38,129 nt of DNA from IMG/VR virus record IMGVR_UViG_2627854098_000005; one strand, written 5' to 3'. Shown here in pieces: positions 1-38,129 of this stretch. A program made the translations under genes and the position numbers. This DNA comes from a virus (taxonomy: Duplodnaviria; Heunggongvirae; Uroviricota; Caudoviricetes). The notes under the pieces were generated by a model. That model was given only the letters and a program-made list of their open reading frames with translations. It made no database searches and was not told where the DNA came from. Positions within the stretch are counted from its first letter, which is position 1; every line of letters starts with the position of its first letter.

Positions 1-288
1 TCAATGGTTGGCGTCATTATCTTTTTCTCTTTCTGAACGTGAATATTGCGGTGGATGGTTCATCAGCTGTGGGGCAAGACGTTTTGCCACCTGAAGAATA
101 ACCACCACCGCAGCGGGAAGCATGAGCAAAACACCGAGAAAAATCATCAGAATCTGCACTTCTGGCCGAGAAAATGGCTCAGGTAGCGACAGGGAGTCGC
201 TTACCGACAGCAGCGCCACCGCCAGCAACATCATTCCGATAAATTCCAGTATCAACACGCTTTTAGGCAATTTACCGATCGCGCGCAT
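1..288 (-). CDS. ybjC: small inner-membrane protein YbjC (DUF1418), complete 95 aa
   Basis: Full ORF with stop at 1..3; hydrophobic 95-aa product matching recalled YbjC; divergent from grxA as in the E. coli chromosome. Confidence 0.75.
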   Translation of the reverse strand: MRAIGKLPKSVLILEFIGMMLLAVALLSVSDSLSLPEPFSRPEVQILMIFLGVLLMLPAAVVVILQVAKRLAPQLMNHPPQYSRSEREKDNDANH

Positions 289-447
289 ACGCTTCCCTCT
301 GCAAAGTGAGCCTTCAGTCTAAAACTTTTCACTGTATTGTGTTTAACAGTTATAGCTTTTATCAATTAATGCAACAGGTTAAACCTACTTTCAGCGAATA
401 CATTTTAGCGTGATCATTACAGGCATAAATCTATGAGGAGAGAAATA

Positions 448-705
448 ATGCAAACCGTTATTTTTGGTCGTCCGGGTTGCCCTTACTGTGTGCGTGCAAA
501 AGATCTGGCTGAGAAATTGAGCAATGAACGCGATGATTTCCAGTATCAGTATGTAGATATTCGTGCGGAAGGGATCACTAAAGAAGATCTACAACAAAAG
601 GCAGGTAAACCCGTAGAAACCGTGCCGCAGATTTTTGTCGATCAGCAACATATCGGCGGCTATACCGATTTTGCTGCATGGGCGAAAGAGAATCTGGACG
701 CCTGA
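448..705 (+). CDS. grxA: glutaredoxin 1
   Basis: Product MQTVIFGRPGCPYCV... with CPYC active site, 85 aa; ATG at 448 preferred over the upstream in-frame ATG at 433. Confidence 0.9.
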   Translation: MQTVIFGRPGCPYCVRAKDLAEKLSNERDDFQYQYVDIRAEGITKEDLQQKAGKPVETVPQIFVDQQHIGGYTDFAAWAKENLDA

Positions 706-1113
706 TCGTCTGACAAGCCCTCGCGTTGAGGGCTTTATTGATTTTTTTCTGTGCTGTGGTTTAAACAAACTACTGATAAATAAGAAACACAATGCCCCCA
801 GCGCACACCAGAACACCGCACTTAATAACCATGCCAGCTCTTGCCAGAATGAGCGCGTCGGTGAAAAAAACAGCCGTATAATGAGCATCGAACAGGGTGC
901 CGCCAGCATTGCGCCAAACAGAGGTTTCAGGACTTCTCTACGATGTGAAAAGAAGCTGGCAACTGCACCAGGAAGAATGAAAAATAGCAAACCGATTTCA
1001 GGATGCCCGGCAGCCCGAAAAGCGCCTTTCATGTGCGTCGCCAGAAAAAGACACACCACAATGAAGAGGACAAAACAGCAGATTGCCCCCGCCCAACGTT
1101 GTTTATGTTTCAC
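589..1113 (-). CDS. ybjM: inner membrane protein YbjM, with an apparent C-terminal read-through extension
   Basis: 174-aa ORF as read; the first ~123 aa are a hydrophobic YbjM-like protein, then the frame runs through the homopolymer at 742..748 and the grxA terminator and overlaps the grxA 3' end. Confidence 0.6.
   Translation of the reverse strand: MKHKQRWAGAICCFVLFIVVCLFLATHMKGAFRAAGHPEIGLLFFILPGAVASFFSHRREVLKPLFGAMLAAPCSMLIIRLFFSPTRSFWQELAWLLSAVFWCALGALCFLFISSLFKPQHRKKSIKPSTRGLVRRSGVQILFRPCSKIGIAADMLLIDKNLRHGFYGFTCLLL
715..748. terminator. rho-independent terminator downstream of grxA
   Basis: GC-rich hairpin aaGCCCTCgcgttGAGGGCtt followed by a T-run (7 T at 742..748). Confidence 0.6.
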
Positions 1114-1382
1114 TCGTTCCTCCTGACACTGCGTCTATCGAACACATTTTTCGCCAGTGTGGCGTTCAGTAAGATAAAGCCGCTTCGCATTCCATGCTAA
1201 TATAGGCCAACGCAATTCATATAGCCGTTGATACCTAATGTGATTACACTAGTAAAATATATTGTTACTTTACTATCTTTTAGGTGCGCTGAATGAATCT
1301 GCGCCCTGAATTCTGGTAAAAAACATTATCGTAAATTACCATTTCTTTCAACAGCTTACTAGTAAACAAGAAGTTAGCCTCC

Positions 1383-3068
1383 GTGAATATAAACGTCGCC
1401 GAATTGTTAAATGGGAATTACATTCTGTTATTATTTGTGGTCCTCGCGCTTGGGCTATGTCTCGGGAAATTACGACTTGGTTCGATCCAACTGGGTAATT
1501 CCATTGGCGTTTTAGTCGTATCGCTGTTATTAGGCCAACAACATTTCAGCATTAACACCGACGCGCTTAATCTTGGCTTTATGCTGTTTATTTTCTGCGT
1601 CGGGGTCGAAGCCGGACCGAACTTTTTTTCCATTTTTTTTCGCGATGGGAAAAATTACCTAATGTTAGCACTGGTGATGGTTGGCAGTGCGCTGGTGATC
1701 GCCTTAGGGTTAGGTAAGCTGTTTGGCTGGGATATTGGCCTGACGGCCGGTATGTTAGCTGGCTCTATGACGTCGACACCGGTTCTGGTCGGTGCTGGCG
1801 ATACACTGCGTCATTCCGGCATGGAAAGCAGGCAGCTCTCACTGGCACTGGATAATCTGAGCCTCGGGTATGCCTTAACCTATTTAATCGGTCTGGTGAG
1901 TTTGATTGTTGGTGCGCGTTACTTGCCGAAATTGCAGCATCAGGACTTACAGACCAGCGCCCAGCAAATCGCCCGCGAACGTGGCCTGGACACTGATGCC
2001 AACCGTAAGGTTTATTTACCGGTGATCCGCGCCTACCGCGTCGGCCCGGAGCTGGTGGCCTGGACCGACGGCAAAAATCTGCGTGAACTGGGTATTTATC
2101 GACAAACTGGCTGCTACATTGAACGTATTCGACGTAACGGGATTCTGGCGAATCCAGACGGTGATGCTGTGCTACAAATGGGCGATGAAATAGCGTTGGT
2201 AGGCTATCCCGACGCCCACGCACGACTCGATCCCAGCTTCCGTAACGGCAAAGAAGTTTTCGATCGTGACCTTCTCGACATGCGTATCGTCACTGAAGAA
2301 GTGGTCGTTAAAAACCATAACGCCGTGGGCAAACGTCTCGCACAACTGAAGTTGACCGATCACGGTTGCTTCCTTAACCGCGTCATTCGTAGCCAGATTG
2401 AGATGCCGATAGATGACAACGTCGTGCTTAACAAAGGTGACGTTTTACAAGTCAGCGGCGATGCCCGTCGCGTAAAAACCATCGCCGATCGCATCGGCTT
2501 TATCTCGATTCACAGCCAGGTCACTGACTTGCTGGCATTCTGCGCCTTCTTTGTTATTGGGCTGATGATCGGGATGATCACCTTCCAGTTCAGCACATTC
2601 AGTTTCGGCATGGGGAACGCTGCCGGGTTGTTATTCGCCGGAATTATGCTGGGATTTATGCGCGCTAACCACCCGACCTTCGGTTACATTCCGCAGGGTG
2701 CATTAAGCATGGTGAAAGAGTTCGGCTTAATGGTGTTTATGGCAGGCGTTGGTCTGAGCGCCGGTAGCGGTATTAATAACGGCCTGGGCGCGATTGGCGG
2801 TCAGATGTTGATTGCCGGATTGATTGTCAGTCTTGTGCCAGTGGTTATCTGTTTCTTGTTCGGTGCTTATGTATTGCGAATGAACCGCGCACTGTTGTTC
2901 GGCGCAATGATGGGCGCACGCACCTGCGCGCCGGCAATGGAGATCATCAGTGATACAGCTCGCAGTAACATCCCGGCGCTGGGCTATGCGGGCACCTATG
3001 CAATCGCCAACGTCCTGCTGACGCTGGCAGGGACAATCATCGTCATGGTATGGCCAGGATTAGGATAA
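1383..3068 (+). CDS. ybjL: putative AAE-family transporter YbjL with two internal TrkA-C/RCK_C-like domains
   Basis: 561-aa ORF from a GTG start; hydrophobic N- and C-terminal halves around a soluble central region; matches recalled YbjL. Confidence 0.85.
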
Positions 3069-3180
3069 AACTGAAGTTGCCCTGAAAATGAAATTTTTTT
3101 GCACAACCGCAGAACTTTTCCGCAGGGCATCAGTCTTAATTAGTGCCACTGCTTTTCTTTGATGTCCCCATTTTGTGGAG

Positions 3181-3224
3181 CCCATCAACCCCGCCATTTC
3201 GGTTCAAGGTTGATGGGTTTTTTG
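3181..3224 (+). terminator. rho-independent terminator downstream of ybjL
   Basis: Stem CCCATCAACC (3181..3190) pairs with GGTTGATGGG (3208..3217), followed by TTTTTTG. Confidence 0.6.
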
Positions 3225-3303
3225 TTGCCTGAAATTTAAGATGTTTAAAATCATGATGTTAGAAGCACTGTTTTTTAACGATGGCGACAAAATGGCGGCA
3301 GCG

Positions 3304-3522
3304 TCAAAGAGAGAGCGCCACCTGTCCTGATTTCATTGGATGCGGCTGAACTGGATTCGACTCTTTTGGTGTTGCAATCGAACGAACAAAAGTTTCATGG
3401 GTAACAAAAGTATGGCTGCAGTTAATGTTCTGGCACTGGTTATAACGCTCTTTGGTCAATGAAGATACCTGAAAACTGCTGCGAGTATGGGCGGCACTTC
3501 CACACAGTGGGCAAATCATCAT
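3304..3522 (-). CDS. ogr: late-gene transcriptional activator, Ogr/B family C4 zinc finger
   Basis: Product ...MMICPLCGSAAHTRSS...YNQCQNINCSHTFVTHE with CxxC...CxxxxC pattern like P2 Ogr / 186 B; start placed at the ATG at 3522 (track ORF extends to 3555); sits after D at the prophage end. Confidence 0.75.
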   Translation of the reverse strand: MMICPLCGSAAHTRSSFQVSSLTKERYNQCQNINCSHTFVTHETFVRSIATPKESNPVQPHPMKSGQVALSL

Positions 3523-3612
3523 TTTTCGAGTTCTCCCCATTTTTGCTAAATTCACAACAATGATACCGTATTATTCCATTTTGCAAACTTAAAAGTTCTC
3601 CATTGCGAAGAA

Positions 3613-4713
3613 TCATTCCATTTCGAAATCATCAATCCTCACTTCAAGCTCCAGACTGGTCGTAAAACCGTTATCCGGGCTGACGGTATGTGTCAGGGTG
3701 GTAATGGTCCATTCCGCATCATCTATCGGCTGTTTAAAGCCGCTGACCTTCACAGGCATTTCCGTGTAGAGATCCGCCCGACCTTCCGCCAGTTGTAGCG
3801 AGAATGACGCAACACCGCGTTGCAGGCGTTCCCACTGCATTTTCGCTGCCCGTTCGGCGTTACTCCGATTAGCATAGGTGCGATTAAGTACCAGCACGTT
3901 TTCATCCGTCCCCACCAGGTAATCGCCCTGCTTCGCTTCCGGCTCTTTCTTCTGCTTCTTAGTCCTGCGCTTACGCTTCACCGTGGTGCTTTTTTTCTTC
4001 GCGGGTTCGCGGGTATGCAACCAGCTGGCTATTACACCCGTGTAAGCTCCGCGATCCGCCAGGGTAAAGCGGTGACTGTCGCCGTCCTTACGTGTGATAG
4101 TGATCACCGGTAGTGGTTTACCGCTGGCGCTTTTACCCTGTCCCTGCCGGATGAATAACAGATTGCCATTTTTCACCGACGCAATAGCACCGTACTGTCG
4201 CGCCAGCCGCATCAGAAAACTGCCGTCACTCTCATTAGTCTGGTCTATATGCTCCACGGGCTTATCCGACAGGTCTTTACCCAGTGCCATCTTCAGCTTG
4301 TGCCGCGCGGCTATTTCCTTCACCACTTCCCCGATGGTGGTGTTATGCCACGATTTTTCACGGCGGGTATTCAGCGTTTCACGAAAATCAGCACTTCGCG
4401 CCCGGATAGTCAGGCGGTCCGGTGCGCCAGTGTGTTCAATCTCGTCCACCGTGAATGCCCCTTTCGGGAAAAGCGGCAGCCCCTTCCAGCCCAGCGCCAG
4501 CGTAATGACCGCACCACGGCGCGGCAGCACGATTTTTCCGTCGGCGTCGTCCAGCTCCAGATCAAGCTGGTCCGCTTCAAAGCCCCGATTGTCCGCCAGC
4601 GTCAGACTCATCAGACGGTTATCTAGCACAGTGGTGATATCCCTGCCCTCAATACTGATACTGAATGCCGGAGTTTTGTTGCCTTTGTTAAGCAGTTCAG
4701 AGCTGAAATTCAT
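3613..4713 (-). CDS. D: tail protein D (P2 gpD family)
   Basis: 366-aa product, last gene of the FI-FII-E-T-U-D tail block; family recognised from sequence and synteny. Confidence 0.8.
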   Translation of the reverse strand: MNFSSELLNKGNKTPAFSISIEGRDITTVLDNRLMSLTLADNRGFEADQLDLELDDADGKIVLPRRGAVITLALGWKGLPLFPKGAFTVDEIEHTGAPDRLTIRARSADFRETLNTRREKSWHNTTIGEVVKEIAARHKLKMALGKDLSDKPVEHIDQTNESDGSFLMRLARQYGAIASVKNGNLLFIRQGQGKSASGKPLPVITITRKDGDSHRFTLADRGAYTGVIASWLHTREPAKKKSTTVKRKRRTKKQKKEPEAKQGDYLVGTDENVLVLNRTYANRSNAERAAKMQWERLQRGVASFSLQLAEGRADLYTEMPVKVSGFKQPIDDAEWTITTLTHTVSPDNGFTTSLELEVRIDDFEME

Positions 4714-5195
4714 GACAGCAGCCCTCCCACCGTTTTACTGATATCGCTTAAGGCAGATGTTGCCATGTCCTGCAGATTATTCAGCTGCGCACTGAGATCA
4801 CCAAACATATCGGACAGGGATTCATCCACCCGTTTGAGCGACAGGGTGAACTCAATCCGGCGCGGCATACCGTCGCGGAAAAACTCCGTTTTGGTCTGAT
4901 TCAGTCCCTCAATCACATACATGCCGTAAATCGTGCCGCTGCCTTCAATCAGGGGCCATGCTTTCCCCTGTTCTGCCATCTGCTCCAGTGCCAGCAATGA
5001 CAACCTGCCGCCTGTTATCTCCGGCATAAGAACACCAGAAAGCGTCAGCATGTCGTTGTCCGGTCCCAGAAACTGCGTGGATGGACGACGATTTACCCGA
5101 CTGTTAGCCGCATGTCGCCAGCTGCGCTGATACTGCAGTTCCTGATACGGCACGGTGCGCAGCATAAACACGTACAATCCCAGCACCATCATCAT
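4710..5195 (-). CDS. U: tail protein U (P2 gpU family)
   Basis: 161-aa product between tape measure and D; 4-nt overlap with D. Confidence 0.75.
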   Translation of the reverse strand: MMMVLGLYVFMLRTVPYQELQYQRSWRHAANSRVNRRPSTQFLGPDNDMLTLSGVLMPEITGGRLSLLALEQMAEQGKAWPLIEGSGTIYGMYVIEGLNQTKTEFFRDGMPRRIEFTLSLKRVDESLSDMFGDLSAQLNNLQDMATSALSDISKTVGGLLS

Positions 5196-8100
5196 GCGTC
5201 GTATCCCCCCTGATCGCTGTAGTTACTCCTGGCTTTTGCCTTCAGCCTGCGTTCACGTTCATCAAGCTGGCGGGCCACCTCCCGTGCAATATCCTGCGCA
5301 CTTTGTCCTGGCTGCGTCTGGATGATGATCTGCGTTGGTGCCTCAATCTGGTAAACGGGCGGCACAGTGACTGCGCGACTCACCATCGCTTCACCGCCTT
5401 TCGCGGGAAGCGCCAAAGGATGCAACGGTGGAAACTCTGCTGGCGCGGCAGCAACGCCCATCATTCCGGCGACAACCGCAGCCAGTGCAGCGGTATTTCT
5501 CCGGCTGGTCACGTTTGCCGGGCCATTGACAATTTCAGGCCCGTTTTCACCGACAATGCCAAACTGCCCGCGCGGGATATAGCCGCCGCGGTCATACATC
5601 CCCGCAAAGCCATATCCCCATGATGGAAAACCACCCGATGACATCATCACTTTACCGTCTGCATTCACCGTCACAGGTTGCTGACGCGTCACGCTTTCCG
5701 GCAGTTTTGCCTTTGCGGCCTCTTTACTGACAATGCCAAGTTTCTCCAGTAACCAGGAAACACCGGATTTCAGGGAGTCCAGCGGATGCATAACCATATT
5801 CAGCCCTTCCGCCAGTGCCTCCCCGAATCGTCGCCCCATTGCCGCTGCGCTCTGCAGTTCGGCAGAGGTCGACTTAACGGGCGTCAGCAGATCAGTAAAC
5901 CAGCCCCACAGCGCCTGTACTTTATCGCCAATCCACTGAAATACAGGCTTAAGTGGTTCGAATGCTGCACTGACGGGACCAGCCGCCGCTTTGAATCCTT
6001 CCACCACGCCACCGAGAAATGCGGTGATGGGTTGCCAGTATTTCCAGACAACCAGCGCCACGCCCGCCAGTGCAGTAACCACAAGACCTATCGGACTGAG
6101 CAGAGCACCTAACAGACCAGATATGGCATACAGGGCAACGCGCAGCATCGCCAGTGGACCAGATGCCAGTACTCGCAGCACCGTGCCTGCGGCGGCCAGT
6201 CCACCGCGCAGTACCGCCAGAGGATTCATAAACATCACAGCAACAGCACGTAAACCGGATAATCCAGACCGCAAAAGTGCAACCGGCGCACCTGCTACAG
6301 TTTTCAGGACATTTCCCGTCAGTGATGCCGTGCGGCGCAAAGACGACAACGGCGCAGTAAGTAAACCTGCGGCGTTGCCCGATGAAGCAAGCCCGCGTCG
6401 CAGCAGTGCCAGTGGTGCGCCAGCCAGCCAGGATAACGCGCTGCTGGTTCGAGTTACTGCTGCCGTAACGGAAGATAACGTTTTGATACCCAACACAGAG
6501 AATCCCAGACGGATCACTGCCAGCGGCCCCAGCACTGCAGCCAGCGCCACCGCTAAGGTGCCGAGGCCGACGGTAACCGCAGCCACAACAGCCGATGCTT
6601 TCATCAGTGTGCCTGTCAGTTCCGGGTTAGCTTCCACCCAGCGACGCAACGCCCCCGTGACGCTTTTCACCGTGTACAGAATATCCATCAGCGGCTGGCG
6701 CAGCGTTTCGCCCAGGCTGCTGAAGGTGTTCTGCGCTCCGGTTTTGACCAGCAACCACTGCGCAGAAAGTGAATCCTTGTTAATGTCGGATTCTTTCTGC
6801 ATGGAGCCGAGCGCATCATTGCCCGCTGTCAGTTTTAACTGACGCTGCAGTTCCGGCAGGTTGTTTGCCAGTTTCGCCGCGTCATCGCCAAACTCTTTAC
6901 CAAACAACATAGTCATGGCAGACAGGCGCTTGTCCTGCGGCAGCGCGTTTACCTTCTCCAGCACGCGCTGGATGGTTCCCATCGCATCCTTCGTCATCTG
7001 CTTTTCAATCACTTCAGGATTGAGTTTCAGCAGATTCATCCCTTCAAAGAAACTCTTGCTTTGCATGGTGGCAATGGACAATTCACGCACCATCGCGTTT
7101 GCTGCACTGGCTGCAACCTCTGGCGCAGCGCCCAGTGTCAGGAAGGTGGAACCCAGCGCCGCCGCTTTACGATAATCCAGACGGTCAGCCACACCGCCCA
7201 GACGTTGCATCACATCAATGATGTCTGCCCCTTTCGACATGGCGTTATCATCCAGATAGTTCAGCGCATCACCGAGCTGTTCAATATTGCGGGTGGGGAT
7301 TTTGTAGAGCTGGGCGATTTTCCCCAGACTTTCTGACAGTTCATCCGCTGGCAGCTCAAAGGCTGTTGCCGCCTTTGCTGCCGTACTGGCGAAGGCCAGC
7401 AGGTCACGTTTCTGATCTTCCCAGCTGTCGTCAGGGTTTGCGACGTTCATGCGCGCACCACCTTCAACCAGTGCAGCGAAGTCCACCGCACCGTTTTCCA
7501 TCGGCAACTGTTCGCTGGCAGCCTTGATGGCATCCTGCATTTCATAAAAACGTGCAGTGCGGTTGCCATTATCGTCACGCAGACCATTGACCTGCTTTGC
7601 CACACCTTTCATGGCATCTTCCATGCTGGTATAGCTTTTTACTGCCGCCATCACTGGCGCACCCATTGCCAGCCCTGCAGCCGTGGTGGTGGCTCCGGCA
7701 CCTGCAATACGATCACGCACCTCCAGCGAACGGGCATAACTGGCACGCGCTGCATTCATCCTGCGCTGAGCTTCCCCCAGTCGCTTCAGCCGCGCCTCCT
7801 GTTTCGAAAGTTCCTGGTTATAACGTGATGTTTCACGGGCTAAACGGGCAGTTGCTCCCGCATCGTCTTTCGCAGAAATTCCCGCCCGGTACAGTTCAGC
7901 ACGCACAAGCGCCGTCTGCTGCTGCAGCTTTTTCTGGCGTTCTTCCAGGCGCTGAACAGCCAGCCGTTGACGGCCCAGAGCAACAACCTGACGTTGCGAA
8001 GGCGGCCCCATCGCTCCCAGTTCCTGACTGAGCAAATTTGCACGCTGGCGGGCATAGTTCAGCCTGTCGCCTAATTTCTGATTTTCTGCCTGCAGCTTTC

Positions 8101-8269
8101 GGAAGCTGTCCAGACTGCTCCCGGCCTGATCAAGCTGCTTTATTGCATCGCGGGATTTTTTGACAGCAGCAGCCAGTTCTCTTGAACTGGCCTGCGCAGA
8201 TCGAAATGGACGGGTGAGCTTGTCAACCGCATTAAGAATGACCTGCAGACGCAGGTTGTTATCACTCAT
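5192..8269 (-). CDS. T: tail tape measure protein
   Basis: 1025-aa Ala/Gly/Leu-rich product with coiled-coil N-terminal region and repetitive hydrophobic segments; position after E/E'. Confidence 0.85.
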   Translation of the reverse strand: MSDNNLRLQVILNAVDKLTRPFRSAQASSRELAAAVKKSRDAIKQLDQAGSSLDSFRKLQAENQKLGDRLNYARQRANLLSQELGAMGPPSQRQVVALGRQRLAVQRLEERQKKLQQQTALVRAELYRAGISAKDDAGATARLARETSRYNQELSKQEARLKRLGEAQRRMNAARASYARSLEVRDRIAGAGATTTAAGLAMGAPVMAAVKSYTSMEDAMKGVAKQVNGLRDDNGNRTARFYEMQDAIKAASEQLPMENGAVDFAALVEGGARMNVANPDDSWEDQKRDLLAFASTAAKAATAFELPADELSESLGKIAQLYKIPTRNIEQLGDALNYLDDNAMSKGADIIDVMQRLGGVADRLDYRKAAALGSTFLTLGAAPEVAASAANAMVRELSIATMQSKSFFEGMNLLKLNPEVIEKQMTKDAMGTIQRVLEKVNALPQDKRLSAMTMLFGKEFGDDAAKLANNLPELQRQLKLTAGNDALGSMQKESDINKDSLSAQWLLVKTGAQNTFSSLGETLRQPLMDILYTVKSVTGALRRWVEANPELTGTLMKASAVVAAVTVGLGTLAVALAAVLGPLAVIRLGFSVLGIKTLSSVTAAVTRTSSALSWLAGAPLALLRRGLASSGNAAGLLTAPLSSLRRTASLTGNVLKTVAGAPVALLRSGLSGLRAVAVMFMNPLAVLRGGLAAAGTVLRVLASGPLAMLRVALYAISGLLGALLSPIGLVVTALAGVALVVWKYWQPITAFLGGVVEGFKAAAGPVSAAFEPLKPVFQWIGDKVQALWGWFTDLLTPVKSTSAELQSAAAMGRRFGEALAEGLNMVMHPLDSLKSGVSWLLEKLGIVSKEAAKAKLPESVTRQQPVTVNADGKVMMSSGGFPSWGYGFAGMYDRGGYIPRGQFGIVGENGPEIVNGPANVTSRRNTAALAAVVAGMMGVAAAPAEFPPLHPLALPAKGGEAMVSRAVTVPPVYQIEAPTQIIIQTQPGQSAQDIAREVARQLDERERRLKAKARSNYSDQGGYDA

Positions 8270-8698
8270 CGTTGGCCCCGCTTCTCTGAATCGCTTTATA
8301 CCGCCATTCCAGCACTTCGGTCAGCGGCATAACGTCAGTAACGGATGGCGGCCAGTGAAAAATGGTGGCGATATCTGCCACCAGATCGTCAACCGTCAGG
8401 CTGTCGGTAAACCGGCAAGCACCGACTTCTTCAACAAAAAAGTGACAACCTCAACCGACATGGCAGTGAGATCTGCCGGGTCCATCTCTGCAATTTCCTG
8501 TGCAGTCAGTGCCGGACTGGAGATGCGGGGGATCACGGTCATCATCGCGTTTACATCCATATCCATAATGGCCTGCAGGCGTGTACCGCGCAGCGCACCG
8601 GACTGCGGTTTACGCAGCACAATTTCGGTGATTTCTGTTTTACCGCGCTTGATGGGGGTATCCAGTTGAATGGTCTTTTCAGTCTGCTTATCGCTCAT
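8262..8698 (-). CDS. tail assembly chaperone E+E' fusion made by programmed -1 frameshift
   Basis: Hand translation of the -1 frame from the T-TTT-TTG slip site is open for 58 codons (VEEVGACRFTDSLTVDDLVADIATIFSWPPSVTDVMPLTEVLGWRYKAIQRSGANDE) and ends at a stop at 8262..8264, overlapping the tape-measure start. Confidence 0.6.
8396..8698 (-). CDS. E: tail assembly chaperone E
   Basis: 100-aa ORF directly upstream of the tape measure; contains the slippery run TTTTTTG on the coding strand at 8435..8441. Confidence 0.75.
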   Translation of the reverse strand: MSDKQTEKTIQLDTPIKRGKTEITEIVLRKPQSGALRGTRLQAIMDMDVNAMMTVIPRISSPALTAQEIAEMDPADLTAMSVEVVTFLLKKSVLAGLPTA

Positions 8699-8752
8699 TT
8701 TGCTGTCCTGTCAATTGGGTTCTGGCGCGGTATCCCGCGCCGTTCAGATATA

Positions 8753-9268
8753 TCAGAGGCCGAGGGCGTTGCGGTGCGCTTCCATCAGGTCCACACCGTC
8801 CACAATTTCCACCATGTTGATAAGGTCCACTTCATAGAGCACCTCACCATTGATGGTCAGCTTCGCGTAGCTGTTGGTACTGGTCACTTTGGTGGTGTTG
8901 CTTTCGCCCGTCTTCCACTCGCCGGAATCCACTTCTTTGTGACGTCCACGCACGACAAGCTCCACGGCCTGCACTTCCCCGGTATCGTCACGCTGAATAG
9001 AGCCGGTAAAGCGCAGCTGGATGCCATCCACCGTGGCTTTACCCATCTGTTTAAACAGCAGCAATTCAGTACCACCAATGGAAAATTCTGTGTCCAGCGC
9101 ACTGTCATCAAGCCCCAGATCCACATCCACCGCACCCGGCATTCCGCCGCCGCGATACTTCTCATATTTGCGGGTAAATTTCGGCAGCGTCAGCGACTCA
9201 ACGATCCCCTGCCAGTTGTTCCCGTCGTTAAACAGGTTCAGGTGTTTTAATTTGCGTGGTAAAGCCAT
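8753..9268 (-). CDS. FII: tail tube protein FII
   Basis: 171-aa product immediately downstream of the sheath gene. Confidence 0.8.
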   Translation of the reverse strand: MALPRKLKHLNLFNDGNNWQGIVESLTLPKFTRKYEKYRGGGMPGAVDVDLGLDDSALDTEFSIGGTELLLFKQMGKATVDGIQLRFTGSIQRDDTGEVQAVELVVRGRHKEVDSGEWKTGESNTTKVTSTNSYAKLTINGEVLYEVDLINMVEIVDGVDLMEAHRNALGL

Positions 9269-9277
9269 GTTGTCCCC

Positions 9278-10450
9278 TTACGCGCTGACCTGGCTGGCGA
9301 AATTCACCAGGTACTGATCGGTGATGCGCTGACGCAGCATCAGGTTTTCAAGTGGCGGCACTGGCGTGTAGTCGTAGTCGATGGTGAGTTTTCCGGCTTT
9401 CAGCGTGTCTTTGTCGTTCACCGACTCATCCAGCCAGCAATCACCACCAATGAGATAGCCCTGACTGACCAGGCTGCGCATTTTGGCGCGGATACCTTCG
9501 ATAATGTCGCGGGCCAGCGACGGGTTAAGCGGTTTATCCACCGCCCACATGTGTGCTTCTGCCATCGTGTCCATCAGCACCTGCGCCGTGCGGGTGTAGT
9601 TTTCGAAGGCAAAGAGCGGGTCATCACTCAGGCAGCGGGAACCCCAGAAGCGGAAACCGTCTTTACGCACAAGCGTGGTGACGTCGTTCTGGTTCAGCAG
9701 ACCTGCATCGGTTGCCGGGTCCTGCAGATCCCAGAACACATCTGCAGAAATTCCGGTGACACCGTTCACGCCCACGTTGGAAAGGCTTTTGTGCCATCCG
9801 GTCTGCTCGTCAATTTTGGCGCGCAGACCAAGTGCACGGGCGGTGGCATATGCCGTTGCTTCGGCATTCAGCACCGTGTCCCAGCCAGTAAAGTCAGGCC
9901 AGATCAGCATCCCTTCGCGCTGGCTGAAGTTTTCGCGGTAAGTGATCGCCTCCTGCACTGTCTTGCAGCCATACGCTGACAGGTAAGCAAATCCACGCAG
10001 GCTTTGCGCCACGCTCAGCAACTCAGTAGCTACCGCCTTGGTGTCGTGGCCTGGCACGCCGAGAATGCGCGGTTTAACGCCGAGCTGTGACTGGGCAGAT
10101 AACAGGGCTTTCATACCTGTTTTTTTACCTTCAGCAGTCACTGCGCCGATGATATTGGTCGTGGTTTCGTCTTCCGTTTCACCCTGCGGCACACGCACAA
10201 CAATGGTCACGGGTTTTGCCTGGTCAGCGATGGCATCCAGCGAACGGGCCAGAGTACCTGACTCACCCGCTTTACTGCTGGCAGTCAGCACATCAGTGAT
10301 CAGCACGGGTTTATTAAGAGGAAACATTTTTGCATCGGCATCATCGCCCGTGCAGACCATACCCACGATGGCGGTGCTCACCGTGGTAATAGATCGGGTG
10401 CCTTCGTTGACTTCAACAACGCGCACCCCGTGGTGGTAATCCTGAGCCAT
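9278..10450 (-). CDS. FI: contractile tail sheath protein FI
   Basis: 390-aa product [13 protein letters not shown]...; first gene of the tail operon. Confidence 0.85.
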
Positions 10451-10526
10451 AGTGGCGAACCTCCTGATTGGATTAGGCTTCGCCCTATGTTGAAGTGATT
10501 GTGCCTGACAAACAGCTAAGCGCAGT

Positions 10527-10544
10527 TGTGTCGTTATTCACACA
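10527..10544. promoter_or_regulatory. TGT-N12-ACA dyad, candidate Ogr-dependent late promoter element for the FI operon
   Basis: TGTgtcgttattcacACA read directly, about 80-95 nt upstream of the FI start codon. Confidence 0.45.
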
Positions 10545-10592
10545 AAATAACAGTATTTGTCTGCTTGCAGGGATAATCAACATAATGCTGAT

Positions 10593-11165
10593 TCAGGGGG
10601 ATTCATTGATCTTATTTGCCGGAAATTTTCTATAAATGGTAGAAACGCCTACATCAAAAATCAGTGCAATACGCTGTATTGATTCTCCGGCCTCGAGTAA
10701 ACGCCCAATCTGTGCCCACTGTTCGGTGGTCAACTTAGGACGGCGTCCACCTACTCTGCCTTTGGCACGAGCTGCAGCCAGCCCTGCCCTGGTACGTTCA
10801 ACTATCAGTTCGCGTTCCATTTCAGCCAGGGCACCCATGACATGAAAAAAGAAACGGCCCATTGGGGTACTGGTATCAATACTGTCAGTCAGGCTTCTGA
10901 AATTCACACCACGCTGGCGCAACTCTTCTATCAGCGTAACAAGATGCCGCATACTGCGCCCCAACCTGTCCAGCTTCCAGACAACCAGCGTGTCTCCTGC
11001 CGATAGTGTCCTGAGCAGTTTTTTCAGCCCCGGTCTGTCGGACTTAGTGCCACTGATTTTGTCCTCAAAAATCCGCTCACATCCCGCGCAGTTCAGTGCA
11101 TTACGTTGCAAATCGGTGTTCTGGTCATTTGTTGACACGCGTACATAGCCAATAAGCATGATCAT
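10593..11165 (-). CDS. serine DNA invertase, Hin/Gin/Pin/Cin family
   Basis: N-terminal resolvase catalytic motif IGYVRVSTNDQ, C-terminal HTH; adjacent to the invertible tail-fibre cassette. Confidence 0.85.
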   Translation of the reverse strand: MIMLIGYVRVSTNDQNTDLQRNALNCAGCERIFEDKISGTKSDRPGLKKLLRTLSAGDTLVVWKLDRLGRSMRHLVTLIEELRQRGVNFRSLTDSIDTSTPMGRFFFHVMGALAEMERELIVERTRAGLAAARAKGRVGGRRPKLTTEQWAQIGRLLEAGESIQRIALIFDVGVSTIYRKFPANKINESP

Positions 11166-11186
11166 CCCCCTGAATAAAAACCGGAG

Positions 11187-11684
11187 ATGATGCCAGTTAG
11201 CTGTTACCTCTGCATTTTCTTAAACGTTGGTTTGGGAGAAGGTGCTCCAGCTATTGGCGTTCCGTTCTTCTGGCCGTCCGCTGCAATGCCAAATACTGTA
11301 ATCGACAGCTGGTCCAGTATGGTGTTTTTGAAGTTCAACGGGGCGAAATTTTCTGCCTCTGATTACCCTGTGCTGGCGAAAGTGTTTCCTTCACTGGTAT
11401 TACCTGAAGCCCGCGGTGATTTCATTCGTATCTGGGATGACGGGCGAGGTGCCGATGGTGGTCGCGAATTATTAAGCTGGCAGGAAGCTACAAACTTTTC
11501 TCAGTTTGCCGGGAATATAGGCGGAGGTGCGGGACACGCAATTAACTTTCATGATGGCATCGCCGGAAATCAGCCAGGATTTTCACGATTTAATTTCACC
11601 AGTAACTCTGTGGGTGATGGTGTGAATTTTGTTGCTGTCAGACCGCGAAATATTGCATTTAACTTTCTGGTGAGGGCTAAATAA
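11187..11684 (+). CDS. alternative tail-fibre C-terminal cassette, silent in this orientation
   Basis: The ORF carries GLGE at the crossover site exactly as H does (H: ...LGLGELALAG); the first ~15 codons lie outside the cassette, so it would only be expressed fused to the H N-terminus after inversion. Confidence 0.55.
   Translation: MMPVSCYLCIFLNVGLGEGAPAIGVPFFWPSAAMPNTVIDSWSSMVFLKFNGAKFSASDYPVLAKVFPSLVLPEARGDFIRIWDDGRGADGGRELLSWQEATNFSQFAGNIGGGAGHAINFHDGIAGNQPGFSRFNFTSNSVGDGVNFVAVRPRNIAFNFLVRAK
11215..11240. repeat. hix/gix-like recombination site, left
   Basis: Reverse complement reads TTCTCCCAAACC-AA-CGTTTAAGAAAA, resembling hixL; in inverted orientation to the site at 13021..13046. Confidence 0.6.
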
Positions 11685-12277
11685 TGAAACCTGTTTTTGA
11701 TGAAAATGGGCTGGCTACAGTGCCTGGCGATATGCGTTGTTTTTATTATGATGCTGAAACATCTGAGTATACGGGCTGGTCTGATGAATATATTAATACT
11801 GGCGTAAGTATGCCCGCCTGTTCCACTGGTATTGACCCTGGCGAAAACATTCCGGGAAGAGTGGCAGTATTTACAGGTAAGGGATGGAGCCATGAAGAAG
11901 ACCATCGCAATGAGACTGTTTACTCAATCGAAAATGGTGCTGCTGTTACAGTGAATTATATCGGTGCCATCAAAAACGGTTATGTCACGCTTTCACCGTT
12001 AACGCCATATGATAAATGGGATGGTGAGAAATGGGTGACAGATACTGAGGCACAACACGGTGCCGCAGTAGAAGCGGCAGAAGCACAGCGCCAGTCACTG
12101 ATTGATGCTGCAATGGCTTCCATCAGTCTGATTCAGCTGAAATTACAGGCCGGGCGGAAGCTGACGCAGGCAGAAACCACCCGGCTTAACGCCGTGCTTG
12201 ATTACATTGACGCGGTGACGGCAACAGATACGAGCACCGCGCCGGATGTCATCTGGCCTGAACTGCCGGAGGCGTAG
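11684..12277 (+). CDS. alternative tail fibre assembly protein
   Basis: 197-aa product with the conserved C-terminal ...TSTAPDVIWPELPEA tail seen in the other assembly gene; overlaps the cassette stop. Confidence 0.7.
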   Translation: MKPVFDENGLATVPGDMRCFYYDAETSEYTGWSDEYINTGVSMPACSTGIDPGENIPGRVAVFTGKGWSHEEDHRNETVYSIENGAAVTVNYIGAIKNGYVTLSPLTPYDKWDGEKWVTDTEAQHGAAVEAAEAQRQSLIDAAMASISLIQLKLQAGRKLTQAETTRLNAVLDYIDAVTATDTSTAPDVIWPELPEA

Positions 12278-12683
12278 GCCATTCAATATCTGGAGCACTG
12301 GAGGTATCAACCAGTTCCAGTGCGTCCAGATAATCCAGCCACAAATTATATTGCGCCAGTTCCTCACCTTTCAGACGACCAATAGCCGCTTTACCAGGCC
12401 ATTGCTTGGTATTTATATATTCGTTGGACTGATTAATCAATTGCTGTTTTTTCAATTCGGCTGCGGCAATCTGTTCCTCATGCGTTGGTGGTGGAATTTC
12501 AGACCATGCAGGAAAACCATTTTCCCCAGCGATACGGATTTTTCCTTTCGGCGGTAATCCGGAAAACTCAATATACACCTGCTCATCAACTTCAACAGCA
12601 TCATCTGGCCATGAATTTACATTGATGTAGTCATCCTTAAGCGCAGGATTCACAAAAATATTTAAAGATGGACTAAAAAACAC
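12249..12683 (-). CDS. G: tail fibre assembly protein (gpG-like), currently expressed copy
   Basis: 144-aa product with C-terminal ...DTSSAPDIEWPTPPA; directly downstream of H. Confidence 0.75.
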   Translation of the reverse strand: MFFSPSLNIFVNPALKDDYINVNSWPDDAVEVDEQVYIEFSGLPPKGKIRIAGENGFPAWSEIPPPTHEEQIAAAELKKQQLINQSNEYINTKQWPGKAAIGRLKGEELAQYNLWLDYLDALELVDTSSAPDIEWPTPPAVQAR

Positions 12684-12684
12684 A

Positions 12685-14082
12685 TCACCCTCCTATAGCA
12701 ACATAACAGCCCGATACAGGATTTGCGGCAGTCGCTACGCTGGAAAAACCACGAAAGCCGCTTTTTGTGATTGCGGAAGCAGATAGTATTCCGGCACCCG
12801 AAGGTGTATGCCCCACGTGGCTGGCAACCATCACGTAGCACGCCGACGGAAAAGCGAAAGGGAAATTGTTTAAATATCCCGCATCATCCCCCAGACTTCC
12901 CCCAAACTGCCCCACTCCCCACTGGATAATAAGTGGTCTCCGAACGCCAGAAATAATTAATGGAATTGCTACATACCCATTCACCAACATAGCGCCGGTT
13001 GTTGCGCCAGCCAGAGCCAATTCCCCCAAACCAAGGTATGTGAGAAGACCAGCTACATCCTTTCCACTCAAATTGGTAAGCGTATTGTCCAGCGGTTGTT
13101 TACCTGCCAGCGCATTAAGCATTGTCGTGGCAAAGTTCGGATCATTCCCCAGTGCCGCCGCCAGTTCGTTCAGTGTATCCAGTGCAGCAGGTGCAGAACC
13201 CACCATTCCTGCAATCGCCGATTTCACAAAAGCCGTAGTGGCAATCTGTGTATTGTTGACCGACTGCGCCGCCGTGGGGGCTGTTGGCGTTCCGGTGAGT
13301 GCCGGACTCGACAACGGTGCTTTTAGTGCCAGCGCATTGTTAATGGTGGTACTGAAATTCGGATCATTGTTAATGGCTGCGGCTATTTCTTTCAGCGTGT
13401 CCAGCGTGGCTGGCGCACCATTAATAAGGGCCGTCAGTGCCGCCTGTACAAACGCAGTGGTCGCAACCTGCGTGGTATTATTTCCCGCCGCTGGCGTTGG
13501 CGCTTTGGGGGTTCCGGTAAATGTCGGGCTGGCTTTTGGCGCGTACTGTAAATGCGGGTCCGGTGCGGCAAGATGTTTTGCCATCTGATCATCCGCGTAC
13601 ACCTTCAGCTCCAGTGCCTTGTCATCCACATACTTGCGGGTTGCCAGCACTACAGCAGGGTCGATTTTCAGGGTGATATTGTCCGTGCTGCTGGTAATCA
13701 GCACCATGCGCACGGTCTGAGTGCGCCCGCTACCTTCAGCCAGTTGCGGCTTATAGCTTTCCGGGCAGTTGCCCACGGCAATCAACGCCCCGGACTCATC
13801 AAACAAGCCCACTTCACGTATCCACCAACCGCCCTCGTTTTCAGGGATCACCTGTTCGGCAATAATCTGGCTGCTGTTCTGCGGGTCGATATAAAGCATA
13901 TTCAGCGCAGCCCGGCGTTTCTCATTTACCAGTGCCGTCTGCTTTGCGTCCGGCGTTGGCAATACTCCACCGCCATCGCCCACCGCCATATGGGTAATTT
14001 TTAGCGGCACACCGAGCGCGGCGGCGCTGGCAAGTTTCGCCGCGCCAATATCCGTCAGCAGGGTATAAAATTTTGTGCTCAT
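12685..14082 (-). CDS. H: tail fibre protein H, constant N-terminus plus currently selected variable C-terminus
   Basis: 465-aa product with repeated ...TTAFV... / NDPNF segments typical of P2-type fibres; hix-like site embedded at codons for LGLGE. Confidence 0.85.
   Translation of the reverse strand: MSTKFYTLLTDIGAAKLASAAALGVPLKITHMAVGDGGGVLPTPDAKQTALVNEKRRAALNMLYIDPQNSSQIIAEQVIPENEGGWWIREVGLFDESGALIAVGNCPESYKPQLAEGSGRTQTVRMVLITSSTDNITLKIDPAVVLATRKYVDDKALELKVYADDQMAKHLAAPDPHLQYAPKASPTFTGTPKAPTPAAGNNTTQVATTAFVQAALTALINGAPATLDTLKEIAAAINNDPNFSTTINNALALKAPLSSPALTGTPTAPTAAQSVNNTQIATTAFVKSAIAGMVGSAPAALDTLNELAAALGNDPNFATTMLNALAGKQPLDNTLTNLSGKDVAGLLTYLGLGELALAGATTGAMLVNGYVAIPLIISGVRRPLIIQWGVGQFGGSLGDDAGYLNNFPFAFPSACYVMVASHVGHTPSGAGILSASAITKSGFRGFSSVATAANPVSGCYVAIGG
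13021..13046. repeat. hix/gix-like recombination site, right, inside H
   Basis: TTCCCCCAAACC-AA-GGTATGTGAGAA read directly; inverted partner of 11215..11240. Confidence 0.6.
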
Positions 14083-14684
14083 GGATTCACTCTCATTGTG
14101 TCAATAACATGGACCGCCCCGCCTTCATGCGCGGTGCCACCGGAAATAATCGTTTCGTTGATATACGGATAGATCGTGATTTCTTCGCCAAGATAGCTGG
14201 CGGCTCCCACCCAATGCGGGCCGCTGGTCTGCAGATTGATGGACATGCCGATCATGTGGCGGCTACATGGTTTGGCATCGCTTATCAGTCGCTCAAGTTC
14301 CAGATAGGTATCTTCAGTGATGCCCTGGTCCTGCACGCCGATATCCAGGCGAAACGTGCCCGGTGTTTCTCCGGTCTGCCACCACTCAATAATGCGGATC
14401 AGGAATCCGAACGGCTCCACCACCCGCCGCACGGCACTGGTGGTCCCTTTATGCTGATGAATATAAAAAGCATCCTTCACCACCTGGCGCTTGACGCTTT
14501 CTGTCCAGCCCTCGTCCCAGCGATCCACAGAGAACGCCCAGGCGAGATAAGGCAGGAAACTGACCGGACAGGTTGCCGGATTCCACAAGTCACGAAGCGG
14601 CACCTGCAGATCAGAAATCCCGCTGCAGGTTTGCGCCAGTCGGCGCTCCAGTGGTGTTGAACCCGGTGGCAGCAGACTATTCAT
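14079..14684 (-). CDS. I: baseplate assembly protein I
   Basis: 201-aa product; 4-nt overlap with the H start. Confidence 0.8.
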   Translation of the reverse strand: MNSLLPPGSTPLERRLAQTCSGISDLQVPLRDLWNPATCPVSFLPYLAWAFSVDRWDEGWTESVKRQVVKDAFYIHQHKGTTSAVRRVVEPFGFLIRIIEWWQTGETPGTFRLDIGVQDQGITEDTYLELERLISDAKPCSRHMIGMSINLQTSGPHWVGAASYLGEEITIYPYINETIISGGTAHEGGAVHVIDTMRVNP

Positions 14685-15585
14685 CCGTTCCTCCGTTGGT
14701 TACGCTCCACTGCGTACATGATGCCGCCTGTGTTTTGTTCAGGACCACATCCGCCAAAGGAGAAGCCAGCTCCACACGCTGCACCCCCTCAACATGCAGG
14801 GCGGCAAAGATGGCGCTACGGCGAATATCCCGACCAAGACGCGTCTGACTGGCGATGTACTTCTGCAGGCTGGCTTTTGCCGCTGCCATTACCGGCTCTG
14901 CTTCCGGTCCAGGATAGAGAAAAATGGTGGCTTCCACGCGATACGGGATGATTTCTGCGCTGCGAACCGTAAGACGGTCAGCCACCGGGCGGACGTTCTC
15001 ACTGTTCAGAGCTTTTTCCACCACGTCCAGCAGGTCTTTTTCTGCAGTTCCATCGCCTTCGCGGCTAAGGACAGTCAGCACCACCTCTGCAGGTGCCGGG
15101 CTGGTTGCACTGGCATCCGCCACCCGACCGTCGGCGCTTCGGGCATGAAATTCATAAGCTGCAGTTGGCCCCGCAACAGAAAGCCCTTCAAAGGCTGCAG
15201 GCACACGCAGGCGCAACGCTTCATCGCTTTCCATCACAGCTGCAACGGGCGGCACAGCATCATTATCAGCAGGCGTCACCGTCAGGCGTGTCACGTTGTA
15301 GTTGGCAGCGAGCTGGTCAAGATCGCCGCCCATCGCGTAAGCCACCATCACCGCCTGCGCGGCTTCGTTAATGCGCTGGCGCAGAAGCAACTCACGGTAA
15401 GCGTTCTCCTGCAACAATTTAGTGGCGGGTTCAGATTCCAGTTCCAGCGTGCGGATCACTGCTTCCTGCTCATCTTTCGGATGAAGCGCCACAAATTCTG
15501 CCTTGCGTTCGGCAAGCAGCGTCTCAAAGTCCGGCACATCCACAATCTGCGGTGCAGGCAACTGCGAAAGGTCAATCACTGCCAT
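14677..15585 (-). CDS. J: baseplate assembly protein J
   Basis: Start placed at MAVIDLSQLPAP (ATG at 15585) inside the longer track ORF, as in P2 gpJ. Confidence 0.8.
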   Translation of the reverse strand: MAVIDLSQLPAPQIVDVPDFETLLAERKAEFVALHPKDEQEAVIRTLELESEPATKLLQENAYRELLLRQRINEAAQAVMVAYAMGGDLDQLAANYNVTRLTVTPADNDAVPPVAAVMESDEALRLRVPAAFEGLSVAGPTAAYEFHARSADGRVADASATSPAPAEVVLTVLSREGDGTAEKDLLDVVEKALNSENVRPVADRLTVRSAEIIPYRVEATIFLYPGPEAEPVMAAAKASLQKYIASQTRLGRDIRRSAIFAALHVEGVQRVELASPLADVVLNKTQAASCTQWSVTNGGTDE

Positions 15586-15931
15586 TCTCTGCTCCTGTTG
15601 ATACGGAAAGGGACACAGGCACACCGTTATTCCGCCGCCCGGTCAGCTCCACCACCATTGAACCGTCAAAATTGCTGTTGATGGTGATGGAATCCAGCGT
15701 CAACCGTGGCTCCCAGCGACTCAGCGCCACATACACTGCCGACATGACCTGCAGGCGTAATGCCGGATTTTGTGGCTGATCTATCAGTGCCGACAGCAGG
15801 GAACCATATTCCCGGCGGGCAATACGGCTACCCTGCGGTGTCAGCAGAATGTCCCGCACCGACTGGCGCAGATGATCAATATCAGTAATGACTTTGCCGC
15901 TGGTATTATTCATCCCGCTATAAAGCGTCAT
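15572..15931 (-). CDS. W: baseplate wedge protein W (gp25-like)
   Basis: 119-aa product between V and J. Confidence 0.8.
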   Translation of the reverse strand: MTLYSGMNNTSGKVITDIDHLRQSVRDILLTPQGSRIARREYGSLLSALIDQPQNPALRLQVMSAVYVALSRWEPRLTLDSITINSNFDGSMVVELTGRRNNGVPVSLSVSTGAENGSD

Positions 15932-16521
15932 ACCGGGCCTCCGGTTGTATCGCCGCCTTTCAGGACGCCAGTATGCTGATGCGCATCAACCACGATCCCG
16001 TTAGAACTCATCGCTCCGCCGCCCTGGGTAACGCCACCATTGATCACCACTTCGCTGTTAATGCGCGTGCGGTCAGCCTCCAGTACAAACTCACTGGTTT
16101 TCATGGTGATGTTGTCAGCAGCCTCAATGACCATTGATTTGATGCCCCTGACATACCAGCGCCCGGTGGCGGGTTCGTATTCAAACCAGCCACCGTCAGG
16201 ATGTTCTGTCACGCAGGCGTCCGCCGACGTCGACGGTGGTGCGAACTGATTCGAATAGATGGCGGGCAGCGCAAACGCGGTTTCCAGATTGCCGCCCATG
16301 CTCAGCACCACCACCTGCTCATCTGGCGACGGGCACCACCATGTACGGGCACCAGCGGCGCGTAGCGTCAGCCAGTTAATCCAGTTGGTTTCAAGCTCGC
16401 CTACCTTCACCCGGCACAGCCATTTGTTCCGGTCCACTTCGGTCACAATGCCGGTGCGGATCAGATTGGTGATAAGGCGCATAATTTCTGTGAGTTGTGC
16501 GTTCATGGTTGCAGTTTGCAT
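15928..16521 (-). CDS. V: baseplate spike/assembly protein V
   Basis: 197-aa product; the true start may be the second ATG at 16506. Confidence 0.8.
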   Translation of the reverse strand: MQTATMNAQLTEIMRLITNLIRTGIVTEVDRNKWLCRVKVGELETNWINWLTLRAAGARTWWCPSPDEQVVVLSMGGNLETAFALPAIYSNQFAPPSTSADACVTEHPDGGWFEYEPATGRWYVRGIKSMVIEAADNITMKTSEFVLEADRTRINSEVVINGGVTQGGGAMSSNGIVVDAHQHTGVLKGGDTTGGPV

Positions 16522-16551
16522 GAAATCAAAAGAAAATAGTGATTTTCAAAT

Positions 16552-16569
16552 TGTATGAAGGGTCTTACA
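16552..16569. promoter_or_regulatory. TGT-N12-ACA dyad, candidate late promoter element for the V-W-J-I-H-G operon
   Basis: TGTatgaagggtcttACA read directly in the short V / cargo-gene spacer. Confidence 0.4.
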
Positions 16570-16574
16570 ATCCA

Positions 16575-18407
16575 ATGAATTACAATGAAGAGCTAACCTC
16601 ATATCTTAATTATTTAGTGGATCTTGAAAAATCCCCTAATTTCGCAGTAATGATTGACGGCGAATGGGGAAGCGGGAAAACATGGTTTGTCCGTAAATTA
16701 ATGAATGAAGAATCACTAAAAGGGAAAGTTAAGCCATTAATGATCTCATTATATGGAATAAAATCCACCGAACAAATTGACGAAATAATTTTCAAGCAAA
16801 TGCATCCCTTCCTTTCATCTAAAGGCATGTTGCTTGCTGGCACACTAACTAAGGCACTAATTAAAGGCACACTTAAGATTGATTTAAGTGATTCATTCGT
16901 TACAAGTGTAGAGGGCTCCCCAGAACTACCCAACGTAAGCATTAAAGACTTTTACTACTCACCAGAAAACACCATATTGATATTTGATGATCTTGAACGC
17001 TGCGAATTAGATTGGAATTCTATATTTGGTTATATAAATAATTTCGTTGAAGAAAAAGAATGCAAGGTTTTGATTATCGCCAATGAGAGAGAAATATTAA
17101 ACCCCGCTAGAAATAAAAATCATGATGGTATTTATTTAGATGCAAAAGAAAAAGTTATAGGTATAACTTTCAAATATCAACCTCAACATTCTCACGCCTA
17201 CGAATATTTTCTAAAAAATATAACTAGCGAACTCAACACCATTCTGAACATAAAAAATATTGAGAGCTTACTCACTCTTTCAGAGTGTAATAACATTAGA
17301 TTAATTGAAAGGCAAATTTCTTTTTTTGAAAGAATATTCAAAATATTACCAGCACAGTTTCAGCAAAATTCAGATTTGACACTCAGATTATATCAATTAC
17401 ATTTTATACTCTATTTTGAATCTAATAAAATAAAACGAACCGTTTCTGACTTGTTAACATATAAAATAGATGATGATAATAAATACACATCCAATTTAAT
17501 TGAAAAATATGGTACAACTTATTTGTCAAATTTAATCTTAGACGAGGATACCTGGATCGATATAATTGACAATCAGAAAATCAATCAAGAAAAAATAATA
17601 TCTGAATTAATAACATTCGTCAGTGTTTCTAATAAAACAATTGAGCCATGGACACAACTTTGGAATTATGATCGATTAAAATACACAGAATTTGAGGAAA
17701 ATTACAATTCAACACTTCATACGCTTATTAATTTTGAAATATTGAACGAGCATGTTCTTAAGCATATTTACGGATTATTACTTCATTTATCCAGAGAACA
17801 TATAAAACCCATCAACGAACACTATTTAACAAACTTAGCCCACTCTGCTGTTGATATTTTAGCAGAAAAAGGAATGATACAAACTAGTTATGAAATTTTT
17901 GATGAAGACATTAAGGATGAGCGATGGAGAGGATTAACTTTTCATTGCAAAGAAACTAGGGAATTCAAGGAGCTTGTTAATTACATAGAACAAAAGAAAA
18001 ATGTATTAATTGCATATCAACTTAGCCAAGACGCTCAAAAGATATTCAAATTAATACAGTCCGGAAATCATGAATATTACGCACATCTAAATTTCAACAA
18101 CAAAGATATTTATTCATTTCACGACAAACCAGTTCTTTATTTTGGTGATGCTGAACAACTAACAAAAATACTGATAGACTCAACCGAGATGCATTTCTTT
18201 GGCTATGCTATAAAAAACCGATACAACAACACCCCTTATCTAAAAGAGCTTTCTGCAGAGCGTTTTTTCCACCGCGAGCTAATTAGAAAGCTAATTGAAA
18301 AGAAAACTCAAATAAACTCAAATATATTATCATTACAAATCGATGAGCTCATAAATGATTGTTTAACTCCCGCAATAGATAAATTAAAGCAAAGCATTGA
18401 AAATTAA
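16575..18407 (+). CDS. KAP-family P-loop NTPase, candidate phage-exclusion/abortive-infection protein
   Basis: Walker A GEWGSGKT and Walker B-like ILIFDDLER; AT-rich; opposite strand to the flanking late genes; ATG at 16575 preferred over the track GTG start at 16539 because the late promoter dyad lies between them. Confidence 0.7.
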   Translation: MNYNEELTSYLNYLVDLEKSPNFAVMIDGEWGSGKTWFVRKLMNEESLKGKVKPLMISLYGIKSTEQIDEIIFKQMHPFLSSKGMLLAGTLTKALIKGTLKIDLSDSFVTSVEGSPELPNVSIKDFYYSPENTILIFDDLERCELDWNSIFGYINNFVEEKECKVLIIANEREILNPARNKNHDGIYLDAKEKVIGITFKYQPQHSHAYEYFLKNITSELNTILNIKNIESLLTLSECNNIRLIERQISFFERIFKILPAQFQQNSDLTLRLYQLHFILYFESNKIKRTVSDLLTYKIDDDNKYTSNLIEKYGTTYLSNLILDEDTWIDIIDNQKINQEKIISELITFVSVSNKTIEPWTQLWNYDRLKYTEFEENYNSTLHTLINFEILNEHVLKHIYGLLLHLSREHIKPINEHYLTNLAHSAVDILAEKGMIQTSYEIFDEDIKDERWRGLTFHCKETREFKELVNYIEQKKNVLIAYQLSQDAQKIFKLIQSGNHEYYAHLNFNNKDIYSFHDKPVLYFGDAEQLTKILIDSTEMHFFGYAIKNRYNNTPYLKELSAERFFHRELIRKLIEKKTQINSNILSLQIDELINDCLTPAIDKLKQSIEN

Positions 18408-18432
18408 AATAAAGCCCAGATCGCCACTGGGC
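18401..18432 (-). terminator. rho-independent terminator ending the O-to-S late operon
   Basis: Hairpin GCCCAG-atcgcca-CTGGGC at 18414..18432; on the minus strand it is followed by a U-rich tract. Confidence 0.55.
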
Positions 18433-18447
18433 AACAATATACGCAAG

Positions 18448-18891
18448 TTATGAAATACAATATATCAAAAATCTCTCAACTTCTTTTTTAATAGGCTCAT
18501 TAATACCTAGCAAGCATCGTCTGGAATAATGAACTATCGGCCCACGTTTACTGACACGATCACGCAGTCCATAATGGTGAACACGGGCAATGCGCTGCAC
18601 CTTACCTTCAAACTGCACGCTGGCAGAATCGGCGCTGGCGGCAGTTTTCAGGTATTTTGTGGTGCGCAGCTTCGCAAACATCTGACGTTTGATGCGGCCT
18701 TTTTTACTGCGCGCTGTTACCCGTCGCGGCTCATAACTACTGCCATCTGGATTGCGCTGCATCCTGATGTTTTGCTGCTGTGTCCGGCGCAGCTCCTGTG
18801 CCAGTTGGCGCATCATGCGACTTCTTGCAGCTGGCTCCAGATTCGCCAGTAAGGCACTCAGCCAGTCGTCCACTTTCTGCAATTCAGCCAC
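18448..18891 (-). CDS. S: tail completion protein S
   Basis: 147-aa product following R. Confidence 0.75.
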   Translation of the reverse strand: MAELQKVDDWLSALLANLEPAARSRMMRQLAQELRRTQQQNIRMQRNPDGSSYEPRRVTARSKKGRIKRQMFAKLRTTKYLKTAASADSASVQFEGKVQRIARVHHYGLRDRVSKRGPIVHYSRRCLLGINEPIKKEVERFLIYCIS

Positions 18892-19336
18892 GTTTCACCG
18901 TCCACATTTCTTCAGGTTCATCGGGTTCCGTTATCGCTTCAACGCTCGACACACTGCCGTCAGTGCTGACCAGCACACGCTCCGTCAGTTGCAGGTTCAG
19001 GCTGATATCACAGACATCATTGCGCAGAATATCCACCTCAAAGGTGAATAACTTTTCCCGTAACGCCGGGTTATTGATGGCATCGGGCTGGTTATCCCGC
19101 AGCCACAGCAAAACCGGGGCCATCAACAGATTCTGGTCGCCGCTGAAATCCTCAACCACCACGTTCAGGGTGTAACGATACTCCCATGACATGGAGCTGG
19201 CCCCTGTAGCAACCAGCGAACCGTTATCCACAAACAGATGCAGTTTGTCCGGGTTATTGCGGACATAAGGCACCGCTTTATTGAGGGCGTGGCGCAGGGA
19301 TTGTGGTTTGTTCACTGTTTCGCTCCTGACACGCAA
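18884..19336 (-). CDS. R: tail completion protein R
   Basis: 150-aa product; start codon uncertain. Confidence 0.7.
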   Translation of the reverse strand: MRVRSETVNKPQSLRHALNKAVPYVRNNPDKLHLFVDNGSLVATGASSMSWEYRYTLNVVVEDFSGDQNLLMAPVLLWLRDNQPDAINNPALREKLFTFEVDILRNDVCDISLNLQLTERVLVSTDGSVSSVEAITEPDEPEEMWTVKRG

Positions 19337-19568
19337 TAATCATGTCCACTTTATCTGCACAGACCGCCCAAGCGGCTTCCGTTTCATCCAGCAATGCGCT
19401 CAGATCACCGTTAGTGTGCGGCGCGGCCTGATCCAGCCGACACGGCGTCACTCGCGGACAACCACTGACGGTAAGCTGCACCTCCGGTGAATGCTGGACG
19501 TTTTCGCAGCCGGATAATGTCAGCAGGCAAAGGAGTATCAGCCCAGCGGCGTAAATCCTCGTTCTCAC
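19278..19568 (-). CDS. lysC: outer-membrane lipoprotein spanin LysC (Rz1-like)
   Basis: Signal peptide with lipobox LSGC, proline-rich; partly embedded out of frame in lysB. Confidence 0.6.
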   Translation of the reverse strand: MRTRIYAAGLILLCLLTLSGCENVQHSPEVQLTVSGCPRVTPCRLDQAAPHTNGDLSALLDETEAAWAVCADKVDMIIACQERNSEQTTIPAPRPQ

Positions 19569-19839
19569 GTTTCAGTTCCTCAATCCGGTGTTGTCGTTGT
19601 CTCAGCAGTGCACTGGTCTGTTCTGCTTCGGCATAGAGCCGCGCCTGCTCCCGGTTGTTAGTTTCAGTCAGAATGGACAGGCTGATAAGCTGGTTGTTGC
19701 TCTTTGCCAGCGCCTGGCTTTTGCTCTGCAGCTCGTCTGCCTGCGTGCTGATGGTCTGGCTGGCATCAGCCAGCCGCCACGTCTGCCAGCCCAGCGCCGC
19801 CAGTAATAACGCCAGCACACCCAGCAGCAACCGGTTCAT
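19411..19839 (-). CDS. lysB: inner-membrane spanin LysB (Rz-like)
   Basis: N-terminal transmembrane helix followed by a long coiled-coil region. Confidence 0.7.
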   Translation of the reverse strand: MNRLLLGVLALLLAALGWQTWRLADASQTISTQADELQSKSQALAKSNNQLISLSILTETNNREQARLYAEAEQTSALLRQRQHRIEELKRENEDLRRWADTPLPADIIRLRKRPAFTGGAAYRQWLSASDAVSAGSGRAAH

Positions 19840-20213
19840 GCTGCTACCTGTTGCGCCATCTGATTACGGGTGATCCAGAAGGCAATAACGGTCAGTAGAT
19901 AAAAGACCAGGGTAATAGCCCACCCCGTCCAGGCGAGACTTACAACAATCAGCAATCGCATCACCCAACTGGTAAATACGTTTTCTTTTCGGGTAATTGT
20001 CTTCAGCAAAGATGCCCTTAACTCCTGCCAGAGCGGGCCATTCTTAATTAACGCAGCCAGTGCTACCGGAATTACCGCCCATGTCAGCAAACAGGCTACC
20101 CAAACGCCGGACGCTGCCAGTACCGGAAAAATCCCCTGCGGATACACCATTGCTGCGATTAACAGCGCCATCCATAACATCAGAAACAGTCCGCTGATTA
20201 ATTTCTTTTTCAT
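19836..20213 (-). CDS. lysA: lysis regulatory membrane protein LysA
   Basis: Start placed at MKKKLISGL (ATG at 20213); multi-pass hydrophobic product directly after the endolysin stop. Confidence 0.65.
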   Translation of the reverse strand: MKKKLISGLFLMLWMALLIAAMVYPQGIFPVLAASGVWVACLLTWAVIPVALAALIKNGPLWQELRASLLKTITRKENVFTSWVMRLLIVVSLAWTGWAITLVFYLLTVIAFWITRNQMAQQVAA

Positions 20214-20214
20214 T

Positions 20215-20727
20215 TCAGTTTGCTCCCTGTAAACACCAGGCCATCTCCCGCGCACGGCGGTTATCCAGCCCCTGATTAAAAACACCTTTCACATAAACCC
20301 AGCGCGGCAACTGTCGGCATGCATCCGCCCAGCGCCGCTGATTGAGCAATTTCACCAGCGTGGAACTACAGGCATTGCCCGTCCCCACGTTGAAGGCAAA
20401 CGACACCGTAGCGTCATACACCTTCTGCGGCGGCTGTTGCTTCACACACCTTTCCAGCGCCCGCTCCACTCGTAGCACGTTGGAGATCAGCCCTTCAGCT
20501 GCCTGTCGTTCCGTAATAATTTTGCCGGGAATGACGCCCGACGTATTACCAATGCCGTCGGTCCAGACACCCGCGCTGCACTGATACGGCTGCAGACGAC
20601 AGCCTTCATAATCGGCGATCAGTTTCAGTCCCTCCTCGGAGGTGTGAAGCTGCTGAAACCCCGGCAGCGTGGCAGCAATAGCCAGCACGGCCCCGACAAG
20701 GCAGCGTTTAACGATTGATGGATTCAT
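20215..20727 (-). CDS. K: endolysin, phage lysozyme family, with N-terminal signal-anchor (SAR-type)
   Basis: Hydrophobic N-terminus CLVGAVLAIAATLPG followed by a lysozyme-like domain. Confidence 0.75.
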   Translation of the reverse strand: MNPSIVKRCLVGAVLAIAATLPGFQQLHTSEEGLKLIADYEGCRLQPYQCSAGVWTDGIGNTSGVIPGKIITERQAAEGLISNVLRVERALERCVKQQPPQKVYDATVSFAFNVGTGNACSSTLVKLLNQRRWADACRQLPRWVYVKGVFNQGLDNRRAREMAWCLQGAN

Positions 20728-20923
20728 AGTCCTCCCGCGAGATCTGCCCGTCGCGCAGAAGCTGGTAGGCTTTGTGTTTGTAGTACCAGTTGATAGCCAG
20801 CATCAGCACACCGATCATCAGGCCGCCCAGCGTTGAGGCATCCTTGATGGACAAATCGCCCAGCCAGGCCAGCACGACGGCGATGCAATACGTGATAAAG
20901 GCGCTGATTCGCTCAAGCGTCAT
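20708..20923 (-). CDS. holin
   Basis: 71-aa protein with two hydrophobic helices and a charged C-terminus, immediately upstream of the endolysin. Confidence 0.65.
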   Translation of the reverse strand: MTLERISAFITYCIAVVLAWLGDLSIKDASTLGGLMIGVLMLAINWYYKHKAYQLLRDGQISREDYESINR

Positions 20924-20926
20924 AAT

Positions 20927-21130
20927 TCAGTCCCATAGCTGGACGGTCTGCACGGTGGTGGTTGTCGGAATGTCCGGCAGCTCCACCTGCAGCCCGTGAG
21001 GTAAAAAGGGGACGTATTCGGCAAGCCCCGGATTTGCCTTCAGTACCTGCTCCGTGACACCCTGCGTGCGCCCGTAATGACGCCAGCAAAGTGCGTCCAC
21101 CGTGTCATACTGATGCGCACGCACTTTCAT
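20927..21130 (-). CDS. X: tail protein X
   Basis: 67-aa product at the P2 gpX position between L and the holin. Confidence 0.7.
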   Translation of the reverse strand: MKVRAHQYDTVDALCWRHYGRTQGVTEQVLKANPGLAEYVPFLPHGLQVELPDIPTTTTVQTVQLWD

Positions 21131-21594
21131 CAGATAAGCTCCACTGTGCAGTGCGGCGCATCCTGCACCCGGCTGATGGCCCAGCGGGCGTCACGCCATA
21201 AATCACCGCTTGCTTCCGCCAGTTCCTCGCCTCGCTTCGCACCGGATGCCGTGGCGTCATAGTCCTGGTAACGTTCGTTGAGCATGGCGCGTGCCCAGCA
21301 ATAAACCGCGTTGAAATAGTGCTGAATGCGCTCGCTTTTGCCGTCCAGTTGTTCCGCCGGGACTTCTGCCAGCGAGGCATACCCCAGCATCTGCTGGCGT
21401 CTGCGAAACTCATACAGCTCTGCGTTGACCTCCGAAATTGCCGACAGGGCAACCTGTTTTAAACGCAGCTGCGTCACCGTGCCGTCAGTGCGCATCACAC
21501 TGCGAAACTCCGACAGGTCCACATCAGGCCAGAACGGCGTATTCCTGATGATTTCCGCCTGTTCCGGTGCCTGTTCTGGCGCAACAAACTTCAT
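21130..21594 (-). CDS. L: head completion/stabilisation protein L
   Basis: Start placed at the ATG at 21594 (MKFVAPEQ...), which has an AGGAG ribosome-binding site; the track ORF extends further 5'. Confidence 0.75.
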   Translation of the reverse strand: MKFVAPEQAPEQAEIIRNTPFWPDVDLSEFRSVMRTDGTVTQLRLKQVALSAISEVNAELYEFRRRQQMLGYASLAEVPAEQLDGKSERIQHYFNAVYCWARAMLNERYQDYDATASGAKRGEELAEASGDLWRDARWAISRVQDAPHCTVELI

Positions 21595-21689
21595 GCTGCT
21601 TTCTCCTGAAATAGAGGGCGGTGGACGGGGTTTTGATGTGGCAGTGCCTTTCGCCACCCCGTGCCGCCCGTGCGCGGGGGCACGTTCTG

Positions 21690-22340
21690 TCAGCGGCTGT
21701 CATTGCGCAGTCTGCGCTCCAGCTGCTGTTTGTCTTTTTTCACGCCACAGCGGGGATCGAGCTGTAACGCATGGTTGAGATGATTAAGGGCAGACGCCGG
21801 ATTTCTTTCACTCAGGACAGCGCCAATCGCTTTATGCAGACGCGCCCGTGACTGGTCCGGCATATCCATACCGTCTGTCAGCTCCAGGGTCTGCAGCAAC
21901 AGATCGGCATCAAAGCCGGTGGCGGCAAGCATTGCGCTCTGGGCTGCATCTGCCATTTCCTCTGCCAGCACGGTCTGCACGTTGCGGTTACCTAACGGCA
22001 TCACCCAGCCATGACGCAGGGCGTGACGCCCGATCTCCAGCGCCCCGGCATAATCTCCGGCATCAATGCGCCACAGCATCACGTACATCAGCACGTCATC
22101 CTGTTGAGCGCCTCCGGCAGCCAGGACACCCTCCGCCCAAGCGGCGTACTTCGGCAGCAGCTCCACCTTGATTTCCGCTTTTTTGACCGTGGACTGAACG
22201 CCCTTGAGACGGCGGCGGTCTTCCGCCAGTTGCAGCAGCATCAGGTCATAGCCCGACGCGTGGCGAACGCTGCCGCCCTCGCGGGCGGCCTGTTCAGCCT
22301 GAACGCGCAGGCGATGCTGCCGTGCGGGACTCAGGCTCAT
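21690..22340 (-). CDS. M: terminase endonuclease (small) subunit M
   Basis: 216-aa product downstream of the capsid gene. Confidence 0.75.
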   Translation of the reverse strand: MSLSPARQHRLRVQAEQAAREGGSVRHASGYDLMLLQLAEDRRRLKGVQSTVKKAEIKVELLPKYAAWAEGVLAAGGAQQDDVLMYVMLWRIDAGDYAGALEIGRHALRHGWVMPLGNRNVQTVLAEEMADAAQSAMLAATGFDADLLLQTLELTDGMDMPDQSRARLHKAIGAVLSERNPASALNHLNHALQLDPRCGVKKDKQQLERRLRNDSR

Positions 22341-22343
22341 GAA

Positions 22344-23402
22344 TTACGCTCCGGTTTCTGCTGCTGCGGCGCTGAAGTCGCCAATCTGGATGTTTTCCAC
22401 CAGTGCGGCGCAGCGGTAGTCCTCAACCACATAGGCTTCGTTAACGGATTCAAAGTTTTCAATCCGGTCACGTTTCGGGTTGTCGATAACTGAGCGGCGG
22501 CGGGTGTCTTCCTGCCAGTAGATGGACAGGTTATCCAGACGGGTGATCAGCAGTGCATTCGGCGGGAAGAACGGCGCACGCACGGCCTGCAGGCCACCCA
22601 TGCGTTTCTGACTGATGATCATATCGGCAGCCAGTTTTTCACTGTTTTCCTGCTCTTTGTTGACCAGCGGGAAATACTTGTCAGACAGCAGTTCACGACC
22701 GCAAATCACCACCAGATCGTCATCGTCCTGGTAGACCACATCGATAAGCTCATTGACGGCATCCATCACCACGGCGTCCAGGTTGGCATATTCGCCACCT
22801 TTCCCGACTTTCACCGCACCCGGTGTGGTTTCACCGCCCGTGGTGGTGCTGCCCATGACGTGATCCGGTGCATCTTCACGGATTTTCTGCAGCCAGCCTT
22901 TGTTCACATCCTGCAGCAGCGGGTTATCGCTACGGTTGGAGGTTTTCGCACGCTTCACGCCGTTAAAGCCGATCATGATGCGGTCCAGTGCCTGACGTTT
23001 CACGATGGCGTCACGGATGCGCACCTGGAAATCCTGAAACTTCGCCCACAGGTCCAGCTTCGCGTAGGTCAGCACCGTGTCAAAGTTGGTCTGCTCGCAT
23101 TTGTATTCCACATCGACCATCAGCGTCGGATCGACAGGTTCACGCTCTTTCGCGGTGGTGTCAGTGGTTCCGGCAATGGTGCTGCCAACTCCCAGCCCCA
23201 GCAGCTGACCGGACTGCTCAGTCACTGGCGTGACGTTAATCAGCGTCAGGAAAGCGGCGGACTGCTGGATCTGGTCTTCCAGCGTCTGCTGTACAGACGG
23301 CTCCACGGTGAACTTGCTGGACAGTTCTTCAACTGCCACACCGTTCAGACGCGCCAGCTGCTGCAGGTAAGCGTTAAAAGCAAAGCGGGTATTCTTCTTC
23401 AT
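22344..23402 (-). CDS. N: major capsid protein N
   Basis: 352-aa product of the P2 gpN family. Confidence 0.85.
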   Translation of the reverse strand: MKKNTRFAFNAYLQQLARLNGVAVEELSSKFTVEPSVQQTLEDQIQQSAAFLTLINVTPVTEQSGQLLGLGVGSTIAGTTDTTAKEREPVDPTLMVDVEYKCEQTNFDTVLTYAKLDLWAKFQDFQVRIRDAIVKRQALDRIMIGFNGVKRAKTSNRSDNPLLQDVNKGWLQKIREDAPDHVMGSTTTGGETTPGAVKVGKGGEYANLDAVVMDAVNELIDVVYQDDDDLVVICGRELLSDKYFPLVNKEQENSEKLAADMIISQKRMGGLQAVRAPFFPPNALLITRLDNLSIYWQEDTRRRSVIDNPKRDRIENFESVNEAYVVEDYRCAALVENIQIGDFSAAAAETGA

Positions 23403-23418
23403 CAGGTTTTGTGCTCCA

Positions 23419-24252
23419 TCAGCAATTGGTCAGAGTGTCAGCGGGGGCGTTACCGCCTGTTGCACGCTGGCGGTAGTCCTGGCGGCTGTCTTCATGACTC
23501 AGCTTGTCCACCAGTTCGTTAAAGGCGGTTTGCTGTGCCTGCAGGGCAGTCTCCAGCGCAGACAGGCGTTCTTCCTGCTCAGACAGGGATTTTTCGGTGC
23601 GTGCGCTCAGGTTCTGCTGCTCAGTGGCGACCAGCTCCACGGCCTTATGCACATCAGAGAACCGGGCGTCATCGGACTGCTCTTTTTTGGTAAACAGCGC
23701 CGTGACGCGGGCAAACAGGGACGGTTTGTCGTCCTGGACTTCTTCCAGTTCGATCACCGTTTCCTCTGCGGCGGTAAAGAGATTGGCGGGATTCTGCTTG
23801 CGGTTTGCCAGCGGGTTATGGGCTGCACTGGCGCTGAATGTCAGCATTTCAGTGCCCAGACTGGCAGGGTCATCAGTGGCAGCCAGGCCGACCAGGTAGG
23901 CTTTGCCCGTATCAGCGAACTTCGGGCTGACTTCCATAGAGGTGAATAATTTCTGGCCTTTTTTCACCAGTTCCACCAGGGACTCCGTTGGCTCAACGTC
24001 AGCATACAGCGCCATCTTGCCTGCCAGCGGACCTTCCGTGATTTCTTCAGCAAACAGCGCCGTCACCTTGCCGTAGCGGTTAAAGGTGCTGTCCGGCAGA
24101 TAAGACTTGATGTGCTCAAGGTTAATCAGCGCGGTATACACCGCCGGGTTATAGCTGGCTGCCATCTGTTCCAGCCATTCACGCTGGATTTCGCGTCCGT
24201 CGGTGGTGGCACCTTCCACCCCGATGCGAAAACGCTTTGCTTTCACTGTCAT
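23419..24252 (-). CDS. O: capsid scaffolding protein O
   Basis: 277-aa product with a coiled-coil-rich C-terminal half; first gene of the rightward late operon. Confidence 0.8.
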   Translation of the reverse strand: MTVKAKRFRIGVEGATTDGREIQREWLEQMAASYNPAVYTALINLEHIKSYLPDSTFNRYGKVTALFAEEITEGPLAGKMALYADVEPTESLVELVKKGQKLFTSMEVSPKFADTGKAYLVGLAATDDPASLGTEMLTFSASAAHNPLANRKQNPANLFTAAEETVIELEEVQDDKPSLFARVTALFTKKEQSDDARFSDVHKAVELVATEQQNLSARTEKSLSEQEERLSALETALQAQQTAFNELVDKLSHEDSRQDYRQRATGGNAPADTLTNC

Positions 24253-24330
24253 GAGCCGTGCTCCGTTAGAAAAAACTTACTGGAGCCTTATGGTTGCGGT
24301 GATGGGGGCAGTGAAACAATGCGCGGTATT

Positions 24331-24348
24331 TGTACCGACAACCACACA
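24331..24348. promoter_or_regulatory. TGT-N12-ACA dyad in the divergent O / P late promoter region
   Basis: TGTaccgacaaccacACA read directly between the divergent start codons at 24252 and 24395. Confidence 0.45.
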
Positions 24349-24394
24349 AACCGCAGGCGGGGAAAGCCTTCATTCAAGGCTGTAGGTTTGTGCC

Positions 24395-26161
24395 ATGAAC
24401 ACCACACTGACACCCGCAGATCTCGATCCCCGTCGGCAGGCCATGCTGCTGTACTTTCAGGGATACCGCGTAGCCCGCATTGCTGAAATGCTGGGCGAGA
24501 AAGTTGCAACCGTTCACAGCTGGAAAAAACGCGACAAGTGGGGTGACTATGGGCCGCTGGATCAGATGCAGCTCACCACCGCCGCACGCTACTGCCAGCT
24601 CATTATGAAGGAGCACAAAGAAGGGAAAGATTTCAAAGAGATTGACCTGCTGGCGCGCCAGTCGGAGCGCCATGCGCGGATCGGCAAGTTTAACAATGGC
24701 GGCAACGAAGCCGACTTAAACCCTAACGTCGCCAACCGCAACAAAGGCCCGCGCCGTCAGCCGGAAAAGAACGTTTTCACCGATGAACAGATTGAGAAGT
24801 TGGAAGAAATCTTCCATTCCTCCATGTTCAACTACCAGCGCCACTGGTGGGAAGCCGGAAAAACCAACCGCATCCGCAACCTGCTGAAGTCACGCCAGAT
24901 CGGTGCGACCTTCTATTTTGCCCGTGAAGCCCTGATTGACGCCCTGCTAACCGGGCGTAACCAGATTTTCCTTTCCGCCAGCAAGGCTCAGGCCCACGTC
25001 TTTAAGCAGTACATCATCGACTTCGCCAAAGAAGTGGAGGTGGAGCTGAAAGGCGATCCGATGGTGCTTCCTAACGGGGCCACGCTGTACTTCCTCGGCA
25101 CCAATGCCCGCACGGCCCAGAGTTACCACGGCAACCTGTATCTGGATGAATATTTCTGGATACCGAAATTCCAGGAGCTGCGCAAAGTGGCTTCCGGTAT
25201 GGCTATTCACAAAAAATGGCGACAAACCTATTTTTCCACGCCATCCAGCCTGACACACAGTGCTTATCCGTTCTGGTCCGGTGCGCTGTTCAACCGAGGG
25301 CGCAACAAAGCCGATAAGGTGGACATCGACCTGTCCCACAGCAATCTGGCCCCCGGCCTGCTGTGCGCAGACGGGCAGTACCGCCAGATAGTCACTGTGG
25401 AAGATGCGGTGCGCGGCGGCTGTAACCTGTTCGACCTCGACCAGTTGCGCATGGAGTACAGCCCGGACGAATACCAGAACCTGCTGATGTGTGAGTTCGT
25501 GGACGATCTCGCGTCTGTGTTCCCACTCAGCGAGCTGCAGGCGTGCATGGTGGACAGTTGGGAAGTCTGGACCGACTTTCATGCACTGGCCCTGCGCCCG
25601 TTTGGCTGGCGCGAAGTGTGGATCGGATATGACCCGGCGAAAGGTACGCAGAACGGCGACAGCGCCGGATGCGTGGTGGTGGCGCCGCCAGCCGTGCCGG
25701 GCGGTAAGTTCCGCATTCTTGAGCGTCACCAGTGGCGCGGAATGGACTTCCGCGCCCAGGCTGACGCCATCAAAAAACTGACCGAACAGTACAACGTGAC
25801 CTATATCGGTATCGACTCAACCGGCGTTGGTCACGGGGTTTACGAGAACGTGAAAGCGTTTTTTCCTGCCGTCCGGGAGTTTGTCTACAACCCCAACGTT
25901 AAAAACGCCCTGGTACTCAAGGCCTACGACATTATCAGCCACCGCCGTCTGGAGTTTGACGCCGGACACACCGACATAGCGCAGTCCTTTATGGCAATCC
26001 GTCGCGCCACCACCGCCAGTGGCAACCGCCCGACCTATGAAGCCAGCCGCAGCGAAGAAGCCAGCCACGCCGATCTGGCCTGGGCAACGATGCACGCACT
26101 GTTTAACGAACCGCTGCAGGGCGAATCCGCCAATACCAGCAATATTGTGGAGATTTTTTGA
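24395..26161 (+). CDS. P: terminase ATPase (large) subunit P
   Basis: 588-aa product; divergent from O. Confidence 0.85.
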   Translation: MNTTLTPADLDPRRQAMLLYFQGYRVARIAEMLGEKVATVHSWKKRDKWGDYGPLDQMQLTTAARYCQLIMKEHKEGKDFKEIDLLARQSERHARIGKFNNGGNEADLNPNVANRNKGPRRQPEKNVFTDEQIEKLEEIFHSSMFNYQRHWWEAGKTNRIRNLLKSRQIGATFYFAREALIDALLTGRNQIFLSASKAQAHVFKQYIIDFAKEVEVELKGDPMVLPNGATLYFLGTNARTAQSYHGNLYLDEYFWIPKFQELRKVASGMAIHKKWRQTYFSTPSSLTHSAYPFWSGALFNRGRNKADKVDIDLSHSNLAPGLLCADGQYRQIVTVEDAVRGGCNLFDLDQLRMEYSPDEYQNLLMCEFVDDLASVFPLSELQACMVDSWEVWTDFHALALRPFGWREVWIGYDPAKGTQNGDSAGCVVVAPPAVPGGKFRILERHQWRGMDFRAQADAIKKLTEQYNVTYIGIDSTGVGHGVYENVKAFFPAVREFVYNPNVKNALVLKAYDIISHRRLEFDAGHTDIAQSFMAIRRATTASGNRPTYEASRSEEASHADLAWATMHALFNEPLQGESANTSNIVEIF

Positions 26162-27192
26162 TGGGAAAGAGTAAGAAGAACCGCGCTGCGGCGACGAAAC
26201 AGATCCAGCTTAAAAGTCAAACTACAGCCGAAGCATTCAGCTTCGGCGATCCCGTTCCTGTTCTGGACCGCCGAGAACTGCTGGATTATGTGGAATGCGT
26301 ACAGATGGACCGTTGGTATGAGCCGCCCGTCAGCTTTGACGGACTGGCGCGCACCTTCCGCGCCGCCGTGCATCACAGTTCCCCGATTGCAGTAAAGTGC
26401 AACATTCTGACCAGTACCTATATCCCTCATCCGCTGCTCAGCCAGCAGGCTTTTTCGCGTTTTGTGCAGGACTATCTGGTATTTGGTAACGCCTACCTGG
26501 AGAAACGCACGAACCGATTCGGTGAAGTTATCGCTCTTGAGCCTGCGCTTGCAAAATACACCCGACGCGGATTAGACCTGGATACCTACTGGTTTATGCA
26601 ATACGGTATGACAACCCAGCCGTATCAGTTCACGAAAGGCAGCATTTTTCATCTGATGGAACCGGATATTAATCAGGAGATCTACGGCCTGCCCGGCTAT
26701 CTTTCTGCCATCCCATCCGCTTTGCTCAACGAGTCCGCCACGCTGTTCCGCCGCAAGTATTACATTAACGGCAGTCATGCAGGCTTCATCATGTACATGA
26801 CCGATGCGGCGCAGAACCAGGAGGATGTGAACAACCTCCGCAACGCGATGAAAAGCGCCAAAGGTCCAGGCAATTTCCGCAACCTGTTTATGTACTCACC
26901 TAATGGCAAAAAGGATGGGCTTCAGATCATTCCTCTGTCAGAAGTTGCGGCGAAGGATGAGTTTCTGAATATCAAAAATGTCAGCCGCGATGACATGATG
27001 GCTGCGCACCGCGTACCACCGCAAATGATGGGGATTATACCTAATAATGTTGGAGGATTTGGGGATGTGGAAAAGGCTAGCTGTGTGTTTGTGAGGAATG
27101 AGCTAATACCATTACAGGAAAGAATAAAAGGATTAAATAGTTGGTCTAATGAGAATATAATCCAATTCAAACCGTATACACTTGAATTCTAA
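26158..27192 (+). CDS. Q: portal protein Q
   Basis: 344-aa product; the 3' end becomes visibly AT-rich as it approaches the cargo locus. Confidence 0.85.
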   Translation: MMGKSKKNRAAATKQIQLKSQTTAEAFSFGDPVPVLDRRELLDYVECVQMDRWYEPPVSFDGLARTFRAAVHHSSPIAVKCNILTSTYIPHPLLSQQAFSRFVQDYLVFGNAYLEKRTNRFGEVIALEPALAKYTRRGLDLDTYWFMQYGMTTQPYQFTKGSIFHLMEPDINQEIYGLPGYLSAIPSALLNESATLFRRKYYINGSHAGFIMYMTDAAQNQEDVNNLRNAMKSAKGPGNFRNLFMYSPNGKKDGLQIIPLSEVAAKDEFLNIKNVSRDDMMAAHRVPPQMMGIIPNNVGGFGDVEKASCVFVRNELIPLQERIKGLNSWSNENIIQFKPYTLEF

Positions 27193-27195
27193 GAT

Positions 27196-27220
27196 AATGG
27201 GCGCCTACATAGGCGCCATT
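27196..27220. terminator. hairpin between convergent Q and cargo ATPase gene, possible bidirectional terminator
   Basis: GGCGCC-tacata-GGCGCC stem-loop with flanking A/T; no strong U-tract. Confidence 0.35.
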
Positions 27221-27240
27221 ATCTATAATAAAGACATGAA

Positions 27241-28509
27241 TTAATTTGGCAACTCCAAATCATCCTTTAGATCTTTGATATCTTGATGTTGCAACCATAT
27301 TAGGAAGCCTTTATCAACAACATTCAGTTTCCTATTTGTTTGGTCATAATCCAAAATAATAGGCATTATATTTTTCTTTATTTGCAAAGACGCCGTTGAT
27401 TGTAACGACTGAGTAACATTACCCAGGTTTAACTTCTCCCCTCTTGGATGTACACTTTGTAATATTGCCCTTATATCTTTAAATTTCAAACCTAATTCAA
27501 GTTCACTAATGGTTGATGAAAGGACAGGATATAAAATCCATTTATGCATTTGAAGTTCAGTATCTTGAAATCCATCTGAAAAATTAATAAGGAAAGAATT
27601 GTAACGAGCCGATTGGTCATTAACAATTTTTGCAATGATATCCTTTCCATCCAAACCAGCTCCAATAGTTCTTTTTGTTTGCTGAGTCTCTGATATTCCG
27701 CATTCAATACACGCACGCCTACATGCTTCTTGCACTAAATAAATACTATTGAGACAGTGTGTTACTACATCTGCTTTGAAAGTTGGATCAAAATCAATGT
27801 TAAGGAGTAAACCTCCTTTATCAATTGCCATCTCCAGTTCAGAATCTTGCCATTTGTCTGCGTTAACAGAAATAATCCTGCCAGTTAAGTCACCATTGTA
27901 AACAATGAGCCGATTATCTTCTAGCCAAACTCCAACAATTACAAAAATAATGCTTGATGTTTCATGAAAGGCTTTTAATGCGATCGAAAAATCTCTTTGA
28001 GTTTCGAAAGGCATATAATGAAAATCCTCAAGAACGATAATCTTCTTGAAATTTATAGATTTTAAAGCCGCTATAACATCATTAACATCATCAACATCAA
28101 TTTCTAAAGGCGCGGTTACTTGTTCATGAGATTTCGTATCTTCGATCTCGCCTCCGGCACTCGCCACAAAACCCAAAATAGAAGTTTTTATTGATGCGAT
28201 TATTTTATTTTTCCCCGTAATACCTTTCTTGGTAGACTGAGTTATTTCGAATCCAGCTCTTTTTAAAATACTTGCATTCAATTCAGATACATCAGAACGA
28301 TTCGAACACTGCACCAAAATATAATCATCAGAATTAATACAGTGTTTTCTTACGCAAGTCTTACCCTGCTTTGAACTGCCGTAAATAACAATATGTTTCT
28401 TTGCTTGTAATTCCTGTTTAAGTTTGAAATCAACATCAGGTCTTTCAATGTAATTAAGTGGCAAATCTCTTGAGAGCCCAAAGATATCATTCGTATCAAA
28501 AATTTCCAT
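27241..28509 (-). CDS. P-loop ATPase (AAA-like), cargo gene of unknown function
   Basis: Walker A IVIYGSSKQGKT near the N-terminus and Walker B-like KKIIVLEDFH about 110 aa later; AT-rich; no resemblance to phage structural proteins. Confidence 0.65.
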   Translation of the reverse strand: MEIFDTNDIFGLSRDLPLNYIERPDVDFKLKQELQAKKHIVIYGSSKQGKTCVRKHCINSDDYILVQCSNRSDVSELNASILKRAGFEITQSTKKGITGKNKIIASIKTSILGFVASAGGEIEDTKSHEQVTAPLEIDVDDVNDVIAALKSINFKKIIVLEDFHYMPFETQRDFSIALKAFHETSSIIFVIVGVWLEDNRLIVYNGDLTGRIISVNADKWQDSELEMAIDKGGLLLNIDFDPTFKADVVTHCLNSIYLVQEACRRACIECGISETQQTKRTIGAGLDGKDIIAKIVNDQSARYNSFLINFSDGFQDTELQMHKWILYPVLSSTISELELGLKFKDIRAILQSVHPRGEKLNLGNVTQSLQSTASLQIKKNIMPIILDYDQTNRKLNVVDKGFLIWLQHQDIKDLKDDLELPN

Positions 28510-28624
28510 TTTAATATTCTCAACGTTCAGAATTTGCTACTAAACATATAATGCTCCGCGTTTTTTTGCAACTTGTCTCGAATATTTATATGAGATTGTT
28601 CTCATATAAATTAACCAGCGCGCG

Positions 28625-28650
28625 CTCGTATCCCCGCCACGCCTGCCCGC
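28625..28650. other. cos-like cohesive-end sequence (candidate packaging site)
   Basis: Reverse complement contains GGCGTGGCGGGGA, which matches my recollection of the start of the P2/186 19-nt cohesive end; lies in a GC-rich island inside an AT-rich spacer. Confidence 0.4.
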
Positions 28651-28913
28651 TTTATGTAGTTGTTTTCATGCACCTGCATGCTCTACGCAAAAGCCCGCCA
28701 GTTCTGGTGGGCCTTAGCAATAACGATCCTCAAACGATCATGCAATCTCATGCAGTATAGGCATGCACAACAACTTACCTTAAGAAAAAACATCTGATAT
28801 GCCCAACTGTTTCGTCTCTTTTCCAGTAGCTTGCTATGGCTTATCTTTAATGCAACTGTAATCGTGTATGAAGATACAATCCCTACCAATCATAAAAATG
28901 AGGAACACAAAGA

Positions 28914-29654
28914 ATGACTGTGCACAAGCTCTCTGGTGCGTTTTTCCACGATATGCAGGTTGAGTGGCCCTGCCCTAACTGCAATCAGAAAACCCTACAG
29001 ATCATTAAAGAAAGTTTCGTCTCGTATGACACACATGATACCCGAAAATTCCGCAGTGAAGATTGGTTTGAACTAGAAATGGATTCATCTATTTTCAGTT
29101 GCATGGCCCGCTGTTCAAGAATGCAATGTGGTGAAGTTGTGGCCTGTACTGGTAAGAGTGGATGGGAACAAGGTTGGGATGAAGAAAGAAATGATATTGA
29201 GTACTATCAATGGCACAGACCTTTCACCTTTTACCCATCACTGCATCCTTTCGAAATACCTGAAAAATGCCCAGAAGAAATTACCGAACCGCTTGAAGCC
29301 TCATTTTCCATTTTCCTAATACAGCCTGGCGCAGCAGCAAACCTAATTCGAATTTCAGTTGAAAGAATGCTAACCGCTATGGATGTAGCTGAACGTAATG
29401 ATAATGGCAAACGCATAACTCTACACCACCGTTTAGGGATGCTACCTGAATTATACGGATCGTTTTCAAGACCTCTTATGGCAATTAAATTTTTAGGAAA
29501 TGCCGGAAGCCATACCTACGATGAAGTAAAAGTCAAAGACATTGAGGATGCTTTTGAGATTATGGAGTACGTCGTCAATGACTTGTTCTCCGGTCGCAAA
29601 GAATCTGTCGAAGTATTGACGAAACGATTAAGTGAAAAATTCAAAGAAAACTGA
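28914..29654 (+). CDS. zinc-ribbon protein with uncharacterised C-terminal domain, cargo gene
   Basis: N-terminal CPNC ... CMARC/CSRMQC cysteine pairs; C-terminal region with LGNAGSH motif; AT-rich. Confidence 0.6.
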   Translation: MTVHKLSGAFFHDMQVEWPCPNCNQKTLQIIKESFVSYDTHDTRKFRSEDWFELEMDSSIFSCMARCSRMQCGEVVACTGKSGWEQGWDEERNDIEYYQWHRPFTFYPSLHPFEIPEKCPEEITEPLEASFSIFLIQPGAAANLIRISVERMLTAMDVAERNDNGKRITLHHRLGMLPELYGSFSRPLMAIKFLGNAGSHTYDEVKVKDIEDAFEIMEYVVNDLFSGRKESVEVLTKRLSEKFKEN

Positions 29655-29782
29655 TCAAGATACAGGTGGTTCACTTTTACGGGCAAAATAACCGCTTTAC
29701 TTTTGAACCACCTAACACCTCGCTACAATCGTTGTTCAGCCTTGCAGATGGTAAAAGCTAGTTTTATCATCCGCAACGTTCT

Positions 29783-30016
29783 CTAATGCAGCCAGCTGTC
29801 GTCTTCCCACACCTTCTGCATAATTTTCATCACTTGTTTTCTTTCTTCGTCCAGTTGCAGTCCGGTCAGTTCCACACCGTTAGAGCTACCTTTGCGGATA
29901 CGAATTACCGTTTTTGGATACAGGGGGCGCAGATTGCGGTAAAGCTCGGATTCAAGGGCGTCCAGGATAGACTGGCTAATCTTCTGCTCTTTATCGATCA
30001 TTATTTCAATGCGCAT
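29783..30016 (-). CDS. DinI-family protein (SOS-induced RecA modulator family)
   Basis: 77-aa product MRIEIMIDKEQ...WEDDSWLH resembling E. coli DinI; start at the ATG at 30016, preceded by GAGGTGA. Confidence 0.7.
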   Translation of the reverse strand: MRIEIMIDKEQKISQSILDALESELYRNLRPLYPKTVIRIRKGSSNGVELTGLQLDEERKQVMKIMQKVWEDDSWLH

Positions 30017-30026
30017 AAAAGTCACC

Positions 30027-30215
30027 TCAACTGATGACATCCATTGAGCGGTTGTATTCGTGGGTTCTGATTTTTGCCATGAGTTCATCTGTTAGTTCAG
30101 AAACCCACTGCAAAGCCAGCCCCTTCTCTTCATCACTACACTCACTAGCCGCTACAAGCTTAAGAAAAAAATCAATGCGCTGGAGCTTCAAAGACTCCAA
30201 AAAATAGTCCTGCAT
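30027..30215 (-). CDS. small hypothetical protein, first gene of the LexA-box operon
   Basis: 62-aa ORF ending 10 nt before the DinI-like start; LexA box about 40 nt upstream. Confidence 0.5.
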   Translation of the reverse strand: MQDYFLESLKLQRIDFFLKLVAASECSDEEKGLALQWVSELTDELMAKIRTHEYNRSMDVIS

Positions 30216-30256
30216 TTTTCCTCCTATGACACCACAAGCAATACTGTATACATAAC

Positions 30257-30276
30257 CACTGTTTATATTTACAGTA
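30257..30276. promoter_or_regulatory. LexA operator (SOS box)
   Basis: cACTGTttatatttACAGta, a perfect CTGT-N8-ACAG dyad with AT-rich spacer. Confidence 0.7.
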
Positions 30277-30367
30277 TATAATAATCTTACTGATGTAAAA
30301 CGTTTTTTACGTTCATCAGCCTGATATGCCTGGTATTATTAAGAGCACGAATTGTTAATCAGCGTAA

Positions 30368-32782
30368 TTAATACATGTTCCGCCATTTATCATCCTCCTG
30401 CAGACGCTGGTTCCGATAGAAGATACGCAGGCCTGCTCCTGACGGAATACTGCCACCGCGAAGGAGCAACTCGACCTCTTTCTCGCTGCCATCAAATCCT
30501 CTGGACTTCAATTCATAGACAAGCTGCTGTCGCTGATGGTCTGTAATTCGCTGTTTGTAGTCTTTACGCCGTTTCGGTTTCACCAGGCGTAACCTTGCTG
30601 CCAGTTCCCGGCGATCTTTTTTGCTCATACTGTGCAGGTAATCGTGCAACTCCTTGTCATTCATACGGGTAATATCCGTTCTGGAGTCCCCATCAGCTGA
30701 TTTGTCTTTCCCTTGTTGGTTCAAATTTTCAGCAAGGGGACAGTTATTGCCACGAGTCCAAGGGGCGCAAGTGCCCTGGTCGGCTGCCGCCTCCTGAACG
30801 TCAACGGCCTTACGAACCATTTTCCACTTCACTGCATGAGTGCAGATCTTGCCCTCTGCAATGGGTGACCAGATGCCATAAATACGAATACCGTGATCGC
30901 CATAGGCGGTTGGCTCTTCGTTGATTTCATAAGCGGTTCTGATGAGGTGATATTTGCGGGGAACCAGTACGCCGCCCTGCTTCATGATGTAGGTGGCAAA
31001 ACAACCAGCATCAGCAGCAGCCAGGATGGCATCAAGGCGCGGGTTATCCAGTACCGGCGCACCTGCTTTTTTGTCACCCTGTTGCCTTGCCGCCTGACCA
31101 GCCAGCAATCGCAGTTCACGGTAAGCCTGACGCCCCGGAATGCCAAAGAAGCGGAATTGCTGAACACGATGCAGAGACGCCCAGGCATTAACGTATTCAG
31201 CGTTATCACGCAGGGATTTACCCGTTTCCTTACTGATCTCGCCAGCCAGACCACGCCCGTCAATATTCTTACTGATATATTTCGCAATGTAGCTTGTCGG
31301 CGTTCCTTTGCGCGGGTTTATCAGCTCAGACTTAAAGCGTGGCCCCGTGTTATTGCCCAGCTCCTCGCGGTCTTCACGGATGGCAAACTTACGCAACAAT
31401 GCAGTAATGGCGCGGCGCTCTTTTTTGCGCATGAAACACAACAGGTGCCAGTGAACTGTGCCGTCATGATGCGGCTCAGCCACCCGCACGCCATACCAGC
31501 GCAACCCGGCTTTGTGCATAGCCTTACGAAATGCAGCAAACATGCCGACCAGATAATCGCTGCTTTGTCTTACTGTCGCGTTGGTCCAGGTCGGGTTTGG
31601 CCTGCCGTTATTTAGCGTGGAATGGAAACGTGACGGACAGGTGATGGTGTAGAAAACGGCGCAGTCACCACGCATTTCCGCGATAAGCTCCAGGCCTTTA
31701 ACACAGGCCATCATCTCATTGCGGCGATGCGCCGGGTTGCTGCTGCTGGCGTTTACCACATCCTCCATGTTCAGCGTGTCGCCGTCTTCGTTCACCAGTT
31801 CATGAGAACGGAAAAACTCCAGCGACTTACGGCGCTGCTCACGTTTATGCATCACGGCTTCATAGCTGACATAGGGAGATGCTTTTTTGCTGACCAGGCT
31901 GACAGCACGCAACTGCTCTTCCCGCAATTCGCAACGCATCTTCCATAATTTCCGATACCACCAGTCGGCGCACAGCATACGCGCCAGCGAACCCGGAATG
32001 AGTTCATAGGGCACAGGTTTGCGGCGGTTTCTTTTCCGGCGGAGTTGCTCAAACGCAGGCGGTATGACATCCAGTCGCAGGGTTTCTGCAGCCACCTTTT
32101 CCCATGTCTTGCGGATTTCTTCTGGCTTAACATCATCGGAGGCGTACAAATCACCACAAGCGGCATCAAGACACATGCTCATATGCGCAGCGACAAGGGT
32201 AGACAGGCGTTTCACCTGATCCTGACTCATTTCAGGCAGGATCAGCAGACCGTCCAGCCCTTCATGGCTTGCCATAAAACGAAAAGATGCAGATAGCTGG
32301 CTGTCGCGTACATGCTCCAGTCGTTCCAGACATGGCTTAATCGTCTCACGCAAATAGCGGGAATAAGCCTTTGGCCTGCCCAGGCTGCTGAAATATTCAA
32401 TACGTTGCATCAGCGGCTTGCTGATATGGGAAGGCTGGGCGTTGACGTCGGCCAGAATGACCATGTCCGGATTAAAACGCTGCTGCTCATGCGCCATCTT
32501 TGCCCGGCTAATGAGCTTATCCTGCTCCATTTCGCGTTGGACAGGATCACGGGATTCATTAAAGAAATAACGCTCCCAGACCTGATCACTCAGTGCCTCG
32601 CGGCGCAGTTGTTCCTGCTCGTTATCAGTAGCGTACAGAGTGATCAGGTTTGAAAGCGCAGAAACCGGCGCAACTTCCGCCGGGTCCAGATAAGGGTTAA
32701 TGGCCTTTTTCGGGCTGTTCCATGAGAATGCTGCGGCGACCTCGTTAAAGCCGCTGCAGTTGTTCATATCAGCATGGCTCAT
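30368..32782 (-). CDS. A: replication initiation endonuclease A (rolling-circle)
   Basis: 804-aa product at the P2 gpA / 186 A position. Confidence 0.85.
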
Positions 32783-33636
32783 GCACGCACTCCGTACACG
32801 GCAGAACTATCCACGCCACGCGAAGGATCAAATCCCACCCAGCAGCGCGGCCCGGAAACAGCGATGATTTCTGTTGCAGATTTACTCTCACCAGCTGCTA
32901 CACCGATGCTGCGTTTTGTCTTGATGTAGTGGTGAGTAAAATTGCGATACAGCGAACGGATCAGGGATGTATCACTGTTAGAAACAATGACCGGATGTCC
33001 TTCTGATGACCGATGTTCAAGAACGGATGCCAGGTGATACTGGTCATCTTCAGTGAAACCATCAGTGTGATAGCCGGAAAACGTACCGTCATACGGCGGA
33101 TCGCAATACACCACATCCCCCACCTGCAGCATCGCCAGCGTTTCATCAAAGCTTGCGCAGATAAACGTTGCACGCTGGGCTTTCTCTGCAAATGCGCGAA
33201 TTTCTTTTTCAGGGAAATACGGATTTTTATAATTACCGTATGGAATGTTGAAATGCCCGCTCTTGTTATAGCGACATAATCCACGGTAACCATGACGATT
33301 GAGATACAGGAAATATACCGCTTTCATGAAATCAGTAATTTCAGTGGAGTAATTAAACTCCTGCCTTATGTTGTAATAAGCCACCTCCCTGTTTGCGATC
33401 TCAAATAAAACTCTGCCGCGAGATATAAACGATTCACAATCAGCGGCAACCTTTTTATAGAGGTTGATTAAATCAGGATTAATATCCGCAACCAGATAGC
33501 TGGGGTAATCCGTCTCCATCATCACAGCACAGGAACCCGCGAAAGGTTCAACCAGTCGCGGGCCAGCAGGAAGGTGTTTTTTCAGTTCGGACATAATGGC
33601 GGTTTTATTTCCCGCCCATTTCAGGATGGTGCTCAT
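32779..33636 (-). CDS. dam: DNA adenine methyltransferase (Dam-like, N6-adenine)
   Basis: ILKWAGNK near the N-terminus, AdoMet motif EPFAGSCAV and catalytic DPPY; start at the ATG at 33636, preceded by GGAGGTG. Confidence 0.8.
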
Positions 33637-33860
33637 ACAGCACCTCCGTTGTAATGTTTGCCTTTCAGCTCTGCGATTTCCTGACAGGTAATGCAAAGCT
33701 GCACACCTGGAATGGCGCGGCGGCGTGCTGGCGGAATTGGCGCTTCACACTCAATGCAAAGCACGCGGGACACGCCCGGCGTTTTGGCACGGGCAGCACG
33801 GATATGGCGCTGGCGTTCTTCTTCAACGCGCTGCTGTACGAGATCCATTGCATCAGCCAT
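33633..33860 (-). CDS. DksA/TraR-family C4 zinc-finger protein
   Basis: CIECEAPIP...CITCQ four-cysteine motif; 75 aa; its stop overlaps the dam start. Confidence 0.7.
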   Translation of the reverse strand: MADAMDLVQQRVEEERQRHIRAARAKTPGVSRVLCIECEAPIPPARRRAIPGVQLCITCQEIAELKGKHYNGGAV

Positions 33861-34099
33861 TAGTGGATCTCCTGCGCTTCGTTCTGGATTGCTTCAGCAG
33901 TTACACGCAGTAGTTCTGCTGCTTCGACGTGGTTTAGCTGGCGGGATGTGATATGACACGCCAGGCTATCAAGGCGAGCTGCCATTGCTTCAGCCCTTGC
34001 CCGGCGTTCTTCCAGACGAGCCTCTGTCAGTAAAATATTAAGCCCAGCATCATCCGGTCCGGTTTTAGTCGTGAGGGTTTCAATATTACGCATAATCAA
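33860..34099 (-). CDS. hypothetical early-region protein
   Basis: 79-aa ORF in operon context; no recognisable motif. Confidence 0.45.
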   Translation of the reverse strand: MIMRNIETLTTKTGPDDAGLNILLTEARLEERRARAEAMAARLDSLACHITSRQLNHVEAAELLRVTAEAIQNEAQEIH

Positions 34100-34160
34100 T
34101 TCTCCTGAATTTAGATAAAGGGATACCCGGCGGGTTTACGCCATTAATTTCATTAGTTGG

Positions 34161-34502
34161 TTAATTCGGCATGGTTAGCCGTCTGGGAAATAAGCTCACC
34201 ACTGCACGAAAATGATTCATTGCTTTAATCAACTCCCGCTTTTCGTCAGTGGTCAGCTCATTAATGCTGATGCTATGACGTTCAGCTGGAATTTTTGCCA
34301 TAAAGAATATAGCAGCCAGTGCCCGTTTATTTTGTTCGTTATTGATATCCCGTGGATCACGCATATCTTTAATAAACCGCTCAAGCTCTGACTCAATATT
34401 CAGGCCAAATACTTTCGCCCTTAACTCCGCAATGTGATTAAGTCCATTCAGGCGTTCACCGGGGCTTAATGGAACAGTCGCCGCAGCGCTTTCAATAGCC
34501 AT
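34161..34502 (-). CDS. hypothetical early-region protein
   Basis: 113-aa ORF; no recognisable motif. Confidence 0.45.
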   Translation of the reverse strand: MAIESAAATVPLSPGERLNGLNHIAELRAKVFGLNIESELERFIKDMRDPRDINNEQNKRALAAIFFMAKIPAERHSISINELTTDEKRELIKAMNHFRAVVSLFPRRLTMPN

Positions 34503-34584
34503 TTATGCATCCCCACAACACATCTACTAAAAAATTTTTGATATGATCCATTACCAACATATTGATAGCTAGAAGGAATCATCA

Positions 34585-34833
34585 ATGTTGAACCCGGTTG
34601 AAAGAGAGCGTATAGAGCAACTTGAAAACGAGATCTCCAGTCTTCGCGATGAGGTTGCTGTTCAACGAATTCTTGTTTCAGGTCTGATCCACTCCTTATT
34701 TCGAACTGACTCAGCAAATCAATCAGCATTTTTTGAGCTCCTCCGCGAAGAATTAAACAAACTTCCTTTAGGTTCGGTTAAACAACAAGAATTCACTCAT
34801 CTGATACAGACACTGATAGATCGTTACCGATAA
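34585..34833 (+). CDS. hypothetical coiled-coil protein
   Basis: 82-aa ORF with an AAGGAA ribosome-binding site 7 nt upstream; preferred over the overlapping antisense ORF 34466..34729. Confidence 0.4.
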   Translation: MLNPVERERIEQLENEISSLRDEVAVQRILVSGLIHSLFRTDSANQSAFFELLREELNKLPLGSVKQQEFTHLIQTLIDRYR

Positions 34834-35048
34834 ATATTTCGCCGATAACGTTCAAGAGGTGATGTCTTTATACGCATCACTTCTTGTACTTTTTCACCAC
34901 GTATAAAGGTTCCATCCTTTAGCGTGAAAAAGTAGCTACCATCGCCCGACAACGACGGATAGCAACTGAGCAAATCATCTTCAGGTACTGAATAATTCTC
35001 CCCTCTGTAACGAAAGTGATAAACCACTTCATTTTCTGCCGCATACAT
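34824..35048 (-). CDS. hypothetical protein downstream of cII
   Basis: 74-aa ORF with a GGAGAAA ribosome-binding site; competes with the overlapping frame 34919..35245. Confidence 0.35.
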   Translation of the reverse strand: MYAAENEVVYHFRYRGENYSVPEDDLLSCYPSLSGDGSYFFTLKDGTFIRGEKVQEVMRIKTSPLERYRRNIYR

Positions 35049-35222
35049 TTGGACTTTCTCCGTTTCCTCGTGGTCAATTCAGACAGCAATTCATCTTGTG
35101 AACGGCACGGATGCCAGCGTTTACCATCCTCACCCATGATCCAGCCGTGACCGTAGTGCATTGCCGGGCTTTGTTTTACCAGCAGCGATGCAAATGATGG
35201 TTCTTTCGTCAGCATAAGCACC

Positions 35223-35738
35223 TCACAGCAAACCGAATGAAGCACCGAGGCCAGTCACGGTATCAACCGCACTCGCCATCGCAGGATTAGCCTGTAAACG
35301 GGCCTGCAATGAAACAGCAGCCAGCGCCATCAGTCGTGTAACAGAGTTAATGCTGCTGATCGCATCACGACGGCCTGCACTGGTTTTTACATCGCCAGAA
35401 ACCGCACCTGCCGCGACACGCCCTATCTCTGCAGTTGCACTCATGACGTAATGTGGCAGTTTCTCTTTTGCCACCTCATTAATCGGTACACATGGCAGAC
35501 AATGAATTTGTGCCAGAAAACCATCTACCAGCGTTGAATCTTCAGTCAGATCGGTAAGCAGCCAGATTTCTGGTGCGGTTAATAGATGAGGCTGAGCTGG
35601 GTTCAGCTTGTTCCGCAGAATCTGCACATTCATGCCTGCACGTTCTGCCAGTTGCACCAGATTGTGGCGCAGTGCAAATGCACGACAGGCTTCATCAAAA
35701 TGTGGATGTTTGGAAACTTGGTAATCAAACATGGTCAA
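35223..35738 (-). CDS. cII: CII-like regulatory protein (phage CP76/CII family)
   Basis: 171-aa product of 186 CII-like size at the position after apl. Confidence 0.65.
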
Positions 35739-35986
35739 TGCCTCTGATGTATTTCAGAATCGAACAAACTAAGGTTTAGATTGCATTCTGAAAGCGCATC
35801 AACGGTCATGGCTGCTATGTTGATCATCACTTTTTCGCGTTTTTTATCTTTGCGCAAACGGTGACGGATAAGGCGTCCGTCAGCCAACATGTCATTGATG
35901 GTATCGATGGACAGCCCTGTCAGCTCGCTATAGCGCTCAATAGTCACATGAGGCGTGGTAAGAGTGATTGAAATGTTAGGTCTCAT
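35735..35986 (-). CDS. apl: Apl/Cox-like excisionase and transcriptional regulator
   Basis: 83-aa ORF, first gene of the lytic operon and divergent from cI; assignment rests mainly on position. Confidence 0.55.
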
Positions 35987-36105
35987 GATGCAACATTCCT
36001 CGTTTAATGATGATTAATCAGGACGAATACGGATCGTTTGTATTTTGTGAACACCATAAACATACGATCGCTCAATGAAATCGTCAAGATAAAAGTTCAC
36101 TTGGA
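35987..36105. promoter_or_regulatory. immunity switch region with lysogenic and lytic promoters/operators
   Basis: AT-rich spacer between divergent apl and cI. Confidence 0.5.
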
Positions 36106-36681
36106 GTGACCATGAATTTGGAGAAAGGCGGACGAGGCGCTATAGAGCGCATGGTAGAAGCTTATGGATTCAAAACTCGACAGGCGTTGTGCGATCATTT
36201 AGGAATCTCTAAAAGTACACTCGCCACACGCTACATGCGTGACTCATTCCCAGCAGAATGGGTAATCCAGTGCGCCCTTGAAACGGGCACCTCGCTTAAT
36301 TGGCTCACAACCGGACATGGTTCAAAGCAAACTTCAGGTAATACAAATACTATGGAAGTTGCTAAATATGTATTATCTGATGGTGCCTTGCGTGAAGACG
36401 GTTTTTATATTTTTGATAAGGGATTTCTACCCTCTACGTTTAAAAAACCTTTTGTCATCACAGATAACAATTCTGAATTTATTTGTGATAAAGAATTTGA
36501 TGATATACGTGATGGTAAATGGGTAATAAGTATTGATGGCGAAGTAACGATCCGTGACATTACTCGTTTACCCGGTGGAAGAATCTTCGTCGAGGGTGGA
36601 AACAGAGCCTTCGAATGTAAGATAGAAGACATTGAAATAATTGGTAAAATTATAAGTTTAACAGTCAAGTATGTTAAATAG
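36106..36681 (+). CDS. cI: CI immunity repressor, 186-type
   Basis: 191-aa product with ...AYGF...QCALETGTSLNWLTTGHG... resembling recalled 186 CI. Confidence 0.7.
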   Translation: MTMNLEKGGRGAIERMVEAYGFKTRQALCDHLGISKSTLATRYMRDSFPAEWVIQCALETGTSLNWLTTGHGSKQTSGNTNTMEVAKYVLSDGALREDGFYIFDKGFLPSTFKKPFVITDNNSEFICDKEFDDIRDGKWVISIDGEVTIRDITRLPGGRIFVEGGNRAFECKIEDIEIIGKIISLTVKYVK

Positions 36682-36696
36682 TACCGGGAGGAAACT

Positions 36697-36888
36697 ATGC
36701 TTGGTAAGGTATTTTTTGTGGTTTTGTCATGTTCTTTGTTATTAAACCCACTAACTACCTATGCTAGAAATTATCCCTGCTCAGGGAAAAAGGGAGGTGT
36801 TTCTCACTGTACCTCAGATGGCAAATTCGTTTGCAATGATGGAACTATTAGTAAATCCAAAAAAATCTGTACTAAAAACTCACGATAA
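36697..36888 (+). CDS. small secreted cysteine-rich protein, candidate lysogenic-conversion moron
   Basis: 63 aa with signal peptide [23 protein letters not shown] and mature part containing Cys residues and Lys-rich; GGGAGGA ribosome-binding site; between cI and int. Confidence 0.5.
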
Positions 36889-37076
36889 CTTTTGCTTTTA
36901 TATCTGCGTCTAAAATAAAAATGAGCCGCAGGTTAACCGCAAAAGTTACATGCTCACATAGCAAAAAGAATAGCCAACTTCATTATGGCTTCAGTGAGAT
37001 GTATGGTCGTAGGATTTCATACATTGACACTGGTTATACATACAGTAAAAATGCTCTCTACTGGAGGGCATTTTTT

Positions 37077-38129
37077 ATGGCAGTACGAAAACTCACCACA
37101 GGGAAATGGCTTTGCGAATGTTACCCCGCCGGACGAAGTGGGCGTCGTGTGCGTAAACAATTCGCCACCAAAGGCGAAGCTCTGGCTTTTGAGCGTCACA
37201 CTATGGAAGAAACCGAATCAAAGCCATGGCTGGGCGCATCAGTGGATCGTCGAACCCTGAAAGACGTGGTTGAGCTATGGTTCAAACTACATGGTAAATC
37301 TCTGACTGCTGGGCAGCATGTCTATGACAAATTGCTGCTGATGGTTGACGCTCTGGGCAATCCTCTTGCAACCGATCTCACCTCTAAAATGTTTGCCCAC
37401 TATCGAGATAAACGCCTGACAGGCGAGATCTACTTCAGCGAGAAATGGAAGAAAGGAGCAAGCCCGGTCACCATTAACCTGGAGCAAAGCTATCTAAGTA
37501 GTGTTTTTAGCGAACTATCCCGTCTGGGCGAATGGTCGTATCCGAACCCACTGGAGAACATGCGAAAATTCACCATCGCAGAAAAAGAGATGGCATGGCT
37601 TACCCATGAGCAGATTGTTGAATTACTGGCTGATTGCAAACGTCAGGACCCAATTCTAGCACTGGTAGTTAAGATATGCTTAAGCACAGGCGCACGCTGG
37701 CGAGAAGCCGTAAATCTTACTCGTTCACAGGTGACCAAATACCGAATTACCTTTGTAAGAACGAAGGGGAAGAAAAACAGAAGCATCCCTATCAGTAAAG
37801 AGCTTTACGAAGAGATCATGGCGCTTGATGGGTTCAATTTCTTCACAGACTGCTATTTTCAATTTTTATCCGTGATGGAAAAAACGTCTATCGTGCTCCC
37901 TCGCGGCCAACTCACACACGTTCTGCGCCATACGTTTGCGGCGCACTTCATGATGTCGGGTGGAAACATTCTGGCCTTACAAAAAATTCTCGGACACCAC
38001 GATATAAAAATGACTATGCGTTACGCACATCTGGCACCGGATCATCTGGAAACAGCGCTCCGTTTCAATCCTCTGGCAACGCTGCCAAGTGGCGACAAAG
38101 TGGCGGCAGCGGTTGGCATTACCCCGTAA
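37077..38129 (+). CDS. int: tyrosine integrase (P2/186 family)
   Basis: Start at MAVRKLTTGKW... (ATG at 37077, GGAGGG ribosome-binding site); catalytic signatures ARWREA, HVLRHTF and RYAHL; stop codon is the last three bases of the window. Confidence 0.85.
   Translation: MAVRKLTTGKWLCECYPAGRSGRRVRKQFATKGEALAFERHTMEETESKPWLGASVDRRTLKDVVELWFKLHGKSLTAGQHVYDKLLLMVDALGNPLATDLTSKMFAHYRDKRLTGEIYFSEKWKKGASPVTINLEQSYLSSVFSELSRLGEWSYPNPLENMRKFTIAEKEMAWLTHEQIVELLADCKRQDPILALVVKICLSTGARWREAVNLTRSQVTKYRITFVRTKGKKNRSIPISKELYEEIMALDGFNFFTDCYFQFLSVMEKTSIVLPRGQLTHVLRHTFAAHFMMSGGNILALQKILGHHDIKMTMRYAHLAPDHLETALRFNPLATLPSGDKVAAAVGITP

Follow-up and report, generated by a model that had tools for sequence, protein, structure and literature searches.

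PifA, the protein by which the F plasmid excludes phage T7, is a KAP NTPase devoid of transmembrane (TM) segments whose reported action is to depolarise the membrane and cause leakage of nucleotides. In E. faecalis, KAP NTPases encoded by a single gene and ending in a C-terminal region of unknown function gave protection of up to 6 logs, for which both the Walker B motif and the C-terminal region were needed; unlike what the PifA-type model would predict, the validated Enterococcus protein did not show abortive-infection behaviour (PMC13552941). Reve, a single-gene KAP system from P4 hotspots, protected E. coli (PMC13586616). How a KAP NTPase turns the sensing of a phage into an output has been an open question since PifA was described, and was reopened only recently, by the KAP papers of 2026. 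Other members of the class are listed in PADLOC among the PDC families, which are guilt-by-embedding predictions and mostly unvalidated (PMC12988326). A literature search found no published test of one of these families, PDC-S49, and no mention of it or of the protein WP_001108703.1. Here we analyse a PDC-S49 gene found in a P2-like prophage of E. coli, within a stretch of 38,129 nucleotides (hereafter the window). The gene is a credible prophage-borne defence candidate of a kind already known, since PADLOC has the family catalogued as a candidate.

An AT-rich gene in the gap between V and S

An open reading frame on the + strand of the window (positions 16539..18407) could encode 622 amino acids from a GTG codon at 16539 or 610 from an ATG at 16575. 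The ATG is kept in a 61%-identical allele occupying the same site whereas the in-frame GTG is not, and the RefSeq/PGAP annotation has the shorter form (WP_001108703.1); thus, the product is likely to be the 610-aa protein, with the gene, including its stop codon, spanning 16575..18407. The GTG was dismissed as the main start for want of conservation, although it stays possible as an upstream in-frame start. An antisense frame of 110 aa (16610..16942) was considered spurious because it lies inside the conserved coding region. The GC content fluctuates between 26 and 36% along the gene as compared to 52-60% in the flanks; overall, GC and GC3 values are 30.8% and 27.8%, against 57% and 65% in gene V. 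These figures, together with the layout of the P2 genome, bear out the preliminary description, which had depicted the locus as an AT-rich, single-gene moron, transcribed from the + strand inside a minus-strand block of late genes at the position of P2 orf30.

The flanking genes, both on the minus strand, are the baseplate gene V on the left (15928..16521; PGAP places the start at 16506 and the longer frame reaches 16521) and, on the right, gene S for tail completion and virion morphogenesis (18448..18891). The slot coincides with the gap between two tail-gene operons. P2's own annotation has the same order: S, the terminator of the O operon, the nonessential orf30 on the opposite strand, the activator site of the P_V promoter, and V. 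On the left side, the window contains a TGT-N12-ACA box (16552..16569, minus strand), presumably the site for the Ogr/Delta activator at the late promoter P_V. In the P2 record, an activator-binding site is annotated some 55 nt upstream of the point at which transcription of V begins; the box in the window has its centre at a like distance, about 55 nt, from the start of V (16506). The box, which is kept in filled and empty sites alike, is part of the phage backbone and forms the left limit of the cargo slot; 5 nt separate its near end (16569) from the ATG of the KAP gene. On the right side, a GC-rich hairpin followed by a run of Ts (18414..18432, minus strand) presumably corresponds to the O-operon terminator that follows S in P2, with the T-tract overlapping the KAP stop codon. 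The hairpin was the sole terminator-like site detected; because this count does not exceed the expectation from shuffled sequence, the assignment relies on position. In all, the V-S slot of the window lies between the presumed terminator and the presumed P_V site, carries its gene in the orientation opposite to the late genes, and is dispensable, as is the orf30 slot of P2.

The search for sigma-70 promoters returned 10 sites versus 10.1 expected from shuffled sequences, none of which stands out. The best candidate on the + strand (-10 motif TACAAT at 16566-16571) was discarded, being too close to the ATG to serve the KAP gene. With no promoter above chance and the ATG only 5 nt beyond the P_V box, expression of the gene in the lysogen is a presumption. 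Examination of the cassette edges for boundary repeats yielded only short AT-rich matches of the kind arising by chance; this argues against transposition or site-specific insertion and favours recombination within the conserved flanks.

Phage 500465-1 has an empty slot, as do about two-thirds of the sampled P2-like prophages of E. coli. Elsewhere the slot is occupied by genes for SIR2 (LmuA/ThsA-like, E = 1e-22), AbiU-like AIPR (1.7e-24), FRG/PDC-S15 (7e-27) or TIR proteins. Four other occupants (P2 orf30, a DUF6216 gene, a 176-aa protein of Cartapus and a 503-aa protein of Kp4865-2) matched no defence model, and no homology was found between the KAP protein and orf30 or the Cartapus and Kp4865-2 proteins.

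A predicted soluble KAP ATPase with a conserved insert and a modelled all-helical C-terminus

Profile searches, for KAP and defence families alike, agreed with the preliminary description. The Pfam KAP_NTPase model (PF07693) scores 60 bits against a curated gathering cutoff of 20 (E = 3e-16) and aligns residues 19-240 of the 622-aa form with profile positions 5-253 of 293. All three PADLOC PDC-S49 profiles match over their full length (E = 1e-134, 6e-133 and 1e-74), the best one pairing residues 14-618 of the 622-aa form with positions 3-617 of 619. The protein is a member of PDC-S49, showing no structural difference from the family. NACHT, AAA_22 and similar Pfam models all remained below their cutoffs. 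The predicted P-loop ATPase core, AAA+/STAND-like, and its first lid helices occupy residues 1-235 (16575..17279, + strand). This part comprises the Walker A motif GEWGSGKT (residues 29-36; 16659..16682, + strand) and the Walker B motif ILIFDDLER (residues 134-142; 16974..17000, + strand). The KAP signature that the preliminary description recognised in GEWGSGKT and FDDLER is invariant in 48 family members at G29, W31, G32, G34 and K35 of Walker A and D138, D139, E141 and R142 of Walker B. In a fold search, the N-terminal 235 residues or so resembled AAA+ ATPases of the ORC/Cdc6, TnsC and NLR types, while a sequence search of the PDB with the family profile gave only trivial P-loop matches (E of 0.29 or worse).

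The founding description of the KAP family reportedly has TM helices inserted in, or lying beside, the NTPase domain as a typical trait. In agreement with the initial reading, such helices are absent here: the Kyte-Doolittle mean of any 19-aa stretch does not exceed 0.98, hence no TM segment is predicted. Their absence does not exclude the protein from the KAP family, since PifA lacks them too. Instead, a conserved, soluble amphipathic insert of 50 aa (residues 77-126; 16803..16952, + strand) takes up the stretch separating the two Walker motifs, bounded by helix a2 on one side and by the strand of Walker B on the other. The insert has a fixed length, the motif HP.LSSKGM..aGki.KgllKgTlKiDld, and a bipartite layout. 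Its cationic amphipathic helix (residues 81-102) has a median charge of +5 and ranks at the 93.5th percentile of its protein for hydrophobic moment, with the lysines all lying on the same side and a hydrophobic face that is conserved; the acidic tail that follows (residues 103-126) has a median charge of -5. With an omega of about 0.07-0.14, the insert is the slowest-evolving segment of the protein.

The C-terminal domain (residues 236-610; 17280..18404, + strand) starts with an invariant N240-x-R242 helix and has further invariant residues at E282, W359, P519, R549 and Y550, among which no HEPN or nuclease motif is discernible. Structure prediction yielded a confident model of these 375 residues, all-helical and solenoid-like, but no match that would name a function: the fold search returned no significant structural neighbour and no enzyme fold, nor did it reveal a recognisable TPR, LRR or WD40 array. 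Since a helical solenoid with no enzyme match would suit a sensor or scaffold, either role appears more likely than that of an effector. Assigning it specifically to sensing is speculative, the evidence being the lack of an enzyme fold and a somewhat faster divergence. The preliminary description had found no motif to name in this region and had proposed a new effector or sensor domain. The first point stands and a sensor-like role fits the fold; an effector, on the other hand, is less likely, and the region is no novel addition, being conserved throughout a family whose thousands of members have a uniform architecture.

Distribution of the family and possible function

The PDC-S49 family comprises about 3,700 clusters at 50% identity, scattered patchily across phyla that include Proteobacteria, Cyanobacteria and Bacteroidota. 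A 28%-identical allele, matched by the same PDC-S49 profiles, resides in the validated gpA-portal hotspot of P2 in 46 of 5,426 E. coli genomes, next to RES in one case and to ParA and SIR2 in another. Homologues in Pseudomonas sit in a serine-recombinase island within comM, along with HigBA and a methylase, and a Flavobacterium homologue is surrounded by housekeeping genes. As first surmised from the window, where the gene lies between V and S, no conserved partner gene exists: neighbours differed in all six kinds of context inspected. The omega value between two alleles of the 60%-identity class is about 0.14, denoting purifying selection, and one of these alleles persists in a decayed P2 remnant; its retention under selection in such a place speaks against a function in the life cycle of the phage. 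Between prophages, the cassette can be 99.5% identical while the flanks are 91-94% identical. The near-identical copies differ by 4 synonymous and 5 nonsynonymous changes, too few for an informative dN/dS ratio.

This context supports a defence role on three counts: the cargo of the slot (SIR2, AbiU-like and PDC-S15 genes), the gpA-portal allele, and the allele in the decayed prophage. Against the idea of a defence moron counts the absence of any full-length family member from 50,697 deposited phage genomes. The preliminary description had seen in the gene a strong candidate for a single-gene antiphage system. KAP membership, the PDC-S49 match and the context all agree with this view, to the extent that the word candidate is retained, PDC labels being mostly unvalidated predictions. 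The analysis establishes the identity, family, architecture and motifs of the gene, its genomic behaviour and the selection acting on it. We infer a defence role, and probably the best explanation for the whole of the data is that of an acquired single-gene KAP defence moron of the PDC-S49 family, lodged in the S-V gap and encoding a STAND/AAA+-like switch with a membrane output. The gene would have been acquired horizontally and carried in the gap between the late operons O (which ends with S) and V, and would probably be expressed from the prophage, shielding the lysogen from other phages. Its product would work as a nucleotide-driven switch built like a STAND or AAA+ ATPase: the solenoid-like C-terminal domain would sense a phage component, thereby allowing the N-terminal P-loop domain to oligomerise in an ATP-dependent manner. 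The 50-aa insert, located where proteins of the EF_KAP type carry a TM helix in their NTPase domain, would deliver the output. In the resting state, the cationic helix of the insert might be masked by the adjoining acidic tail; upon activation, the exposed and clustered helices would perturb the inner membrane in the way of PifA, by depolarisation or leakage, and phage growth would stop. The sensor and the membrane-active insert go beyond the defence role itself and are more speculative. Two observations count against the insert acting on membranes: in the window protein its hydrophobic moment is a modest 0.32 compared to a family median of 0.42, and residues 84-122 were modelled with a pLDDT below 50. 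A bolder version, which we regard as decidedly doubtful, would make PDC-S49 a self-contained sensor, switch and effector, in which a masked helix akin to an antimicrobial peptide takes the place of the KAP TM hairpin. Here, ATP-driven oligomerisation would unmask and bundle the +5 helices, held until then by the -5 tails, resulting in resistosome-like killing with no separate effector domain; the S-V gap would represent a fourth, little-noticed defence slot of P2.

Other explanations deserve consideration. The gene might not be directed against phages at all, and might instead serve mobile elements in an accessory or selfish capacity, for instance as a toxic ATPase of the addiction type, as a factor affecting host physiology, or by regulating how the prophage is maintained or induced; its presence in "defence" sites would then simply reflect permissive insertion points. 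Such a scenario, which we hold to be rather unlikely, would accommodate a defence label that is itself a prediction with no published test found in the literature search, an inter-operon gap that tolerates anything, including the four occupants without a defence match, and the housekeeping neighbours in Flavobacterium; furthermore, the BASEL authors suggest that the primary role of PifA may not be immunity. It fits poorly with the recurrence of the family in independently validated defence hotspots, beside SIR2, RES, AbiU-like and toxin-antitoxin genes, and with selection persisting once the remainder of the prophage has degenerated. Moreover, defence genes typically behave as this one does, with exchange of the cassette between diverged prophages and a scattered occurrence among phyla, and other KAP proteins with C-termini of unknown function do protect.

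Within a defence role, the target could be nucleic acid instead of the membrane. The protein would assemble in an ATP-dependent manner on DNA, such as incoming or replicating phage DNA, as do ORC/Cdc6, TnsC and MuB, and would block replication or packaging without killing the cell; the lysine-rich insert would contact DNA like an initiator-specific motif and the acidic tail would act as an autoinhibitory DNA mimic. The top fold matches, which are DNA-binding AAA+ proteins, are equally suggestive of this mode of action, but the ranking of ORC/Cdc6 is weak evidence because any ASCE/AAA+ core tends to retrieve these proteins. In addition, the insert is nearly neutral overall (+5 then -5) with a conserved hydrophobic face, each half of the protein bears a net negative charge (-8 and -11), neither Pfam nor fold searches found a DNA-binding domain, and it is to membranes that KAP relatives have been tied, not to DNA. 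We consider a nucleic-acid target improbable. Finally, the protein could defend the cell by depleting energy or exporting ions through a triggered, unrestrained ATPase, as reported for the membrane NTPase Tmn, which speeds up the turnover of ATP and provokes plasmolysis by exporting Mg2+. The ATPase is indeed the sole recognisable catalytic site, no other enzyme fold having been found, and in Tmn, too, a P-loop NTPase is joined to a sensor arm formed by a helical solenoid. Tmn, however, is an integral membrane decamer from the distinct YobI family; ion export is hard to picture for a protein lacking a TM segment, and lowering the ATP pool through a low-abundance ATPase alone would presumably be kinetically demanding. 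This mechanism appears highly improbable.

Should the gene prove protective, the preferred reading of a KAP defence moron would give experimental standing to a large, uniform and widespread candidate family, would add the S-V (orf30) gap to the list of P2 sites for defence cargo, and would provide a compact, soluble model for the conversion of phage sensing into antiviral output by KAP NTPases. The practical value would be modest since PADLOC already flags the family and the KAP class has been validated in other members.

Comparison with described systems

Nearest to the window protein stands PDC-S49 itself, a computational candidate family with the same length, single-gene organisation and KAP domain. 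PifA was rightly cited at the outset as a KAP relative: it passes Pfam KAP_NTPase (E = 3e-43), has no TM segment and is carried on a mobile element, all as the window protein, and shares with it the GxWGSGKT motif (GAWGSGKT in PifA), the DDL[D/E]R motif (VVMDDLDR) and the downstream [N/T]xR helix. Profile similarity is nonetheless confined to the NTPase domain, where hhalign, at a probability of 81%, aligns no more than some 44 columns surrounding Walker A. PifA is 741 aa long, its C-terminus is unrelated, its Walker motifs are about 150 aa apart, and it lacks the HP.LSSKGM...KGTLKIDLD insert; its gene is accompanied by pifC, which encodes a repressor, whereas no pifC-like gene lies beside the gene in the window. 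With neither full-length orthology to PifA nor linkage to pifC, the locus does not qualify as a Pif system.

EF_KAP and three metagenomic KAP+RUF proteins (PMC13552941), compared here through their published descriptions, are also single polypeptides in which a KAP NTPase precedes more than 300 aa with no recognisable domain. They are linked to mobile DNA, and their small serine recombinase marker is found beside the Pseudomonas PDC-S49 homologues as well. They differ in that their hosts are Firmicutes, that EF_KAP possesses a pair of TM helices, one lying within its NTPase domain, as opposed to none in the window protein, and that their C-termini are diverse according to the authors whereas that of PDC-S49 is conserved. 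Reve (PMC13586616) resembles PDC-S49, by its description, in being a single gene with ATPase/KAP P-loop domains from the P2/P4 mobilome of E. coli; its carriers are P4 satellites, not P2, and the two kinds of element almost never exchange defence genes (PMC13586616). STAND proteins (Avs/NLR) have a tripartite layout of effector, NACHT/NB-ARC-type NTPase and repeat sensor that differs from that of the window protein, in which Walker A begins at residue 29 and leaves no N-terminal effector domain. In the comparison with STAND and initiator-clade AAA+ proteins (ORC/Cdc6, TnsC, MuB, BrxC), no TPR, LRR or WD40 array is recognisable in its C-terminus either. As for the site, P2 orf30 has the same slot, opposite-strand orientation and AT-rich foreign character as the KAP gene, but encodes an unrelated 261-aa protein with no family match. 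Although not among the hotspots singled out in the literature we found on P2 defence hotspots, the S-V slot follows the same cargo logic as the accessory hotspots of P2 at old/tin and Z/fun.

The KAP gene in the gap between two late operons

The window matched a P2-like prophage that E. coli APEC IMT5155 carries between ybjL and rcdA. A plus-strand ORF (16539..18407) separates two minus-strand genes, V (baseplate) and S (tail completion), and could encode 622 amino acids from a GTG codon, or 610 from the ATG at position 16575. This ATG and the residues that follow it are kept in a 61%-identical allele at the same site of another prophage; no conservation of the GTG was found there. The RefSeq entry WP_001108703.1 corresponds to the 610-aa form and is named "P-loop NTPase fold protein". 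GC content across the gene is 26–36%, with 52–60% on both sides; overall values are 30.8% (GC3 27.8%), compared to 57% and 65% for gene V. The protein scored 60 bits with the Pfam KAP_NTPase model (cutoff 20) and contained no transmembrane helix (maximum hydropathy 0.98). These results bore out the preliminary description, which had recognised an AT-rich, plus-strand KAP gene free of an obvious transmembrane insert at this position.

In the P2 record, gene S is followed by the Rho-independent terminator of the O operon, the nonessential orf30 on the opposite strand, the PV activator-binding site and V. The same order of parts is found in the window, with the KAP gene oriented against the late genes as orf30 is. 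Gene S ends at 18448 and a GC-rich hairpin with a minus-strand T-run, identified by scan and from the sequence, spans 18414–18432. A TGT-N12-ACA box, by its position the presumed PV activator site, lies at 16552–16569; it is kept in both occupied and empty sites, and its centre is approximately 55 nt from the start of V, matching P2. The KAP gene takes up the space that separates two late operons, which accounts for the tolerance of cargo at this site. No repeats were found flanking the gene, and a promoter scan in its vicinity yielded nothing above chance. Because the start codon abuts the activator box, whose near end is 5 nt before the ATG, the promoter must overlap either PV or the beginning of V. 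Ogr-dependent activation of the late genes may therefore conflict with cargo-gene expression, and vice versa. The start codon of orf30 and the PV box are arranged in the same way in P2. At the other end (18404..18432), the T-run of the minus-strand terminator after S overlaps the KAP stop codon (TAA, 18405-18407), so that the convergent transcripts share a single hairpin; on the plus-strand side, no U-run follows the hairpin.

Cargo of the V–S slot and of other prophage sites

Of 5,426 complete E. coli genomes, 1,053 contained related flanks. About 52 places with the two flanks joined were sampled evenly; the slot was empty in 33 of them (1,230 bp) and occupied in 19. The KAP gene itself is rare, occurring in 10 of the 5,426 genomes, always on the chromosome and with at least 99.5% identity. 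Other occupants include members of the SIR2 family (PADLOC LmuA/ThsA-like, 1e-22) and AIPR family (AbiU, 1.7e-24), proteins with an FRG domain (PDC-S15, 7e-27) or a TIR domain (weak matches to PDC-S66 / SpbK), and a DUF6216 protein matching no PADLOC model. The remainder were annotated as a PcfJ-domain protein, several hypothetical proteins and IS1. P2 orf30 and two other phage cargos of the slot likewise matched no defence model. The slot is thus a minor cargo site of mixed purpose, where single genes of the defence type are frequent. The P2 hotspots named in the literature consulted are the gpA–portal (old/tin), Z/fun and tail–CI sites, with one looser wording, "within the tail genes"; the S–V slot was not found singled out in this literature. 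The orf30 slot appears to serve as a fourth defence-cargo site of P2, a modestly new finding.

In Klebsiella phage Kp4865-2, the slot is filled by a 503-aa ORF on the late-gene strand (2234..3745 of that locus, minus strand). It gave only weak P-loop matches (AAA_7, E = 0.003; ORC-CDC6-like, E = 0.008) and none among defence models; from its sequence, it is a putative further ATPase cargo of unclassified type.

Two more candidate defence genes lie in the classic P2 hotspot of the window, between the portal gene and the DinI-like/gpA genes. One encodes a 422-aa AAA-like protein (27241..28509, minus strand) matching PADLOC PDC-S59 over its full length (E = 5e-72); the product of the other (28914..29654, plus strand) has 246 aa, belongs to DUF4145 (Pfam E = 5e-13) and weakly matches PD-T7-4, a validated system (E = 1.6e-5). 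Counting the KAP gene, this brings the candidate defence genes of the prophage to three or more, spread over two sites. At about 10590..12280 (14055..15739 in the identical RefSeq-annotated prophage, whose annotation is the sole basis here), a recombinase-family (invertase) gene adjoins a truncated tail-fibre fragment, alongside opposed tail-fibre assembly genes. On this annotation, the region is an invertible host-range segment of the tail fibre at a position equivalent to Z/fun.

The PDC-S49 family and its conserved insert

A search of defence profiles returned an end-to-end match of the KAP protein to the PADLOC candidate family PDC-S49 (E = 1e-134). PHROG 4740, of unknown function, also matched (2e-60); no NCBIfam profile did. 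PDC families are putative candidates defined by "guilt-by-embedding", the majority of them still unvalidated (PMC12988326), and a literature search found no paper naming PDC-S49 or WP_001108703.1. At 90% clustering, 542 family matches were collected from Gamma- and Betaproteobacteria, Cyanobacteria and Bacteroidota, all of them about 600–690 aa and covered over their full length. An exhaustive profile search (E ≤ 1e-30) gave 3,659 clusters at 50% identity. The best 150 of these range from 430 to 728 aa, with nearly all between 580 and 730 aa; their matches, in one or two segments each, leave little of the profile uncovered, and none of the 150 carries a large fused extra domain. Invariant positions comprise G29, W31, G32, G34 and K35 of Walker A, D138, D139, E141 and R142 of Walker B, and N240-x-R242, E282, W359, P519 and R549-Y550.

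Purifying selection acts on every segment of the prophage alleles. The slowest-evolving segment (ω about 0.07–0.14) is a 50-residue insert of fixed length (residues 77-126), located between helix α2 and the Walker B strand and carrying the motif HP.LSSKGM..aGki.KgllKgTlKiDld. Across the family, its first part is a 22-residue helix with a charge of +3 to +6 (median +5), followed by a tail with a charge of −1 to −7 (median −5). The lysines of the helix are all confined to an arc of 80°. Compared with the rest of its own protein, the helix has a hydrophobic moment at the 93.5th percentile. The presence of a conserved bipartite insert in a KAP family devoid of transmembrane segments, itself modestly new, suggests an effector. 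Comparison of the two E. coli subfamilies gave 22% identity for the C-terminal region versus 38% for the ATPase core, the former diverging faster.

The 61%-identical allele occupies the V–S slot of another P2-like prophage, as here. A 60%-identical allele, intact and 618 aa long (8001..9857 in two metagenome contigs), sits at the same ybjL site in what remains of a strongly degraded P2 prophage, where about 170 bp of upstream DNA (PV and a stub of V) are kept almost unchanged; ω between these two alleles is about 0.14. Most of the structural and replication genes (head, tail sheath/tube, lysis) are gone from this remnant, which is reduced to fragments of tail/baseplate genes, an integrase and a CI-type repressor besides the PDC-S49 allele, near which a GIY-YIG gene lies. 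This looks like domestication of the cargo gene.

A 28%-identical allele, still matching PDC-S49 (E = 3e-156), is located in the classic gpA–portal hotspot and is present in 46 of the 5,426 E. coli genomes; the family thus recurs in both P2 sites, again a modestly new observation. This allele adjoins the gene for a 384-aa RES-domain protein in strain KE47 (8947..12407 of that locus), and ParA- and SIR2-family genes in MIN6 (6052..10271). These neighbours may be further defence genes. Pseudomonas homologues lie on an island (about 7200..17900 in two loci) that encodes two serine recombinases, one small and one large, as well as a YagK/YfjJ-family protein. In one locus (L010) the island splits comM (Mg-chelatase-like); in the other (L013), HigBA and an N6/N4 methylase are present too, next to a 335-aa gene of unknown type. 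The small recombinase fits the "RADS" marker idea of a 2026 PLoS Biology paper. A Flavobacterium homologue is surrounded by housekeeping genes. Full-length members were found in six plasmid records and in none of 50,697 phage records.

Probable function and relation to known KAP defences

No conserved partner gene was found in any PDC-S49 context examined, as the preliminary description had anticipated, and its reading of the gene as a candidate anti-phage moron gained support. A single-gene anti-phage module is the best-supported reading, and probably the correct one, because the gene belongs to this family, its relatives recur next to defence genes in P2 hotspots and other mobile islands, purifying selection persists after prophage decay, the cassette is exchanged and validated precedents exist. 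A non-defence accessory role for the gene is possible.

As to mechanism, we favour an ATP-driven switch in which the helical C-terminus would sense a phage component, the P-loop domain would then oligomerise and the conserved insert would deliver the output. Since none of the best 150 of 3,659 clusters has a large extra domain, the effector must lie in the common body of about 600 aa. The insert is the most constrained segment, and in it an acidic stretch comes after an amphipathic helix whose lysines line one face; the favoured interpretation is therefore a masked membrane-active helix, with an outcome like that of PifA. Among defence mechanisms, its main competitor is a DNA-directed assembly like that of ORC, TnsC or MuB, in which the basic helix would contact DNA.

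The link to PifA of plasmid F drawn in the preliminary description held: PifA is also a KAP protein (E = 3e-43), with GAWGSGKT and VVMDDLDR motifs and no transmembrane segment, but its similarity to the PDC-S49 protein is undetectable beyond the Walker A neighbourhood. PifA reportedly senses T7 gp1.2 and gp10 and acts through membrane depolarisation and nucleotide leakage (PMC8594841; Tmn preprint). Reve, Enterococcus and metagenomic KAP proteins were set beside PDC-S49 by their descriptions. The validated Enterococcus protein, EF_KAP, has a transmembrane helix inside its KAP NTPase domain, whereas the PDC-S49 protein has none; protection of that type depended on the Walker B motif and C-terminal region and was seen at low and high MOI, thus not by abortive infection (PMC13552941). 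Reve, a single-gene KAP system of P4-satellite hotspots, is protective in E. coli (PMC13586616), and in Tmn, a YobI-family membrane NTPase, a helical solenoid arm senses a phage protein (Tmn preprint). The gene described here occupies a site already recognised as dispensable in P2 and belongs to PDC-S49, a candidate family already listed by PADLOC, within a class that was validated recently.

Follow-up and report, generated by a model that had tools for sequence, protein, structure and literature searches.

A candidate single-gene defence ATPase in the portal-side cargo slot of a P2-family prophage

Introduction

The whole interval between gpA and gpQ of P2 has been defined as a defence hotspot, and the hotspots of P2 and P4 both flank cos (Rousset et al. 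2022, PMC9122126). Among the gpA–gpQ hotspot cargo in the supplementary table of that study is protein WP_000402159, labelled "hypothetical" and found with varied partners (Rousset et al. 2022, PMC9122126). The gene described here encodes this protein. Like the other cargo of the hotspot, it is placed by cos between gpA and gpQ, in a position whose content varies between relatives (Rousset et al. 2022, PMC9122126).

In P2 itself the 167 bp between Q and cos hold a terminator only, which leaves the gpA side of cos as the place of old and tin. The ATPase gene lies on the Q side, in a sub-slot without any gene in P2, and its product is unrelated in sequence to Old and Tin. Non-defence genes occur among the cargo of P2 hotspots as well.

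PDC-S59, a single-gene system, is one of 145 predicted "guilt-by-embedding" candidates of PADLOC, picked because such genes sit inside loci for BREX, DISARM or type I RM (Payne et al. 2024, bioRxiv 10.1101/2024.01.29.577857). The literature searched offers no phenotype, structure or mechanism for PDC-S59, whose name occurs in no paper text, and searches on WP_000402159 and on Cdc6-like single-gene defence found no characterisation.

Several kinds of ATPase invite comparison at the level of fold. The STAND immune NTPases (Avs, NLR, Apaf-1, MalT) carry C-terminal sensor repeats and an N-terminal effector, on which their mode of action depends, whereas the present protein lacks both and would consist of the core only. 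In the Orc1/Cdc6 initiators (2qby, 1fnn) the initiator-specific motif is helical; the insertion here is modelled as a β-hairpin, and the gene is an accessory one that spreads horizontally. The archaeal ATPases PAB2304 (2qen) and SSO1545 (2fna), which we take to be minimal STAND-like NTPases of Pfam ATPase_2 (PF01637), resemble the protein in structure at only 11–13% identity, and lack its Lys-rich hairpin and disordered loop.

The DNA analysed, here called the window, is a stretch of 38,129 nucleotides from a tailed virus (IMG/VR record IMGVR_UViG_2627854098_000005). An initial annotation of the window had described a P-loop ATPase of no nameable family, wedged between the portal gene and a cos-like site. 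The element is not of a new kind: the novelty implied by that description was too high, because the hotspot and this very protein are in Rousset et al. 2022 (PMC9122126) and the family is in PADLOC.

Results

The portal gene Q occupies 26158–27192 on the plus strand (Pfam Phage_portal, 2e-15), with its stop codon at 27190–27192. After a spacer of 48 nt (27193–27240) comes the convergent ATPase gene, which runs on the minus strand from 28509 to 27241 and encodes 422 aa from an ATG start. Its GC content of 0.341 compares with 0.515 for the bulk of the portal gene and 0.57 for the terminase gene. The 48-bp gap, the GGCGCC hairpin within it and the convergent AT-rich gene of the initial annotation are thus all borne out. 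The hairpin spans 27192–27224 and consists of the inverted repeat AGATAATGGGCGCC-TACATA-GGCGCCATTATCT with one bulged G; its GGCGCC/GGCGCC core (27200–27217) is called as a terminator on both strands. It is therefore predicted to act as a bidirectional intrinsic terminator between the two convergent genes. The corresponding position in P2 is taken by the tQ terminator.

On the other side of the ATPase gene, 105 bp separate the ORF from a conserved cos core of 158 bp at 28615–28772, so that the right boundary of the slot falls at 28614/28615. The core is 87–94% identical to the cos regions of Fels-2, RE-2010, and Klebsiella and E. coli phages. It contains the 19-nt cohesive-end segment GGCGTGGCGGGGATACGAG (28625–28643, minus strand), which coincides with the annotated genome ends of Salmonella phage SEN8; these map to 28643/28644. 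What had been called cos-like is, on both counts, a real cos site. What we take to be the P2 cohesive end, which the P2 record places at 1–19, matches the segment at 14 of 19 positions. The replication gene gpA follows on the far side of cos at 30368–32782, giving the order Q, ATPase, cos, gpA. The distance from Q to cos is about 1.4 kb in the window, against the 167 bp of P2, and the earlier statement that P2 has no gene there is correct.

Upstream of the ATPase gene, a candidate promoter, TTGCAA-17 nt-TATGTT, lies at 28543–28571 on the minus strand. Although it scores under the threshold of the scanner, a TTGCAn-17-TATnTT pattern recurs 5′ of five diverged cassettes that have differing spacers, and this recurrence of hexamers and spacing makes it the likely promoter of the gene itself. 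A perfect 12-bp AT-rich palindrome, ATTTATATGAGA-n4-TCTCATATAAAT, lies between promoter and cos at 28584–28611. It occurs in the window and, in degenerate form, in one further locus (L124) only; it is missing from the Klebsiella and other cassettes, and was dropped as a candidate operator because it is not kept in them.

The portal gene ends in ~37 variable, AT-rich codons (27081–27192, plus strand), whose GC content is 0.31 against 0.515 in the rest of the gene. Measured in 50-nt bins against six related E. coli prophages with different cargo, portal identity is 82–100% up to about 27057, apart from lower values at the 5′ end and in several bins of LR9-2, and falls to 54–66% past about 27108. 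In PK5074, a strain with the ATPase gene, the portal tail is instead 98–100% identical and the segment 26858–27007 only 86–88%. The left recombination junction thus sits about 85–110 nt ahead of the portal stop, and the last ~35–37 portal codons are exchanged jointly with the cargo of the slot. A junction in this region had been suspected from composition and from the lack of a gene between Q and cos in P2, and the fall in identity agrees with it.

The neighbourhood comparison that the initial annotation proposed shows the slot to be variable: 11 comparators contain 11 different sets of cargo between Q and cos. The slot measures 0.6–3.4 kb and holds differing convergent genes in Fels-2, RE-2010, 4LV2017, SEN8, Cartapus and six E. 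coli prophages. Salmonella phage RE-2010 has an AIPR/Abi gene annotated "prevents superinfection", Klebsiella phage 4LV2017 a retron, SEN8 an HNH gene and Cartapus a DUF4145 gene. In the six sampled E. coli prophages the occupants are Abi with ASCH; three hypotheticals; a hypothetical with an S1 peptidase; PIN; SIR2 with ParA; and a GTP pyrophosphokinase. The view of the gene as cargo in a defence or accessory hotspot is thereby upheld, its slot differing in all six E. coli relatives and in the five annotated phages. The RE-2010 and 4LV2017 cassettes correspond to that of the window in position (portal stop, convergent cargo, cos core), in orientation and approximately in size; their proteins are unrelated to the ATPase and show only the type of occupant that the slot receives. 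The portal-side slot is empty in P2 and filled in every relative of the Fels-2 lineage examined, and the sequence comparisons indicate that the gpA–gpQ hotspot comprises two slots, one on each side of cos.

The ATPase gene moves as an independent module. In PK5074 it is retained while the DUF4145 gene across cos has been replaced. A Klebsiella homolog (86% identity) occupies the equivalent slot, a Serratia homolog lies on the opposite side of cos, and one from K. oxytoca lies between tail genes. In two diverged P2-family phages (L134 and L130) the homologs are 53–56% identical and the adjoining portals 58–61%.

A profile search names the family. Residues 5–411 match positions 4–405 of the 428-position PADLOC profile PDC-S59 (PDLC05049) with an E value of 4.8e-72 and 241 bits, the next best PADLOC model, PDC-S01, reaching 1e-3 only. 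This full-length match places the ATPase in PDC-S59. Members of the family are without a conserved partner and some are embedded in Hma; the protein of the window shows no difference from them. The order hmaA–[homolog]–hmaB, all on one strand, is found in two Firmicutes loci (L060 and L069; HmaA and HmaB, E = 0), and TIR, PD-T4-6 and PDC-S35 genes occur among the ORFs flanking homologs; embedding in BREX, DISARM or type I RM was not seen in the loci sampled. When the ORFs within 5 kb were clustered over 80 species loci, no family was shared by more than 8 loci and none was fixed in position: the ATPase gene is a solo, single-gene system. PHROGs returns a single match, to a family of unknown function (1e-7).

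A protein 100% identical to that of the window is annotated as hypothetical in E. coli IMT5155. The gene is present in 11 of 5,426 E. coli genomes, all 11 being among the 1,235 E. coli complete genomes that contain the portal lineage of the window. More than 2,300 homologs were found in all, and identity remains at 47–62% from E. coli to Acidobacteria, Cyanobacteria, Firmicutes, Actinobacteria and haloarchaea. Deposited phage genomes give no tblastn match (50,697 records), and plasmids give eight, mostly distant (72,556 records). Compared with a 95%-identical copy dN/dS is 0.03, a mark of strong purifying selection; among copies at 75–91% amino-acid identity synonymous sites are saturated. The number of homologs and the low dN/dS together show that the ORF is not a chance one. 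Its GC content is lower than that of the flanks in 70 of 70 species loci, and the gene has been acquired horizontally.

Translation places Walker A, GSSKQGKT, at residues 44–51 (28357–28380, minus strand) and Walker B, IIVLEDFH, at residues 157–164 (28018–28041, minus strand). Both motifs, as first reported, are thus verified, and both are nearly invariant: G44, S46, K47, Q48, G49, K50 and T51 are conserved in all of 34 homologs, as are V159, L160, E161, D162, F163, H164 and Y165. In the AlphaFold2 model (pLDDT 83.6) they lie in an α–β–α core followed by a helical lid, the arrangement of AAA+ proteins of the ORC/Cdc6 type, and the C-terminal winged helix is also predicted to be of ORC/Cdc6 type. 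The half of the protein that had been left uncharacterised, residues 236–422 (27244–27804, minus strand), is modelled as an AAA+ lid bearing the sensor-2-like sequence QEACRRAC and then the winged helix, at about residues 343–407 (27289–27483). All 422 residues are thereby assigned to ATPase, lid or winged helix. The recognition helix of the latter is invariant among the 34 homologs across hosts.

Among STAND proteins the fold-level matches are to NB-ARC (13.7), CED-4 (13.6), MalT (12.6), Apaf-1 (11.3) and Avs3 (11.1), and the STAND core of nucleotide-binding, helical and winged-helix domains is present at this level. The model thus describes an ORC/Cdc6- and STAND-like AAA+ module with lid and winged helix and with no effector domain. 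Pfam finds neither STAND-type sensor repeats (TPR, WD40, LRR) nor an effector domain in the query or its homologs. Four cysteines (C57, C68, C263 and C267) are invariant and might form a metal or redox site; R200 or R211 may serve as arginine finger and R264 as sensor 2, to judge from conservation in the 34 homologs, and the invariant H354-P355 of the winged helix could match the histidine of the MHD motif.

The ATPase core contains an insertion at residues 87–137 (28099–28251, minus strand), which begins with a Lys-rich β-hairpin, TQSTKKGITGKNK (strands 87–95 and 101–108), and continues as a disordered Gly/Glu-rich loop (AlphaFold2 pLDDT below 50 over 109–131). G99 and K102 are invariant in the 34 homologs, while the loop varies in length. 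We propose that the modelled hairpin may contact DNA.

Domain searches by sequence are less informative. Pfam and NCBIfam return nothing above threshold, only sub-threshold AAA_22, TniB and LonB; a PDB sequence search with a 34-sequence profile gives no match at E ≤10, and Foldseek against viral structures gives nothing beyond AAA+ proteins of a generic clamp-loader type, at low TM-scores. AAA_22 matches at 3.5e-4 (21.3 bits against a cut-off of 27) and TniB at 3.4e-3 (17.3 bits against 22.4). ATPase_2 has no match in the query and only marginal ones (<33.2 bits) in two distant or fused relatives. Among the classes first suggested, AAA+ and STAND stand at the level of fold; an ABC or OLD-family ATPase is not supported, there being no ABC, AAA_15, AAA_21 or OLD match in Pfam, NCBIfam or PADLOC, and the structural neighbours being AAA+/STAND. 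Among the best 150 representatives of the family, nearly all full-length-looking proteins measure 400–480 aa. The few long fusions in this set comprise two with an N-terminal nSTAND3 NTPase and one with a weak α/β-hydrolase match; nuclease, TIR, SIR2 or similar fused domains were not found in it.

Discussion

The reading that best accommodates what is established here, namely the anatomy of the locus, the variability of its slot, the family and modelled fold of the product, its solo status, and the signatures of horizontal spread and purifying selection, is that the gene is a self-contained accessory cassette in the portal–cos slot of a Fels-2/186-type P2-family prophage of E. coli, and that its product is an effector-less single-gene defence candidate acting as an ATP-switched DNA binder. 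We assign this reading a probability of roughly 0.55. The cassette would combine a single ORF with a promoter of its own and a bidirectional terminator that is shared, and would have arrived by recombination, with a left junction in the last ~35 portal codons and a right junction abutting the cos core. The lysogen would make the ATPase at a low level. On binding ATP, the protein may bind DNA through its winged helix and Lys-rich hairpin, and then oligomerise on the DNA in the manner of Orc1/Cdc6, MuB and TnsC; alternatively, it may oligomerise on sensing a phage component, in the manner of STAND proteins. Both DNA binding and oligomerisation are suggested by resemblance of fold at 7–15% identity. 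The outcome could be that a superinfecting phage, or other mobile DNA, is prevented from replicating or being packaged, or else that the cell is arrested, and by protecting the lysogen the cassette would protect the prophage.

Since the protein has no effector domain, it has no obvious means of killing phage or cell. The absence of an effector is one of the points that favour the alternative that survives best, according to which the protein is a conserved ORC-like DNA-transaction or nucleotide-pool factor, with a part in replication, repair or the supply of dNTPs (for instance through a link to the expression of ribonucleotide reductase, RNR), and is carried by the prophage as a moron and not for immunity. 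Identity of 47–62% between Bacteria and haloarchaea, with dN/dS of 0.03, is unusually high for an immune gene and would fit the handler of a universal substrate or a cellular machine. Most genomic contexts of homologs are ordinary housekeeping neighbourhoods. In P. aeruginosa, S. stutzeri, Vogesella and a marine contig the homolog lies directly downstream of nrdAB on the same strand, and in three Acidobacteriaceae directly downstream of class II nrdJ. Folding was carried out for the three proteobacterial genomes, and there the gap from nrdB to the start codon holds only a terminator hairpin and about 25–40 nt. This adjacency, seen in three or four lineages, hints at a tie with DNA-precursor metabolism or replication. 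It is infrequent, however: 4 of 67 species loci are linked to RNR and none of 40 metagenome loci with at least 1.5 kb upstream, though one short contig (L210) is. The homolog is accessory in P. aeruginosa, since PAO1 has the RAYT gene PA1154 in its place beside nrdB, and because the regions 3′ of nrdB in Pseudomonas and Stutzerimonas also contain pyocin and Mrr-like genes, they may simply be insertion hotspots. A cellular factor would also sit poorly with the patchy distribution (11 of 5,426 E. coli genomes), with a gene that exceeds its host in AT content at all the species loci compared, and with the sharing of prophage cargo slots with Abi, retron, PIN and SIR2 genes and residence inside Hma systems. 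This alternative must be judged unlikely.

A bolder form of the defence reading, which we regard as doubtful, is that PDC-S59 constitutes a new mechanistic class of immunity, a core-only ORC-like ATPase whose invariant winged helix, resembling modified-DNA readers, would pick out some universal feature of DNA that invades or replicates, with ATP-driven coating or sequestration to follow. Such a mechanism would explain whole-protein identity of 50–60% between E. coli and haloarchaea, as well as the landings beside RNR genes and inside DNA-modification defence loci.

It is also conceivable, though quite improbable, that the protein narrowly excludes its own kin, P2-family phages or P4-type satellites that share cos and terminase, for example by binding at or near cos. 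The gene lies within 105 bp of the cos core and recurs beside portal or cos in the two diverged P2-family phages, and the hotspots of P2 and of P4 both flank cos (Rousset et al. 2022, PMC9122126). Most members of the family, however, have no P2-type phage, cos or portal nearby, among them those of Acidobacteria, Cyanobacteria, Actinobacteria and haloarchaea, and a recognition helix that is invariant across hosts is contrary to a lineage-specific site.

It is very improbable that the gene is an orphan or remnant of a transposition-type ATPase (a TniB, TnsC or MuB target selector) or that it initiates the replication of a small integrated element. Sub-threshold AAA_22 and TniB matches do extend to 34 of 34 and 29 of 34 homologs, respectively, but no transposase, TniQ or integrase recurs as a neighbour in the 80 species loci, no flanking inverted repeats were seen, and a solo gene under strong purifying selection does not look like a remnant. 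The prophage has its own initiator in gpA; its presence and the patchy, accessory distribution of the ATPase gene make a role as initiator at an adjacent origin unlikely. A packaging or morphogenesis accessory, suggested only by the position between portal gene and cos, is effectively refuted, since about 99% of the E. coli prophages with the portal lineage lack the gene (it is in 11 of 1,235 genomes, and so is no conserved morphogenesis gene of all relatives), none of the 50,697 deposited phage genomes has it, and it is transcribed against the late operon, differs in base composition and occurs in non-phage contexts in many phyla.

The reading of the gene as an effector-less defence cassette is thus the one preferred here. 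Whatever the function, the comparisons sharpen the map of the P2-family hotspot, which comprises two slots around cos, the portal-side cargo moving with the last ~35 portal codons. Should the protein prove not to be defensive, its recurrence downstream of RNR genes would suggest that an accessory factor of DNA-precursor or replication biology has so far gone unrecognised. If it does protect against phage, one of the 145 candidates of PADLOC would be validated, and PDC-S59 would represent a very compact immune module, present in Bacteria and Archaea, that works without a nuclease, NADase, pore or other effector. Protection by such a protein would force the mechanism towards sequestration of DNA or protein by an ORC/STAND-like switch.

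The ATPase Gene and Its Prophage

The gene for the 422-aa ATPase (27241–28509, minus strand) converges on the portal gene Q, whose reading frame ends at 27192. Within the 48 nt that follow the portal stop is an inverted repeat, AGATAATGGGCGCC-TACATA-GGCGCCATTATCT; its core, GGCGCC, is called as an intrinsic terminator on either strand. The protein carries GSSKQGKT at residues 44–51 and IIVLEDFH at residues 157–164, and the GC content of its gene is 0.34, compared with 0.57 for the terminase gene. Upstream of the start codon, 105 AT-rich bases (GC 0.28) lead into a 158-bp cos block (28615–28772) that is 87–94% identical to the cos regions of Fels-2, RE-2010, and many Klebsiella and E. coli phages. 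The genome ends of Salmonella phage SEN8 map to 28643 and 28644; the 19-nt cohesive end is therefore GGCGTGGCGGGGATACGAG, at 28625–28643. In virion orientation the ATPase gene is the first gene past the left cohesive end. The initial annotation had placed it between the portal gene and a cos-like site; the cos block and the SEN8 ends bear this out, and all of that annotation's sequence statements were correct when re-checked against the window.

Over the region studied, the window is identical to a prophage of E. coli APEC IMT5155. Host genes (ybjM and an Asp-Al_Ex permease) take up roughly 1–3100; the prophage starts on the left with gpD (3613–4713), and the integrase forms its right end. Its gene set, with a 186-type CI repressor, CII/CP76, a Dam methylase, gpA, terminase P, portal Q, and capsid and tail genes, identifies it as a 186/Fels-2-type member of the P2 family. 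The portal is 90–95% identical to those of Fels-2, Cartapus, and Klebsiella phages, versus about 61% for P2. Between the variable region and gpA, the minus strand (29783–30215) has a DinI-like gene and, in addition, a conserved ORF of 62 aa (PHROG 698); since most relatives examined have them as well, they count as backbone and not as cargo. The plus strand encodes, on the side of cos that faces gpA, a 246-aa DUF4145 protein (28914–29654; Pfam, 5e-13; PHROG 1305, 8e-50). This protein also matches PADLOC PD-T7-4 weakly (1.6e-5), and in phage Cartapus a DUF4145 gene lies on the other side of cos, next to Q. A 622-aa KAP-family P-loop NTPase (16539–18407, plus strand; PADLOC PDC-S49, E 1e-134) is, from its sequence match, a second candidate defence gene, in a late-gene slot. 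Its AT-rich island (GC 0.27–0.32) separates the gpV-like spike gene from the tail-completion genes and is inserted on the opposite strand. With the ATPase and DUF4145 genes, the prophage therefore has three separate cargo cassettes.

Boundaries and Expression of the Cassette

Compared in 50-nt bins with the portal genes of six relatives, Q shows 82–100% nucleotide identity up to about 27057, apart from lower values at the 5′ end and in several LR9-2 bins. Identity is 72–82% at 27058–27107 and 54–66% thereafter, and GC falls to 0.31 where identity drops. Both features corroborate the recombination junction that had been proposed for the AT-rich portal 3′ end. In PK5074, another carrier of the ATPase, the portal gene matches the window at 98–100% identity over its final ~180 nt and at only 86–88% over the 150 nt before them. 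Taken with the pattern among the six relatives, this indicates that the last ~35 portal codons (27081–27192) travel with the cargo. Since portal length also varies among relatives (340 to 347 aa), the portal C terminus is mosaic, and apparently it tolerates replacement. At the right boundary, the ATPase upstream regions of five diverged cassettes abut the same edge of the cos core (...GAGCGCGCGCTG).

A consensus scan of the window found no promoter over threshold for the ATPase gene. When the five diverged cassettes are aligned, TTGCAn-17 nt-TATnTT recurs with constant spacing to the start codon, within spacers that have otherwise diverged. The corresponding pair on the minus strand, TTGCAA (28571–28566) and TATGTT (28548–28543), is probably a weak sigma-70 promoter belonging to the cassette itself. 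Between this candidate and the cos core lies an AT-rich palindrome, perfect over 12 bp and with a spacer of 4 nt (28584–28611); among the cassettes compared it is not conserved, occurring only in the window and, degenerate, in one close relative.

A Variable Slot between Portal and cos

P2 has just 167 bp, with the tQ terminator, between cosL and Q, and pro483 about 174 bp. Every relative of the Fels-2 lineage that was examined has the Q–cos interval filled, each time with different cargo on the strand opposite Q. Fels-2 has a 565-aa hypothetical protein, RE-2010 an AIPR protein annotated "prevents superinfection", Klebsiella phage 4LV2017 a retron reverse transcriptase and effector, SEN8 a hypothetical protein and an HNH endonuclease, and Cartapus its DUF4145 protein. 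Six E. coli prophages, picked at even steps along the similarity ranking, carry Abi, ASCH, and ATP-binding genes (E92), three hypotheticals (C 236-04A), a hypothetical and an S1 peptidase (AF6), a PIN protein (ET210), SIR2 and ParA (1604D011), and a GTP pyrophosphokinase (LR9-2). The slot is thus variable, as the initial annotation supposed, and it otherwise houses Abi, retron, PIN, and SIR2-type genes. The portal lineage occurs in 1,235 of 5,426 complete E. coli genomes and the ATPase in only 11, with all copies at least 99.8% identical.

The two sides of cos behave as independent slots. PK5074 keeps the ATPase with its gpA-side DUF4145 gene swapped for two others, and Serratia prophages have a 76% ATPase homolog on the gpA side and HicAB on the Q side.

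The interval between gpA and gpQ has been called a hotspot of anti-phage systems, with both sides of cos treated together (Rousset 2022, PMC9122126). In the supplementary table of that study, WP_000402159, the exact window protein, has at least five entries as "hypothetical", with partners that vary by entry (a KAP NTPase or WP_001059831, for example), and it falls outside the set of systems that were cloned. The hotspot is therefore known, and the gene was already recorded there.

A Catalogued Defence-Candidate Family

The initial annotation could not name the family. In Pfam, AAA_22 and TniB appear below threshold only, and NCBIfam gives nothing useful; PADLOC, by contrast, matches the full-length ATPase to PDC-S59 (E 4.8e-72), and the protein thus belongs to a catalogued family of defence candidates. 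The PDCs are 145 "phage defence candidates", described as untested by their authors and predicted because members are embedded in BREX, DISARM, or type I RM loci (Payne et al. 2024, 10.1101/2024.01.29.577857). The name "PDC-S59" is absent from the paper texts searched. The embedding logic is reproduced by Hma loci: in one Clostridia and one Faecalibacterium genome (loci L060 and L069, positions 4475–12155), a 52–54% homolog lies between hmaA (SNF2 helicase) and hmaB (adenine methylase), all on one strand.

The family is large, with more than 2,300 matches in a database clustered at 90% and 363 representatives (E below 1e-30) when clustered at 50%. Its conservation is striking. Homologs 47–62% identical to the E. 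coli protein occur in Pseudomonas, Burkholderia, Acidobacteria, Nostoc, Streptomyces, Mycolicibacterium, Planococcus, Clostridia, Hymenobacter, Deinococcaceae, a Roizmanbacteria genome, and Dehalococcoidia, and in the haloarchaea Haloarchaeobius (57%) and Halorubrum (54%). When 34 sequences are aligned, about 110 residues never vary. Comparison with a 95%-identical copy yields a dN/dS of 0.03; with copies at 75–91% amino-acid identity, synonymous sites have already reached saturation. Homolog GC is below that of the surroundings in all 70 species loci with enough flank (median 0.42 versus 0.60; 0.38 in P. aeruginosa), the mark of a gene that has been transferred repeatedly. The K. pneumoniae homolog occupies the Q–cos slot, as in E. 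coli; others lie at a tail-gene junction (K. oxytoca prophage), near lysis genes (B. glumae prophage), or, in two loci (L134, L130; 53–56% identity), beside P2-type portals of 58–61% identity. Flanking ORFs include a TIR effector, PD-T4-6, PDC-S35, a CAP12-type TIR, and an AbiEii-like protein, and many neighbourhoods are ordinary. When ORFs within 5 kb were clustered, no family recurred in more than 8 of 80 species loci and none at a fixed position; the ATPase is therefore a solo gene. The cassette is an independent, horizontally mobile, strongly constrained single gene.

Fold

The AlphaFold2 model (pLDDT 83.6, pTM 0.77) comprises a strand motif at the N terminus (VFGxxRDLPLNYxER), a P-loop alpha/beta core in which residues 87–137 form an insertion (a beta-hairpin rich in Lys and a disordered loop that varies in length), a helical lid, and a C-terminal helix-turn-helix with a beta wing. 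Its structural neighbours are PAB2304 (2qen, score 18.8) and SSO1545 (2fna, 17.8), each aligned over about 300 residues, then Orc1/Cdc6 (14–16), NB-ARC (13.7), CED-4 (13.6), TnsC (13.3), MalT (12.6), MuB (12.4), Apaf-1 (11.3), Avs3 (11.1), and BrxC (11.0). The C-terminal half, formerly called uncharacterised, can therefore be assigned as lid plus winged helix. On our reading, QEACRRAC in the lid resembles the sensor-2 motif of Orc1/Cdc6, and the putative recognition helix, GNxTQxLxSxASLQ, does not vary between phyla in the 34-sequence alignment. The same holds for four cysteines (C57, C68, C263, C267) across 34 homologs that span many phyla. One pair lies in the P-loop domain and the other makes up a CxxxC in the lid helix; between them, the four could constitute a metal or redox site that links the domains.

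The fold is thus ORC/Cdc6- and STAND-like with a winged helix, and the 422 residues contain no effector domain. Of the 150 best representatives, those that look full-length nearly all have 400–480 aa, and the only informative fusions are two rare tandem ATPases (P0240, 791 aa; P0259, 860 aa) in which an N-terminal nSTAND3 NTPase precedes a full PDC-S59 module. These could be gene-call fusions.

Function

We give a probability of a little over one half to the reading that the ATPase defends the lysogen. By analogy, it might be an ATP-switched DNA binder or oligomeriser, acting on DNA as do Orc1/Cdc6, MuB, and TnsC; alternatively, oligomerisation might be triggered by a ligand, as in STAND proteins.

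The main rival is a non-immune role in DNA or nucleotide metabolism, which would suit the unusually high cross-domain conservation and the lack of an effector domain. A third point in its favour is an unexpected position that recurs in several unrelated lineages, where the homolog directly follows ribonucleotide reductase (RNR) genes in the same orientation. These are nrdA-nrdB in P. aeruginosa, S. stutzeri, Vogesella oryzae (whose NrdA is only 65% identical), and one marine contig, and class II nrdJ in three Acidobacteriaceae. For the three proteobacterial genomes that were examined, the gap between nrdB and the homolog's start codon consists only of a terminator hairpin and about 25–40 nt. 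The RNR-linked loci are L003–L011, L034, L046, L075, L079, and L210, with the homolog at about 8001 in most. Such linkage is nevertheless a minority arrangement, found by descriptive count in 4 of 67 species loci and 0 of 40 metagenome loci with enough upstream sequence; the short contig L210 is one further case, outside those 40. Because pyocin and Mrr-like genes lie just beyond, the RNR-adjacent sites may be mere insertion hotspots. A packaging or morphogenesis role, the alternative that the initial annotation had set against its own reading, is excluded by the distribution (11 of 5,426 genomes, against 1,235 with the portal lineage).

The observation is thus real and its overall interpretation as cargo sound. 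The hotspot, the protein family, and an identical protein in a published supplement were known already; what remains of value is a well-defined, compact candidate in which the effector-less architecture and the degree of conservation are both unusual.

Follow-up and report, generated by a model that had tools for sequence, protein, structure and literature searches.

The window, by which we mean the whole stretch of 38,129 nucleotides analyzed here (IMG/VR record IMGVR_UViG_2627854098_000005), very probably carries the SOS-induction operon, tumA-tumB, of a Fels-2/186-type P2-family prophage that sits next to ybjL in E. coli. The operon is a compact unit on the minus strand, which consists of a candidate promoter, a LexA operator, an ORF of 62 aa, an ORF of 77 aa and a hairpin (Table 1). 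The features named in a preliminary description of this DNA are all present at the positions given there, on the minus strand, and the description had proposed that they may form the SOS-induction module of the prophage. This proposal is supported by the homology to Tum, which is found at the profile level, and by a deletion precedent in the prophage of E. coli HS.

The operon is located at the end of the early region, 3' of the replication gene A. Directly upstream of it lies a gpA-like ORF (P2 gpA-type replication gene), and this order, gpA followed by the operon, is common to 186, PSP3, Fels-2, the HS prophage and the window. The gene 3' of the operon is convergent, and the operon therefore comprises two genes. 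In place of a fused tum gene there are two adjacent and co-directional ORFs, as in Fels-2 and PSP3; instead of encoding a single fused polypeptide of ~146 aa, the reading frames are separated by the TGA stop codon of the first ORF and a spacer of 10 nt. The integration site of the prophage is found beside ybjL, and positions 27200-30400 are 100% identical to several E. coli chromosomes, including that of APEC IMT5155. Part or all of this 3.2-kb region was matched by 1,261 of 5,426 complete E. coli genomes, and the region is also common among Klebsiella and Salmonella prophages.

Table 1. Features of the tumA-tumB operon and of its surroundings in the window
Feature	Position	Strand	Basis or remark
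gpA-like ORF	30368-32782	-	P2 gpA-type replication gene
Candidate -35 hexamer TTTACA, tum promoter (p95 analogue)	30294-30299	-	read from the sequence
Candidate -10 hexamer TACTGT, inside LexA box 1	30271-30276	-	analogy with 186 p95
LexA box 1 (distal) TACTGTAAATATAAACAGTG	30257-30276	-	perfect CTGT-N8-ACAG core 30259-30274
LexA box 2 (proximal) CAGTGGTTATGTATACAGTA	30242-30261	-	core GTGG-N8-ACAG 30244-30259
tumA, 62-aa Tum-type antirepressor (putative)	30027-30215	-	strong RBS AGGAGG 30220-30225
tumB, 77-aa DinI-family protein	29783-30016	-	RBS GAGG 30025-30028
Hairpin	29742-29776	-	just 3' of the tumB stop codon; RNA fold
cI, 186-type immunity repressor, presumed TumA target	36106-36681	+	Pfam

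The hairpin behind tumB folds with ~-13 to -17 kcal/mol (z -1.9) and is followed by no U tract. Similarity to 813R9 and 500465-1 continues across it, whereas the similarity to Fels-2 stops at the tumB stop codon. As it lies at the position of t95a in 186, it is a possible terminator of the operon. A second hairpin (30021-30038), which spans the tumA stop codon and the tumB RBS, was considered as a translational-coupling or attenuation element and was rejected, as its z-score is only -0.85, 43 of 200 shuffled sequences fold equally well and it is conserved in neither SEN8 nor PSP3.

That the first ORF is a real gene follows from its alleles: the 72 found at DNA level in 161 Fels-2-type loci encode only 11 proteins, and pN/pS is 0.07. 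In RefSeq and in most phage records it is annotated as 'hypothetical protein', and sequence searches of Pfam, NCBIfam, PADLOC and PDB with the 62-aa protein gave nothing meaningful. The preliminary description had suggested an alignment with 186 Tum. With pairwise BLASTP the 62-aa protein could be aligned neither to 186 Tum nor to PSP3 TumA, but similarity is present at the profile level. The N-terminal 70 aa of 186 Tum match phrog_698, the family of the 62-aa ORF itself, with an E-value of 5.9e-6 (residues 6-44 versus profile positions 6-44), phrog_8554 is matched by both proteins (2.4e-8 and 3.4e-12), and the 62-aa ORF matches phrog_1993, the family of PSP3 TumA, with 2e-3. When alignments built from IMG/VR loci were compared using hhalign, the Fels-2 type matched the ESSI2 type (1.4e-18), and both the ESSI2 type (1.6e-6) and the PSP3 type (1.8e-5) matched the N-terminus of 186 Tum. 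The direct comparison of the Fels-2 type with the 186 N-terminus gave P 6e-4 and a probability of 28%, with residues 3-43 aligned to residues 3-43. In a gapless MAFFT alignment the identity is 23-29%, Cys26 and Ala34 are invariant and the hydrophobic pattern is shared.

Given the profile and intermediate-sequence matches, and since the first ORF also shares its genomic position and its regulatory context with tum, we accept it as a divergent TumA; it would be remotely homologous, and in register, to the N-terminal half of 186 Tum (residues ~3-44). In the AlphaFold2 model from the single sequence (pLDDT 91.6), two helices, H2-23 and H28-61, form a hairpin whose loop contains the conserved Cys. 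A Foldseek search of this model against BFVD gave no match at E <= 0.001, and the matches above this value were generic helical ones.

The second ORF had been described as a DinI-family ORF which follows after 10 nt and has its own ribosome-binding site, and this holds in all points; the RBS overlaps the TGA stop codon of tumA. Residues 14-76 of TumB match the Pfam family DinI (PF06183) with an E-value of 1.3e-22 (80.4 bits, cut-off 24.2). The alignment with E. coli DinI, which had also been suggested, gave a match to the solved structure 1GHH (3.6e-6, residues 1-75), which extends over the full length and includes the acidic W-E-D/W C-terminal helix. With the NCBIfam equivalog of DinI (NF007893), TumB reaches 42 bits at a cut-off of 111, and it is therefore a phage paralogue and not an orthologue of the chromosomal DinI. 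TumB is 98.7% identical to STM2726.1 of Fels-2, 76.6% to PSP3 TumB and 41% to the C-terminal half of 186 Tum, its counterpart in this phage, which is annotated as Tum95.5. The statement in the preliminary description that 186 Tum contains a DinI-like part is right. From its family membership and from the annotation of Tum95.5, TumB is probably a modulator that acts on RecA filaments.

An experimental precedent comes from the E. coli HS prophage, which occupies the same site near ybjL, encodes a TumA with 61 of 62 identical residues and has the same promoter and operator. For this prophage the Phollow preprint describes an in-frame 'delta-tum' deletion, in which the start codon is fused to the stop codon (PMC11195241). 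One of the junction primers matches positions 30213-30235 of the window with one mismatch and ends in the ATG of the first ORF, and the other matches positions 30007-30029 exactly and covers the TGA of this ORF, the spacer and the first tumB codons. Since the primers bracket the 62-aa ORF exactly, the gene deleted in HS is the orthologue of the first ORF and tumB was left intact. The delta-tum and lexA(Ind-) mutations each abolish lysis upon mitomycin C treatment and the formation of virion foci, and the host SOS reporter still fires in delta-tum (PMC11195241). The mitomycin C test of an operon deletion, as proposed in the preliminary description, has therefore effectively been done on a sibling prophage. 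It was shown in HS that the 98%-identical gene, in a prophage with the same CI type as the window, is needed for SOS induction. The deletion demonstrates that TumA is necessary; whether TumB is dispensable lies outside its reach.

The idea that the antirepressor is split over two small proteins stands for the Tum polypeptide, which is indeed split, but probably not for its function, which the evidence places in the first gene alone, with a DinI-like modulator in the second. The alternative is that TumA and TumB are both needed and come together again as a Tum-like complex by which CI is inactivated, which would agree with 186, where both parts form one polypeptide of 146 aa, and with the distance of 10 nt between the ORFs, by which they are co-expressed. 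The architecture of the relatives in IMG/VR points in both directions. The genes stay adjacent in 158 of the 161 Fels-2-type loci (window and SEN8 queries), which are split into 62 + 77 aa, and 79 of 80 loci of the 186 type are fused, mostly with 146 aa. However, the PSP3 type is mixed, with 50 split loci and 30 of 80 that have TumA only, and all 81 loci of the ESSI2 type have TumA only, in the sense that a search with the TumB of the window revealed no DinI partner. In both types, TumA-only loci with a LexA box exist. The DinI module is therefore separable, and this favours TumA as the seat of antirepression. Further points speak for the same assignment: in PSP3 it is the upstream gene by itself to which antirepressor activity has been ascribed (personal communication cited in PMC3121763), and the Gifsy prophages carry the dinI homologue as a gene apart from that of the antirepressor, with the order reversed (PMC3121763). 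Moreover, 186 also makes the DinI part separately, as the internally initiated 77-aa Tum95.5, which is annotated as modulator of SOS induction. The HS experiment took out tumA only and is therefore compatible with a joint action of both proteins, yet on the whole we consider such a reassembled complex unlikely.

The presumed target of TumA is encoded in the window as well. The CI protein is of the 186 type, with the domains Phage_CI_repr (PF07022, residues 11-74) and Phage_CI_C (PF16452, residues 85-183), and is 96% identical to CI of the HS prophage; an S24 peptidase domain was not reported in it by the Pfam search. This bears on a further explanation, by which the operon is an SOS-modulating moron, i.e., the DinI-like protein would be the effector and act on host RecA, the 62-aa ORF would encode an unrelated small protein and the prophage would be induced by another route. 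Such a reading could draw on the 62-aa protein having neither a curated Pfam or NCBIfam family nor a solved structure or a significant fold match, and on its public annotation as hypothetical. It is nevertheless very improbable in view of the homology that profiles reveal to the N-terminal part of Tum, the strong purifying selection on the 62-aa ORF, the loss of induction in HS while the DinI-like gene was intact, and a CI of the 186 type in which no S24 autocleavage domain was reported.

The assignment as SOS-induction operon is also borne out by its operator. The perfect SOS box named in the preliminary description is the only CTGT-N8-ACAG in the window, and it lies 43 nt from the ATG of tumA, where about 40 nt had been given. 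Box 1 agrees with the consensus TACTGTATATATATACAGTA at 17 of 20 positions (counted on the sequence). It overlaps by one base, the G at 30259, with a second LexA box, so that a double operator is formed. This double overlapping operator is a feature that was absent from the preliminary description. In the alignment with 186 and PSP3, which have one LexA box each, this box pairs with box 2, and box 1 is the extra one. The bare 16-mer is not above chance, as 0.46 matches are expected per window and at least one match was found in 41 of 100 shuffles, whereas the 35-nt double-box pattern TACTGT-N8-ACAGTGG-N8-ACAGTA gave no match in 100 shuffles. A perfect CTGT-N8-ACAG, counted when present within 150 nt upstream of the gene, precedes Tum/TumA in 370 of 398 related IMG/VR loci, which were collected with five different Tum/TumA queries and include five divergent Tum types. 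Of the 80 loci in which TumA is identical, 75 have a perfect box. The double box is found in 143 of 161 Fels-2-type loci, with varying spacers, and in none of 237 loci of the 186, PSP3 and ESSI2 types.

Box 1 covers the candidate -10 hexamer of the tum promoter directly 5' of the gene, as in 186, where the LexA site begins with the six bases annotated as the -10 signal of p95. The hexamer TACTGT is the same as the one annotated for p95, and the spacer between TTTACA and TACTGT is 17 nt. For the candidate -35, GTTTTACAT is conserved among the unique Fels-2-type operators; an alternative -10 is TATACT at 30273-30278 with a spacer of 15 nt. A generic sigma-70 scan of the region called no promoter, because the candidate -10 agrees with TATAAT at only 3 of 6 positions. 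The promoter is therefore named as a candidate by its likeness to 186 p95. A fortuitous SOS box in AT-rich intergenic DNA, with an operon that is constitutive or reached by read-through from the early operon, is the least probable explanation of all, as the expected frequency of the 16-mer and the lack of a called consensus promoter are outweighed by the 35-nt pattern, by the box at the same place across the 370 loci, by 186 p95 as a documented LexA-controlled promoter and by the block of induction through lexA(Ind-) in the HS sibling.

When the 54-nt operator region was compared with plasmids by BLAST, mostly small mobilizable plasmids were matched. The three matches that were inspected lie just 5' of the genes for colicin Y, a pore-forming colicin and pesticin; all three operators can be aligned with the 35-nt operator of the window column for column. 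This comparison was run on the plasmid sequences, since PMC2994835 gives HI values for the colicin boxes without sequences. The colicin double boxes bind two LexA dimers, which leads to very tight repression (PMC2994835). The arrangement of the boxes in the window is the same, but in colicins it controls toxin genes and here a phage antirepressor. By this analogy the second LexA box probably gives tighter repression and later induction than the single box of 186. For box 2 we infer this role from its conservation and from the likeness to the colicin operators.

To locate the part of CI that TumA might recognize, identities of both proteins were compared. In 80 IMG/VR loci with a TumA 100% identical to that of the window, CI ranges from ~37% to 100% identity overall; the N-terminal domain stays at 68-100%, whereas the C-terminal domain falls to 25-48% at the low end. 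In a set of 297 unique TumA/CI pairs, those with at least 95% identical TumA have a 5th percentile of ~60% for the identity of the CI N-terminal domain, while the C-terminal domain reaches 27%. For pairs with less than 30% identical TumA the N-terminal domain is 33-51% and the C-terminal domain 22-36% identical. Upon clustering of the CI N-terminal domains, the Fels-2 type (101 of 102) and the ESSI2 type (53 of 64) fall together in one cluster, the PSP3 type (66 of 67) in a second and the 186 type (60 of 64) in a third. Tum clade and CI N-terminal cluster thus correspond almost one-to-one, with few loci breaking the pattern. The C-terminal domains, on the other hand, form 44 clusters, and the Fels-2-type TumA is spread across many of them.

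The TumA type therefore tracks the N-terminal and not the hypervariable C-terminal domain of CI, and for this reason the co-variation suggests that TumA recognizes the N-terminal DNA-binding domain; this evidence is a correlation that includes lineage effects, and the N-terminal domain of CI is generally more conserved than the C-terminal one. A target in the N-terminal domain would fit the annotation of 186 Tum, according to which it inhibits DNA binding by CI, and the finding that 186 Tum works by sequestration of CI (PMC7708051).

We propose the following course of induction. Without DNA damage, LexA would occupy the double overlapping operator across the -10 hexamer and keep the operon silent, as judged from the sequence and from the colicin and 186 precedents. 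Upon damage, RecA-mediated cleavage of LexA would allow transcription of the operon. The TumA helical hairpin would then bind the 186-type CI, most likely in a stoichiometric manner and at the N-terminal helix-turn-helix domain to which the co-variation points, and would end the repression of the lytic promoter, so that lytic growth follows. TumB, translated from its own RBS, would probably act on RecA filaments and not on CI, and would tune the strength or duration of the SOS signal.

As a more tentative extension, for which we see somewhat less than an even chance, the Fels-2-type TumA may be a broad-specificity antirepressor of a shared CI N-terminal HTH that is able to cross-induce co-resident Fels-2-type prophages, and the double LexA operator may at the same time set a later threshold, at higher damage, than in the 186 and PSP3 modules. 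To our knowledge neither the broad specificity of TumA nor a threshold set by a double operator has been described for this phage group. Dozens of CIs share this N-terminal HTH, while their C-terminal oligomerization domains are otherwise 25-48% identical.

The 62-aa 'hypothetical protein' can now be named TumA, a Tum-type antirepressor. The assignment shows the route by which genotoxic antibiotics induce these prophages, many of which carry defence cargo, and the side observations lead to simple hypotheses on the timing of induction and on cross-talk between prophages.

Among the known phages, Salmonella phage Fels-2 is the closest, with ~97% DNA identity over the segment that contains STM2728 and STM2726.1. 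STM2728, annotated as hypothetical, is 98.4% identical to TumA of the window, and STM2726.1 is annotated as a DinI-family protein similar to PSP3 TumB. Fels-2 and HS have gpA, the LexA operator, the 62-aa ORF and the 77-aa DinI-like ORF in the same order as the window. However, CI of Fels-2 is only 38% identical overall, with 71% in the N-terminal and 26% in the C-terminal domain. The genes 3' of tumB differ as well: Fels-2 has a gene for 243 aa with the length, position and strand of 186 orf97, whereas the window has a convergent DUF4145 gene and a candidate defence gene (PDC-S59). Lethality of a lexA-null mutation due to Fels-2 has been reported in literature that is cited in PMC3121763, and the same paper describes that tum of Fels-2 and PSP3 is split by a stop codon.

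PSP3 has the split organization of the window, with 60 + 77 aa. Its tumA is annotated as 'similar to 5' end 186 tum; UV induction of prophage' and its tumB as 'similar to dinI and 3' end of 186 tum'. It differs in the sequence type of TumA (phrog_1993), in the single LexA box and the gap of 3 nt between the genes, compared with a double box and 10 nt in the window, and in CI, which has 286 aa and a duplicated N-terminal HTH domain. Phage 186 shares with the window the LexA-repressed promoter (p95) 3' of gene A. In contrast to the split genes of the window, its tum encodes a fused protein of 146 aa with internal starts, its operator has a single LexA box and orf97 lies downstream. The N-terminal half of 186 Tum is only ~20% identical to TumA, and the N-terminal domain of CI only 40%.

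The module is thus already known and adds one more example of the split tum system, for which a description and experimental support exist; through the work of Lemire et al. the split tum is the established description of this phage group. The double operator of the colicin type and the coupling of TumA to the CI N-terminal domain are modest new observations, which refine this known system.

The CI repressor of the prophage, encoded in the window, belongs to the 186-type immunity repressors. It was compared with the products of the cI genes of loci L009-L413. Its N-terminal HTH domain is conserved across the Fels-2-type prophages, with 68-100% identity. The C-terminal oligomerisation domain is hypervariable and falls into 44 clusters at 55% identity when all loci analysed are considered, and the C-terminal domains of the Fels-2-type prophages are scattered over many of these clusters. 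Were immunity specificity located mainly in the DNA-binding domain, the opposite of this combination of a conserved HTH domain and a hypervariable C-terminal domain would be expected. In phage PSP3 the cI gene (L090:107-967) encodes a product of 286 aa, in which the N-terminal HTH domain seems to be present twice in tandem, followed by a single C-terminal domain.

A homologue of TumA, the Tum-type antirepressor, is also present in the ESSI2-type phages (L093:9001-9213, which is ESSI2_ev129, and L254-L333), where it has a length of 61-72 aa and its gene is preceded by one near-consensus LexA box. When the DinI-like TumB of the window was used as query, no DinI-like partner was detected in L093 and L254-L333. 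In ESSI2_ev129 the 3' end of the TumA-homologue gene is overlapped by a convergent gene annotated as 'transcriptional regulator'. In the window a short AT-rich inverted repeat (AACGT-AAAAA-ACGTT), followed by TTTT, is located between the stop codon of the replication gene gpA and the candidate -35 element of the tum promoter. This repeat might restrict how much transcription of the early operon continues into tumA; it was not called in the terminator scan.

Features of the window outside the tum operon
Feature	Position	Strand	Remarks
Host genes, left prophage flank	1-3100		YbjM-family protein and 561-aa Asp-Al_Ex/TrkA_C permease (ybjL-like)
622-aa KAP-family P-loop NTPase	16539-18407	+	match to PADLOC candidate PDC-S49, 1e-134
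422-aa AAA-like protein	27241-28509	-	match to PADLOC defence candidate PDC-S59, 4.8e-72
246-aa DUF4145 protein	28914-29654	+	weak PD-T7-4 match, 1.6e-5
Inverted repeat	30297-30314	-	between gpA stop codon and candidate tum -35
CI repressor	36106-36681	+	186-type
63-aa ORF	36697-36888	+	between cI and int

The KAP NTPase gene is inserted among genes for tail and baseplate, lies on the strand opposite to theirs, and seems to mark a second site for cargo or defence in this prophage. For the 63-aa ORF no family match was found; its product may be secreted, given its hydrophobic N-terminus and the presence of several cysteines. The prophage of E. coli HS carries a small hypothetical gene at the matching position.

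IMG/VR contig UViG_2778261247_000013 is the same as the window. The interval from tumB to the portal gene, in which the AAA-like and DUF4145 proteins are encoded, contains variable cargo among the relatives. At the place of this cargo Fels-2, HS and 813R9 all carry other genes than the window. The window shares its integration neighbourhood, with the host genes of the left flank, with the prophages of E. coli HS and vB_EcoM-813R9.

What the first reader, a model, noticed from the sequence alone, without database searches (positions are those of the whole stretch)
36697..36888. Small secreted cysteine-rich ORF embedded between cI and int
An AT-rich 63-aa ORF with a strong ribosome-binding site starts 15 nt after the cI stop and before int, so it should be expressed in the lysogen from the repressor promoter. 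The product has a typical signal peptide and a short mature part rich in Cys and Lys. Neither P2 nor 186 has a gene here as far as I recall. It could be a periplasmic lysogenic-conversion or superinfection-exclusion factor.
Basis: partly seen in the sequence, partly recalled or inferred. Interest (0 to 1): 0.5.

Follow-up and report, generated by a model that had tools for sequence, protein, structure and literature searches.

The report
Secreted YdcA-family mini-protein in prophage immunity operon
The small ORF is a real, conserved gene for an exported 40-residue cysteine/lysine-rich protein of the uncharacterised YdcA family. It sits directly behind the repressor gene of a 186-like E. coli prophage, is already annotated in hundreds of genomes, and has no known function.

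Summary
ORF 36697..36888 (+, 63 aa) starts 15 nt after the cI stop, behind a GGGAGG Shine-Dalgarno. It is AT-rich (35% GC against 50% for the window). It encodes a canonical Sec signal peptide (cleavage predicted after TYA23) and a 40-aa mature part (+7 net charge, pI 9.7, 4 Cys, 7 Lys).

It is a gene. It scores above the curated cut-off of NCBIfam NF007463 (YdcA family) and matches PHROG 6000. RefSeq annotates the identical protein (WP_000900883.1) in the same cI-ORF-int arrangement, which 591 of 5426 complete E. coli genomes carry. Family dN/dS is about 0.05-0.15.

The same cI-ydcA-(int) order recurs in Yersinia prophages. It also recurs in Haemophilus phages HP2 and S2, where the gene is unannotated and its ATG overlaps the cI stop.

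The mature domain matches the repeated lobe of Legionella Dis2. Dis2 is a disulfide-pinned protein bound to outer-membrane lipoproteins of the Dot/Icm secretion system.

The function is unknown. The likeliest reading is a periplasmic accessory protein expressed in the lysogen. Superinfection exclusion is plausible but untested. Overall this is an ordinary moron of a known but uncharacterised family, of moderate to low interest.

The parts
36112..36681 (+). cI repressor gene of the 186 type (first gene of the lysogenic operon)
   Evidence: Pfam PF07022 (2.8e-33) and PF16452 (5.4e-29). The RefSeq start corresponds to 36112 in identical loci. The C-terminal half (36350-36681) is 33.8% GC.
36686..36691 (+). 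Shine-Dalgarno GGGAGG of the ORF, 5 nt before the ATG
   Evidence: Read directly from the sequence.
36697..36888 (+). ydcA-family gene (63 codons plus stop)
   Evidence: Identical to RefSeq WP_000900883.1, 'YdcA family protein'.
36697..36765 (+). Coding region of the predicted Sec/SPase I signal peptide (23 aa, [23 protein letters not shown])
   Evidence: Rule-based analysis. All 58 of 58 distinct short homologues have a K/R n-region, a hydrophobic core, and a small residue at -3 and -1. This region diverges while the mature part is conserved.
36766..36885 (+). Coding region of the mature 40-aa domain with Cys pattern C-x9-C-x8-C-x11-C
   Evidence: The four Cys are invariant or nearly invariant in 37 homologues, together with the motif [12 protein letters not shown]...FVCNDG.S.SKK.C. 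AF2 pLDDT is 83-90 in this part. It matches the Dis2 lobe.
36886..36948 (+). Long RNA hairpin starting at the stop codon, with no U-tract on the + strand
   Evidence: MFE fold of 36880-37085: -63.1 kcal/mol, z = -6.85.
36926..36942 (-). Terminator-like hairpin followed by a T-run, read on the minus strand. It would stop antisense transcription entering from the int/host side.
   Evidence: Scan hit TTGCGGTTAACCTGCGG + CTCATTTTTA. Its function is inferred.
37047..37076 (+). 13-bp hairpin AAAAAUGCUCUCU-ACU-GGAGGGCAUUUUU plus a U-run that ends at the int ATG. It is terminator-like and sequesters the int Shine-Dalgarno.
   Evidence: Fold and sequence. The consensus scanner did not list it. It lies in the int module shared with Klebsiella phages from about 37017 onward.
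37077..38129 (+). P2-type tyrosine integrase, last gene of the operon, ending at the window end
   Evidence: PF24624 3.2e-32, PF00589 7.2e-22, phrog_1 1.4e-74.

Best explanation
The ORF is a genuine accessory gene (a 'moron') of a 186-like E. coli prophage, integrated next to rcdA. It belongs to the YdcA family (NCBIfam NF007463, Pfam PF27300, PHROG 6000).

Shown: the gene is conserved under strong purifying selection. Its product has a canonical Sec signal peptide and a highly conserved four-Cys cationic core. It lies 15 nt behind cI in the same orientation, with a strong ribosome-binding site and no terminator-like site before it. It is linked to this cI allele as part of one AT-rich block (about 36332-37016: cI C-terminal domain, ORF and spacer).

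Inferred: it is translated as the second cistron of the pL (cI) transcript in the lysogen and exported by Sec. It is then cleaved after Ala23 and oxidised to two disulfides, giving a 4.3-kDa periplasmic mini-protein. By analogy with the homologous lobes of Legionella Dis2, which sit under the outer membrane bound to the lipoproteins DotC, DotD and DotK, it probably acts by docking onto an outer-membrane-proximal protein or envelope structure. It is unlikely to be an enzyme.

The most likely consequence is an envelope-level trait of the lysogen. My leading sub-hypothesis, at about 0.3, is interference with entry of competing DNA (phage or conjugative). Close behind, at about 0.25, is envelope or acid-stress tolerance as reported for chromosomal ydcA. 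The structured spacer, with a terminator-like hairpin over the int ribosome-binding site, would let cI and this gene be expressed in lysogens while int stays low.
For: Family membership.

Conservation: the 37-sequence alignment shows divergent leaders and a conserved core. dN/dS medians are 0.05-0.15, and the window against JA0266 gives pN 0.014 versus pS 0.50.

Signal peptides: present in 58 of 58 homologues.

Prevalence: 591 of 5426 complete E. coli genomes carry the cI-ORF-int arrangement, annotated as 'YdcA family protein'.

Recurrent synteny behind divergent 186-type cI genes:
- Yersinia L087, L088 and L104 (cI 34-38% identical, ORF 62-70%, int 47%).
- HP2 and S2, where the ORF ATG overlaps the cI stop.
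- 52 of 116 further IMG/VR loci.

Module boundaries. Composition.

Dis2 homology: phmmer E 3e-5 with the full protein, 2.2e-4 with the mature part only, profile E 2e-4, and Foldseek top hit at probability 0.97. Dis2 properties come from PMC8486379 and PMC12716638.

Spacer structure: z = -6.85.

The same slot holds defence cargo in sibling prophages: PD-Lambda-1, PDC-S20 and PDC-M11.
Against: - There are no expression data, and pL was not located by the promoter scan.
- Export, cleavage and disulfides are predicted, not measured.
- Dis2 itself is dispensable and its function is unknown.
- The ORF has no PADLOC match.
- Neighbours of family members across 77 genomes show no conserved partner, so context gives no functional handle.
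- An IS5 insertion disrupts the gene in one strain, and phages with other cI alleles lack it. It is therefore non-essential for the phage.
Confidence: 0.7

Rival explanations
1. It is a dedicated superinfection-exclusion or anti-phage factor. The periplasmic peptide would block adsorption, tail penetration or DNA transit of incoming phages.
For: It is co-oriented with and immediately behind the repressor in three genera of P2-like phages. The slot between it and int carries recognised or candidate defence systems in sibling prophages. It is also carried as a moron in the tail modules of Moraxella and Acinetobacter phages.
Against: There is no PADLOC match. No experimental link between any YdcA-family protein and phage was found in the 30 papers that mention ydcA. 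Chromosomal, non-prophage copies are common, for example next to cybB in 5 of 77 loci.
Confidence: 0.28
2. It is a host-fitness (lysogenic conversion) factor for envelope or acid / organic-acid stress, functionally equivalent to chromosomal YdcA.
For: It is 57% identical to the E. coli K-12-type YdcA (L127/L128). Deletion of ydcA makes E. coli W sensitive to 300 mM 3-hydroxypropionate, and ydcA is reported as acid-induced under YdcI (PMC7642389). Family members are spread over chromosomes, plasmids and phages without a fixed partner.
Against: There is only a single phenotype, from one study, and its mechanism is unknown. That phenotype was suppressed by a yieP deletion. Nothing links it to the phage-borne subfamily.
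Confidence: 0.25
3. It modulates type IV secretion or conjugation machines by docking on their outer-membrane lipoprotein ring, as the Dis2 lobes do. It could act, for example, as an entry-exclusion or helper factor for mobile elements.
For: The homology to Dis2 is significant. Dis2 contacts DotC, DotD and DotK. 3.9-4.1-kb MOBQ mobilisable Acinetobacter plasmids carry a family member next to a TraD-like gene. UniRef names the identical protein 'Conjugal transfer protein'.
Against: No T4SS gene families are enriched among the neighbours. There is no T4SS in the window. The UniRef name is probably a propagated annotation. Loss of Dis2 has only subtle effects.
Confidence: 0.1
4. It is a secreted effector peptide: either a cationic antimicrobial or bacteriocin-like peptide, or a Pin-II-like protease inhibitor.
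For: The mature peptide is small, disulfide-rich and has a +7 net charge. There are repeated weak phmmer hits to potato type II proteinase inhibitors, E 0.07-0.8.
Against: The hits are not significant. Pin-II domains have 8 Cys, against 4 here. There is no immunity or export gene nearby, and a Sec leader delivers only to the periplasm. Conservation across hundreds of species with chromosomal single copies does not fit a bacteriocin.
Confidence: 0.05
5. It is a chance ORF or a decaying hitch-hiker with no function.
For: The region is AT-rich and has several overlapping spurious ORFs. One IS-disrupted copy exists.
Against: The HMM score is above the curated cut-off. dN/dS is far below 1 with saturated synonymous sites. 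There are 438 representative clusters in 1.8 billion proteins. The gene is intact in nearly all of the 591 E. coli loci sampled.
Confidence: 0.02

Closest known systems
E. coli K-12 YdcA and the YdcA family (NCBIfam PRK10040 models NF007462/NF007463/NF007464; Pfam PF27300; PHROG 6000)
   Same: The architecture is the same: a 20-25-aa Sec leader followed by the PCSGKKGG(V/I)SHC...FVCNDG.S.SKK.C core with four Cys. The ORF scores above the curated cut-off of NF007463. RefSeq names the identical protein 'YdcA family protein'.
   Different: It belongs to the phage-borne subfamily (NF007463), not the chromosomal cybB-linked ydcA subfamily (NF007462, 68.5 bits, below the cut-off of 118). It is 57% identical to K-12-type YdcA. 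It is encoded in a prophage immunity operon. The function of the whole family is unknown.
Legionella pneumophila Dis2 (Lpg0823), component of the Dot/Icm T4SS outer-membrane cap (PDB 7MUC/7MUD, chain AN)
   Same: Sequence similarity is significant over the Cys-containing core (C-S-K-x-G-G-[VI]-x-x-C...G-x-x-V-C-N-[DN]-G). Both have a signal peptide, disulfide stabilisation and a periplasmic location. Dis2 is the Foldseek top hit.
   Different: Dis2 has two tandem lobes and five disulfides, and is part of a T4SS. The phage protein is a single lobe with four Cys, and no T4SS is nearby. The literature calls Dis2 species-specific with no obvious homologues. That statement looks too narrow, although the relationship rests here on E-values of 1e-4 to 1e-5 only.
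Unannotated ORF after cI in Haemophilus phages HP2 and S2 (NC_003315 2489-2671, complement)
   Same: It occupies the same position, directly downstream of a 186-type cI and upstream of int in the pL operon. It belongs to the same family and is 60 aa long with a Sec leader.
   Different: Its ATG overlaps the cI stop codon, so it is translationally coupled. A further gene, orf1(S), separates it from int. It is not annotated in the deposited records.
Classical prophage morons and lysogen-expressed envelope factors, recalled from general knowledge (lambda bor/lom, phi80 cor, T5 llp, P22 sieA) and not tested here
   Same: It is a small extra gene that is absent from close relatives, has deviant base composition, is presumably expressed in the lysogen, and has a product targeted to the envelope.
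   Different: There is no sequence or structural relationship to any of them. It is not a lipoprotein or a membrane protein. No own promoter was detected, and it appears to ride on the repressor transcript.

Membership tests
YdcA family (NCBIfam NF007463 / PRK10040.1-2) | HMM score above the curated whole-protein cut-off | tested here: met
   115.8 bits against a cut-off of 93, E 5.3e-34, covering residues 5-63 of the protein and positions 1-58 of 58 in the model.
YdcA family | N-terminal Sec signal peptide with a small residue at -3 and -1, immediately before the conserved core | tested here: met
   Rule-based check only, since no SignalP was available: K4, the hydrophobic core [12 protein letters not shown], and T-Y-A before R24. 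The same layout is seen in 58 of 58 distinct homologues.
YdcA family | Four conserved Cys and the core motif [12 protein letters not shown]-x(6-8)-C-NDG-x-S-x-SKK-x-C | tested here: met
   C38 and C46 are invariant and C28 and C58 are conserved in at least 90% of 37 sequences. The window protein has all four.
Pfam PF27300 | Match to the Pfam model | not testable with these tools
   The local Pfam copy has no such model (one search returned only a sub-threshold unrelated hit). PF27300.1 is the precomputed annotation of the 98%-identical cluster representative P0001 and of nearly all homologues.
PHROG 6000 | HMM match over the full length | tested here: met
   E 1.9e-34, residues 3-59 against profile positions 1-56 of 56. 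The family is annotated 'unknown function'.
Dis2 (Lpg0823)-type T4SS outer-membrane-cap subunit | Significant sequence similarity to Dis2 | tested here: met
   phmmer E 3e-5 with the full protein and 2.2e-4 with the mature part only; profile E 2e-4; Foldseek rank 1, probability 0.97, 38% identity over 39 columns.
Dis2 (Lpg0823)-type T4SS outer-membrane-cap subunit | Two tandem lobes pinned by five disulfides | tested here: not met
   The protein has a single domain with four Cys. Dis2's architecture is described in PMC8486379.
Dis2 (Lpg0823)-type T4SS outer-membrane-cap subunit | Physical or genomic association with a Dot/Icm-type T4SS | tested here: not met
   The gene lies in a P2/186-like prophage. 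No T4SS families appear among the 150 neighbours of family members.
Prophage moron (extra gene unit in a conserved phage backbone) | Absent at the same position in close relatives | tested here: met
   186 has cI and int abutting. P2 has a 115-bp gap with no annotated gene. Prophages with other cI alleles carry different cargo.
Prophage moron | Base composition deviating from the backbone | tested here: met
   35.4% GC against 50.2% for the window. However, the adjoining cI C-terminal half (33.8%) and the spacer (36.7%) share the bias, so the unit is larger than the ORF.
Prophage moron | Own promoter and terminator | tested here: inconclusive
   No + strand promoter-like site lies between cI and the ORF. 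The hairpin right after the stop lacks a U-tract on the + strand.
Superinfection-exclusion / lysogenic-conversion factor | Expressed in the lysogen and changing a phenotype (phage plating, envelope) | not testable with these tools
   Only the operon geometry is available.
Known or candidate anti-phage defence proteins (PADLOC-DB 2.0) | HMM match | tested here: not met
   0 families at E <= 0.01. Neighbouring cargo in sibling prophages does match: PD-Lambda-1, PDC-S20 and PDC-M11A/B.
Bacterial lipoprotein | Lipobox with Cys at +1, preceded by a full leader and conserved in homologues | tested here: not met
   V-L-S-C12 resembles a lipobox, but it lies only 11 residues from the N-terminus, the hydrophobic core continues after it, and this Cys is not conserved in homologues.
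Potato type II (Pin-II) proteinase inhibitors | Significant similarity and the eight-Cys domain | tested here: not met
   E 0.07-1.8 only, and the protein has four Cys.

The most novel reading that the evidence does not exclude
YdcA-like mini-proteins, including this phage copy, may be single-lobe relatives of Legionella Dis2. Mobile elements (P2-like prophages behind cI, siphophage tail-module morons, 4-kb mobilisable plasmids) would use them to dock onto outer-membrane lipoprotein assemblies from the periplasmic side. That would block or tune envelope-crossing DNA-transfer machines, giving a previously unrecognised, repressor-coupled periplasmic exclusion mechanism. It would also mean that Dis2 is not Legionella-specific.
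Probability: 0.15. Interest if true: 0.6.

Novelty: already known. Interest (0 to 1): 0.33.

Why it matters
If the protein has a lysogen phenotype, it would assign a first function to a family found across Proteobacteria. The family has 438 clusters at 50% identity, is present in about 11% of complete E. coli genomes in this prophage form alone, and also includes the K-12 orphan ydcA. A function would also explain why several genera of P2-like phages keep the gene glued to their repressor gene. The Dis2 link offers a structural template and a testable idea, namely binding to outer-membrane lipoproteins. As it stands, this is an already annotated gene of unknown function in a typical prophage cargo position.

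Tried and rejected
- Pfam-A scan of the ORF found nothing usable, because the local copy lacks PF27300.
- Rfam found no family in 35900-37300, and no tRNA was found.
- PADLOC had no hit for the ORF.
- A neighbour-gene survey (77 upstream and 73 downstream ORFs in GTDB loci) found no conserved partner or operon, so guilt by association gives no function.
- The consensus scan did not locate pL or any ORF-specific promoter. A near-consensus minus-strand promoter-like site at 36677-36649 is within chance expectation for this AT-rich stretch.
- A lipoprotein reading was rejected because the lipobox-like VLSC is too early and is not conserved.
- A protease-inhibitor reading was rejected because its E-values are not significant.
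- The 'plasmid' hit NZ_CP148585 is a chromosomal prophage segment with rcdA and ybjJ, not a true plasmid context.
- pS88 and gonococcal 'ydcA' in the literature are unrelated genes (a methylase) that share the name.

Full report
**1. The observation**

It begins with ATG at 36697 and ends with TAA at 36886-36888 on the + strand, encoding 63 codons. The cI stop (TAG) is at 36679-36681, so exactly 15 nt separate the two genes. GGGAGG lies at 36686-36691, 5 nt before the ATG. The int gene starts at 37077 and runs to the last base of the window.

The ORF is 35.4% GC in a 50.2% GC window. Its product starts with a typical Sec leader: K4, the hydrophobic core [12 protein letters not shown], then NPLTTYA. 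The mature part of 40 residues ([40 protein letters not shown]) has 4 Cys, 7 Lys, pI 9.7 and a mass of 4293 Da.

Upstream is a 186-type CI repressor (PF07022 plus PF16452). Downstream is a P2-type tyrosine integrase. Apl/Cox-like and CII genes lie divergently upstream; the CII gene is annotated as such in identical RefSeq loci.

**2. Is it a gene?**

Length alone proves nothing, because several spurious ORFs of similar size overlap the region. Homology does.
- The protein scores 115.8 bits on NCBIfam NF007463 (PRK10040.1-2), above the curated cut-off of 93.
- It also matches PHROG 6000 over its full length at E 2e-34.
- The identical sequence is RefSeq WP_000900883.1, annotated 'YdcA family protein'.
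- Its 90% cluster has 355 member sequences seen on more than 1000 contigs.
- The 1.2-kb stretch covering cI, the ORF and the start of int is present at 80% coverage or more in 591 of 5426 complete E. coli genomes.
- The window itself is IMG/VR contig IMGVR_UViG_2778261247_000013.

In an alignment of 37 homologues the leaders diverge freely, while the core [34 protein letters not shown] and its four Cys are invariant or nearly so. Across 83 distinct core sequences, synonymous sites are saturated (pS about 0.8) while pN is 0.13-0.20. The median dN/dS over unsaturated pairs is 0.05-0.15. The closest divergent copy in the same slot (strain JA0266) differs by pN 0.014 against pS 0.50. All 58 distinct short homologues have a K/R n-region, a hydrophobic core, and a small residue at -3 and -1 just before the core.

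**3. Position in the phage**

In 186, cI and int abut at position 22433. In P2, 115 bp separate C and int, with no gene annotated between them.

The slot is nevertheless a cargo site in 186-like prophages integrated at rcdA:
- vB_EcoM-813R9 carries a PD-Lambda-1 defence gene there.
- Strain WP5-W18 carries the candidate system PDC-M11A/B.
- Klebsiella phage 4LV2017 carries an unassigned 349-aa gene.
- Strain JA0266 has cI, then ydcA, then a KAP NTPase (PDC-S20), then int.

A recent survey lists 'between integrase and primase' as a minor P2 defence hotspot (PMC13586616).

Pairwise comparisons place the boundaries. Phages with other cI alleles share sequence with the window only up to about 36330 (the cI HTH domain), and again from about 37017 (the int module). 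JA0266 shares 36139-36865 (cI plus ORF, 88% identical) and 36989 onward, with its NTPase inserted between those two segments. So the ORF travels with this cI allele. The AT-rich block from about 36332 to 37016 comprises the cI C-terminal domain (33.8% GC), the ORF (35.4%) and the spacer (36.7%), and it behaves as one unit. Variable cargo inserts downstream of the ORF.

**4. The cI-ydcA linkage recurs in distant P2-like phages**

In Yersinia alsatica, Y. aldovae and Y. nurmii, a family member (62-70% identical) lies between a cI only 34-38% identical and an int 47% identical to those of the window.

In the Haemophilus phages HP2 and S2, a 60-aa family member is present but unannotated. Its sequence is [60 protein letters not shown]. 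Its ATG overlaps the last base of the cI stop codon, which implies translational coupling within the pL operon.

Of 116 further IMG/VR loci retrieved with the HP2-type and Yersinia-type proteins, 52 have a 186-type cI just upstream and/or a P2-type int downstream. The other 64 are in different contexts. In Moraxella and Acinetobacter phages the gene sits inside the tail-gene module.

Family members also occur elsewhere:
- on the chromosome, next to cybB (the K-12 ydcA locus);
- on large plasmids;
- on 3.9-4.1-kb MOBQ plasmids of Acinetobacter, next to a TraD-like gene.

No partner gene is conserved among 150 neighbours. The family has 438 representative clusters at 50% identity among 1.8 billion proteins. 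Most members are 60-230 aa, some have tandem copies, and one protein of 2134 aa has 13 matched stretches.

**5. What the protein resembles**

A sequence search of the PDB gave one significant hit, chain AN of 7MUC/7MUD and related entries. The E-value is 3e-5 with the full protein, 2.2e-4 with the mature 40 residues alone, and 2e-4 with the family profile. Both repeats of the target are matched.

I conclude that the YdcA domain is homologous to one Dis2 lobe. The phage protein is not a Dis2 orthologue: it has one lobe and four Cys, and no secretion system is nearby.

**6. How it probably works**

Shown: the gene is under purifying selection, has a Sec leader, has a conserved four-Cys cationic core, is closely linked to cI, and shows homology to a disulfide-bonded envelope protein.

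Inferred: the gene is transcribed from pL with cI. No terminator-like site lies between them on the + strand, and the HP2 copy overlaps the cI stop. The product would be exported, cleaved after Ala23 and oxidised in the periplasm. It would then act by binding an outer-membrane-proximal partner, and is unlikely to act as an enzyme.

The 190-nt spacer before int is unusually structured (MFE -63.1 kcal/mol, z = -6.85). It has a long hairpin starting at the ORF stop (36886-36948). It also has a 13-bp hairpin plus U-run (37047-37076) that ends at the int ATG and buries the int Shine-Dalgarno. This would allow cI and the ORF to be expressed in lysogens while int stays low.

The phenotype conferred is unknown, and I rank the options as follows:
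- exclusion of incoming DNA, about 0.28;
- envelope or acid-stress tolerance, as hinted for chromosomal ydcA (deletion is sensitive to 3-hydroxypropionate and the gene is under YdcI control; PMC7642389), about 0.25;
- modulation of conjugation or T4SS machines, about 0.1.

YdcA itself is still described as a small predicted periplasmic protein of unknown function (PMC11340327).

**7. Novelty and verdict**

The gene and its family are already catalogued (RefSeq, NCBIfam, Pfam, PHROGs), and the exact locus is common in E. coli. The finding is therefore real but already known as an uncharacterised gene. Three modest additions came out of this work:
- The gene is part of the immunity module, and the same cI-coupled arrangement exists in Yersinia and Haemophilus P2-like phages, including an unannotated gene in the HP2 and S2 reference records.
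- The cI-int slot in this prophage lineage is a defence-cargo site.
- The family is homologous to the lobes of Legionella Dis2.

None of these reveals the function. Interest is moderate to low.

Noticed in passing
window 36880-37085 (hairpins 36886-36948 and 37047-37076): The spacer between the ORF and int folds far better than shuffled controls (z = -6.85). A 13-bp hairpin plus U-run ends exactly at the int ATG and buries the int GGAGG. It looks like a terminator or translational block that keeps int low in lysogens. The consensus terminator scan did not list it.
   Followed up: partly
window 36926-36942, minus strand: A terminator-like hairpin with a T-run, oriented against the cI-int operon. 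In identical RefSeq loci the host gene rcdA converges on int, so this site could stop antisense read-through into the immunity operon.
   Followed up: no
[not shown]
   Followed up: yes
L170 3752-5083; L002 4091-5767; L171 1278-3482; L003 4067-5116: Sibling 186-like prophages carry known or candidate defence genes in the same cI-int slot: a KAP NTPase (PDC-S20), PD-Lambda-1, and PDC-M11A/B with an ASCH domain. Klebsiella phage 4LV2017 carries an unassigned 349-aa protein there. The slot is a cargo hotspot that the P2 literature I read mentions only marginally.
   Followed up: partly
L169 3752-4896 (E. coli strain a7): An IS5-family element (ISKpn26) is inserted inside the ydcA-like ORF at about window position 36767, so the gene is dispensable for prophage maintenance.
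   Followed up: no
window 36332-37016: The cI C-terminal domain, the ORF and the spacer form one AT-rich block (34-37% GC) that is exchanged as a unit between prophages. The cI HTH domain (48% GC) and the int module are shared more widely. This suggests the block was acquired from a lower-GC phage lineage.
   Followed up: partly
L172 and L173 (Acinetobacter plasmids pApiMCR53a 3916 bp and pGFJ6 4066 bp): Tiny MOBQ mobilisable plasmids with five or six genes devote one of them to a YdcA-family protein, placed between a TraD-like gene and an unassigned 243-aa ORF.
   Followed up: partly
P0176; L114, L116, L117, L124 and others; L106, L122: The family has other architectures. One 2134-aa protein has 13 matched stretches. 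Beta- and alphaproteobacterial forms carry a second Cys-rich C-terminal module (CxCRSGxYCxGPRGGxYC...SGxKSY). Providencia forms carry long Lys-rich repeat tails.
   Followed up: no
window 36677-36649, minus strand: A near-consensus sigma-70-like site (TTAACA-17-TATAAT, 11 of 12 matches) points antisense into the 3' end of cI. The number of such sites in this AT-rich stretch is within chance expectation.
   Followed up: no
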